The notes under the pieces were generated by a model. The model saw nothing but the letters and a program-made list of their open reading frames with translations, was not told where the DNA came from and did no database searches. This document shows positions 1 through 32,633 of a DNA stretch of 32,633 bases, in pieces; positions within the stretch are counted from its first letter, which is position 1; each line of letters opens with the position of its first letter. Origin of the DNA: an uncultured Staphylococcaceae bacterium. GTDB lineage: Bacteria; Bacillota_I; Bacilli_A; RFN20; CAG-826. Where the stretch lies: positions 1-32,633 of the forward strand of contig CAYJAE010000002.1 of assembly GCA_964368105.1 (NCBI GenBank). Reading direction: 5' to 3'. A program made the position numbers and the translations under genes.

Positions 1-377
1 GCAACACAAATATTTCGTATTAAAGTTTTCGTATCTTCGTCGTCATAAATGATAAAACCAGTTGGAATATTTAAGCGGTGTATTTCTTCACGTAAAAACC
101 GCGCCCCAAAGGAGTGGAAAGTTGATAAACGTAAAGTGACCGCATCATCATTTAAGATGTTTTTGACGCGATTAAGCATTTCTTCAGCGGCTTTGTTCGT
201 AAAAGTAAAACCAATAATGCGTGTTGAATAAACACCAATGGTTTCGGTAAGATAAGCAATTCTCTCCGTTAAAACACGGGTCTTTCCGCTTCCAGCCCCC
301 GCAATAATGCGGACGTGTTGGTGGTCGGTTAAGATCGCCTTTTGTTGGTTTACATTTAAATTTTGAAAAGTCTTCAT
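1..377 (-). CDS. pcrA: UvrD/PcrA-family ATP-dependent DNA helicase, N-terminal 125 codons only (gene runs off the left edge)
   Basis: Hand translation of the - strand from ATG 377..375 gives MKTFQNLNVNQQKAILTDHQHVRIIAGAGSGKTRVLTERIAYLTETIGVYSTRIIGFTFTNKAAEEM...STFHSFGARFLREE...IYDDEDTKTLI. Walker A (GAGSGKT) and motif Ia (FTNKAA) are in canonical order. The frame is open to base 1. It is absent from the ORF track because it has no in-window stop. Confidence 0.85.
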   Translation of the reverse strand, partial: MKTFQNLNVNQQKAILTDHQHVRIIAGAGSGKTRVLTERIAYLTETIGVYSTRIIGFTFTNKAAEEMLNRVKNILNDDAVTLRLSTFHSFGARFLREEIHRLNIPTGFIIYDDEDTKTLIRNICV

Positions 378-386
378 AACATAGTT

Positions 387-395
387 ATTATATCA
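387..395 (-). promoter_or_regulatory. Extended -10 element TGATATAAT, 9 nt upstream of the pcrA ATG, no SD (leaderless-type)
   Basis: The - strand reads tgatataat-aactatgtt-ATG. Confidence 0.5.
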
Positions 396-435
396 TAGAA
401 GTCTTAAGGTAGAGTGCTTCAGGTTTTGAAATTTA

Positions 436-444
436 TGATAAAAT
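436..444 (+). promoter_or_regulatory. Extended -10 element TGATAAAAT, 6 nt upstream of ATG 451 (leaderless-type)
   Basis: The + strand reads tgataaaat-aaggtc-ATG. The AAGG is too close to the ATG to act as a normal SD. Confidence 0.45.
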
Positions 445-450
445 AAGGTC

Positions 451-1344
451 ATGAAACTCACGAATTTTTCACGCACTCATCAATTAGTTTTAACGGCTTT
501 AATGGCAGGCATTAATGTCATCTTTGCCCTTTTAAGTAATTTCTTTTTTCCCGCAAGTCTTCTGATAATGCTTTTTTTACCGCTTGCTAGTATTATTGTC
601 GCACTGAACGTTGACTTACGTTATTATCCGGTTTATCTTTTTGGAACATTAATTTTAAGCTTACTCGTTAATTTTGCTCATATCGACACAACCCTTTTCT
701 TCTTGTTACCGATTTTATTAAGCGGCTTAACCTTTGGCCTTTTAATTAAGAAGAATTTGCCCGATATCATCTTGCTTTTAGTTGTTTCCCTCGTTAACTT
801 AGCGGTTCTATTTTTAACAATTCCGCTGATTAATTTAATATACGGTATTGATTTTATGACAGTCTTTGCGACCCTGATTGGTTTTAATAATGTGCCCTTT
901 GGGAAGTTTATTTTACCCGCTATTTTGGCACTACTTGCCTTTATGCAAACGTTAATTACCCTGCTCGTTATTAGTCAAGACGCGCCACTTTTCCGCATTA
1001 AAATAAATTCCGCCTATTGGCCTTGGGCCCGCTACACAAATCTTGGACTCATTGTCGCTTTTGTTCCACTTCTCTTTTTCAAGGAAGAAGTTGCGCTTGT
1101 TTTACTACTTTACATTCTCTTCATTTCGATTTATATACTCATCCCTTTAATGAAGGAAAACATAAAAGTGGGCATTGTAGTTTTAAGTCTTGTTCTCCTC
1201 TTTGCGGCAAGTGGAGTTGCTATCTTTAATCAATTTACAACGATTTTATCGTTGCTTGGTGTAATTTTTGGAGTTATACCCATTGTGATTACCGACATTT
1301 TGTGGTTATATATTAGTAGACGAAAAAAACGGAGTGTGGAATGA
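451..1344 (+). CDS. Polytopic integral membrane protein, unknown function
   Basis: 297-aa ORF that is almost entirely hydrophobic, with about 8 predicted TM segments. The TGA stop overlaps the next ATG (ATGA at 1341..1344). No recognisable catalytic motif. Confidence 0.7.
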   Translation: MKLTNFSRTHQLVLTALMAGINVIFALLSNFFFPASLLIMLFLPLASIIVALNVDLRYYPVYLFGTLILSLLVNFAHIDTTLFFLLPILLSGLTFGLLIKKNLPDIILLLVVSLVNLAVLFLTIPLINLIYGIDFMTVFATLIGFNNVPFGKFILPAILALLAFMQTLITLLVISQDAPLFRIKINSAYWPWARYTNLGLIVAFVPLLFFKEEVALVLLLYILFISIYILIPLMKENIKVGIVVLSLVLLFAASGVAIFNQFTTILSLLGVIFGVIPIVITDILWLYISRRKKRSVE

Positions 1345-1757
1345 AGGATTTATTCAAAAGATTCGGACGAGGCTTCCTCTTTATCTTAGTGCTCCCCTTC
1401 TGGGTAGTGGTTTTCGTTTTATTTACAATTTATGCCGTTTTTTCTTTCCTTTACACCCTTATTTCCACAATTCCCCTCTTCTTTAAAGGTGAAAGTGTCC
1501 TTGGTCCAAGTGAACTTGATATCGCAGCGAGCACTAAATTAGCTAAACAAAAAGAATTAGATAGTTTACCGGATTCTAGTCCTTTTATCCAACCAGTCCC
1601 GACTCAACCAACAATTGTTGTTAATGTCCAAACTCCGCCCGTAGTGGCCCCGCGAACTGATCCTAGTAATTTAATAGAACAAAACGGGGTTATTTACCGC
1701 CGCCTAACAAGCGAAGAAATTCAAGAAATTGCCATGAAGAAGGGTGAGGACGAATAA
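1341..1757 (+). CDS. Membrane protein with N-terminal TM hairpin and Pro/Gln-rich tail, unknown function
   Basis: 138-aa ORF coupled to both neighbours by start/stop overlaps. It has two N-terminal hydrophobic helices followed by PDSSPFIQPVPTQPTIVVNVQTPPVVAP. Confidence 0.6.
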   Translation: MKDLFKRFGRGFLFILVLPFWVVVFVLFTIYAVFSFLYTLISTIPLFFKGESVLGPSELDIAASTKLAKQKELDSLPDSSPFIQPVPTQPTIVVNVQTPPVVAPRTDPSNLIEQNGVIYRRLTSEEIQEIAMKKGEDE

Positions 1758-2467
1758 TGAACTATTTACCACTTCTTGTCACACTTAGCGAAAACGAAAA
1801 ACGAATAATTATTATTCTGTTCTTCCTCATTGTTGTTGTTTTACTATTGTTTGGCGTAATTTACGACGGATTCAAGAAATTCTTTACTGATCAAGGAAAA
1901 GATATTGGCCGCCTCATGGGCGCTCAAATTGAATCAGGTTTTATTACTTCCCTTTCTCAATTTAAAAAGAATGCTTTTCGTAAATCACGGATTACTTACT
2001 TTAAAGAGTTTGGTAAAACCTTTATTGCAATGCTTATTTGGTTTATGATTTACGGTATTATTTCCTTAATTTACCGTCACTGGCTCAATTTGTTTGATCA
2101 AGTTGATGAAGGCTTTATGACCCTTGTTTATACCTTTGACTTTAAAAACATGCCAACAGAAAAGTTTTTCGGAATGAATATTGTTAGTGACTGGCCACCA
2201 GTTCTTCATACACCATTCTTCAGTGCAAAAGCCATTCCGAGTTATATTCTTGCTGTTGCCGCACTTATTTTAATTATTCTCTTTATTCACCAAACGCTAT
2301 CATTTTTAGCAAGAACAATTTATATTCTCCAAAACAGTAAAAAACTCTTTACTAAAGATATAGCGCAGTATGAATTAACAGATCTCAGTGCCGCGCCCGC
2401 CGAACTTCAAGAAAAGGGCATCAATACACCGACTAAAAGAGAGCCAAAAGAAACTGAAACTAAGTAA
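1757..2467 (+). CDS. Integral membrane protein, unknown function
   Basis: 236-aa ORF whose ATG overlaps the upstream TAA by 1 nt. It has about 4 hydrophobic segments and a charged C-terminal tail. Confidence 0.6.
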   Translation: MNYLPLLVTLSENEKRIIIILFFLIVVVLLLFGVIYDGFKKFFTDQGKDIGRLMGAQIESGFITSLSQFKKNAFRKSRITYFKEFGKTFIAMLIWFMIYGIISLIYRHWLNLFDQVDEGFMTLVYTFDFKNMPTEKFFGMNIVSDWPPVLHTPFFSAKAIPSYILAVAALILIILFIHQTLSFLARTIYILQNSKKLFTKDIAQYELTDLSAAPAELQEKGINTPTKREPKETETK

Positions 2468-2609
2468 GTAATACGGCAATTTGCACGCCAATTACCACTA
2501 ATAACAATCCAATAATAATATATAAAATAAGTCGCCGTCTTTTAAAGCCAATTATGGCTTTTTCTTCTTCCGTAAGAGGAATATTTTGACCGTATTTATT
2601 TACACTCAT
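2460..2609 (-). CDS. Small (49 aa) C-terminally anchored membrane protein, not in the ORF track (below its size cut-off)
   Basis: Hand translation gives MSVNKYGQNIPLTEEEKAIIGFKRRRLILYIIIGLLLVVIGVQIAVLLT followed by TAG. SD-like GAGGT sits 8 nt upstream of ATG 2609. The ORF starts 11 nt after the asnS stop on the same strand. Confidence 0.45.
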   Translation of the reverse strand: MSVNKYGQNIPLTEEEKAIIGFKRRRLILYIIIGLLLVVIGVQIAVLLT

Positions 2610-2620
2610 TGCTCTTACCT

Positions 2621-3988
2621 CTAATAATTAATTGAGCCGTAAGTCCGGGCATATGGTTGAACGTCACGAATATTAACAATTCCGGTAACGTACATTAAGA
2701 GGCGATCAAAGCCAATCCCAAAACCAGCATGCGGAGTGCCACCGTATTTACGTAAGTCTAAATACCACTCCAAGTCTTGCTCAATTCCTTGTTCTTTCAT
2801 TTTCTTTGCTAAAAAATCATAACGGTCTTCACGTTGCGATCCACCGACTAACTCACCCACTCCTGGAACGAGTAAATCAACTGCGGCAACAGTTTTACCG
2901 TCGTCATTAAGCCGCATATAAAAAGATTTAATTTCTTTTGGATAATCCGTTACAAAGACTGGACCATTAATATGAGTTTCACATAAATAACGTTCATGTT
3001 CACTCGCTAAGTCCATGCCCCATTTAATATCATTAAAACTAAATTTAACGCCATTTTGTTGGGCTTTTAGTAAAATTTCAATTGCTTCGGTATAGGTAAG
3101 GTGCGCAAAATTACTAGCAAGTAGTGCTTCTAGTCTTGAACGAAGACTTGCTTCATAAAACTTTGTAAAGAAATCAATTTCGTCACTACAATTAACTAAA
3201 ACATGTTTGACTGAATGTTTAATTGTTTCTTCAATAACCGCCATGTTACCTTTTAAATCAGTAAAGGCCATTTCTGGTTCAATCATCCAAAACTCCGCGG
3301 CGTGTCTTGTCGTATTACTTTCTTCAGCGCGGAAGGTTGGGCCAAATGTATAAACTTTGCCAAAAGTTAAGGCAAAAGGTTCAACGTGAAGTTGACCAGA
3401 AACTGTTAATGAAGCTTTCTTGCCAAAGAATGCATTAGGATTTTTTCCTTCAGTAATAACATCAAAAACATTACCCGCTCCTTCAGCGTCGTTAGCGGTA
3501 ATGATTGGTGTATGAACATAAACAAAGTTATTTTTATGGAAATATTCGTGAATAGCAAAAGATAATTCACTCCGTAAACGGAAAAGCGCTAAGTTAGTGT
3601 TAGTCCGGGGACGAAGGTGACTAATCTCGCGTAAAAACTCTGGCGTATGACGCTTTTTTTGAAGTGGATATTCGTCAGTGACATCACCAACAACAGTAAT
3701 ACTCTTTGCTCTTAATTCAAAGGGTTGTTGATTGCCAGGCGTTAAAACAAGTGTTCCACTTACTTCAAGACTCACACCAGTTCTTACTTTATCAAGTGCG
3801 GCAAAGTTAGAAACTTCAGACTTTTCATAAACTATTTGAATACTTTTAAAAGCACTACCGTCATTTAATTCGATAAATCCAATTGTGCCATTATTACGAT
3901 TGGTCTTAACCCAACCTTGGACACTAACTGCTTTTTCCACTAGTTTTTCACTCTTTAAGAGTGCATATAAGTCTTTTACTGTTTCCAT
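2621..3988 (-). CDS. asnS: Asparagine--tRNA ligase
   Basis: 455 aa. Class IIb aaRS with the AsnRS-typical motif FRAEESNTTRHAAEFWMIEPEMAF and the C-terminal GFGIGFDRL. SD GAGG lies upstream. Confidence 0.95.
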   Translation of the reverse strand: METVKDLYALLKSEKLVEKAVSVQGWVKTNRNNGTIGFIELNDGSAFKSIQIVYEKSEVSNFAALDKVRTGVSLEVSGTLVLTPGNQQPFELRAKSITVVGDVTDEYPLQKKRHTPEFLREISHLRPRTNTNLALFRLRSELSFAIHEYFHKNNFVYVHTPIITANDAEGAGNVFDVITEGKNPNAFFGKKASLTVSGQLHVEPFALTFGKVYTFGPTFRAEESNTTRHAAEFWMIEPEMAFTDLKGNMAVIEETIKHSVKHVLVNCSDEIDFFTKFYEASLRSRLEALLASNFAHLTYTEAIEILLKAQQNGVKFSFNDIKWGMDLASEHERYLCETHINGPVFVTDYPKEIKSFYMRLNDDGKTVAAVDLLVPGVGELVGGSQREDRYDFLAKKMKEQGIEQDLEWYLDLRKYGGTPHAGFGIGFDRLLMYVTGIVNIRDVQPYARTYGSINY

Positions 3989-4015
3989 AACTTTAACCTC
4001 TTTGTTTATTATATC

Positions 4016-5032
4016 TTAAAACTCACGAAAATCACTAATTTGCCAATTAGGATCAACTCCAAGTGAACTTGAAGCGTAAATCTTTTCTTCATCTAAATAA
4101 CCGGCAATTTTAGCAATCATCGCCGCTTGATCAGTGCAACACCAAAGTGGAGGAATTGCCGCTTCAATTCCTAAGGGCGGGAATCTAGCCGCTACTTCAC
4201 TTCTGAGATAAGAATTAGCGCTTACGCCTCCCGCAATAACTACTTGAACAACATTATATTCTTGGGCGGCTTTAAGTGCTTTATTAATAACTGCGTCAAT
4301 CGCCACTCGTTGGAAGGAAGCACAAAGATTAGGAACGTTTATTTCTTCTCCTCTTTGTTTAGCATTATTAACTATGTTAATGACGTGCGTTTTAATTCCG
4401 GAAAAACTAAAATCATAACCCTCTTTTAGGGCGGGAGAAGGAAGGGAATAGGTCACTTCACCAGTTTTAGCTAGTTTATCAATTGGTAATCCCCCAGGAT
4501 AACCTAAACCTAAAACACGAGCAACTTTATCGTAACATTCTCCAATTGCGTCATCTTTTGTTTCCCCAATCAAGGTAAAATCAAGATGTTTCTTCATTAA
4601 AACAAATTCAGTGTTACCACCACTTACAACAATCGCTAAAAGTGGAAATTTTAATGGGGTAACGTATTCCGCTGCATAAATATGGGCTGCTAAATGATGG
4701 ACCGGAATAAGCGGCTTATTATAAAGAAGCGCTAAAGTTTTTGCGGCTTGAAGTCCAACATGAAGTGCGCCAATTAAGCCTGGTCCGCGTGTTACGGCAA
4801 AGCGATCAACTTCGCTAAGTTTAACTCCTGCAGTTTTAAGCGCACGCTCTAAAGTATAAACAATATTTTCAGTGTGAAGGCGTGAGGCTAATTCAGGCAT
4901 AACGCCACCATATTCTTGGTGCATGGCGATTTGGCTACTAACAGCGTTACTTAAAAGCTTGTCGCCACGCATAATTGCCACTGCGGTTTCGTCACAACTA
5001 GATTCAATTGCTAAAATTACTTGCTCTTTCAT
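4016..5032 (-). CDS. tsaD: tRNA N6-adenosine threonylcarbamoyltransferase TsaD (Kae1/Gcp family)
   Basis: 338 aa. N-terminus ILAIESSCDETAVAI, plus GVMPELASRLH and HHLAAHIY metal-site motifs. It lies in a tsaE-tsaB-rimI-tsaD arrangement. Confidence 0.95.
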   Translation of the reverse strand: MKEQVILAIESSCDETAVAIMRGDKLLSNAVSSQIAMHQEYGGVMPELASRLHTENIVYTLERALKTAGVKLSEVDRFAVTRGPGLIGALHVGLQAAKTLALLYNKPLIPVHHLAAHIYAAEYVTPLKFPLLAIVVSGGNTEFVLMKKHLDFTLIGETKDDAIGECYDKVARVLGLGYPGGLPIDKLAKTGEVTYSLPSPALKEGYDFSFSGIKTHVINIVNNAKQRGEEINVPNLCASFQRVAIDAVINKALKAAQEYNVVQVVIAGGVSANSYLRSEVAARFPPLGIEAAIPPLWCCTDQAAMIAKIAGYLDEEKIYASSSLGVDPNWQISDFREF

Positions 5033-5484
5033 TCTCTAATTACCTTCACCATATAGTAAGCATCGTCACCATTAATGTAAAATCCTCGTTTAGTTGTAAT
5101 AATATGAAAACCATGACTTAAATATAAATTAATTGCTGGTTCGTTCTTTGTTCTCACTTCAAGTGTGATAGCTCGTACTTCTTCAAGGCTACTAATTACT
5201 TCAAGAAAGTGTTCCATTAACAGGGTGCCAAGTTTCTTTCCTTGAAGCGCGGGGTGAATCGCAAACTGAACAATTGAGACACTATCAAAAGTTATCCAAA
5301 AATGACAATAACCAATTACGACTTCGGCGTATGTCAAAATAAAAAAATGAGCGAGTTCATTTTCTAATTCGGTCGTGTAAGATTCTATCGGCCACGGATC
5401 AGGAAAAACTAGCCGCGCAATAGCGTCAACCGCGGAAATATCCTCTTTTGTCATAGGCCGAATAATTAGTTTCTTTTCTTCCAT
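5029..5484 (-). CDS. rimI: GNAT N-acetyltransferase, ribosomal-protein-alanine acetyltransferase RimI type
   Basis: 151 aa. GNAT acetyl-CoA motif QGKKLGTLLM. Canonical position between tsaB and tsaD, with a 4-nt overlap with tsaD. Confidence 0.85.
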   Translation of the reverse strand: MEEKKLIIRPMTKEDISAVDAIARLVFPDPWPIESYTTELENELAHFFILTYAEVVIGYCHFWITFDSVSIVQFAIHPALQGKKLGTLLMEHFLEVISSLEEVRAITLEVRTKNEPAINLYLSHGFHIITTKRGFYINGDDAYYMVKVIRE

Positions 5485-5487
5485 AAA

Positions 5488-6069
5488 TTATCCTTTTAAG
5501 TACACTGGTTTAAAGGAGAGTACATCCTCCACAAGTGTTTCAGCCTTTCGTTCGAGGAGCATATTAGAAAAGCGGTCAAATTCAGCGCTTTTTACATTTA
5601 AATGGGCACATTCACCGGCAATAACGTAGTCTTTTTCGTTTGCAAACTTTAAAATGTCTTCATTCTTCATAATTAAATCAGCGGCAAAATGCGCGTCTTT
5701 TTCATAAATGCCAACGTAGGAGCGCCCGTTACGAGCATCAAGAACCGAGAGTGTTTTTCTGTCTTTTACTTTATAAACACTTAAGCTTGAAACAGCGTAA
5801 AGTGGAATGTTTAAGCTGTAGGCCATGACTTTAGCAATCGTGACGGCGATCCGGACACCAGTAAAAGAACCGGGACCTTTAGTAACTATTACTTCATTAA
5901 TATCTTGCGGATTAATCTTGTTAGCACTAAGCATTTCTTGAATGCGCAAAGTTAAAAGTTCGCTTTGACGTTGAAAAGCGGCTTCTTCAAGAGAAGCAAT
6001 AATTTGTCCGTTACGCGCTAAAGCAAGCGCCATAACTTTACTTGAAGAATCTAAAAGTAAACTAATCAT
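5488..6069 (-). CDS. tsaB: tRNA threonylcarbamoyladenosine biosynthesis protein TsaB
   Basis: 193 aa. Has ILLDSSS...VTKGPGSFTGVRIAVTIAK, typical of the TsaB/YeaZ family. Overlaps tsaE by 4 nt. Confidence 0.9.
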   Translation of the reverse strand: MISLLLDSSSKVMALALARNGQIIASLEEAAFQRQSELLTLRIQEMLSANKINPQDINEVIVTKGPGSFTGVRIAVTIAKVMAYSLNIPLYAVSSLSVYKVKDRKTLSVLDARNGRSYVGIYEKDAHFAADLIMKNEDILKFANEKDYVIAGECAHLNVKSAEFDRFSNMLLERKAETLVEDVLSFKPVYLKG

Positions 6070-6524
6070 AAAGCTTTGATTAACTCCTTAATGAGACTCT
6101 CATAGCGTCCCTTACTTTCAAGGACAATATTGCGCTTTTCTAACTCAAGATGGGTAATAGTTATCGTTAAATATTCGTTTGGTAATAATTTAGCAATGTA
6201 GTCTGGCCACTCAATGACACTAACGCCTTCAGTGGCAATATATTCGTCGAGCCCAATATCGTCATCATTATCCGCTAAGCGATAAGCGTCAATATGAAAA
6301 AGGGGAATCCGACCATTTAGATAAATTTTAAGAATGTTAAAAGTAGGACTATTAACTTTTTCACCGACATTAAGTCCTTCAGCAATGCCTTTAGTTAGGG
6401 TTGTTTTTCCTGCTCCTAAGTCACCTTTAAGTAAAATAACGTCGCCTTCACGCAAAATAGCCGCTAGTTTTTGACCAACTTCTTTTGTTTCAAGAGCACT
6501 ATGGGTAATAAATTCATATCTCAT
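6066..6524 (-). CDS. tsaE: tRNA t6A biosynthesis ATPase TsaE
   Basis: 152 aa. Has P-loop GDLGAGKTTLTKG and PTFNI...HIDAYRL motifs. Confidence 0.9.
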   Translation of the reverse strand: MRYEFITHSALETKEVGQKLAAILREGDVILLKGDLGAGKTTLTKGIAEGLNVGEKVNSPTFNILKIYLNGRIPLFHIDAYRLADNDDDIGLDEYIATEGVSVIEWPDYIAKLLPNEYLTITITHLELEKRNIVLESKGRYESLIKELIKAL

Positions 6525-6533
6525 AACGCCAAA

Positions 6534-6542
6534 ATTATAGCA
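6534..6542 (-). promoter_or_regulatory. Extended -10 element TGCTATAAT, 9 nt upstream of the tsaE ATG, no SD (leaderless-type)
   Basis: The - strand reads tgctataat-tttggcgtt-ATG. Confidence 0.5.
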
Positions 6543-6574
6543 CGATTAAGTAATAATCGTTACTTAAAACCTTA

Positions 6575-7108
6575 CTAATCTTTATCTTCAGTTTCACGTT
6601 TAAAGACTTCGAAATAGCGGACTACTTCACTATCAATAAACGGGAAAATATTATTGTTAATCATCTCTACAATTTGATTTTGTTTAAAATCGATAATTTT
6701 AACTAAATCGTCGCTATATTGATAATGTTTAATGTGTCGTTCGTATTCTTTCTTATCAAGAAAACGGATCGCACTGTCACTATAACGTTTAATATCTAAA
6801 TCGTAATCAATGTACTTAGCAATCCCGGATTCAATAATGGTCGGGGAAGCAATATTTGTATAGAAAACAATGCCGCTTTCTTTAAGCATCGCAATAACGT
6901 TGTACCAATTTTTCTTACTAAAAAAGGAGACTGCTGGTTCTTTTGTATACCACCGACGACCGTTACCTTCTACTACTTGGGTACGGCGCGAGGCGACTAT
7001 TAACCAATCTTCGTCATTTTGTAATATGAATGAGCGACGCCAAAAACGATGGAGTCCTCCATCGTGTTTATAGCTTTGGATTTTAATCCACTTATCTGTA
7101 GTATCCAT
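6575..7108 (-). CDS. DUF402 (YgaC/Ntdp-like) nucleoside tri-/diphosphatase family protein
   Basis: 177 aa. IKIQSYKHDGGLHRFW...YTNIASP...IDYDLDIK is typical of the UPF0374/DUF402 family. Confidence 0.75.
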   Translation of the reverse strand: MDTTDKWIKIQSYKHDGGLHRFWRRSFILQNDEDWLIVASRRTQVVEGNGRRWYTKEPAVSFFSKKNWYNVIAMLKESGIVFYTNIASPTIIESGIAKYIDYDLDIKRYSDSAIRFLDKKEYERHIKHYQYSDDLVKIIDFKQNQIVEMINNNIFPFIDSEVVRYFEVFKRETEDKD

Positions 7109-7135
7109 AAAACACCTAACCTTGATAGATGTCTT

Positions 7136-7144
7136 ATTTTAGCA
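7136..7144 (-). promoter_or_regulatory. Extended -10-like element TGCTAAAAT upstream of the DUF402 gene (normal leader with SD)
   Basis: The - strand reads tgctaaaat...aaggttaggtgtttt-ATG. Confidence 0.4.
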
Positions 7145-7161
7145 TAGAAATTATGTTTTTT

Positions 7162-8190
7162 TTACTTTAATAGAGTAAAAAAGGCATTTAGAACCGTTAC
7201 GTCATCCGCATATTTATGAATTGCGGCGACCGGAACTGGTTCTTTATAAGGAACAACCATTAAATCACTACCATAAGATAGTGTGACCGCAACTTTATTT
7301 TCGTAAATTGAAACTAATACATCTGCGAGTTGATTGCTTGGTTTTACTTCTAAAAGTTTCGCTAAAGCTTCTTTATTTAAGAATTTAGCGGTTTTAGCGT
7401 CCGTTGCGTAAATGGTGTAATTTGGGTCGTCACTTATTACTTCGAGATCTTCAATGTCATCTGGTCCTTTTCCGTCTTTAAAGAAGTTTGGATCTGGTTT
7501 TAAGTAAACGATAATCCGTCCATCAATCGATTTATCACGTGAAGCACTAAGGAATTTGCCGTGAAAGGCAGCAGTTGCTCTTTTTCCGTCAGGACGGTAA
7601 GCAACAAAATCCGCTAAACTGACATTCCAGTGACCAATGTCATAACGCATTAAATTACGTGAATTAGTGTTAACGATATCTTTTAAGATTCGGGCTTTAA
7701 TAAAATCGTCACTTTCAATCAAAGCATTAAAATCATAAACATAATTTTCAAATTCACTATTGTCTAAAACAATCCGATTTAATTCACGATTGTAACTGTC
7801 CATATATAGACGGACTTTCGCGGTAATCTTTTTACGATGAAAATTATTAAAAACGGTTGAACCGATTAAAGCGACAATAATTGGCACTATTCCCGCCCAT
7901 TGGTTAATCTTAAATAACCAAACATAAGAGACAACAACCACTACGATCATTAAAGCAACAACAATATAGCTCACAAATTGCGACTTTTTATATGTTTTAA
8001 CAAAAGCGGCTTTCTCTGCTTCTAAACTTTCAATTGGTGGGAACTCTTCAACAACAGTGTTATCGCCTTCTTCCATATGTGATTCGGCTTGAATTACTTC
8101 AAGATTATCTATGTTTGTTTCAACTACTTCTGCTTCAACATCTTTTTCTTCAACGACATCGATGTCTTTTTCTAAGTCTTTTTCGTCCAT
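7162..8190 (-). CDS. Membrane protein with an acidic N-terminus, unknown function
   Basis: 342 aa. A D/E-rich N-terminus of about 65 aa is followed by two adjacent hydrophobic helices (about aa 73-115) and a soluble C-terminal domain of about 225 aa. SD GAGGGA. Starts 8 nt after the Sel1 gene stop. Confidence 0.65.
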   Translation of the reverse strand: MDEKDLEKDIDVVEEKDVEAEVVETNIDNLEVIQAESHMEEGDNTVVEEFPPIESLEAEKAAFVKTYKKSQFVSYIVVALMIVVVVVSYVWLFKINQWAGIVPIIVALIGSTVFNNFHRKKITAKVRLYMDSYNRELNRIVLDNSEFENYVYDFNALIESDDFIKARILKDIVNTNSRNLMRYDIGHWNVSLADFVAYRPDGKRATAAFHGKFLSASRDKSIDGRIIVYLKPDPNFFKDGKGPDDIEDLEVISDDPNYTIYATDAKTAKFLNKEALAKLLEVKPSNQLADVLVSIYENKVAVTLSYGSDLMVVPYKEPVPVAAIHKYADDVTVLNAFFTLLK

Positions 8191-8198
8191 TTTTCCCT

Positions 8199-8837
8199 CT
8201 ATTCTATATCTCGTAATAACCGCGCGGCTGTTCGGTCGCCTTTACGCGCTGCTCTACCTAAATATTCTTTTGCTTTTTCTTTATCTCGTAAGAGACCTCG
8301 GCCTTCTAAGTAACCACGACCAACTTCGACCTCCGCTTTAATATACCCTAAATTCGCGGCTTTTTCATAAAATGTGAATGCTTTTGTAACATCAATTTGT
8401 ACACCAAGGCCAAATTCATGAAAATAGCCGATTTTATAAAGTGCTTTAGCAAATTTTTGCTCTGCGGCTTTATGGTACCACTCAAGCGCTAATTGGTAAT
8501 TTTGCGGAACAACTGTTCCCCGTTCGTAGGCAATTCCCATATTATACTGGGCGGCATCATGCCCTTTAAGAGCTCCACTTTGAAAGTATTCAAAGCCTTT
8601 CATTTTATCTTCAGGGACACCTTTGCCATAAAAATAGCAAAACCCTAAAACAGTATCGGCAGGGGCGTAACCCATTTTTTCAGACTTGCGTGCAAGGTCA
8701 AGTCCGCGTTTATTATCTTCAGCGATTCCTTCACCTTGGACTAGGCGTCGGGCTAATTCATGTAGCGCTGCCGGATCATCAGTTAAAATTAAACGTTCCA
8801 ATTCTTGGTTTGTCTTTTTTGTGTAATTTAAAATCAT
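8199..8837 (-). CDS. Sel1-like (SLR) tetratricopeptide repeat protein
   Basis: 212 aa. Repeated units of about 36 aa of the type A.LG..Y..G.GV..D...A..W/Y..KAA..G...A. No signal peptide visible. Confidence 0.85.
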   Translation of the reverse strand: MILNYTKKTNQELERLILTDDPAALHELARRLVQGEGIAEDNKRGLDLARKSEKMGYAPADTVLGFCYFYGKGVPEDKMKGFEYFQSGALKGHDAAQYNMGIAYERGTVVPQNYQLALEWYHKAAEQKFAKALYKIGYFHEFGLGVQIDVTKAFTFYEKAANLGYIKAEVEVGRGYLEGRGLLRDKEKAKEYLGRAARKGDRTAARLLRDIE

Positions 8838-8886
8838 TTTCCTATCCCCTTTTTAGTATAACATACTAAAGGAGCGGGTTGTTATT

Positions 8887-9498
8887 CTATTTACGTTTAT
8901 TAAAGCCACTTAAGTAAATTTGTGGATTAAATCTCTCTAATGTTGGAAAAAGGAGAAATAATACAAGAGCAACTAGTACGGCAGAAGCCGCCATAGCGGG
9001 GGCGTTATAGAGAAACGAAGCAAGAAAAGAAGGACTCTCGTAAATAAGTAACCCATTAATTGTTGACCAAAGAATCCGGACACTAACACTAAGAAAGACG
9101 GAGAGTACTAAAACTGTATAGCGCATGTATATCTTGTTGTTACGGTTAAAAATGAAGAAGCGGAAGAAGGAAGCTATCGCTATTGAGCCGTAAGCCAATA
9201 AATAATCAAGTGGATAACTTTCGAACCGATAGCCGTCGAGTAATAACGTTGTAAATCCGTAAACTACCCCAATTCCTAAGAAACTATCCACAACTGGGAA
9301 ACGGAGAGCAATGATAAAAAGCGGCACCATGGTTAAACTAAGAGAAACGCCTTCACTAAAACTAATTTTTAAAAATGGTCGATCCAAGACGATTCCAAGC
9401 GCGACTAACATTGCCATTTCCGTAATACCCCGGACTGTAAGCATCCGCCCAAACCACTTTTCTACCCAATTCCTTTTGATAGGTTTTGTTTTTTCCAT
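8887..9498 (-). CDS. thiT: ECF-transporter S component for thiamine (ThiT-like)
   Basis: 203 aa from ATG 9498, 5 nt downstream of SD GGAGGA. About 6 TM helices. Sits directly downstream of a TPP riboswitch. The ORF-track start (9555) lies inside the riboswitch and is rejected. Confidence 0.7.
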   Translation of the reverse strand: MEKTKPIKRNWVEKWFGRMLTVRGITEMAMLVALGIVLDRPFLKISFSEGVSLSLTMVPLFIIALRFPVVDSFLGIGVVYGFTTLLLDGYRFESYPLDYLLAYGSIAIASFFRFFIFNRNNKIYMRYTVLVLSVFLSVSVRILWSTINGLLIYESPSFLASFLYNAPAMAASAVLVALVLFLLFPTLERFNPQIYLSGFNKRK

Positions 9499-9549
9499 AT
9501 TTCCTCCACGAGCAATAAAAAATGCCCCACTACTAGCGTGAAGGCAAAA

Positions 9550-9635
9550 ATTCATCCCTACGCCAGCATTATCTGTATCAGGTTCGGTCGAACATTCATT
9601 GTTCCTCTCAGCCAGGCATACCTAGCTCCCGTGAA
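9550..9635 (-). ncRNA. TPP (THI-box) riboswitch
   Basis: The - strand reads uucacGGGAGCuagguaugccugGCUGAGAggaacaaugaauguucgACCgAACCUGAUacagAUAAUGCugGCGUAGGGAugaa. The CUGAGA, ACCUGAU, UAAUGC and GCGUAGGGA blocks of the TPP consensus are all present in order. There is a P3 hairpin (GAACA/UGUUC) and a short P1 (UUCA/UGAA). Confidence 0.9.
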
Positions 9636-9638
9636 AAT

Positions 9639-9647
9639 ATTATAGCA
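9639..9647 (-). promoter_or_regulatory. Possible extended -10 TGCTATAAT in front of the TPP riboswitch
   Basis: The - strand reads tgctataat-atttt-cacggg. Caveat: a start 7 nt downstream would clip the 5' arm of P1, so read-through from ung is an alternative source of the riboswitch transcript. Confidence 0.35.
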
Positions 9648-9651
9648 AAAA

Positions 9652-10320
9652 CTAATCGTTATTCCAATTAATCGGTGTTAGTCCGTGTTCTTTTAAGAAC
9701 GCATTTGCTCGTGAAAAAGGTTTTGTTCCAAAAAAACCTCCTTGGTTAGCGCTTAAAGGAGAAGGATGGGCAGAAGTAATAATTAAGTTGTTAGTTCCCT
9801 TAATTGCTTTTTGATAAATTTTAGCTTTTGCGCCCCATAAAATAAAGACAACAGGTTCCGCTTTTAAACTAATCGCAGTAATAACGTCATTGGTAAATGC
9901 CTCATATTCTTTACGATTATGCGAAAGAGGTTTATCTGCTTCAACTGTTAAGATGGTGTTAAAAAGAAAGACCCCTTGAGGCGCTAAATACGACAAATCG
10001 CCGCTATTTCGCTCCTTTTTGCCTATATCTTCATCTAACTCTTTATAAATATTTCGTAAGCTTGGTGGGATTTTAATTCCTTCAGGAACCGAAAAAGCAA
10101 GGCCCATTGCTTCACCAATATTGTGATAAGGATCTTGTCCTAATATGACAATCTTGATACTGCTGAATGGCGTTAACGTAAAAGCATTAAAGACTAAATC
10201 ACGTGGCGGATAAACAATTTTTTCACTGTAAACCTTGTTTAAAAAAGTTTCAATGTTTTGAAAGTACATTGTTTCTTTTACTTCTTTAAAAAACTCTTCC
10301 CATGAATTGACTCGTCGCAT
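9652..10320 (-). CDS. ung: Uracil-DNA glycosylase (family 1)
   Basis: 222 aa from ATG 10320 (MRRVNSWEEFFKE...). Has the catalytic GQDPYH motif and the HPSPLSA Leu-loop motif. The GTG extension to 10341 in the track contains the -10 box and is rejected. Confidence 0.93.
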   Translation of the reverse strand: MRRVNSWEEFFKEVKETMYFQNIETFLNKVYSEKIVYPPRDLVFNAFTLTPFSSIKIVILGQDPYHNIGEAMGLAFSVPEGIKIPPSLRNIYKELDEDIGKKERNSGDLSYLAPQGVFLFNTILTVEADKPLSHNRKEYEAFTNDVITAISLKAEPVVFILWGAKAKIYQKAIKGTNNLIITSAHPSPLSANQGGFFGTKPFSRANAFLKEHGLTPINWNND

Positions 10321-10326
10321 AGGTTT

Positions 10327-10335
10327 ATTATAGCA
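10327..10335 (-). promoter_or_regulatory. Extended -10 element TGCTATAAT, 6 nt upstream of the ung ATG, no SD (leaderless-type)
   Basis: The - strand reads tgctataat-aaacct-ATG. Confidence 0.5.
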
Positions 10336-10373
10336 CGCCACTAAATATTGGCGGATTGACCGCTCTTTTGCGG

Positions 10374-10379
10374 TATAAT
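10374..10379 (+). promoter_or_regulatory. -10 box TATAAT, 9 nt upstream of ATG 10389 (leaderless-type)
   Basis: The + strand reads ttgaccgctcttttgcggtataat-agataggct-ATG. No convincing SD. The TTGACC is only 12 nt upstream of the -10, so there is no good -35. Confidence 0.4.
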
Positions 10380-10388
10380 AGATAGGCT

Positions 10389-11459
10389 ATGAAAATTCTA
10401 TTTGTTTTTAATCATCCAGCGCCTTATAAAGTTGCGCTTCTTAATGGCCTTAGTGCTCATCATGATTTACACGTTATTTTTGAACGAGGAAAAGCAAAAG
10501 ATCGGCAAAAAGAGTTTTATAATGAACAAAAGTATCAATTTACTCTCCATAAAATTAAAGGTCTTTCCTTAGGAAACGAAAATCACCTTTCATTCGGGGT
10601 TAAAAAACATATCAAACACAATAAATACGATTTAATCATTATTAATGGTTATTCTACACTTACGGAAATGATTGCGCTTCGCTACTTAAAGCGGAAAAAA
10701 ATTCCTTATGCTTTCTATATTAACGGGGGCATTGTTAAGGCAGAAAACAAACTTGCTTATAGAATAAAAAAATACTTTATAAGTGGCGCTTCTCTCTACT
10801 TTAGCCCAGCTTATAAGGCTAATGAATACTTAACTCATTACGGAGCGCCGGCACATTTTATTAACAATTATCCCTACTCTACTGTCTATCAAAAAGACAT
10901 TGTTAATACTAAACTTTCCGGAGCAGAAAAAGCAAAATTTTGGGAAGAAAAAGGCATTAAAAGTGACAATTTTACGATATGTGTAACAAGCTTTATTAAG
11001 CGTAAAAATAATGAAGCAATTATAAAGGCCTGGCGTGATGTTCCCCCAACAAATTCGCTCATCTTTGTGGGTGAAGGTCCACTGCATAAAGAGTACGAAG
11101 AATTGATCGAAAAGTACAATCTAAAGAATGTGTTTTTACTACCTTACGCGAGCAAGGAAATTGTCTTTAATTACTTAAAACACGCCGATAATGCCGTGTA
11201 TTTGAGCAATTATGACATTTATGGGCATGTAATTAATGAGGCTTTAGCGCACGGTCTTAACATTCTTACTTCACCAAATATGGTCGCTGCTTGTGAAGTA
11301 ATTAAGGATGATATTAATGGTCTTTTTGTTAGTGATAATATAGCGGATTCACTCAATAAATTATTCAGAAAAGACTACTTTAATGCTGCAATAAAGAGCG
11401 CAATTTCTGTTGAAGAATCAATCAAAAAACACTTAGAAATATTGGAGCGAATAAAATGA
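10389..11459 (+). CDS. GT-B glycosyltransferase (family 4/1)
   Basis: 356 aa. The C-terminal domain has FVGEGPL...YGHVINEALAHGLNILTS (E-x7-E type motif). ATGA overlap with the next gene. Confidence 0.85.
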   Translation: MKILFVFNHPAPYKVALLNGLSAHHDLHVIFERGKAKDRQKEFYNEQKYQFTLHKIKGLSLGNENHLSFGVKKHIKHNKYDLIIINGYSTLTEMIALRYLKRKKIPYAFYINGGIVKAENKLAYRIKKYFISGASLYFSPAYKANEYLTHYGAPAHFINNYPYSTVYQKDIVNTKLSGAEKAKFWEEKGIKSDNFTICVTSFIKRKNNEAIIKAWRDVPPTNSLIFVGEGPLHKEYEELIEKYNLKNVFLLPYASKEIVFNYLKHADNAVYLSNYDIYGHVINEALAHGLNILTSPNMVAACEVIKDDINGLFVSDNIADSLNKLFRKDYFNAAIKSAISVEESIKKHLEILERIK

Positions 11460-12556
11460 AAATTCTTTATTTAACAACCGCTCGCCATCCGAAAGATTAT
11501 GCAACTTTTTTAGCGGAAAATAAGACTGCTCCTAACCCGAGTAATCAAAATTTTCACACTAAATTTATTGATTTATTATCCACTACTTTTACGATGAAAG
11601 TCGTTAGTGCACGAGCAATGGAAAAACAGTTTTTTGTTAAAAGTGCAAGAAACGATATTTACTATTATCCGTGCTTTGTCAACAATGTTTTATTCCGTCG
11701 TTATTCTCTTGTTCATCCCACAATTAAAGAAGCAAAGAAATTTGCGCCCGATGTTATTTTTGTTGACGTTTTAAATGTCACTCTCTTAACTTTAGCGCAT
11801 AAAATTAAGAAAGCTATGAACGTAAAGATTATTGGTATAGTCACAGATAATCCGCTGAACATTACTGGTGCGAGAAAAAAGTATAGTGAGTCTGTTTTTA
11901 AATTAAGTCGCATTTGTGACGGTTATTTAACCTTAACTAGTGGTCTTCTTAAACTCTTTAACGATAATGATAAACCACACTTGATTGTTCCGGGTTTTAT
12001 CAATTCAAAAACAAGCAATGAAGAAACACATGACGAATATGCCTTTTTTGCTGGTGCGTTATACGAAAGATATGGTGTTAAAAACTTAATTGAGATTTTT
12101 AAAGATAAACGTATACCACTTAAGTTAACAATTGCCGGACACGGTCCATTAGCGGAGGAGTTAAGACGAGAACATCACCCTAACATTGAATTTATTGGTC
12201 AAGTTTCTCCTGAAGTCGCTTTCCATTTAGCGCAGAAAGCTAAAATACTAATTAACCCACGACCACTTGATCCCCAAATTGATTTATATTCAGTTCCAAG
12301 TAAAGTTCTCGATTACATTAATAGTGAAACAGTCACAATTTCAACTTTAAACGAAGAAATTAAGAAATTAGTCGGTGACACAATTTGTTGGATTAACGAT
12401 AACGAAAAAGAAACTATAATAAAAGCCATTCGTGATGTTCTTAAAGATTACGATTTTTGGCGGGTTCGGGCAATCTCTGCGAAGAAAGCTTTAGTCGCAG
12501 CAATTGACGAAAAAATAACCCTTGACCGCATTGCAAACCTCATTCAAAGACTTTAA
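11456..12556 (+). CDS. GT-B glycosyltransferase (family 4/1-like, divergent)
   Basis: 366 aa. IAGHGPLAEELR...IEFIGQVS...ILINPRP...SVPSKVLDYI resembles the GT-B C-terminal nucleotide-sugar binding domain. Confidence 0.7.
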   Translation: MKILYLTTARHPKDYATFLAENKTAPNPSNQNFHTKFIDLLSTTFTMKVVSARAMEKQFFVKSARNDIYYYPCFVNNVLFRRYSLVHPTIKEAKKFAPDVIFVDVLNVTLLTLAHKIKKAMNVKIIGIVTDNPLNITGARKKYSESVFKLSRICDGYLTLTSGLLKLFNDNDKPHLIVPGFINSKTSNEETHDEYAFFAGALYERYGVKNLIEIFKDKRIPLKLTIAGHGPLAEELRREHHPNIEFIGQVSPEVAFHLAQKAKILINPRPLDPQIDLYSVPSKVLDYINSETVTISTLNEEIKKLVGDTICWINDNEKETIIKAIRDVLKDYDFWRVRAISAKKALVAAIDEKITLDRIANLIQRL

Positions 12557-12637
12557 ATATTTAGTTCATTGTTCATATTTTTATTGAAATTTTGTCATTA
12601 TTTGCTTATTTTTTAATAAAAAATAATTAAAATATAC

Positions 12638-12643
12638 TATAAT
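12638..12643 (+). promoter_or_regulatory. -10 box TATAAT, 6 nt upstream of the wzx ATG, no SD (leaderless-type)
   Basis: The + strand reads atactataat-tacttc-ATG in an AT-rich 93-nt spacer. Confidence 0.45.
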
Positions 12644-12649
12644 TACTTC

Positions 12650-14143
12650 ATGCAACGAAAAGAAATGCGGTCGCCCGTTATCTTTACCCTCATTAGAACA
12701 GTCTCTATCGCCCTGCTTTCTTTTATCTCGTTTCCGTTTGCCTCGCAAGCGCTTGGCGCCTCGGCAATGGGGATGTATAGTTGGGCCAACACTTTTGTTT
12801 ATTACTTTTTAATTATTTCACGGCTTGGTATTCCGCTTATTGCTACTCGAGAATGCGCAAAGGTGAAAGACGATAAAGAAGCCTTAAATAGTAAAATCCA
12901 ATCATTCTTTATTCTGCAGTTAATTACAACCGGATTATCCTATGTTGCTTTCCTCGTTATTATGTTTTTGGGGCGTGGCGTCATTGTTAGTGAAAACCTC
13001 TGGCAACTCGTCTTTTTACTTTCAACGAACCTTTTAGTTGGAGTTTTTTCCTTTGAATGGGTATATATTGCGCTTGATCGCGTCTTTTATACTTCAGTTC
13101 GGTCAATTGCTATCACCGTCTTTAGTACTCTCTTAATTATTATTTTTGTGCAAAATGACCATGATTTATATATTTATGCTCTCCTTAATTTACTCGGAAC
13201 ATTTTTAACAGTCTTCTCTAACCTTATATTTTTGAAACGAGAAGGTGTCTCTTTTTCAAACAAGCGGAAGATAAACTTGAAGTACTTAACTAGGTCTCTA
13301 TTATTTGTTTTTGGCATTACTTTCATTATTACTGCCTATAATCAAAGTGATTCGCTGATTCTTGGTTATATTGATGACTCTTTCCGTTCAACCGGGGCGT
13401 ATTCAGTCGGGATACGGGGAATCGAAATAGTAATTACAATTATTACTTCACTCAGTGGAGTCTTCGTAATTAGGACAACCGCTGCGCTGCGTGACGATAA
13501 TATTCCGGCTTTTAATTCAATTATTAACTATAGTTCAAACATCATTTTTTTTATTGGCGTGCCGGCGGTAATGTTTGTTGTTGGACTAGCCCCAGAGATT
13601 ATTAACTTCATTGTCGCAGGCAGTCCTTATTGGGACGCAGAATCTACAAAGAATGCGGTTTTAGCCTTATCTATCCTTGCTCCGATGATGTTAACTTATA
13701 GTATTCATGACGGTATTTATCAACAAGTCTTAGTGCCGCTACAAAAAGAAAAAACATATTTTATAACTATGCTTATTGCTCTTGTCTTTAACATTACGCT
13801 TAGTATTATCTTTGCACTCTTTGTTTTCCCGGATAATCCGCTTTTAGGTGTGGCAATTATTACTTTGGTGTCTGAAGTACTCATTTTAGCTATTATCTTT
13901 GTCTTGACCCGCAAATACACACTGCGACACTTCTTTAACTGGAACAACTTAAAAATAGTAGCCGCTAGTGCAATTAGTTTAGCGCTTGTCTTACTACTAA
14001 AGACATTTACTCCACCTATTGCAAGTTTAGCAACAGTTGGCCTTTCAATTGTCATTGGTGGGATAATATACGTGGGTCTTCTATTAATTTCCAAAGAACA
14101 ACTAGTCTATGATTTAGTAAAAGGAGGGCAAAATGGGCGCTAA
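12650..14143 (+). CDS. wzx: Wzx-type oligosaccharide flippase (MOP/PST superfamily)
   Basis: 497 aa with about 12-14 TM helices. N-terminal pattern and size are typical of polysaccharide biosynthesis (PST) flippases. Located in a glycan locus. Confidence 0.75.
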   Translation: MQRKEMRSPVIFTLIRTVSIALLSFISFPFASQALGASAMGMYSWANTFVYYFLIISRLGIPLIATRECAKVKDDKEALNSKIQSFFILQLITTGLSYVAFLVIMFLGRGVIVSENLWQLVFLLSTNLLVGVFSFEWVYIALDRVFYTSVRSIAITVFSTLLIIIFVQNDHDLYIYALLNLLGTFLTVFSNLIFLKREGVSFSNKRKINLKYLTRSLLFVFGITFIITAYNQSDSLILGYIDDSFRSTGAYSVGIRGIEIVITIITSLSGVFVIRTTAALRDDNIPAFNSIINYSSNIIFFIGVPAVMFVVGLAPEIINFIVAGSPYWDAESTKNAVLALSILAPMMLTYSIHDGIYQQVLVPLQKEKTYFITMLIALVFNITLSIIFALFVFPDNPLLGVAIITLVSEVLILAIIFVLTRKYTLRHFFNWNNLKIVAASAISLALVLLLKTFTPPIASLATVGLSIVIGGIIYVGLLLISKEQLVYDLVKGGQNGR

Positions 14144-15056
14144 TCCGAATTTTAAAGTGAAACCCGAAAAACAGAAGTTTGCTAACATTATGCGGCCGCT
14201 TTTACTACTTGCTCCCCGCAAATGGTATGTTTCTTGGCAATATCGCTATATTACTGGTCGAAAACTAAATTGGAAAACCCTTGATCGTTATACTGAAAAG
14301 CTTCAGCATTTTCGCCTTAACTATTTTCCGTATTCCCAAGATGTAATAAACGCTACTTCACGCATTAGAGCAAGAACAAGAGTCGCTAAACAAGGCCTTG
14401 AACATCTTTTAATCCCCTTAGTGGGAATTTATCACGATGTTGACGCAATTGACTTTAATGCTCTTCCTAACAAGTTTGTCATTAAAGGAGTCCATGCTTG
14501 TGCCTTTAATTATATTTGCGCGGATAAAGATCAATTAAACGTTCCAAAACTTAAATACCAACTTAGAAAATGGCTTTCAACTGATTACGGCAAACAAACT
14601 ATCGAACCACATTATTCAAAAATAAAGCCGGGTTTTATCATTGAAGAGTATCTAGGTGACGAAGCTCATCTTCCTTTAGAATATAAAATCCACGTCTTTA
14701 ACGGTGTTGCTCGTTATTATTATGTTGTTAGTGACCGCGGTAAAGACATTCATTACGATAATTTTTATGCGGACGGCACTCCTTTTCCTCGGGCGCAGTT
14801 TAATGATTGGCAAAGTAGTGGTAAACCCGAAAGAAATCCCTCACTTTTACCAGAATTAATAAAATACGCTGAAAAACTAGCGGAAGGCTTACTTTATTGC
14901 CGGGTTGACTTATTTGTCCTTAGCAACAAAGTTTATTTTAATGAATTTACTTTTACACCCGCAAAAGGGACACTCCGTTTCGCAGATGACGCAGTTGATT
15001 TTGAAATTAGTCAGTGGTTAGATATTTCTAGTACCATGAAGAAAAAGGAAACATAA
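14133..15056 (+). CDS. TupA-like ATP-grasp protein
   Basis: 307 aa. LPNKFVIKGVHACAFNYIC...EPHYSKIKPGFIIEEYL...EYKIHVFNGVARYYYVVSDR...FYADG matches the ATPgrasp_TupA pattern as I remember it. Overlaps wzx by 11 nt. Confidence 0.7.
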   Translation: MGANPNFKVKPEKQKFANIMRPLLLLAPRKWYVSWQYRYITGRKLNWKTLDRYTEKLQHFRLNYFPYSQDVINATSRIRARTRVAKQGLEHLLIPLVGIYHDVDAIDFNALPNKFVIKGVHACAFNYICADKDQLNVPKLKYQLRKWLSTDYGKQTIEPHYSKIKPGFIIEEYLGDEAHLPLEYKIHVFNGVARYYYVVSDRGKDIHYDNFYADGTPFPRAQFNDWQSSGKPERNPSLLPELIKYAEKLAEGLLYCRVDLFVLSNKVYFNEFTFTPAKGTLRFADDAVDFEISQWLDISSTMKKKET

Positions 15057-15993
15057 CTTCATAAAGCATTAAGGCAAACTCTCCGTCTACACTCTCGTCT
15101 TTTACGCCACCTGGCATTAAATAATCGTGACTTAACAACTTATAATCAATACTCATTCCACTGACACGTTTTAAAGTGTCTTTTTCTGGTAAGACTTTTG
15201 TAAGATCAAAACTCATAACTGTCGTTGTGCCACTGTCATCGGTTTGTAAGCCGTCAACAACGTAATTAAGCGTAATCTTTTTCCCTTTAGAATTAGGGGT
15301 TGTACTTTTTTCAATATAGAAACTAATATTAAATTCTACTTTCGCAGTTCTGACGCGCTCCATTCCAGTGTAATCAACATCAGTCCCGCCCCGAGCGGAG
15401 AGAATGAAGTTACGGTAATAAATGAGTTCGTGATCAAAGACTTGACCGATTCCGTTTTCATCTATTTGCATCCGCACTAAAGAACCAGTGCCGTCACAAA
15501 GAATTAACCCGTCCGTTAATTTAGAGAAGTAGCCTTTTTTAAAGCTTGACTTTACTTTTTCGTTTCCAGCACTGACACTTAAATTATTGTTTTTTGCGTA
15601 ATGATACCAACTTGCGTAAGTGTTCGATGACTTACCAAGTTCTTCATAGACCGCTAAAGGATCTTCATCTTTATTAATTTTCGTGACTGTTTCGTTACCG
15701 TAGAGGTCGATTGTTTTGTCAATGTCCATCGCATTATCACTATTAATAATATCGCCAAGCATTATCTCTTTAAAGGCGTTGTTGTAAGGTTGCGATAACC
15801 CTACTTGATCCGTGATGGTATAAACCTCTTCAACGTAATCGCCCTTTAAAAACCGCTCCGGCATCATCCGGTAATAGTTTTGTGAGAATTCTTGAGTATG
15901 AAATTCACCCTCGTTATACGTTTCACCAACAAGAGTACAGCCAGTTAGAATAGTTACCATTCCAAGAAGTGGCAAAATTTTATTCATTTTCAT
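15028..15993 (-). CDS. Lipoprotein, unknown function
   Basis: 321 aa. Signal peptide with lipobox MKMNKILPLLGMVTILTG|C. Its start overlaps the upstream gene by 14 nt. Its 3' end overlaps the convergent ATP-grasp gene by 29 nt. Confidence 0.75.
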   Translation of the reverse strand: MKMNKILPLLGMVTILTGCTLVGETYNEGEFHTQEFSQNYYRMMPERFLKGDYVEEVYTITDQVGLSQPYNNAFKEIMLGDIINSDNAMDIDKTIDLYGNETVTKINKDEDPLAVYEELGKSSNTYASWYHYAKNNNLSVSAGNEKVKSSFKKGYFSKLTDGLILCDGTGSLVRMQIDENGIGQVFDHELIYYRNFILSARGGTDVDYTGMERVRTAKVEFNISFYIEKSTTPNSKGKKITLNYVVDGLQTDDSGTTTVMSFDLTKVLPEKDTLKRVSGMSIDYKLLSHDYLMPGGVKDESVDGEFALMLYEVMFPFSSWY

Positions 15994-17371
15994 TACTAAC
16001 TACCTCCGGTCTATTTTTAGTTTTAAACATATAACCAACAAGGAAAACAAAAACAAGAAATTCTGGTTGATTAATTAATGGGAAATTATTTTTAGCCATG
16101 TCTTCATCAAAGATAAATTTGTTAAACGGATAATTAAGGAGGGAACGGATGAAGATCGTAATAAAGACACTAATAACTGCAACTTTTAGTATAACGTCGT
16201 CTTCACTCTCCTTGAAATAGCGGTAAATGGCAATAATTGCTAAAACAAGGAATGCCATTAGTAAGAGGAAGGGAACAAGCCCGTCAATCCAAAGAACATC
16301 AAAGAAGAGGGAGTGCGACGGGAATACCTTAGTGCCTCCAACATAATTACTCGCAAAACCAGTTAAAGTAAAAGAGCGGAACGATTCACTAAAGATAAGA
16401 TAAAACCGTTGCATATAACTATTGAATAATAATTTTCGCAGAAGTGGCACTCTTTGGTAAAATCCTTGAATATTAAAGACGTTAAACGCGCCCATAATAA
16501 AGACAAGTAATCCAGCGCCAAGTACACCAAGAATAACAAAACCGGTTATTTTATTATCAAGTTTTTTTAGTAATTCAAAGCGTTTAAGAAGCGCAAAAGC
16601 AAGCGCTGGTAATAAGAAGATTAAACTTAAAAATGAACCAGTTAAAACAATTGTTAAAAGCCCAATTCCGCCGACGACTGAAAGGGTAATTGTCACATAT
16701 TTATTCGTGTCTTTTTTAATAAAGATTAGGCCAGTCGCAACGCTTGTTATAAAGAGCGCACTATTAATCAAAACATCAATATCAACATTCATCAGTTTGA
16801 AACCAACAAGGAGCGAAGCTTGGTTTGCAACCGAATAAGCTTGGCCATTATAGAAGATAACTTTGCCGGCATAAAGAAGTGTATGAAAGAAGCCAAAAGT
16901 AGCTAAAGTAGCAATTAAAGAAATAAGAAGGGGCAGCGTTAATCCTACTAAAAGCGTAATATAGACGACTTTTGTCGAGAAAACACGACTCTTTTGTAAA
17001 AAGTAACCAAGTAAGATAATTGCTAAAAGTGCGAAGGCACTAATGAGCCGTTCAAACATTGAGTAGTTCATAATCGTTATGCTTGGACCAACAAAACCGT
17101 CATACTTACCGTAAGCTGGTGAGAGGAGGAGAAAGACGCCATAAAAGAAAAGTGGCATGAGTAAGAAATATAATCCGGAGGCTAAATCAGCCTTTGTTTC
17201 TTTCCAAAAAAGCGGCAATAGAATAATCGCAAATACAATTGCAATGCCCTTTAAAACAACCCCAATATTACCAAGATCAAAAGCGATAAAAAGCATTAAT
17301 TCTAAAGCTAAAAATAATGTTAAGAGACGTATATTTTCGACGCGTGACTTATTTTTCATTACCAGTAACAT
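15980..17371 (-). CDS. Wzy/O-antigen-ligase family polytopic membrane protein (putative glycan polymerase or ligase)
   Basis: 463 aa with more than 10 TM helices. A loop PSHSLFFDVLWIDGLVPFLLL resembles the Wzy_C signature (xHNxxLxxLxExG). An alternative start at ATG 17359 would give a TAATG junction with the upstream gene. Confidence 0.6.
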   Translation of the reverse strand: MLLVMKNKSRVENIRLLTLFLALELMLFIAFDLGNIGVVLKGIAIVFAIILLPLFWKETKADLASGLYFLLMPLFFYGVFLLLSPAYGKYDGFVGPSITIMNYSMFERLISAFALLAIILLGYFLQKSRVFSTKVVYITLLVGLTLPLLISLIATLATFGFFHTLLYAGKVIFYNGQAYSVANQASLLVGFKLMNVDIDVLINSALFITSVATGLIFIKKDTNKYVTITLSVVGGIGLLTIVLTGSFLSLIFLLPALAFALLKRFELLKKLDNKITGFVILGVLGAGLLVFIMGAFNVFNIQGFYQRVPLLRKLLFNSYMQRFYLIFSESFRSFTLTGFASNYVGGTKVFPSHSLFFDVLWIDGLVPFLLLMAFLVLAIIAIYRYFKESEDDVILKVAVISVFITIFIRSLLNYPFNKFIFDEDMAKNNFPLINQPEFLVFVFLVGYMFKTKNRPEVVSNENE

Positions 17372-18306
17372 CCTTTCTCAATATTTATGAATCCTGTTGG
17401 TTTTCTTTCAGCTCGAACCCAATGCGGATTAATATGTATTTTAACGTATTCTCTATTTTCCCATCTTTTGCCAATAATGCCAAAGAGAAGTTGTGTAGCG
17501 CCGCCACTTTGGATAGCGGTCTTGCCTATTTCTTTAATATAAAGGCATAACGGAGTGCCGTAAGCTCCCGCACCAACGAGAGCAATATCAAAATCAACTT
17601 TAAGTATTTCAATTTTTAAATAGTCAAGCGCTTCAAACCAATTAATAAACCGCTCGTCTTCCCCATCGCCATTCGTCAGCATTGTTTCAATCGTCACAAG
17701 TTCAAATTCCGGCAGTATATTAGGGTCTTTATTAAAGAGCAGATGTCGTTTTTGATATTGTTCTTCGATTTGCTTGGCAAAAGGAGAAATAACTAAGACT
17801 TTCTTACCAGCAAGCAGGTGTGACCACCCGCCAAGTAAGGGATCAAGACTCCAATTTTGAACCGGAACAGCGTATGGAGTTAAATATTTAAAATAGTAAT
17901 TTTCCATATGAAGACCGCTAATGCCTAAATAATCGGTTTCTTTTAAATGTTCAATCATATATTTAGCGTAGTGGGTAATAATCTCTTTGGTGGGTGGAAA
18001 AACGCCAGCATTATTCTTAATACTCGAAACAACGCTCTTTTTATATTTAAAAGCGAAGTTAAAGCGAATCTTTTCATAGTTATTAATTGCACTAAGTTCA
18101 ACTGCGCCAAAACGAACCGCTGCAAATGGTTCACCTTTTTTAATGGCTTCTTCAATATTAGTGTTACTTTCTTTAAACGGAATTTCTTTATATTTACCAA
18201 TCCGGTCAGTCCGTGGTTTAATCTTAAAAAACTTGTATTTCAACACACTAACGGAACTTTTTAAAAATTCAAGAACGTAAGTTCTTCTTGTTCGCTTCAT
18301 ATTCAT
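17359..18306 (-). CDS. Putative GT-D (DUF1792-like) glycosyltransferase
   Basis: 315 aa, soluble. FAAVRFGAVELS...VLVISPF...GDGEDE...ALVGAGAYG resembles DUF1792/SP_1767-type enzymes. The assignment is from memory of the family pattern only. Confidence 0.5.
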   Translation of the reverse strand: MNMKRTRRTYVLEFLKSSVSVLKYKFFKIKPRTDRIGKYKEIPFKESNTNIEEAIKKGEPFAAVRFGAVELSAINNYEKIRFNFAFKYKKSVVSSIKNNAGVFPPTKEIITHYAKYMIEHLKETDYLGISGLHMENYYFKYLTPYAVPVQNWSLDPLLGGWSHLLAGKKVLVISPFAKQIEEQYQKRHLLFNKDPNILPEFELVTIETMLTNGDGEDERFINWFEALDYLKIEILKVDFDIALVGAGAYGTPLCLYIKEIGKTAIQSGGATQLLFGIIGKRWENREYVKIHINPHWVRAERKPTGFINIEKGCYW

Positions 18307-18318
18307 TATCTTATCATA

Positions 18319-19005
18319 CTATTTTTCAATAATCTTCTTAAAAATATAACTTGCAATAGCTAGTCCTGCAGCGGGCGGAACAAAAGAAGTGCTGCCTGGT
18401 TTAAATCCCTTATTCGGGCTTGGGAGTTCGCTTGATGTAACGACCGTTAAACCTTTTAGCTGTTCCTTTGCTAATTCAAGTCTAACTTTCTTCGCAAGCG
18501 GATCACCGGAAGTTTTACTAATATCAGTAATAAAAACTTTAGTGGGATCAAAGCGATTACCAGCGCCCATTGCGCTAATAAGTGGTATTTTGTTAATAAT
18601 ACAATATTTAATTAAGGCCATTTTTGCCGGGAAATCATCAATCGCATCAATAACAAAATCATACTTTTCTAAATTAAATTCATTGATGTTTTGGGCACTT
18701 ACTGCGGTATAAAGCGGCTCAATCGCGCAATCTAGGTCTATTTCAAGCATTCGCGCTTTTGCCGCTTCTACTTTTGGTTCTCCAAGATTTTTAGAAGTAG
18801 CAATGAGTTGCCGGTTTAAATTAGATTCTTCGACGACGTCACGGTCCACGATTGTAATAGTGCGAAACCCAGCACGTACTAAACTTTCCAGCGCTTGACC
18901 ACCAACCCCGCCGACACCAAAAACAATTAGTTTACTTTTGCCTACCTTTAAAAAAGCTGCTTCATCCACAAGTTGCATGATTCTTTCATATCGCTTAGTG
19001 TTCAT
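18319..19005 (-). CDS. tcdA: ThiF/E1-like tRNA threonylcarbamoyladenosine dehydratase (TcdA/CsdL family)
   Basis: 228 aa from ATG 19005 (MNTKRYERIMQL...). Has a Rossmann GVGGVGG motif followed by IVDRDVVEESNLNRQ. The longer track ORF (to 19080) overlaps the upstream gene and is rejected. Confidence 0.8.
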   Translation of the reverse strand: MNTKRYERIMQLVDEAAFLKVGKSKLIVFGVGGVGGQALESLVRAGFRTITIVDRDVVEESNLNRQLIATSKNLGEPKVEAAKARMLEIDLDCAIEPLYTAVSAQNINEFNLEKYDFVIDAIDDFPAKMALIKYCIINKIPLISAMGAGNRFDPTKVFITDISKTSGDPLAKKVRLELAKEQLKGLTVVTSSELPSPNKGFKPGSTSFVPPAAGLAIASYIFKKIIEK

Positions 19006-19936
19006 CAATAAAACTTTTAACCTCATTAAAATAGAGTTCATGATTTTCCAAGTAACTCCCACAATGTTCTGCTCCGACAATTGACACTAATTTTTTATCC
19101 TTGACTGAGAGTGCTTTAAAATTCTTCACTGACATATTAAAAGGAACAAAATTATCATCAGTGCCGTGAATAAATAAAACAGGAATTGATTCATTCTTTT
19201 TGAGTTCTTGACTGACTTTCATTTCTTTTAAATTAAAGCCGCCCTGCACGCGGGCAAAAATGTTAACACCCCAAAATAGAAAGCTCGGGCGAATCTTTAA
19301 AATGCGCTTGCCAACATAGAGTAAAACCCCTTTTGTTCCCGAATACCCACAGTCAGCAATAACGCCTTTAAAACTCTGTGGTAATCCGTTTAGCGCCGTC
19401 ACCATTAAACTAGTCGCAGCGCCCATACTAACGCCGTGGAGATAAACATCCTTTTGGCCATTAAATCTTTTTTCTAAGTAAAACAGCCATTCTCGCACAT
19501 CAAAGCGTTCAAAAATACCAAAAGAAGAAAACTTTCCTTCACTCTCGCCACATGAACGTTGATCAATAATTAAAAGTGAAACACCAAGGTCTTGATAAAG
19601 ACGTCCAAGATAACCAATGTCGTGTAAGCCATGGGAATAATAACCATGGACAAAAACAACAATTTTGTTACTTTCTTTATTCTCATAGAAAACTCCACTT
19701 AATTTAACATTGCTACTTTCAATACTAATCTTTTCTCCAGCTAACTCTTTATAAAAAAGTTGGGCTTTTTTAATTTCGGGGACGTGTTTTTTAAAATTCT
19801 TCGTAAAGAGTGGTTGCATATATACTATCGGAACTGGGAGTGGGCGGCGAAAAAGAATATTAAAAGTTGTAAAAGCAAAAACAAAATATGCTCCAATAAG
19901 AAGAATAACCGCAAGAAGAGCATATGGCCACCACAT
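18995..19936 (-). CDS. Membrane-anchored alpha/beta hydrolase
   Basis: 313 aa. Has an N-terminal TM helix, the HG oxyanion motif VFVHGY, the nucleophile elbow GVSMG, and C-terminal HGTDD and H residues for the triad. Confidence 0.8.
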   Translation of the reverse strand: MWWPYALLAVILLIGAYFVFAFTTFNILFRRPLPVPIVYMQPLFTKNFKKHVPEIKKAQLFYKELAGEKISIESSNVKLSGVFYENKESNKIVVFVHGYYSHGLHDIGYLGRLYQDLGVSLLIIDQRSCGESEGKFSSFGIFERFDVREWLFYLEKRFNGQKDVYLHGVSMGAATSLMVTALNGLPQSFKGVIADCGYSGTKGVLLYVGKRILKIRPSFLFWGVNIFARVQGGFNLKEMKVSQELKKNESIPVLFIHGTDDNFVPFNMSVKNFKALSVKDKKLVSIVGAEHCGSYLENHELYFNEVKSFIDEH

Positions 19937-19942
19937 GAGTAA

Positions 19943-19948
19943 ATTATA
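19943..19948 (-). promoter_or_regulatory. -10 box TATAAT, 6 nt upstream of the hydrolase ATG, no SD (leaderless-type)
   Basis: The - strand reads aaaaaaaagatataat-ttactc-ATG. Confidence 0.45.
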
Positions 19949-19960
19949 TCTTTTTTTTAT

Positions 19961-20001
19961 AAAATAAAAAAGACAACCGAAGTTTAGTGTTTTGGTTGTC
20001 T
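19961..20001 (-). terminator. Rho-independent terminator downstream of the phosphofructokinase gene
   Basis: Perfect 8-bp stem AGACAACC (19971..19978) / GGTTGTCT (19994..20001), extendable by A-U pairs, with a 15-nt loop. A U-rich tract follows on the - strand (plus-strand aaaataaaaa, 19961..19970). Confidence 0.7.
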
Positions 20002-20014
20002 TTTATTAATTAAC

Positions 20015-21223
20015 TTAGGAAACTTTAACTTTTTTTAAGATTGTATAACGAGCTATTCCACCTTCTAAATCAAACTTAATTGGTTTAGCAATAAGGGGAG
20101 TTAAGTATTCACTAAAGAGTTTACCGCCATTATTGACGTCTTTAATTAATTCTGGGGACATTTTATGTTCAACGTTCGCAATACCACGTAAGTTTTTAAG
20201 TTTGTAACTTACTTTGTATTCTTTTCCTGGTAAACGGTCAATAATAACCATCATTCCTGATTTACCGGACACGATTTTCTTAACCGCCATCGTTGAAACT
20301 TTAATTGCTTCTTTTTGGTCGATTTCACTAATTGCAAATGTTCCAGCGCGTTGAAGAAGACTAAATTCGATTGGCCGAGTGGAGTAACCTAAACGATCTT
20401 TAACAATTCCTGCGAGTTGGGTGCAGAATCCGCCAAGTTGCATATGACCAAATGAGTCAACGGCTTTATTAACCGCTGGCATTTGGGCTTCAATTCCTTC
20501 ACTAACCACAAAGAGGGCTCTTTTTTTGCTTTCATAAGCTTCTTTTGCTTTTACTAAGAACTCTTCAAGGTCAAATTTTTCTTCAGGAAGATAAATATAA
20601 TCTGGTTTAAGGTCTGGATCTTGGATTAAACTTGCCGCAGCGGTAAGCCAGCCAGCATGACGGCCCATAACTTCAACAATAACGAATTTTGATTTGCTAT
20701 ACACTTTGTTATCTAAGGCAATGTCTTGAATACTTTGGACAACGTAACGCGCTGCACTTGGGTAACCTAAACAGTGATCAGTATAAGCTAAGTCATTATC
20801 AACGGTTTTAGGAATACCAATAACGCGAACATCCGCATTTGCTTTGCGGAAGAAGGTTGATAATTTGTAACAAGTATCCATTGAATCATTACCGCCATTA
20901 ACAAGAACATAACCAATATTATGTTTTTGAACGGTTTTTAAGATTTTTTGATAATCTTCATGATTAATATCACCACTTAATTTATAACGAGTTGTTCCTA
21001 AAGCCGCAGCGGGAGTTTGCTTTAATAATTCGATTTGCGCTTCGTCTTCCTTCCGTAAATCAATTAAGTTGTCGTATAAAAGTCCTTCAATGCCATTTAA
21101 ACTTCCATAAATTCCGCCGATATGGTCCGTTTGGCGTTTTGCTTCTTTAATAACACCATAAAACGAAGTGTTAATGATTGCGGTTGGTCCGCCTGATTGG
21201 AAATACACTAATGCTTTTTTCAT
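20015..21223 (-). CDS. pfp: 6-phosphofructokinase, predicted pyrophosphate-dependent type
   Basis: 402 aa in the PFK-A family. GGND113S occupies the place of GGDGS, and PK139TVDND the place of PGTIDND. The Asp and Lys at these two positions are the classical PPi-PFK discriminators. Confidence 0.85.
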   Translation of the reverse strand: MKKALVYFQSGGPTAIINTSFYGVIKEAKRQTDHIGGIYGSLNGIEGLLYDNLIDLRKEDEAQIELLKQTPAAALGTTRYKLSGDINHEDYQKILKTVQKHNIGYVLVNGGNDSMDTCYKLSTFFRKANADVRVIGIPKTVDNDLAYTDHCLGYPSAARYVVQSIQDIALDNKVYSKSKFVIVEVMGRHAGWLTAAASLIQDPDLKPDYIYLPEEKFDLEEFLVKAKEAYESKKRALFVVSEGIEAQMPAVNKAVDSFGHMQLGGFCTQLAGIVKDRLGYSTRPIEFSLLQRAGTFAISEIDQKEAIKVSTMAVKKIVSGKSGMMVIIDRLPGKEYKVSYKLKNLRGIANVEHKMSPELIKDVNNGGKLFSEYLTPLIAKPIKFDLEGGIARYTILKKVKVS

Positions 21224-21248
21224 TTTTTGCTCCTTTTTTATCCGTAAA

Positions 21249-21257
21249 ATTATAACA
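21249..21257 (-). promoter_or_regulatory. Extended -10 element TGTTATAAT upstream of pfp (normal leader with SD AAGGAG)
   Basis: The - strand reads tgttataat-tttacggataaaaaaggagcaaaaa-ATG. Confidence 0.5.
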
Positions 21258-21267
21258 TGAGACGATT

Positions 21268-22476
21268 TTAAATTCTATCAATAGCGGAAAGTTCTTTGGT
21301 TAAATCCTTAACTCGACGCTTCGCAACTTGCTTGGAAATAATACCTTTTAAAAACTCGTGAATAATAGTTGCGGTCTCCCGGGCCCCCTCAGTCATTAGT
21401 CCGCGCGTCGTCACCGCTGCAAAACCAAGCCGTAATCCAGAAGTTGTATTTGGCCGCTCGTCATCCTTCGGCAGCATATTCTTGTTCGTCGTAATATTAA
21501 TTTCTTCTAACATTGTTTCTGCTTCTTTTCCGGTTAATCCGTAAGAGGCTTTAGTGTTTAGTAAGAAGAGGTGGGTTTCACTCTTACTTGCAACCGCACC
21601 AAACTTAATGAATGTATCAGAAGCAGTTTCAGTATTAAGTAAAACTTGATCAATATAAGTAGTAAATTCTGGTTGAAGCGCTTCGTAAAATGCTTGTGCT
21701 TTCGCCCCAATAATATTTTCAAGTGGTCCACCTTGCATTCCTGGGAAAGTATTAAAATTAACTTTTTTAATAATTTCTTCACTGTTAGTTAGAATGATTC
21801 CGCCACGTGGCCCACGTAGTGTTTTGTGAGTAGTAGAAGTAACAATATCAGCGTGTGGAAAAGGGTTTTGATGCCTTTTTGCCGCGATTAAGCCTGCAAT
21901 ATGCGCCATATCGACCATAAAGTAAGCATTGATGCTTTTTGCAATTTCGCCAATCCGTTTGAAGTCAATTGCAAAAGGATAGGCAGAGAATCCCGCAAGA
22001 ATTAGTTTTGGTTGGAGACTCTTTGCAAGCTCTTGTAAACCGTCATAATCAATCCGTCCGTCATCGAGTAAATGATAATGCGTAACCTCGTAATGTTTTG
22101 AAGAAAAGTTAACCGGACTACCATGCGTTAAGTGTCCACCTTCATTAAGTGAAAGCGTTAAAATCTTATCACCCATTTCGAGGACACTAGCGTAAGCAAT
22201 CATATTAGCACTGCTGCCACTATGCGGTTGAACATTAGCGAATTTTGCGCCAAATAATTCGGTGACTAAATCAATCGCGGTTTGTTCAATTTCGTCAATA
22301 TAACGGCAACCACCGTAATATCTTCGTCCGGGATAGCCTTCCGCATATTTGTTGGTTAAGATTGATCCTGCTAAGGCTCGAACTTTTTTACTTGTAAAAT
22401 TTTCACTAGCAATTAATTCAAGTCCATCATTTTGCCGTTTTGTTTCTGCTTTTAAAAGTTTTAATAATTTATCCAT
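21268..22476 (-). CDS. glyA: Serine hydroxymethyltransferase
   Basis: 402 aa. Has the PLP-lysine motif TSTTHKTLRGPRGG and ELIASENF near the N-terminus. Confidence 0.95.
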   Translation of the reverse strand: MDKLLKLLKAETKRQNDGLELIASENFTSKKVRALAGSILTNKYAEGYPGRRYYGGCRYIDEIEQTAIDLVTELFGAKFANVQPHSGSSANMIAYASVLEMGDKILTLSLNEGGHLTHGSPVNFSSKHYEVTHYHLLDDGRIDYDGLQELAKSLQPKLILAGFSAYPFAIDFKRIGEIAKSINAYFMVDMAHIAGLIAAKRHQNPFPHADIVTSTTHKTLRGPRGGIILTNSEEIIKKVNFNTFPGMQGGPLENIIGAKAQAFYEALQPEFTTYIDQVLLNTETASDTFIKFGAVASKSETHLFLLNTKASYGLTGKEAETMLEEINITTNKNMLPKDDERPNTTSGLRLGFAAVTTRGLMTEGARETATIIHEFLKGIISKQVAKRRVKDLTKELSAIDRI

Positions 22477-22499
22477 AATTTAATTCTCCATCGCCTTTA

Positions 22500-22505
22500 A
22501 TTATA
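22500..22505 (-). promoter_or_regulatory. -10 box TATAAT upstream of glyA (leader with SD GGAGAA)
   Basis: The - strand reads tgtttataat-taaaggcgatggagaattaaatt-ATG. Confidence 0.4.
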
Positions 22506-22528
22506 AACAAATAATGAAGAAGGGCATC

Positions 22529-22580
22529 AAAAAAGCCCACTGCAATGAGTTTTAAGTAAACTTTCCTCACTGGAGTGGGT
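22529..22580 (-). terminator. Rho-independent terminator closing the TIR-NACHT/MBL operon
   Basis: Arms 22535..22549 and 22566..22580 form a stem of about 14 bp. On the - strand RNA it has one mismatch and one G-U pair. It is followed by U6 (plus-strand A6 at 22529..22534). It starts 21 nt after the MBL gene stop. Confidence 0.75.
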
Positions 22581-22601
22581 TTTCGTATTTCATTTAGGAC
22601 A

Positions 22602-23348
22602 TCAAACGTCAAATTTTAGATTATCCGCCCCACAGATGATGCCCCGGTCCTCTAAAGTTTTTTTGTAGAGTTCATAGGCTGCGCCTTCAATCGCAGGATT
22701 TTGGTGGATAGCCACTAACTTCGCTTTAACTTCATTATGATCTAAATAGTTAAAAATTGTTTCGATTGGTGTGTGCATATGACCAGTTGTCGCAGCAAAG
22801 TCCCAAATTTCGATAAAAGCGAGTTTAAACTTATTTAATGGTCTTTCACTTTGAGCAAAATCATTATCAGTCGACACTAAGATTTCATCATTAATATTGA
22901 AACTGTAACTTTGATCACTATGAACATTAGCGTAAAAAGAAACTTTGGTTTTGCCAAGGTGGATAACATCATGTTCAGTGTAAGAGACAAACTTCGCGCG
23001 GTTTACAACTCCAGTTATAGAACCTCCCACATAAGGTGACTTATAGTAAGCTTGTAACAGTTCTCCTGGGGTTTTATTATAAGCATCGGCACTATAAATA
23101 ACGAGTTTATCATGGAGTTTTAGCTCTTCAATTAGGGTTAAACCTAAAGTGTGATCATAGTGATAATGTGATAAAAAGAGGTAGATTTTGTCGTATTTAT
23201 TAACAATATCGATGTATTTCTTTAAATTTAGCAGCCCTGTTCCAGCGTCAATTATGATACATGTTTCTTCGTCATAAATTAAGACTGACGTCGTTTCTTG
23301 GCCGCGTGAATGATACCAGCCATTACTTCCAAGTAAGATTACTTTCAT
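22602..23348 (-). CDS. Metallo-beta-lactamase-fold hydrolase (RNase Z/phosphodiesterase-like), coupled to the TIR-NACHT gene
   Basis: 248 aa. Starts LLGSNGWY...ETTSVLI...IIIDAGTG, then has H61-Y-H-Y-D65-H66 (HxHxDH). Later candidate metal ligands are H143, D161, H190/H192 and H215. The ATG is 1 nt after the TIR gene stop, and SD AAGGAG lies inside the upstream gene. Confidence 0.85.
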   Translation of the reverse strand: MKVILLGSNGWYHSRGQETTSVLIYDEETCIIIDAGTGLLNLKKYIDIVNKYDKIYLFLSHYHYDHTLGLTLIEELKLHDKLVIYSADAYNKTPGELLQAYYKSPYVGGSITGVVNRAKFVSYTEHDVIHLGKTKVSFYANVHSDQSYSFNINDEILVSTDNDFAQSERPLNKFKLAFIEIWDFAATTGHMHTPIETIFNYLDHNEVKAKLVAIHQNPAIEGAAYELYKKTLEDRGIICGADNLKFDV

Positions 23349-23349
23349 C

Positions 23350-26142
23350 TTATAAGTGCTCCTTCATATATTTTTTAACATAAGCGTACCAGCGTTCAAT
23401 ATCTTGATTTCTAAACTCTCGAACTGCACTTCCTTCTTCGAGTATATCTTGAAGAGCAAGAAGCGAGGCAATTTCAATCTCTGCTTCAATTGCTTGGGCG
23501 TGTTCTAAGCCTTTTTCAATCGCTTTTAGTGCTTCAGTTTTTTCTTTTAAGCCGATAAGCGCCATTGCTTCATATAAATATATTTGGAAAGTGTCATAAT
23601 GCGATTCAATAAGGGGCATGATTCGTTTAATACTTTCAACCGCTTTACCGTATTCTTTTAACCCGATTTCTAAAAAGATTGTGGTGTAAATATAGCGAAC
23701 GTAATAGCGGTCCTTTACTTTAAGACGGGTATAAATTTCGCTTGCTTTATCTAAATAATTTTTCGCTAGTTCATAATCCTTATGCCAAATTGCCGAGTCC
23801 GCAAAAACACGAGCGTACTCCGCAATAAACATTTCGTGATTAATCTTATCGTCGTCACTTGATAGTAAAGGAATCGCTTTTTGCAGCATTTTGATACTAT
23901 TTTCTATTTCAAGGTAAGAAGATTCCCAATCAAGTCGTTGGAAAGCAATTTTGCCTTTCATTAAATTCGCTAATGATTTTTCGTATAAAGCATCATTTTC
24001 TCCGCCCAGCGAAAGCGCTAATTTGGTGTAATGATTACTCTCATCAAAGTTAACGAGCTTGCGGTGACTCATCGCTAAAATGCTATAAATCTCGGCGACT
24101 TCCGCAATGGTCAATGCGTCCTTATTTACGAGTAACGGATTAAGTGCATCGACGCCTTCTTTAAATTTTTCCGTAATGTATAGGAAGTTACCTAAAATAA
24201 GTCCGCCATGTTGTCCGTAACTATCTGCCACCTCGTTAAAGGCTTTAATAAGACCGATTTTACTGAGTCTAAAGTAGAGGCCTGAATTATAGAAGTATTT
24301 ACGATGGGTCAAAACTACCTTCATAAAGGTTGGTGAGCGTAAAACATCATGGCAATCAATCTTGCTAAGAGTAAATAATACTTCGAGTTCACCAACAGCG
24401 TCACGCGCAAAAGTATCTAACCCATTTAATTCTAATCTCCGGGCAATGAAAGCTTCATCCTTTAAAAGTCCCGCGGCGTTTTCGGTCTGCCGTGAATTTA
24501 ATAAATGCTTTGTTAAGTAATTAAAGCCGTAATCGTTTAATCGTCCAGTGTAGTATTTGTTAAGGTAATACATACCAATGAAATTATTAGAACTTGACTT
24601 AAAAATACTATACTTTCCACTTGAACTACGATCAATTAACCAATCGATAACACTTTTGTGAATTGGAACAATGTTATTTTCAAAGACCGGAAACATTGCC
24701 GAAATATATTCAACCCGGTCGATAAAAACTTCTTCCTCAAGTTCTAAAATATCATTAATTTCTTCGAGAGGAAGTGGTTCATAGGCACTAACAATAAGTT
24801 GGAAAAGCGGCAAATAATCTTTGAGGTAATTTTGTGGGTTTTCTTTATCTTCAAATAAACGGGTAAAGTAATTTGAGTAAATATTGGTGAGCCCCCGCGG
24901 GAAAGCGCCTTGATCTAAAATACTAAAATGGCCCCGACGGACACTTTTTACAAATTGCGCGACATAAAGAAATCTTCCTTCACTTAGATTATAAATTTCA
25001 TTAACGGTTTGATCGATATCAGGAACAGTTTTAAGTTCCTCCGCTAAATCTTGATAAATAAAGCCAATTACATCCTTTTTGTTTTCTTCTTTATAATCTT
25101 CTAAATTAATACAAAGCTTTGATTTAAAACGTCGCATAATTTCTAACTCGGGCCGTGAAGTAACTAAGAGTTTAAACCATGCCGGAGTTTTCTCGAATTC
25201 ATTAGCCAAAACATCCGCGAGTTCGTTTTTAAGACCAAATTCGGCTTCATCAAGCGCATCAACAATCATGACAATCTTTTCGTTTTGCTTTGGTAAGCTG
25301 TGCAGCGGTTCAACAATTAAGTAAGAAAATAACCGACGGATATTTTTATCATCTAAATTATTTAAGTCATTGAGTTGGAGAAGTGCATTGCGGTAATCTT
25401 CGTTTTGCGTCGCTAAGTGATAAGCGAGAGACTTGATAACGGTTTTCGGATTAGCCCGGTCTGATTCATTATACTTACAAAAGTGAATTGCTTTAATTTC
25501 TGGGTTTTTATGACAAAGTTGAGCAACGATACTTGTTTTACCGCTTCCGGCGTTACCGGTTAAAAACATTATTTTTTCATCGCTCTCTAGCCAATTATTA
25601 TAAATATCTTTGATCCATTCCCGACCAAAGAAGTGCTTATTATGATTAAAGACATAACCATCATTATCAAGGGGACTGAGGGCCATCATCAACTGATTCA
25701 TTTCCCCTTCCATTAATAGCCGTTCTTCGCCTCTTAATACTTTAATAATTTGCGCAAGTTTAGTGCTATAAAATTCATCGTTTATCGTTCCGTCTTCCCG
25801 GTAATAATTAGCGATATTAATATACTGGACTCTCGTTAAGAAGAGAGGTGGTTCCACAGGCTGAATCATTACTGGTAAAAGTTCTTTATTCGTTGTCTTC
25901 GCTAAAGCAAGTTCATCTAAACAAACTCCGCCTGGTCTACGTAGGGAATGGGGACTCATAAAAAACACAACCCATTTTGATTCTTTTATGCCGTTTTCAA
26001 TCGATTCATCAAACCTTGAGCCACCCGTAATATCAGTTTCGTCAATCCAAACATTAAAATTTTCATTCCTTAAATCCTGGTAGATTTTCTTAACGAGTTC
26101 AGCATGATTATCGTGACCATAACTAATAAATATTTTCATCAT
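23350..26142 (-). CDS. TIR-NACHT(STAND NTPase)-TPR protein, candidate anti-phage sensor/effector
   Basis: 930 aa. TIR, aa 1 to about 135: MMKIFISYGHDNH...NVWIDE...VVFFMSP...C74LDE77L. STAND/NACHT: F171FGRE, Walker A G196NAGSGKT, Walker B IVMIVD295ALDE299, L326VTSRP. From about aa 640 to 925 there are TPR-like helical repeats. A strong SD GGAGGA lies 6 nt upstream of the ATG. Confidence 0.88.
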   Translation of the reverse strand: MMKIFISYGHDNHAELVKKIYQDLRNENFNVWIDETDITGGSRFDESIENGIKESKWVVFFMSPHSLRRPGGVCLDELALAKTTNKELLPVMIQPVEPPLFLTRVQYINIANYYREDGTINDEFYSTKLAQIIKVLRGEERLLMEGEMNQLMMALSPLDNDGYVFNHNKHFFGREWIKDIYNNWLESDEKIMFLTGNAGSGKTSIVAQLCHKNPEIKAIHFCKYNESDRANPKTVIKSLAYHLATQNEDYRNALLQLNDLNNLDDKNIRRLFSYLIVEPLHSLPKQNEKIVMIVDALDEAEFGLKNELADVLANEFEKTPAWFKLLVTSRPELEIMRRFKSKLCINLEDYKEENKKDVIGFIYQDLAEELKTVPDIDQTVNEIYNLSEGRFLYVAQFVKSVRRGHFSILDQGAFPRGLTNIYSNYFTRLFEDKENPQNYLKDYLPLFQLIVSAYEPLPLEEINDILELEEEVFIDRVEYISAMFPVFENNIVPIHKSVIDWLIDRSSSGKYSIFKSSSNNFIGMYYLNKYYTGRLNDYGFNYLTKHLLNSRQTENAAGLLKDEAFIARRLELNGLDTFARDAVGELEVLFTLSKIDCHDVLRSPTFMKVVLTHRKYFYNSGLYFRLSKIGLIKAFNEVADSYGQHGGLILGNFLYITEKFKEGVDALNPLLVNKDALTIAEVAEIYSILAMSHRKLVNFDESNHYTKLALSLGGENDALYEKSLANLMKGKIAFQRLDWESSYLEIENSIKMLQKAIPLLSSDDDKINHEMFIAEYARVFADSAIWHKDYELAKNYLDKASEIYTRLKVKDRYYVRYIYTTIFLEIGLKEYGKAVESIKRIMPLIESHYDTFQIYLYEAMALIGLKEKTEALKAIEKGLEHAQAIEAEIEIASLLALQDILEEGSAVREFRNQDIERWYAYVKKYMKEHL

Positions 26143-26411
26143 AAATTATCCTCCTTCATTAAATTCAGAGTTATTTTAGTTAGTCCTGTTTTGTTAATAT
26201 TAGTTTAGCATATTCATCATGTTTTGCGGCTATTTTTTTTGAAAACTATACAAACTGGTCAAACCGCAAATGACATTTAGGCTAAATTCGCCACTTTGTT
26301 TAGGCATAATTTCATAATCTAACCTTAAAAAGAAAGAGAAAGACTTTTGTTTACTCTTAACAAACATAGTTTGTTGCCGCTTTTCTTTCATAGCCCCATA
26401 TTTCCAATTCA

Positions 26412-26420
26412 TGATATAAT
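26412..26420 (+). promoter_or_regulatory. Extended -10 element TGATATAAT for the tctB-like/tctA-like/mevalonate operon
   Basis: The + strand reads tgatataat-taaaattcaaacGGAGtttttagag-ATG(26446). Confidence 0.5.
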
Positions 26421-26445
26421 TAAAATTCAAACGGAGTTTTTAGAG

Positions 26446-26727
26446 ATGAAAAAAAAGAAGACGATGGTACGTTTGTGGGGAGATCATATTGTAATTTCTT
26501 CACTCTTTATTGGGTTATTAATAAGTTTATCGTTAGTAGGTCTTACTTTTGGAATAATTGCGCTTTTAGGCCATTACTATCCAAGTATTGCCGACAATAA
26601 AAAAGATTTAATTTATATATTTGGCACTCTCGCGGTTTTAATCGGTTTTGTTATTAATAACTTATGGATTAAACCGCAACGTAATATTATTACGAAAAAA
26701 CAAAGTGATACCGAGGAAGTAAAATAA
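26446..26727 (+). CDS. Small membrane protein in the TctB position (function inferred from position only)
   Basis: 93 aa from MKKKKTMVRLW. SD GGAG lies 9 nt upstream. It has 2-3 TM helices. Its TAA overlaps the ATG of the TctA-like gene. The track ORF start at 26347 lies upstream of the promoter and is rejected. Confidence 0.55.
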   Translation: MKKKKTMVRLWGDHIVISSLFIGLLISLSLVGLTFGIIALLGHYYPSIADNKKDLIYIFGTLAVLIGFVINNLWIKPQRNIITKKQSDTEEVK

Positions 26728-28133
26728 TGGTAATTACCTTTTCGCTTATTTTACAAATGATCGGTATCTCGCTTTTAATGACTTTAATTTATATCATTAT
26801 CGGTATTATCCCCGGCACTGACGAAACTTCAGTAATTGTACCGATGACAGTAATTCTTGTTTCGCTCCATCTTAATCCCTTAGTCATTATGGCGGGCTTT
26901 ATTAGTGCGGTTGTTACGCTGAATATTGCTGACTCTATTCCGACCGCGATAACGTCCATTCCAGGAGGAGTCATGTCTACACCCCTCGTTGGTCCTAGTC
27001 AAATCCTTAAAAAACACGGCTACACAGCTTACAGTGTGCGCTGGATGATGCTCGGTTCATTAATCGGCGTCTTAGTAAGTCTTCCGCTTGCCCTTGCCTT
27101 TTGGGGAATCTTTGAATTTATCAGTGTTCAAACTGGCTTAGAAATATCAACATTTATCAAAAACTACTCAGAATACATCTTTTTAGGTGGCGCACTCTTA
27201 ATGAGCTTAACGAGTAAAAAGAAACTCGTAAGTCTTCTTTCAATTATTCCGTTTGGTTTCTTAACTGCTTTTATGCGTAATCCGAGTGCTTTACTTAATA
27301 ACACCCTCTTAAATTTTCTTGGTCAAGGCAAAACCTTATCAATGACCCCCTTCTTTTTAGCAATAACGACTGGACCTTTAATTTTTGGTTTATTTGAACT
27401 TGTTTTCCCAAGTGTTTTCCAAAAACAAAAAGTTGAAGGTAAGATTGACGTTGTTTTAGAAGAAAATATTAAAACCGTGAAAACTGGCACGAAGAAAGTA
27501 GTTAAGAAAACCGCAATTGCAAGTGCCCTAGGTAGTTTAATGTTTTTCCTCTCGCCGGTTGGTGTCACCATGATGCTTAGTGAATTTAGTATTAAGGATG
27601 AGAAAGACGAAGTTCAACAAGCACTCCAAGGAGTCGCGGTTGTGAACGGACTATCAAGCGCAACTTACCTTGCGGGTATTCTTATTTCGCTCTTTGTTTT
27701 TGCTTTCCCGCTTTCTCCCGCTGCTCTTGGTCCTGGATCAGTTATTTTTGGAACAGGCGCAAACGGTGCTGACGGCGTTTTTGTGTCCGCTGGTAATACT
27801 GGCTTAACAATTGCTAAACCTACGCTTTTAATGCCAATCCTTATCGGACTAGCAATTGGCGTTTCTTTAACAGTCTGGCTTGGAATGAAGTACTCTTCAA
27901 AAATGACTGAATTAGTTTTTAAATATATTTCCCAAGAAACAGTCTTAATCTTTTTGTTCTCTATTATTGCGCTTCTCTCTCTTGCCGAAGCGGGGATGTA
28001 CGGCTTAATTGTTGTCCTTCTGATTGGTCTCTTTAGTGGCTGGATTAATAAGTTTGGTGCAGGCTACGGCGTGCAGTTTATGGCCCTTTACGCAGGCAAT
28101 TTGTTTGTTAAATTCATTTTAATGTTATTTTAG
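26727..28133 (+). CDS. TctA/DUF112-family permease (large membrane subunit of tripartite tricarboxylate-type transporters), divergent
   Basis: 468 aa, polytopic, with a two-fold internal pattern. GIIPGTDETSVIVPM and SIPGGVMSTPLVG in the first half resemble TctA LPGLGP and NVPGD. LSPVGVTMM and LGPGSVIFG in the second half do likewise. No TctC-like binding protein gene is nearby. Confidence 0.55.
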   Translation: MVITFSLILQMIGISLLMTLIYIIIGIIPGTDETSVIVPMTVILVSLHLNPLVIMAGFISAVVTLNIADSIPTAITSIPGGVMSTPLVGPSQILKKHGYTAYSVRWMMLGSLIGVLVSLPLALAFWGIFEFISVQTGLEISTFIKNYSEYIFLGGALLMSLTSKKKLVSLLSIIPFGFLTAFMRNPSALLNNTLLNFLGQGKTLSMTPFFLAITTGPLIFGLFELVFPSVFQKQKVEGKIDVVLEENIKTVKTGTKKVVKKTAIASALGSLMFFLSPVGVTMMLSEFSIKDEKDEVQQALQGVAVVNGLSSATYLAGILISLFVFAFPLSPAALGPGSVIFGTGANGADGVFVSAGNTGLTIAKPTLLMPILIGLAIGVSLTVWLGMKYSSKMTELVFKYISQETVLIFLFSIIALLSLAEAGMYGLIVVLLIGLFSGWINKFGAGYGVQFMALYAGNLFVKFILMLF

Positions 28134-28141
28134 GAGTAAGT

Positions 28142-29035
28142 ATGGACGGATATAGTTATGGAAAAATTATACTAAGCGGTGAACATAGTGTCGTCTATGG
28201 TAAACCCGCTTTAGCAATTCCTTTTTACGCTTTGCGAAGTGAAGTAGTCTTAACTCCCGCGCCTTCCTTTACGTGGGAAACAAAGTACTTTAACGGCCCC
28301 CTTAGTGAAGGTCCTGCTGAACTTGAAGGTCTTTACGTCTTACTGCGTAAACTATTTAAAGATTTTCCCCGTATTAGTCCCGTTAACATTGCAATTCGCT
28401 CAAACCTTCCTGAAAAAAGTGGACTCGGCAGTAGCGCAAGTATCGCTAAAGCCTTAGTGGACGCTTTTAATAATCATTTTCGCTTAGGTTTAACCAAGGA
28501 AGATTACTTTGCGTATCTCACAATTTCCGAAAATGTTTATCATCATAAAGCAAGTGGCATTGACGCCTCTGTTGTAATTTATGAAACTCCACTTTTATAT
28601 ATTCCTCCGCAAATTACGCCTATTTCGCTGCAAATTACCGGTTTTTTAGTCGCTTTCTACTCAAACACCAATAGCGCAACTAAAGACGCAGTCGCGCTTG
28701 TCTCCCGTCATCCACGGCGTGATGAACTTGTAAGTGAACTAGAGAAAAACACCAAATTACTACAAGAAGCAGCGAAGAGTAATAATTTTGAACTCCTTGC
28801 TACTTCCTTTAATAATAGTCACCTCGCCCTTCGTGAACTTGGGGTTTCTTCTAAGGTATTAGAAGAGTTACGCGCAAAAATCCTTGCAAATGGCGCCGGA
28901 GGTGTTAAAATAACGGGCGGTGGCATGGGTGGCTGTCTCATTGCTTTGTTTAAAACAAAAGCAGCGGCTACTAAAGCCCAAAATACATTGAAAGAGAATC
29001 CAAGTTGGTTAATTGATTTAGGAAAAGTGTCATGA
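28142..29035 (+). CDS. mvk: Mevalonate kinase
   Basis: 297 aa in the GHMP kinase family. Has GKIILSGEHSVVYGKPALA, GLGSSASIAKA and GGGMGGC. SD AGGAG overlaps the tctA-like stop. Confidence 0.92.
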   Translation: MDGYSYGKIILSGEHSVVYGKPALAIPFYALRSEVVLTPAPSFTWETKYFNGPLSEGPAELEGLYVLLRKLFKDFPRISPVNIAIRSNLPEKSGLGSSASIAKALVDAFNNHFRLGLTKEDYFAYLTISENVYHHKASGIDASVVIYETPLLYIPPQITPISLQITGFLVAFYSNTNSATKDAVALVSRHPRRDELVSELEKNTKLLQEAAKSNNFELLATSFNNSHLALRELGVSSKVLEELRAKILANGAGGVKITGGGMGGCLIALFKTKAAATKAQNTLKENPSWLIDLGKVS

Positions 29036-29985
29036 AGTTTAAACGAGCAAATGTAAATATTGCCCTCTTAAAATATTGGGGAAAGGCTGATCAACGGTTA
29101 AAAATACCCCAACAAACAAGTGTTTCAGTAACTGCGGAAGCTTTTTACACCCGGACGAATGTTACGCTTGATTCAAGCTTACCGAAAGATAAAGTTTTTC
29201 TTGATGGTAAAGAATTAACCTCACTCCAATATAACCGTGTTATTCAACATTTAAATGAATTACGCCGTCGCTTTAACCGCACGGAGTATTGTGTTGTTAC
29301 TTCAATGAATAATGTCCCCTTACGCGCTGGCTTTGCTAGTAGTGCAAGTGCCTTTGCGGCCCTTACTGCGGCTTATCTTGACGCAATTGGCGAAAAGGTT
29401 TCCAAAAAAGATATGTCACGCTTAGCACGATTAGGTTCAGGAAGCGCAACACGCTCGGTCCATGGCGGCTTTGTTATTTGGCGGAAAGGCTTTGATCATG
29501 AAAGCAGTTACGCGGAACAACTGAAAATTAAATGGCCAGAATTTCGTTTAATCTTTACCGTTATTGATCCAAGTGTTAAATCTATTTCTAGTCAAGTCGG
29601 AATGCAGTTATGTGTTGAAAAGTCCCGTTCCTTCCCTACCTACGTCACTAAATGCAGTGAAATGGTTGCGCCGATGATTGAAGCGCTCGAAAAGCAAGAT
29701 TTAAAAGCAATTGGCGAAATTAGTGAACGAAGTGCGGAATTAATGCGCAATGTTATGCTTGAAGCTGGCGTTGACTATCACACTCCCAAAACACAAGTCA
29801 TGATTAATCGTATTCATACTTTACGTGATAAATACAATTTACCAGTTTATTACACTTTCGATGCTGGTCCGAATTTAATCTTAATAACCACTAAAGATTA
29901 TGTCGACGAAATATTACCGCACTTAAGAGACGTTGAAACGGTTGTCTCTAAAGTCGGCGGAGGCATTATTGATGAAGATATTTGA
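29032..29985 (+). CDS. mvaD: Diphosphomevalonate decarboxylase
   Basis: 317 aa. Has NIALLKYWGK, GFASSASAFAAL and LARLGSGSATRSVHGGFV. ATGA overlap with mvk. Confidence 0.92.
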   Translation: MKFKRANVNIALLKYWGKADQRLKIPQQTSVSVTAEAFYTRTNVTLDSSLPKDKVFLDGKELTSLQYNRVIQHLNELRRRFNRTEYCVVTSMNNVPLRAGFASSASAFAALTAAYLDAIGEKVSKKDMSRLARLGSGSATRSVHGGFVIWRKGFDHESSYAEQLKIKWPEFRLIFTVIDPSVKSISSQVGMQLCVEKSRSFPTYVTKCSEMVAPMIEALEKQDLKAIGEISERSAELMRNVMLEAGVDYHTPKTQVMINRIHTLRDKYNLPVYYTFDAGPNLILITTKDYVDEILPHLRDVETVVSKVGGGIIDEDI

Positions 29986-30946
29986 GAAAGTTCCCGGTAA
30001 ACTTTATATCATTGGTGAATATAATGTTTTAAAAAGTGGTCATAGTGCCTTAATTGCGCCTGTTAATCTCTTTTTACAAGGAACCCTCATCCCTAACGGA
30101 AAAACAACAATTATTGAAGGCGGCAAAACTTATCCTTATACTGAGCTTTTAAGTAAAGCCCCGCATCAATTAGAAAACACCGTTGCGACTATTACATTCT
30201 TTAATGAATACTTAGCCAGTCACAGGATTAGTATTCGTGAATTTGAATATACAATTGAAAATAACTTAATTAGTGACGAACAAATAAAGTATGGACTTGG
30301 GAGCAGTGCCGCAAGTATTGTTTTAACTTTAAAACTTTTAAACCGCCTTTATAACACTAATCTCTCGCCGCTTACCCTTTTTAAAATGGCAGTGCTCATT
30401 CAACGCCGACTAAATACGCTTAGCTCTGGGGGCGACTTAGCGGTTGCGCTTTATGATATTCCGCTTTTTTATACACGTTACGACCTTGAATGGCTCTTAA
30501 ATGAAAAAGAAGACTTAGCGCTTTTAGAACAAAACTGGCCACTTTTAACAATTAAACTAATGACAACTGTCCCACTCTTCTTAGTGGGCTGGACCAAAGA
30601 AACAATAAAACCTTCACCTAACGGCATTATTGATCCTTCTTTCTTTATTCGCGCTCAAAAACTTGTGGAAAACTATTACTTAACCTTTGATTCAAGCTAT
30701 ATTGCCCAGTATCAAGAACTTTTAACGGAGTTAGCTTTTGAGAAGAAAAACATGATGACCCCTAAACTTAGTGCCTTAATTAGTAGCGCTAATTCATTAG
30801 GAGTAGCCGCTAAAATTTCTGGAGCAGGCTATGGCGACTGTGGGATTGCGCAGATTGATGATCTTAACACGATTACACCACTCGTAAATTTATGGCACAA
30901 TAATGATATCGAAGTCTTAAATATATGGAGAAGAGATAATGAGTAA
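29972..30946 (+). CDS. mvaK2: Phosphomevalonate kinase (GHMP type)
   Basis: 324 aa from MKIFEKVPGKLYIIGEYNVL. SD GGCGGAGG lies upstream and the gene overlaps mvaD by 14 nt. Has GLGSSAASIV and SGAGYGDCG motifs. Confidence 0.88.
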   Translation: MKIFEKVPGKLYIIGEYNVLKSGHSALIAPVNLFLQGTLIPNGKTTIIEGGKTYPYTELLSKAPHQLENTVATITFFNEYLASHRISIREFEYTIENNLISDEQIKYGLGSSAASIVLTLKLLNRLYNTNLSPLTLFKMAVLIQRRLNTLSSGGDLAVALYDIPLFYTRYDLEWLLNEKEDLALLEQNWPLLTIKLMTTVPLFLVGWTKETIKPSPNGIIDPSFFIRAQKLVENYYLTFDSSYIAQYQELLTELAFEKKNMMTPKLSALISSANSLGVAAKISGAGYGDCGIAQIDDLNTITPLVNLWHNNDIEVLNIWRRDNE

Positions 30947-31910
30947 AAGCCGGAAAGATGATCATCTGAAGTTAGCCTTAGATTCTTCCCTTACTAATAA
31001 CGAATTTAGTGCTATTCGTTTTAAGCACGTTAGTATTCCTGATTATTCATTAAATGATATTAATCTTGAAACTGAAATACTTGGAAAAGTTTTCCCCCTT
31101 CCTTTCTACATTAATGCGATGAGTGGCGGGAACGCTTCCGGAAACATCATGAATTTAAAACTCGCTGCGCTTGCAAGTCACTTTAATCTGCCGTTTTTCC
31201 TCGGCTCCCAATCAGTCGCACTAAAAGACGCTAAAGAGGAAGTCGCTTATCTTGAATTACGAAATAAATATCCTAATTTATTTATTGTCGCTAACGTTAA
31301 TCCTAATGTTAGTGTGGAAGAGGCAAAGCGAGCCATTAAAATGGTCAGCGCAAACGCCTTAGCCATTCACATTAATAGTGTTCAAGAGTTAGTAATGAGT
31401 GAAGGTGACCGTGACTTTTCACTTTGGAGTAAAAATATTAAAGCAATACTTAAGAATATTAGTGTTCCCGTTATTATTAAAGAAGTTGGCTACGGGATGA
31501 GTCACGAAACACTTGTTAAACTAAGTAACTTAGGCGCTCATTACATTGATATAAGTGGGGCTTCCGGCACTAACTTTACGAAAATCGAATTAGCGAGATC
31601 AGGCGTAGAAAATTCTTCTCTGCTTGATTTTGGTCGTCCTACCATTTCTTCGCTTCGTGACGCCCTTACTTTTGACGCCTTTAGTGTTCACGCTAGTGGG
31701 GGCATTAACAACGCTGGCAGTATTGTTAAGTGTCTCGCTTTCGGCGCTCAAGCTGTCGGGATGGCGCATTACTTCTTAAAACTAAGTGAATTACCGCTTG
31801 AAGAAATGATTAAAACTGTTGAATTATTAATTACGGACATTAAAAAGATTTTATTATTACTCAATGTAAAAAGCATTAAAGAATTAAAAGTCGAACATTT
31901 AGAATTTTAA
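30939..31910 (+). CDS. fni: Type 2 (FMN-dependent) isopentenyl-diphosphate delta-isomerase
   Basis: 323 aa. Has an N-terminal RKDDHL, TIM-barrel motifs IKEVGYGMS and DISGASGTNF, and ASGGI. Confidence 0.92.
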   Translation: MSKSRKDDHLKLALDSSLTNNEFSAIRFKHVSIPDYSLNDINLETEILGKVFPLPFYINAMSGGNASGNIMNLKLAALASHFNLPFFLGSQSVALKDAKEEVAYLELRNKYPNLFIVANVNPNVSVEEAKRAIKMVSANALAIHINSVQELVMSEGDRDFSLWSKNIKAILKNISVPVIIKEVGYGMSHETLVKLSNLGAHYIDISGASGTNFTKIELARSGVENSSLLDFGRPTISSLRDALTFDAFSVHASGGINNAGSIVKCLAFGAQAVGMAHYFLKLSELPLEEMIKTVELLITDIKKILLLLNVKSIKELKVEHLEF

Positions 31911-32633
31911 TTAAGTTTTTGGATTGCCTTTATGTTTTACTGGCTTCCATTTTAGTCTGACAAATGGACCAACAATTAAGAGTGGAATAAAGGTAACGAG
32001 GAAAAAGAAACCAATAAACGGGAAGATAATCTTTTTAACAGGATGCATTTTAATCCGTTTCCAATCAAAGATAGAAATAAGTAATGACATAACGGTTGTA
32101 AAGACATAGAAGATAAAGAAGAAGTCAAACATCGTAAATAAATACGTTTGGACAAAATAAGCAAAGTCATGAGTAAGGATTAAGTTCACTGTCGCAAGTA
32201 CGCCGTAAATCAAATACCAAAAGACGGTAAAGCCCGGAATTGGAGTAATAAAGAGCGCTGCTTCAAAATGAGAAAACCGTTCACTTAACTTCTTTTTGCC
32301 AGTAAACATGCCCTTAAATAGACGACCAACATAGAGAACAAACACTTGGTAGAGACCTTTAACCCATCGTAAGCGTTGCCGCATTGAGTCGCGCATATTT
32401 TCAGGTTGTTCGTCATAAAATATCGCGTTATGGGCGTAATATACTTGTTCTTGCTCAATAACCGCTGCTGCACTAGATTCAATGTCTTCAATGAAAGTAT
32501 GATAAGGCCAGCCTCCAAGTTTTTGAATGCGGCTAATACTAACAAAAAAGCTTGTCCCGGAAACATAAGCACTAGTGTTCATGTGGGAACGGACTTTATG
32601 CATTAAACTACATTCGCGCAGAAACGAATAGCC
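31911..32633 (-). CDS. Family 2 glycosyltransferase, processive-synthase type, C-terminal part (5' end beyond the right edge)
   Basis: The frame is open through base 32633 (...GYSFLRECSLMHKVRSH...). The Q-R-L-R-W (QxxRW) motif is followed by 4-5 TM helices, as in membrane-embedded processive GT2 synthases. Confidence 0.8.
   Translation of the reverse strand, partial: GYSFLRECSLMHKVRSHMNTSAYVSGTSFFVSISRIQKLGGWPYHTFIEDIESSAAAVIEQEQVYYAHNAIFYDEQPENMRDSMRQRLRWVKGLYQVFVLYVGRLFKGMFTGKKKLSERFSHFEAALFITPIPGFTVFWYLIYGVLATVNLILTHDFAYFVQTYLFTMFDFFFIFYVFTTVMSLLISIFDWKRIKMHPVKKIIFPFIGFFFLVTFIPLLIVGPFVRLKWKPVKHKGNPKT

Follow-up and report, generated by a model that had tools for sequence, protein, structure and literature searches.

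The window (the whole stretch of DNA analysed, 32,633 nt) carries on its minus strand a TIR-NACHT-TPR receptor gene followed by a gene for an MBL-fold protein. The two genes form a terminator-bounded unit with no third gene (Table 1). A sequence-only reading made earlier had placed both open reading frames at the positions where they were found, and its claims on their layout were borne out when the sequence was read: the receptor stop and the MBL start are separated by 1 nt, the SD of the MBL gene lies inside the receptor gene, the receptor gene has a strong SD of its own, and the dedicated terminator is real, with a folded hairpin and a U-run. No sigma-70 consensus promoter was found by a simple scan of the 204-nt spacer upstream of the receptor gene.

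Table 1. Features of the receptor-hydrolase unit, in window coordinates
Feature	Position	Strand	Basis or detail
TIR-NACHT-wHTH-helical-repeat (NLR-like) gene, 930 aa	23350..26142	-	ORF, Pfam domains and AF2 model
TIR domain, aa 4-113, predicted NADase	25804..26133	-	TIR_2, E 1.6e-23
NACHT/NPHP3_N-type STAND NTPase core, aa 179-358	25069..25608	-	Walker A GNAGSGKT, Walker B DALDE
TANC1-type winged-helix domain (HTH_TANC1), aa 443-556	24475..24816	-	PF25521, 27.2 bits, cut-off 27
C-terminal TPR-like alpha-solenoid, aa ~563-929, presumed sensor	23356..24456	-	AF2 model, all-helical repeat
MBL-fold class II phosphodiesterase-like gene, 248 aa	22602..23348	-	YhfI/Apyc1/PhnP/short RNase Z branch
HxHxDH metal-binding motif of the MBL, H61-Y-H63-Y-D65-H66	23151..23168	-	Invariant in relatives
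Translational-coupling junction	23346..23364	-	AAGGAG (23359-23364)-CACTTA-TAA (23350-23352)-G-ATG (23346-23348)
Receptor SD, AAGGAGG	26150..26156	-	7 nt ahead of ATG (26140-26142)
Intrinsic terminator 3' of the MBL gene	22528..22585	-	Hairpin -21.3 kcal/mol, z = -2.98, then UUUUUU

Receptor and partner proteins

The 930-aa protein follows the tripartite plan of an N-terminal effector, an NTPase and a C-terminal repeat. This is the architecture claimed earlier, and the motifs FFGRE, GNAGSGKT, IVMIVDALDE and LVTSRP were all found in the translation. In Pfam searches, NPHP3_N (PF24883) was matched at aa 179-330 (E 4e-25, 89.3 bits) and NACHT (PF05729) scored 34.8 bits, above the cut-off of 26.7. 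With the family profile, the best alignment of the TIR domain was to the SARM1/TIR-1 NADase TIR; E77, the catalytic Glu of the C-L-D-E motif, was aligned onto the catalytic Glu of the C. elegans TIR-1/SARM1 'HKEL', the position that marks the SARM1 E642/AbTir type. E77 was invariant across 25 homologs, as were G199, G201, K202 and D295-E299, and C-L-[DN]-E was kept in 29 of 31 loci. The P-loop lysine is retained in the IMPase clade described below, as xPGxGK[TS]. The AF2 model of the receptor (pLDDT 86) had its best fold matches in STAND-TPR 6MFV, Avs3 8DGC and the plant TIR-NLR RPP1. The C-terminal repeats are TPR-like, as had been proposed: consensus-TPR proteins were matched by the receptor family profile over aa ~644-762, and the Pfam TPR signal was weak (TPR_2, E 0.007). 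The proposed repeat length of about 290 aa did not hold, the AF2 solenoid being roughly 370 aa long.

The 248-aa protein scored 38.6 bits against Lactamase_B (Pfam cut-off 22.7). Its residues H61/H63/D65/H66, D34, H143, D161, H192 and H215 were invariant across 22 MBL relatives, the most distant of them at 15% identity. The NCBIfam matches were RNase Z (2e-9, the best) and a cyclic-nucleotide-degrading phosphodiesterase (5e-7). When the AF2 model (pLDDT 90) was searched with Foldseek, 1ZKP, YhfI 6KNS, Apyc1, the PhnP family and RNase Z were matched at TM 0.64-0.76, the Apyc1 structures (7U2R, 7U2S and 7T28) at 0.64-0.68, with E. coli PhnP 3G1P lower (0.59-0.62); AMP/GMP-bound MBLs were among the fold matches. 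Identity to solved Apyc1/YhfI members is only 14-19%, and the Apyc1 structures were beyond the reach of phmmer with the single MBL sequence. Anti-Pycsar_Apyc1 (PF23023) is present in the precomputed annotation of the 99%-identical P0001 and of other partner MBLs; it was absent from the local Pfam scan of the MBL at E<=0.1, and upstream-type partner MBLs scored 43-46 bits locally against a cut-off of 50. In motif and fold the protein resembles the MBL-fold class II phosphodiesterases to which Apyc1 belongs, HxHxDH and the ligands of a binuclear metal site included. Ligand-sensing domains such as SLOG, SAVED, CARF or Macro are absent from it. The fold model points specifically to a YhfI/Apyc1/PhnP-like small-molecule phosphodiesterase, and this is the activity predicted for the MBL.

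Conservation of the pairing and exchange of partners

In species-representative genomes, a small hydrolase gene was found on the same strand within about 25 nt at 24 of the 25 assessable loci with a full-length receptor homolog. About 50 relatives that match only the TIR-NACHT part were without these partner classes. Gaps at the homologous junctions ranged from -11 to +25 nt, with ATGA overlaps and 0-1 nt gaps frequent, and any outer-flank homolog was shared by only 13 of 465 locus pairs. At one locus (L001), a pair that is 79% identical lies in a wholly different context, between cysS/SpoU and secE/nusG and not beside glyA/pfk. Receptor and partner identities were correlated for both MBL (rho 0.91, 21 pairs) and IMPase partners (rho 0.89, 120 pairs). 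Synteny of the MBL with TIR-NACHT-TPR genes in other genomes had been set as a test, and the MBL was found to adjoin homologs only 36% identical. The pairing is thus real and specific, not due to chance, and receptor plus MBL is best read as a single functional unit that spreads horizontally. MBL homologs at greater distance are unlinked to TIR-NACHT, so the MBL partner is a specialised offshoot. The hosts of the family are gut and rumen Firmicutes-type MAGs; the exceptions to the pairing were an orphan partner-type MBL (L094) and a family member without a partner (L030).

The partner differs between clades. It is an Apyc1/YhfI-like class II phosphodiesterase in the window's clade, a Cof-type HAD phosphatase (HAD-IIB Cof) in a sister clade, and a member of the IMPase/CysQ-like family in a large clade, often with an MBL, PHP or HAD upstream in addition. 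Further partner types were PHP (3',5'-bisphosphate-nucleotidase/RNase RNM-like) and HAD-IA, and at some loci the receptor is flanked by two different hydrolases. The partner active sites are intact (MBL metal ligands, IMPase DPIDGT, HAD DxDGT). All partner classes are hydrolases of small phosphoesters or nucleotides, and they swap by clade. What is conserved is the combination of TIR-NACHT-TPR with a phosphoester hydrolase, which need not be an MBL, and the swap of MBL, HAD, IMPase and NUDIX provides a natural variant set. Many NUDIX enzymes are ADP-ribose pyrophosphatases, and a NUDIX gene was found 3 nt downstream of a distant TIR-NACHT relative. RyR-domain genes were found upstream of other distant TIR-NACHT relatives; 2'/3'cADPR is hydrolysed or sequestered by phage RyR proteins (PMC13232231).

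Some upstream neighbours were housekeeping-like. The one at L019 scored above the equivalog cut-off for MTA/SAH nucleosidase; an ATP-grasp and a shikimate-kinase-like protein were further examples.

Comparison with known systems

TIR is listed among the N-terminal domains of bNACHT proteins (Kibby et al., bioRxiv 10.1101/2022.07.19.500537). Like these and the TIR-carrying Avs/STAND proteins, the receptor has an N-terminal enzymatic effector, a central NACHT and a C-terminal repeat sensor; what sets its family apart is a conserved hydrolase gene that is translationally coupled to the receptor gene. The pairing of a STAND NTPase gene with a separate MBL-fold gene is shared with AVAST type 1 (trypsin-MBL). 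In that system the MBL gene lies upstream and its product, a ComEC-like DNase proenzyme of ~46 kDa, is switched on by a trypsin domain fused to the STAND protein (PMC12799240; bioRxiv 10.1101/2025.09.03.673762), whereas here a TIR serves as effector and the downstream gene codes for a 248-aa MBL from the YhfI/Apyc1/PhnP diesterase branch. Identity with AVAST type 1 was rejected on the missing peptidase domain in the 930-aa protein, the downstream position and 248-aa size of the MBL, its zero PADLOC matches at E<=0.1 and its fold neighbours (YhfI, Apyc1, PhnP and RNase Z).

With the Apyc1/YhfI class II phosphodiesterases (PMC9117128; PMC11724313), the MBL shares its fold branch and metal ligands. 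In contrast to Apyc1, it is linked to a TIR-NACHT gene of the host, neither standing alone nor beside a cyclase; Apyc1 proper is phage-encoded, hydrolyses cCMP/cUMP and blocks Pycsar, and phage origin was rejected for the MBL gene, which is chromosomal and without relatives on the viral contigs searched. Thoeris and its antagonists (Tad, RyDEP, PMC13232231) resemble the pair in a TIR enzyme (here a predicted one) that makes ADPR-derived molecules, in separate proteins for hydrolysing or binding these, and in the RyR genes near distant TIR-NACHT relatives. The operon differs from Thoeris in having no ThsA-like signal-activated effector and a TIR fused to its own STAND sensor, and Tad and RyDEP are phage-encoded, whereas the product-handling enzyme here would be host-encoded and co-transcribed with the TIR. 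Thoeris was rejected: the PADLOC ThsB matches were weak and covered the TIR part only, and the MBL encoded by the second gene has no sensor domain. The likeness to aRES is conceptual and hypothetical, namely an NAD+-depleting defence whose product would not be recyclable by phage NARP1; there it is achieved by phosphorolysis with one enzyme, whereas a second, separate hydrolase would be needed here.

The pair had been taken to lie outside the catalogue of named systems. This stood in that no PADLOC v2 model matched either protein fully, with zero matches to the MBL at E<=0.1 and no coverage of the receptor's NACHT and sensor part, and in that no published description of the receptor-hydrolase pair was found in the literature; it did not stand in treating the MBL as the defining partner, which is only one of several. 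TIR-STAND systems had been described as single genes, and STAND systems with a separate MBL are in fact already known, though of a different kind (Avs1/trypsin-MBL, PMC12799240). Defence-island neighbourhoods, proposed earlier as something to test for, were not seen. Most flanking genes are of housekeeping type and PADLOC matches among them were few, so the case for defence is built on the architecture, the patchy distribution and the mobility of the unit. Judged from its architecture, the pair would be an undescribed variant of TIR-based defence.

Proposed function of the hydrolase

Our preferred, tentative reading, to which we give somewhat less than an even chance, is that the receptor is an NLR-like TIR NADase and that the co-encoded hydrolase acts on the nucleotide product of the TIR. 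If it works as Avs, bNACHT and plant TNL proteins do, a trigger would bind to the TPR-like solenoid at the C-terminus, the NACHT NTPase would oligomerise, and the N-terminal TIRs, once clustered, would gain NAD+ glycohydrolase or cyclase activity. For the translationally coupled MBL, a predicted small binuclear-metal phosphodiesterase, the substrate would be a small nucleotide rather than DNA. The likeliest candidate is what the TIR itself makes, be it ADP-ribose, a cyclic ADPR isomer or a cyclic-phosphate nucleotide. The MBL may serve to eliminate this product, which would make NAD+ loss irreversible and deprive phage NAD+-reconstitution enzymes (NARP1, which needs ADPR) of their substrate, or it may remove product that leaks and thereby adjust or restore the threshold for activation. 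The former is slightly favoured because the operon has no signal-responsive effector. Single-gene TIR-STAND systems function without any hydrolase, so the partner would not be mechanistically required. A precedent from the NAD+ arms race is the aRES product ADPR-1P, which is unusable by NARP1 (bioRxiv 10.64898/2026.01.28.702374). The wider proposal, that the hydrolases (MBL, HAD, IMPase, PHP and NUDIX) break down ADP-ribose-type products to block phage NAD+ rebuilding, a host counter-counter-defence carried within the operon itself, is rather doubtful. If true, it would give bacterial Apyc1-like enzymes, so far known only as phage anti-defence or housekeeping cNMP phosphodiesterases, a defence-side function.

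TIR-STAND/NLR-like receptors are treated as self-contained single-gene sensor-effectors. A hydrolase travelling with the receptor implies an extra step after TIR activation, which may be product disposal, tailoring or buffering. This bears on the resilience of NAD+-depleting defences to phages that rebuild NAD+ (NARP1/2/3), on the role of the many chromosomal Apyc1-like phosphodiesterases in bacteria, and on the regulation of TIR outputs, in parallel to plant NUDT7 or Macro-domain regulators.

The hydrolase could instead be bound to the TPR sensor, its product chemistry being beside the point, as a guardee or decoy of a phage-targeted host nucleotide-metabolising or Apyc1-like enzyme, so that its perturbation would release or activate the receptor. 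Translational coupling suggests a fixed stoichiometry, the strong receptor/partner co-divergence combined with 1:1 coupling fits a physical complex equally well, and where the sensor clade diverges the partner class changes with it. Sensing is documented to depend on a host factor in bNACHT25 (DnaJ) and Avs7 (EF-Tu), and decoy logic is documented for Panoptes. However, the catalytic motifs are intact in all partners over deep divergence, which a pure decoy does not need, and two different hydrolases flank the receptor at some loci; we consider this arrangement unlikely. A role of the MBL as a killing effector, switched on by the TIR-NACHT protein or a TIR-made signal and acting as a nuclease, a tRNA-cleaving RNase Z-like enzyme or a nucleotide-pool depleter, appears very unlikely. 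Avs1 STAND proteins are partnered with MBL nucleases (PMC12799240), RNase Z is the best NCBIfam similarity and is also among the fold matches, and a HAD/calcineurin module (PUA-Cal-HAD) can deplete nucleotides/dNTPs. Against this, neither a trypsin/protease domain (Pfam) nor a PADLOC Avs1 match was found, and the downstream 248-aa MBL lacks an RNase Z exosite, a beta-CASP or ComEC-like domain and a ligand-sensing domain. Its top fold matches are small-molecule diesterases, sister clades have IMPase or HAD-Cof in its place, and the receptor already brings a TIR effector whose catalytic Glu is intact.

That the partners are chance housekeeping neighbours, or that the unit regulates nucleotide or cofactor metabolism, is quite improbable. 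The housekeeping flanks with few defence genes nearby would fit such a unit, IMPase, HAD, MTA nucleosidase and shikimate-kinase-like proteins are common housekeeping families, and most bacterial Apyc1 homologs are chromosomal, proposed housekeeping cNMP regulators (PMC11724313). This explanation is opposed by the adjacency of the hydrolase at all but one of the assessable loci despite unrelated outer flanks, by the frequent overlaps and minimal gaps, by the movement of the pair as a unit (L001) and by the lack of linkage of more distant MBL homologs to TIR-NACHT. It is further opposed by the TIR-STAND-repeat architecture, seen also in the receptor fold matches, which is not otherwise known outside immune or conflict proteins.

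Gene pair and predicted proteins

The pair comprises a gene for an NLR-like TIR-NACHT protein (receptor) and a gene for a small metallo-beta-lactamase-fold (MBL) hydrolase (partner), and the coordinates assigned to both ORFs in the sequence-only reading were correct. The junction reads ...AAGGAGCACTTATAA-G-ATG..., in agreement with the claims that one base separates the receptor stop from the MBL start and that the MBL Shine-Dalgarno (SD) sequence lies within the receptor gene. The strong SD claimed for the receptor gene was present (AAGGAGG), and the proposed dedicated terminator was recovered as a hairpin 3' of the MBL stop (-21.3 kcal/mol, z = -2.98) followed by a U-run. No consensus sigma-70 promoter was found by a simple scan of the 204-nt spacer upstream of the receptor gene (window 26143-26346).

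Features of the gene pair and its surroundings in the window
Feature	Position	Strand	Remark
Phosphofructokinase-like	20015-21223	-	downstream of pair
glyA-like	21268-22476	-	downstream of pair
MBL gene, 248 aa	22602..23348	-	ORF
Receptor gene, 930 aa	23350..26142	-	ORF
TctA-family transporter	26727-28133	+	upstream, divergent
GHMP-kinase-type mevalonate-pathway genes	28142-30946	+	upstream, divergent
FMN_dh protein	30939-31910	+	upstream, divergent

Pfam domains of the receptor were TIR_2 (aa 4-113), NPHP3_N/NACHT (179-358), and a TANC1-type winged helix (443-556), bearing out the TIR N-terminus and NACHT centre proposed earlier. The C-terminal third was modeled confidently by AF2 as an all-helical solenoid (pLDDT 86); the repeats of the suggested TPR-like array held, but not its length, which was about 370 aa in the model instead of ~290 aa. 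TPR recognition by Pfam was weak in the solenoid, while the family profile did match consensus-TPR proteins. Fold neighbours of the receptor were STAND-TPR 6MFV, Avs3, and the plant TNL RPP1, and in the family profile the TIR domain was aligned with the SARM1 NADase TIR, catalytic Glu included. In membership tests, the receptor scored as a NACHT protein and as a catalytic TIR, the latter being an activity predicted from sequence. Its architecture and fold make the large protein an NLR-like receptor-effector.

The small protein was assigned to Lactamase_B and contained H61-x-H63-x-D65-H66, as expected for the HxHxDH MBL-fold hydrolase recognized before. NCBIfam matched it to RNase Z (2e-9) and to "cyclic nucleotide-degrading phosphodiesterase" (5e-7), in each case well short of the cut-off. 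Partner MBLs were listed as PF23023 Anti-Pycsar_Apyc1 in the precomputed Pfam annotation of the collection, and scored below the PF23023 cut-off in the local scan. The AF2 model (pLDDT 90) matched BA1088/ELAC-like 1ZKP, Bacillus subtilis YhfI, three Apyc1 structures, AMP/GMP-bound Brucella MBLs, PhnP-family cyclic-phosphate diesterases, and short RNase Z (TM 0.64-0.76, except Escherichia coli PhnP with 0.59-0.62), and the profile search agreed. Because of these NCBIfam, Pfam, fold, and profile matches, the MBL was placed in the small-molecule or RNA-end diesterase branch. Its fold predicts an Apyc1/YhfI-type diesterase, similar to Apyc1 in structure, yet not a demonstrated Apyc1.

Conservation of the pairing and variety of partners

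The receptor scan used one genome per species and yielded 80 loci, mostly from gut/rumen MAGs (Clostridia, Bacilli, Lachnospiraceae, Christensenellaceae, Anaeroplasma, Sphaerochaetaceae), with Olsenella sp. An293 as an isolate. About 40 full-length relatives shared 27-39% identity with the receptor, and a further one shared 79%. Where a full-length family member had sufficient flanking DNA (25 loci), a same-strand small hydrolase gene was coupled to it in 24, with gaps of -11 to +25 nt and frequent ATGA overlaps; the 248-aa MBL gene adjoined receptor homologs of only 36% identity (L003-L009; context look-ups), so the suggested synteny of MBL and TIR-STAND genes was found in other genomes. These hydrolase classes were absent beside about 50 distant relatives sharing only the TIR-NACHT part. 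Receptor identity co-varied with partner identity (Spearman 0.91 and 0.89). Outer flanks were common to only 13/465 locus pairs, mostly the closest relatives, which rules out vertical synteny with housekeeping genes as the origin of the adjacency; the 79%-identical pair (L001) lies between cysS/SpoU and secE/nusG, and the pair in the window beside glyA/pfk.

In the reverse search, a receptor gene was located beside an MBL relative in one of the 72 metagenome loci, the closest one (L095). At L094:2469-3218, a partner-type MBL of 249 aa, scoring 245 bits against the partner HMM, was an orphan with no TIR-NACHT gene; the 1.2 kb upstream of it had no clean long ORF and could hold a decayed receptor gene. 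From the reverse linkage and the orphan, the partner is a sub-branch recruited from a larger independent MBL family. In sibling assemblies (18.5- and 27-kb contigs), the 90%-identity clusters held only fragments (receptor 71-107 aa, MBL 64-184 aa); this may reflect pseudogenisation of both genes in close relatives or frameshift errors in the sibling assemblies.

In the receptor tree, the downstream MBL was the partner in the clade of the window's receptor, a Cof-type HAD-IIB phosphatase in the sister clade (L014, L017), and an inositol-monophosphatase (IMPase)-family enzyme in a large clade of roughly 30% identity. The last was closest to HisN/CysQ/NADP-phosphatase relatives, with scores below equivalog cut-offs. 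The two-component TIR and MBL arrangement proposed earlier was thereby retained for the coupled second gene, but not for the MBL as a fixed partner. The only partner-less full-length member (L030) was followed by a convergent alkaline phosphatase gene (L030:7856-9160). Catalytic motifs were kept throughout: C-L-[D/N]-E in TIR, the P-loop lysine, DPIDGT in IMPase, DxDGT/GDxxND in HAD, and, down to 15% identity, every metal ligand of the MBL. The earlier interpretation is partly supported, in a sharper form in which an NLR-like TIR protein with an interchangeable nucleotide hydrolase is the conserved feature and the MBL is of the Apyc1/YhfI diesterase type.

The upstream slot was more variable than the downstream one. 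In nine loci it held a second Apyc1-like MBL of roughly 226 aa, in two a PHP phosphoesterase similar to 3',5'-bisphosphate nucleotidase/RNase RNM, and in one a HAD-IA. MTA/SAH nucleosidase, RimK-type ATP-grasp enzyme, and shikimate-kinase-like P-loop kinase genes were also present there, some of which may be mere neighbours. Beside distant TIR-NACHT relatives, a Cupin-NUDIX gene was located 3 nt downstream (L054:7833-8717), a 384-aa IMPase-family gene 48 nt upstream (L052:3798-4952), and RyR-domain genes directly upstream (L010-L013; gap 7 nt in L010). An APH/choline-kinase-fold gene was observed 5 nt downstream of such a relative in L011-L013:2783-8929.

Genomic surroundings and known systems

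The pair in the window is flanked by housekeeping genes (20015-22476 and 26347-31910), with a small divergent membrane ORF upstream, and no GC step was seen at the module borders. For the family, 137 outer-flank ORFs from 29 loci were surveyed with PADLOC and Pfam; most belonged to housekeeping families with few convincing defence matches, so this line gives no support for a defence-island context. Some loci had mobile or conflict-type neighbours: an AAA+/ClpB-like ATPase and a TIR-WD40 protein of 1055 aa together with transposase fragments (L003:12345-14820), or a Phd/Fic toxin-antitoxin pair together with a DDE transposase (L007:10926-12568). In L007, Inositol_P and HAD_2 genes were divergently transcribed just upstream of the receptor. 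A prophage or phage origin was rejected, as profile scans of viral contigs with the TIR-NACHT and MBL alignments returned neither gene family.

PADLOC, proposed earlier as a check, had no model matching the MBL, and the other partner classes were unmatched except for a weak PNP match. The MBL of the trypsin-MBL module in Avs1, Hachiman, and Lamassu is a ComEC-like DNase proenzyme that requires a fused trypsin protease (PMC12799240). Identity with Avs1/trypsin-MBL was rejected: the pair has no protease and no PADLOC Avs1 match, its MBL belongs to a different branch, and the defining membership tests were negative. The defining tests of Thoeris were also negative, and membership as a Thoeris-like signalling pair was rejected because the pair has no signal-responsive effector. 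In its working, the unit is likened to a bNACHT/Avs-type TIR receptor; bNACHT genes have been reported as rarely in operons. A literature search, which was not exhaustive, retrieved no paper in which a TIR-NACHT gene has a coupled partner of the Apyc1-like, HAD, or IMPase type. The finding is real and conserved, apparently has no earlier description, and lends itself readily to testing.

Proposed role of the hydrolase

The mechanism that we infer as a whole, defence function and hydrolase substrate included, would have the coupled hydrolase act on a small nucleotide, the simplest common denominator of the partner classes, since unrelated folds, all hydrolysing small phosphoesters or nucleotides, substitute for each other at the coupled position. 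The substrate would most plausibly be what the TIR makes. The NUDIX and RyR partners found in relatives are consistent with this. ADPR pyrophosphatases are common among NUDIX enzymes. For RyR-domain proteins, either hydrolysis or sequestration of 2'/3'cADPR has been described (PMC13232231). Two purposes are conceivable. ADPR-type products might be irreversibly disposed of, denying substrate to NARP1, a phage NAD+-reconstitution pathway; in aRES, a RES-domain NAD+ phosphorylase defence, product chemistry decides the phage NAD+ arms race (bioRxiv 10.64898/2026.01.28.702374). Leaky product might instead be cleared and the system buffered, a role suggested for host Apyc1 (PMC9117128) and, in TIR systems, for Macro domains (PMC9503650). 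Disposal is slightly favoured because the operon has no signal-responsive effector.

A guard or co-sensor complex of receptor and hydrolase would fit the co-divergence of receptor and partner as well as their translational coupling, but the conserved partner active sites oppose a pure decoy. An effector nuclease role of the MBL fits poorly both with its fold and with its replacement by IMPase or HAD. Pairing by coincidence, or a metabolic role, is kept alive by family loci without defence islands and opposed by the flank statistics. Host RyR genes beside TIR genes also merit study, since recent work on phage RyR proteins showed degradation or sequestration of cADPR signals. The RyR genes of L010:303-12793 were observed within a TIR-rich island containing ThsB_TIR, TIR-WD40, TIR-FGE-sulfatase, and DUF4062-WD40.

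What the first reader, a model, noticed from the sequence alone, without database searches (positions are those of the whole stretch)
22602..23348. Role of the MBL-fold partner: signal-processing phosphodiesterase or nuclease effector
Seen: the protein keeps the full binuclear-metal signature (H61xH63xD65H66 plus downstream His/Asp candidates H143, D161, H190/H192, H215). It is short and soluble, like RNase Z, PhnP or cyclic-nucleotide phosphodiesterase members of the fold. Established: MBL-fold enzymes include class II cyclic-nucleotide phosphodiesterases, RNase Z/beta-CASP nucleases, and the phage anti-Pycsar enzyme Apyc1, which destroys cyclic-nucleotide immune signals. TIR domains can make cyclic ADPR isomers, and in plants also 2',3'-cNMPs. 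Inference: I see three testable models. (a) A host-encoded hydrolase removes the TIR product to set an activation threshold or reset the system. (b) An RNA or DNA nuclease effector is switched on by the activated TIR-NACHT oligomer or its product. (c) The enzyme converts the TIR product into the active signal.
Basis: inference. Interest (0 to 1): 0.65.

Follow-up and report, generated by a model that had tools for sequence, protein, structure and literature searches.

The report
TIR-NACHT defence cassette with phosphodiesterase partner
The small metallo-enzyme gene is a real, intact nucleotide phosphodiesterase that travels as a fixed two-gene unit with a bacterial NLR-like TIR immune protein, and comparison with relatives suggests it trims or destroys a small nucleotide product rather than acting as the killing nuclease.

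Summary
Window 22602-23348 (minus strand) encodes a 248-aa MBL-fold protein with H61xH63xD65H66, H143, D161, E180, H190/H192 and H215. The AF2 model has pLDDT 94.5. Its nearest solved relatives are the arm-less class II phosphodiesterases BA1088, YhfI and Apyc1, not RNase Z or beta-CASP nucleases.

It lies 1 nt after a 930-aa TIR-NACHT-TPR gene, and a terminator-like hairpin follows it. The pair is a discrete cassette. A relative with 79% protein identity shares only window 22604-26168 and has different flanks.

Sixteen non-redundant lineages, with TIR-NACHT identity down to 27%, keep the MBL gene immediately downstream. The two proteins' distances correlate (r=0.84).

- In one derived subclade a Cof-type HAD phosphatase sits in the same slot.
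- A few intact TIR-NACHT genes have no evident partner.
- Cassette-borne MBLs share all conserved residues with homologues that stand alone among housekeeping genes (up to 71% identical).

These facts favour an accessory small-molecule phosphohydrolase that acts on a TIR-related nucleotide (confidence about 0.5). They argue against a nuclease effector. Substrate and direction of effect remain inferred. I found no published description of the pairing. I rate it a new variant of a known kind, interest 0.6.

The parts
22602..23348 (-). 248-aa arm-less MBL-fold (class II, YhfI/BA1088/Apyc1-like) phosphodiesterase, second gene of the cassette. HxHxDH lies at nt 23151-23168, H143 at 22920-22922, D161 at 22866-22868, H192 at 22773-22775 and H215 at 22704-22706.
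23350..26142 (-). 930-aa TIR-NACHT-WHD-TPR STAND protein, first gene of the cassette. TIR spans about aa 1-145 with the invariant CLDE77L motif. Walker A is G199SGKT203 and Walker B is D295ALDE299. The TPR-like C-terminal domain spans about aa 561-930 and contains the conserved DRYYVRY motif.
23359..23365 (-). GAAGGAG ribosome-binding site for the MBL gene, inside the end of the TIR-NACHT ORF. The upstream TAA stop (23350-23352) and the MBL ATG (23346-23348) are 1 nt apart, which suggests translational coupling.
   Evidence: read directly from the sequence
26150..26157 (-). GAAGGAGG ribosome-binding site 7 nt upstream of the TIR-NACHT ATG.
   Evidence: read directly from the sequence
22528..22585 (-). 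Terminator-like hairpin followed by a U-run, immediately after the MBL stop codon. It marks the end of the two-gene operon.
   Evidence: dG -21.3 kcal/mol, z -3.75, 0 of 200 shuffles as good. The simple scan missed it because its loop is longer than 8 nt.
22604..26168 (-). Extent of the mobile two-gene cassette. This is the only stretch of the window with nucleotide similarity (76%) to locus L001, where the same gene pair lies between different neighbours.

Best explanation
The ORF encodes a catalytically intact, arm-less class II MBL phosphodiesterase of the YhfI/BA1088/Apyc1 kind. It is the second gene of a two-gene mobile cassette whose first gene is a TIR-NACHT-TPR STAND (NLR-like) protein.

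Proposed working. The TPR/NACHT part senses infection and oligomerises. That activates the N-terminal TIR NADase, which is the effector. The co-translated MBL enzyme is a constitutively active small-molecule phosphohydrolase that acts on an NAD-derived or related nucleotide tied to TIR activity. It is an accessory. Either it clears basal or spent product (threshold and reset, like ring nucleases or plant NUDT7), or it destroys ADPR-type products so that NAD+ depletion cannot be reversed, for example by phage NAD+ reconstitution.

Shown here: the fold and catalytic residues, the operon structure, the cassette boundaries, deep co-inheritance with the TIR-NACHT gene, replacement by a HAD phosphatase in one subclade, and identity of the conserved residues with stand-alone homologues.

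Inferred: the substrate, the direction of the effect, the NADase output of the TIR domain, and the anti-phage role.
For: (1) Enzyme type. The profile matches BA1088 (5e-17), YhfI (4e-13) and Apyc1 (4e-9) over full length. Foldseek's top hits are the same proteins, followed by nucleotide-bound Brucella MBLs and PhnP-family enzymes, ahead of RNase Z. YhfI and Apyc1 are experimentally shown cNMP phosphodiesterases (PMC9117128; PMC11724313).

(2) Linkage. There is a 1-nt stop/start gap, the MBL gene has its own RBS, and a terminator hairpin follows it. Similarity between the window and L001 is confined to the two genes. Sixteen non-redundant lineages keep the MBL gene directly after a full-length TIR-NACHT homologue, down to 27% TIR-NACHT identity. 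The Mantel correlation of the two proteins' distances is r=0.84, p=2e-4.

(3) Partner swap. In one derived TIR-NACHT subclade (L091, L092, L137) a Cof-type HAD-IIB phosphatase occupies the same slot, overlapping or abutting the TIR-NACHT stop. It matches PF08282 at 1e-62 to 1e-70 and scores 205 bits on TIGR00099 against a cut-off of 137. Its DxDGT and GDGxND motifs are intact. L092/L137 similarity covers exactly the two genes.

(4) Dispensability. Intact TIR-NACHT genes with E77, Walker A/B and the C-terminal motif exist without an evident partner: L094, L102, and L101, which is followed by an ordinary dut gene.

(5) Same enzyme as the stand-alone form. The 16 cassette-borne and 29 stand-alone MBLs share the same conserved positions. 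Stand-alone homologues sit next to a P-type ATPase, NrdD, a PHP protein or MerR, and reach 63-71% identity to cassette-borne ones.

(6) The TIR domain keeps the catalytic Glu, and its closest solved relatives are NAD+ hydrolases: SARM1, AbTIR and the SPARTA TIR.
Against: No substrate was tested.

A threshold or reset role normally implies a signal receptor, and none is conserved in the cassette.

Class II phosphodiesterases are known for 3',5'-cNMPs, which TIR domains are not known to make. Known TIR products (ADPR, cADPR isomers) contain pyrophosphate or glycosidic links rather than a simple cyclic phosphodiester.

The HAD swap is a single evolutionary event (three lineages, one clade). It could reflect a different function rather than an equivalent one.

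The window's own lineage is the most divergent MBL. It has IEIW instead of the clade's HECW, and it deviates at about 19 positions that are at least 85% conserved in one or both groups. Its activity may therefore have shifted.

Anti-phage function is unproven for this clade, and the window's flanks are housekeeping genes.
Confidence: 0.5

Rival explanations
1. Input-side control. The hydrolase keeps a cellular or phage-made nucleotide metabolite low. That metabolite is the ligand sensed by the conserved TPR/NACHT part, much as NMN/NAD+ is sensed by SARM1. The enzyme then sets the trigger threshold rather than processing the TIR product. Alternatively the enzyme is a guarded target whose inhibition by phage is what gets sensed.
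For: The hydrolase partner occurs only with this one conserved C-terminal domain. None of 18 TIR-NACHT homologues with other C-termini whose downstream ORFs were inspected has an MBL or other phosphohydrolase partner. The C-terminal domain is unusually conserved for a phage-protein sensor, with many invariant positions. Partner exchange between two phosphohydrolases is compatible with removal of one ligand.
Against: The correlation with the C-terminal domain is equally explained by common descent of one clade. The C-terminal domain does not diverge disproportionately when the MBL is replaced by the HAD (identity ratios 0.83-0.95 for all three domains). TPR domains usually bind proteins or peptides. 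No ligand is known.
Confidence: 0.15
2. Nuclease effector. The MBL protein cuts RNA or DNA once the TIR-NACHT oligomer or its product switches it on.
For: MBL-fold domains serve as effectors in Avs proteins and in the HamMAB system (PMC13581612; PMC13069673). There are weak N-terminal matches to RNase Z models (TIGR02651, E 2e-9).
Against: - The RNase Z score is 36.9 against a cut-off of 293, and the match covers only the N-terminal half.
- At 248 aa there is no room for the tRNA-binding arm or a beta-CASP domain. The best structural matches are arm-less small-molecule enzymes.
- No PADLOC model matches.
- There is no sensor domain to receive a signal.
- Stand-alone homologues with the same conserved residues live in housekeeping contexts.
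- The slot is filled by a sugar-phosphatase-type HAD in a subclade.
- The TIR domain already provides an effector.
Confidence: 0.1
3. Signal maturation. The enzyme converts the primary TIR product into the active molecule.
For: The genes are tightly co-translated and deeply co-inherited. PhnP-family and related MBL enzymes do process ribose-linked cyclic phosphates and diphosphates (structural neighbours 6b9v and 3g1p).
Against: No receptor or effector for such a signal is conserved in or next to the cassette. A diesterase and a monoesterase would not yield the same product. Intact partner-less TIR-NACHT genes exist.
Confidence: 0.1
4. No functional coupling. A housekeeping phosphodiesterase gene merely hitch-hikes next to the TIR-NACHT gene.
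For: Most clade members in reference genomes are stand-alone. No residues are specific to the cassette-borne group.
Against: The gene has kept the same position and orientation, with overlapping or abutting stop and start codons, in 16 lineages across Bacillota, Bacteroidota and Actinomycetota-type contigs. The cassette boundaries enclose exactly the two genes. The two proteins have co-diverged.
Confidence: 0.07

Closest known systems
Class II MBL-fold cyclic-nucleotide phosphodiesterases: B. subtilis YhfI, B. anthracis BA1088, and phage/bacterial Apyc1
   Same: They have the same arm-less fold of about 245-250 aa, the same HxHxDH, H, D, (H)E, H and H ligand set, and full-length profile and structural matches. 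Bacterial chromosomal Apyc1 homologues are already known to be common and active on cNMPs (PMC11724313).
   Different: Identity to the solved proteins is only about 13-19%. The score on the NCBIfam equivalog NF041851 is 29 against a cut-off of 400. The clade has its own motifs (GW, SHYHLDH, HECW, HQNP). No phage members were found. It is encoded as the fixed partner of a TIR-NACHT gene rather than alone, next to a cyclase, or in a phage. Substrate is unknown.
Bacterial NACHT / TIR-STAND defence proteins (bNACHT, TIR-NLR, Avs)
   Same: The partner gene has the tripartite layout of an N-terminal TIR effector, a NACHT NTPase with the D[GAS]hDE Walker B motif, and C-terminal TPR repeats. This matches the architecture described for bNACHT proteins (bioRxiv 10.1101/2022.07.19.500537).
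   Different: The bNACHT preprint read here contains no mention of a lactamase-fold partner. No PADLOC model covers the protein full-length; only the TIR domain hits, and PDC-M16A and mad8 give weak partial hits in the NTPase region. Here a separate phosphohydrolase gene is an ancestral, conserved second component. No member of this clade has been tested against phage.
Host-encoded signal-degrading enzymes: type III CRISPR ring nucleases and plant NUDT7
   Same: In both, a defence pathway that works through nucleotide products carries or relies on a hydrolase that removes them. Ring nucleases degrade cOA (PMC13148439 abstract). NUDT7, a negative regulator of TIR-NLR signalling, hydrolyses 2',3'-cAMP/cGMP and suppresses TIR cell death (bioRxiv 10.1101/2021.11.09.467869).
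   Different: The folds differ (CARF and others, Nudix). Those pathways have a separate signal receptor or effector, whereas no such gene is conserved here. The analogy is functional and untested.
MBL-fold effectors of Avs proteins and HamMAB
   Same: An MBL-fold protein is associated with a STAND or defence NTPase.
   Different: There the MBL is the required effector, fused or specialised. Here no PADLOC model matches the protein. Its nearest relatives are small-molecule phosphodiesterases, and it can be replaced by a HAD phosphatase.

Membership tests
Metallo-beta-lactamase superfamily (PF00753) | HxHxDH motif plus downstream His/Asp/His metal ligands | tested here: met
   H61, H63, D65, H66, H143, D161, H192 (or H190) and H215 are present. 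They are 100% conserved in 16 cassette-borne homologues.
Metallo-beta-lactamase superfamily (PF00753) | Score above the curated Pfam threshold, and an alpha-beta/beta-alpha sandwich fold | tested here: met
   The score is 38.6 bits against a cut-off of 22.7. The AF2 model has pLDDT 94.5. Foldseek finds 418 PDB matches at E<=1e-3, and those listed are MBL-fold proteins.
Apyc1 / class II cNMP phosphodiesterase (NF041851, PF23023) | Sequence membership at the curated cut-off | tested here: not met
   NF041851 scores 29.2 bits against a cut-off of 400, and only residues 1-154 match. The collection's precomputed annotation lists PF23023 for homologues P0001, P0002, P0057, P0043 and P0093. The Pfam copy scanned here returned no such hit. 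The relation is homology at superfamily/clan level, with profile E 4e-9 to 7u2r.
Apyc1 / class II cNMP phosphodiesterase (NF041851, PF23023) | Homodimer in which a loop and residues from the opposing protomer complete the nucleotide pocket | not testable with these tools
   Only a monomer model without coordinates was available. The segment that aligns to the Apyc1 loop region (aa ~88-119) has similar length but is not conserved in sequence.
Apyc1 / class II cNMP phosphodiesterase (NF041851, PF23023) | Hydrolysis of 3',5'-cNMPs, including cCMP and cUMP | not testable with these tools
   This needs a biochemical assay.
Apyc1 / class II cNMP phosphodiesterase (NF041851, PF23023) | Phage-borne counter-defence context | tested here: not met
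   The cassette is chromosomal between housekeeping genes. The IMG/VR scan found no relative, and GenBank phages gave only weak partial hits.
RNase Z (TIGR02651) | Curated score, and the flexible tRNA-binding arm (exosite) | tested here: not met
   The score is 36.9 bits against a cut-off of 292.95, with only the N-terminal half aligned. The protein is 248 aa against about 300-320 aa. Arm-less proteins are the best structural matches, and target-normalised TM is lower for RNase Z.
beta-CASP nucleases (RNase J, CPSF73, Cas14 type) | beta-CASP domain inserted in the MBL core | tested here: not met
   Matches cover only the MBL core, with target-normalised TM 0.23-0.32. The protein is too short to hold the insertion.
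Bacterial NACHT (bNACHT) TIR-STAND defence proteins (applies to the partner gene) | NACHT NTPase with Walker A and the D[GAS]hDE Walker B motif, an N-terminal effector domain, and C-terminal repeats | tested here: met
   GSGKT199-203 and DALDE295-299 are invariant. TIR_2 matches at 1.6e-23 with invariant E77. The C-terminus gives TPR matches.
Bacterial NACHT (bNACHT) TIR-STAND defence proteins (applies to the partner gene) | Demonstrated protection against phage | not testable with these tools
   This needs experiment. Among 58 ORFs of at least 150 aa flanking 13 related cassettes (L001 to L165), a handful hit defence models: TIR effectors, WYL, phospholipase, AriA and mads.
Thoeris | A TIR protein plus a signal-activated ThsA-type (or Macro/caspase-type) effector gene | tested here: not met
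   The cassette holds only two genes, and no third gene is conserved among loci. The TIR domain matches ThsB models only weakly.
Pycsar | A pyrimidine cyclase (PycC) plus a cNMP-activated effector | tested here: not met
   There is no cyclase in or next to the cassette. The CAP12/PycTIR match is only E 0.009.

The most novel reading that the evidence does not exclude
A bacterial NLR-like immune module carries its own enzyme that hydrolyses the TIR-derived nucleotide. It would act either as the first host-encoded off-switch or threshold for a bacterial TIR output, a direct prokaryotic counterpart of plant NUDT7 acting on TIR-NLR signalling. Or it would act as a 'lock' that destroys ADPR-type products so that phage NAD+-reconstitution pathways (NARP1; PMC12774641 and 10.1101/2024.02.11.579819, abstracts) cannot undo NAD+ depletion. 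The MBL-to-HAD exchange would then mark an arms-race-driven choice of which bond to cut.
Probability: 0.3. Interest if true: 0.75.

Novelty: new variant of a known kind. Interest (0 to 1): 0.6.

Why it matters
TIR-STAND (NLR-like) proteins are regarded as self-contained sensors with a fused effector. Here an ancestral, conserved second gene encodes a nucleotide phosphohydrolase, and a different phosphohydrolase can replace it. That points to an unrecognised layer in bacterial TIR immunity: processing of the small-molecule output, or of the trigger.

It would link three separate themes. These are host Apyc1-like enzymes, whose cellular role is still open. Another is signal-clearing enzymes such as ring nucleases and plant NUDT7. 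The third is the contest over NAD+ depletion and reconstitution.

The cassette is only 3.6 kb. It occurs in cultured strains (Olsenella sp. An293, Marinifilum breve JC075), so the question can be tested directly.

Tried and rejected
- PADLOC scan of the MBL protein gave no hit, so it cannot be filed under any catalogued defence component.
- blastn against plasmids gave no match.
- An IMG/VR scan and tblastn against GenBank phages found no relatives of this clade. I therefore dropped the idea that it is a captured phage anti-defence gene.
- The word-index protein search gave only 4 homologues. The exhaustive profile search was needed.
- The GTDB genome scan did not contain the window's own organism. 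The best hit was about 28-31% identical.
- I tested whether cassette-borne MBLs form a clade apart from stand-alone ones. The NJ tree and nearest-neighbour identities show them interleaved. I also looked for group-specific residues and found only one trivial position.
- I looked for a conserved third gene. Neighbour clustering found none. Three 706-aa neighbours proved unrelated, at 12-15% identity.
- The dUTPase after the L101 TIR-NACHT gene is an ordinary Dut (172 bits against a cut-off of 103). I treat it as a neighbour, not a partner.
- An AF2 test of TIR-NACHT:MBL docking was not run. The tool returns no coordinates or PAE, so an interface could not have been read.
- The simple promoter/terminator scan was uninformative: promoter-like sites were no more frequent than in shuffles (11 found, 15.5 expected), and it missed the long-loop terminator.
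- Literature searches and the papers read gave no description of a TIR-NACHT + MBL/HAD pair. The supplements of the 2026 STAND survey were not held.
Full report
**1. Observation**

The ORF list gives a 248-aa ATG-started ORF at exactly 22602..23348, on the minus strand.

- Pfam Lactamase_B matches above its curated threshold (38.6 bits against 22.7, E 1.4e-9).
- A profile of the protein's own clade matches three solved proteins over their whole length. These are BA1088/1zkp (E 5e-17), B. subtilis YhfI/6kns (4e-13) and Apyc1/7u2r (4e-9).
- An AF2 model built on 115 homologues has mean pLDDT 94.5 and pTM 0.92.

E180 is a further conserved active-site residue. The H190/H192 register is ambiguous.

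**2. What the enzyme is**

Foldseek against the PDB ranks the hits in this order:

- BA1088, Apyc1 (7u2r, 7u2s, 7t28) and YhfI come first.
- Two Brucella MBL-like proteins crystallised with GMP/AMP, a PhnP-family diphosphatase and PhnP come next.
- RNase Z / ELAC1 / ZiPD follow.
- beta-CASP nucleases match only through the MBL core (target-normalised TM 0.23-0.32).

NCBIfam scores are far below every equivalog cut-off: RNase Z 36.9 against 293, and the cNMP-degrading phosphodiesterase model 29.2 against 400.

The protein is therefore an arm-less class II MBL phosphodiesterase that forms its own clade. It is not a member of the RNase Z or Apyc1 equivalogs. According to Hobbs et al. (PMC9117128), YhfI prefers cAMP/cGMP and Apyc1 cleaves all four cNMPs. 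Tesson et al. (PMC11724313) report that over 80% of Apyc1 homologues lie in non-mobile bacterial DNA.

**3. Operon and cassette**

The upstream ORF, 23350..26142 on the same strand, is a 930-aa TIR-NACHT(NPHP3_N)-winged-helix-TPR protein.

- Its TAA stop and the MBL ATG are 1 nt apart.
- A GAAGGAG RBS lies 10 nt before the MBL start.
- A GAAGGAGG RBS precedes the first gene.
- A hairpin plus U-run follows the MBL stop (dG -21.3, z -3.75).

The flanks are housekeeping genes. SHMT and PFK lie on one side. A TctA transporter and the mevalonate operon lie on the other. GC content shows no anomaly.

Locus L001 carries the same pair at 79% protein identity, between CysRS/SpoU and SecE/NusG. Nucleotide similarity to the window is confined to 22604-26168, which is exactly the two genes and the first RBS. 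So this is a discrete two-gene mobile cassette. The window sequence itself recurs in manure, wastewater and pig-gut metagenomes.

**4. How conserved the pairing is**

The three most similar distant MBLs found by the exhaustive search (P0057, P0043, P0093; 28-32% identity) each sit immediately after a 929-931-aa TIR-NACHT protein.

A metagenome scan with a TIR-NACHT alignment recovered 78 loci. I sorted them by C-terminal domain:

| TIR-NACHT homologue type | Loci | What lies immediately downstream |
|---|---|---|
| Full-length, same C-terminal domain | 15 | MBL gene |
| TIR+NACHT shared, different C-terminus (the 18 long enough to inspect downstream) | 18 | Never an MBL or other phosphohydrolase |

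Together with four GTDB genomes this gives 16 non-redundant TIR-NACHT+MBL lineages. Two of those genomes are cultured strains: Olsenella sp. An293 and Marinifilum breve JC075.

In a NACHT-region tree the MBL-linked state covers all the deep branches, so it is ancestral for the clade. TIR-NACHT and MBL pairwise distances correlate (Pearson 0.84, Mantel p 2e-4). All nine TIR-NACHT proteins first aligned share the catalytic Glu (CLDE77), Walker A, DALDE, and many invariant positions through the TPR-like C-terminus.

**5. Partner swap**

Full-length TIR-NACHT homologues that lack an MBL fall mainly in one derived subclade.

- In L091, L092 and L137 (L133 and L156 are near-identical (about 95%) copies of L137) the slot directly after the TIR-NACHT stop holds a 264-272-aa Cof-type HAD-IIB phosphatase. 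The start overlaps the stop by 4-11 nt in two of them and lies 3 nt after it in the third.
- It matches PF08282 at E 1e-62 to 1e-70 and scores 205-210 bits on TIGR00099 against a cut-off of 137.
- Its closest equivalog is a sugar phosphatase. The DMDGT and GDGxND motifs are intact.
- L092 and L137 are similar only across 4998-8584, exactly the two genes. This too is a cassette.
- L094 and L102 have intact TIR-NACHT genes and no evident partner. L101 is followed by an ordinary dut gene.
- All of these keep E77, Walker A/B and the C-terminal DRYYxRY motif. The C-terminal domain does not diverge disproportionately between MBL- and HAD-linked proteins.

**6. Relation to stand-alone MBLs**

In GTDB genomes most members of the same MBL clade stand alone in unrelated contexts. 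Examples are positions downstream of a copper P-type ATPase, NrdD, a PHP protein or MerR. Apart from antisense ORFs over the MBL gene itself, the only neighbour family shared by more than four loci of the clade is the TIR-NACHT gene.

Cassette-borne and stand-alone enzymes share the same conserved positions (GW, DAGTG, SHYHLDH, HS.PS, TD, HECW, HTS, HQNP). No real group-specific signature appears. Some cassette-borne MBLs are 63-71% identical to stand-alone ones, for example L017 to L028 and L008 to L015.

Locus L009 shows a TIR-NACHT gene broken into two ORFs while the MBL gene stays intact. That is a plausible route from cassette to stand-alone gene.

The enzyme therefore has a generic, non-toxic activity that does not depend on the TIR-NACHT protein.

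**7. Mechanism**

The TIR domain is the canonical N-terminal effector of a STAND protein. Its nearest solved relatives are NAD+ hydrolases: bacterial TIRs, SARM1, AbTIR, the SPARTA TIR and Cat1.

The evidence in sections 2-6 is best explained by an accessory small-molecule phosphohydrolase that acts on a nucleotide connected with TIR activity:

- the partner belongs to a small-molecule phosphodiesterase family;
- it is active-site-intact and identical in signature to harmless stand-alone homologues;
- a phosphomonoesterase can replace it;
- it is occasionally dispensable.

Two sub-readings remain open.

- **Clearance of basal or spent product (threshold and reset).** The analogues are ring nucleases and plant NUDT7, a negative regulator of TIR-NLR signalling with 2',3'-cNMP phosphodiesterase activity.
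- **Destruction of ADPR-type products.** NAD+ depletion could then not be reversed by phage NAD+ reconstitution, which reuses those products (abstracts).

I give this family of explanations 0.5. The rivals are:

| Rival | Confidence |
|---|---|
| Input-side control of a ligand sensed by the conserved TPR/NACHT part | 0.15 |
| Nuclease effector | 0.10 |
| Signal maturation | 0.10 |
| Mere hitch-hiking | 0.07 |

The main weaknesses are these:

- No substrate has been tested.
- No receptor for a putative signal is conserved in the cassette.
- Class II enzymes are known for 3',5'-cNMPs, which TIR domains are not known to make.
- The HAD swap is a single evolutionary event.
- The window's own MBL is the most divergent of its clade, with IEIW in place of HECW and many other deviations.

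**8. Novelty**

TIR-NACHT architectures, host Apyc1-like enzymes and MBL-fold defence effectors are each known. I found no description of a conserved TIR-NACHT + MBL (or HAD) cassette in the searchable literature. PADLOC v2 has no model for the MBL protein and none that covers the TIR-NACHT protein full-length. I rate it a new variant of a known kind. Anti-phage function of this clade is itself unproven. Only a few neighbours of related cassettes hit defence models.

Noticed in passing
L091:3516-4310, L092:7821-8639, L137:7820-8623 (also L133, L156): In one subclade of the same TIR-NACHT family a Cof-type HAD-IIB phosphatase (about 267 aa, catalytic motifs intact) replaces the MBL gene in the same overlapping or abutting downstream slot. 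The TIR-NACHT+HAD pair is itself a two-gene cassette with different flanks.
   Followed up: yes
L009:418-3274 compared with L008:418-3953: The TIR-NACHT gene is split into 454-aa and 239-aa ORFs, with about 0.7 kb missing, while the downstream MBL gene is intact. This may be a snapshot of how stand-alone MBL genes arise from decaying cassettes, or it may be an assembly artefact.
   Followed up: partly
L092:4842-7817: The TIR-NACHT reading frame is interrupted near the start of the TIR domain: profile positions 3-30 and 32-925 lie in separate stop-free stretches. The gene may be N-terminally truncated or a pseudogene although its HAD partner is intact.
   Followed up: no
window 22602-23348 (protein positions 13, 64, 72, 86-87, 141, 158-162, 179-181, 220): The window/L001 lineage deviates at about 19 positions that are at least 85% conserved in one or both groups (cassette-borne, stand-alone), for example IEIW in place of HECW. 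It keeps all metal ligands. This suggests accelerated evolution or a shifted specificity in this lineage.
   Followed up: partly
L032:2985-6077 (Marinifilum breve JC075; the same in L106): This TIR-NACHT protein has an extra N-terminal segment of about 50 aa with CPKC...CDDC, which looks like a zinc ribbon, ahead of the TIR domain.
   Followed up: no
L008:7235-9953 (minus strand): A second, large (over 1100 aa) TIR-domain protein lies three genes from the cassette. L093 and L104/L109 also have an extra small TIR-domain ORF upstream. These look like defence-island neighbourhoods.
   Followed up: partly
L062:3190-5052: In an Anaerolineae contig an out-group MBL homologue lies within a 620-aa ORF, between ORFs of 999 and 1130 aa. 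This may be a fused or otherwise different architecture.
   Followed up: no
L003:283-2403 and L003:6023-6259 (the same in L004, L005): In this lineage the cassette is flanked by a 706-aa and a 78-aa ORF with no Pfam or NCBIfam match. The 706-aa ORFs near the cassettes in L137 and L165 are unrelated to it (12-15% identity).
   Followed up: partly
window 26347-28133 (+) and 28142-31910 (+): The cassette is inserted next to a small membrane ORF, a TctA-family transporter, and a mevalonate-pathway operon (mevalonate kinase, diphosphomevalonate decarboxylase, an unannotated 337-aa ORF, and an FMN-dependent dehydrogenase that may be a type 2 IDI). This fits a low-GC organism that uses GGAGG-type ribosome-binding sites. 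The organism itself was not in the GTDB representative set.
   Followed up: partly
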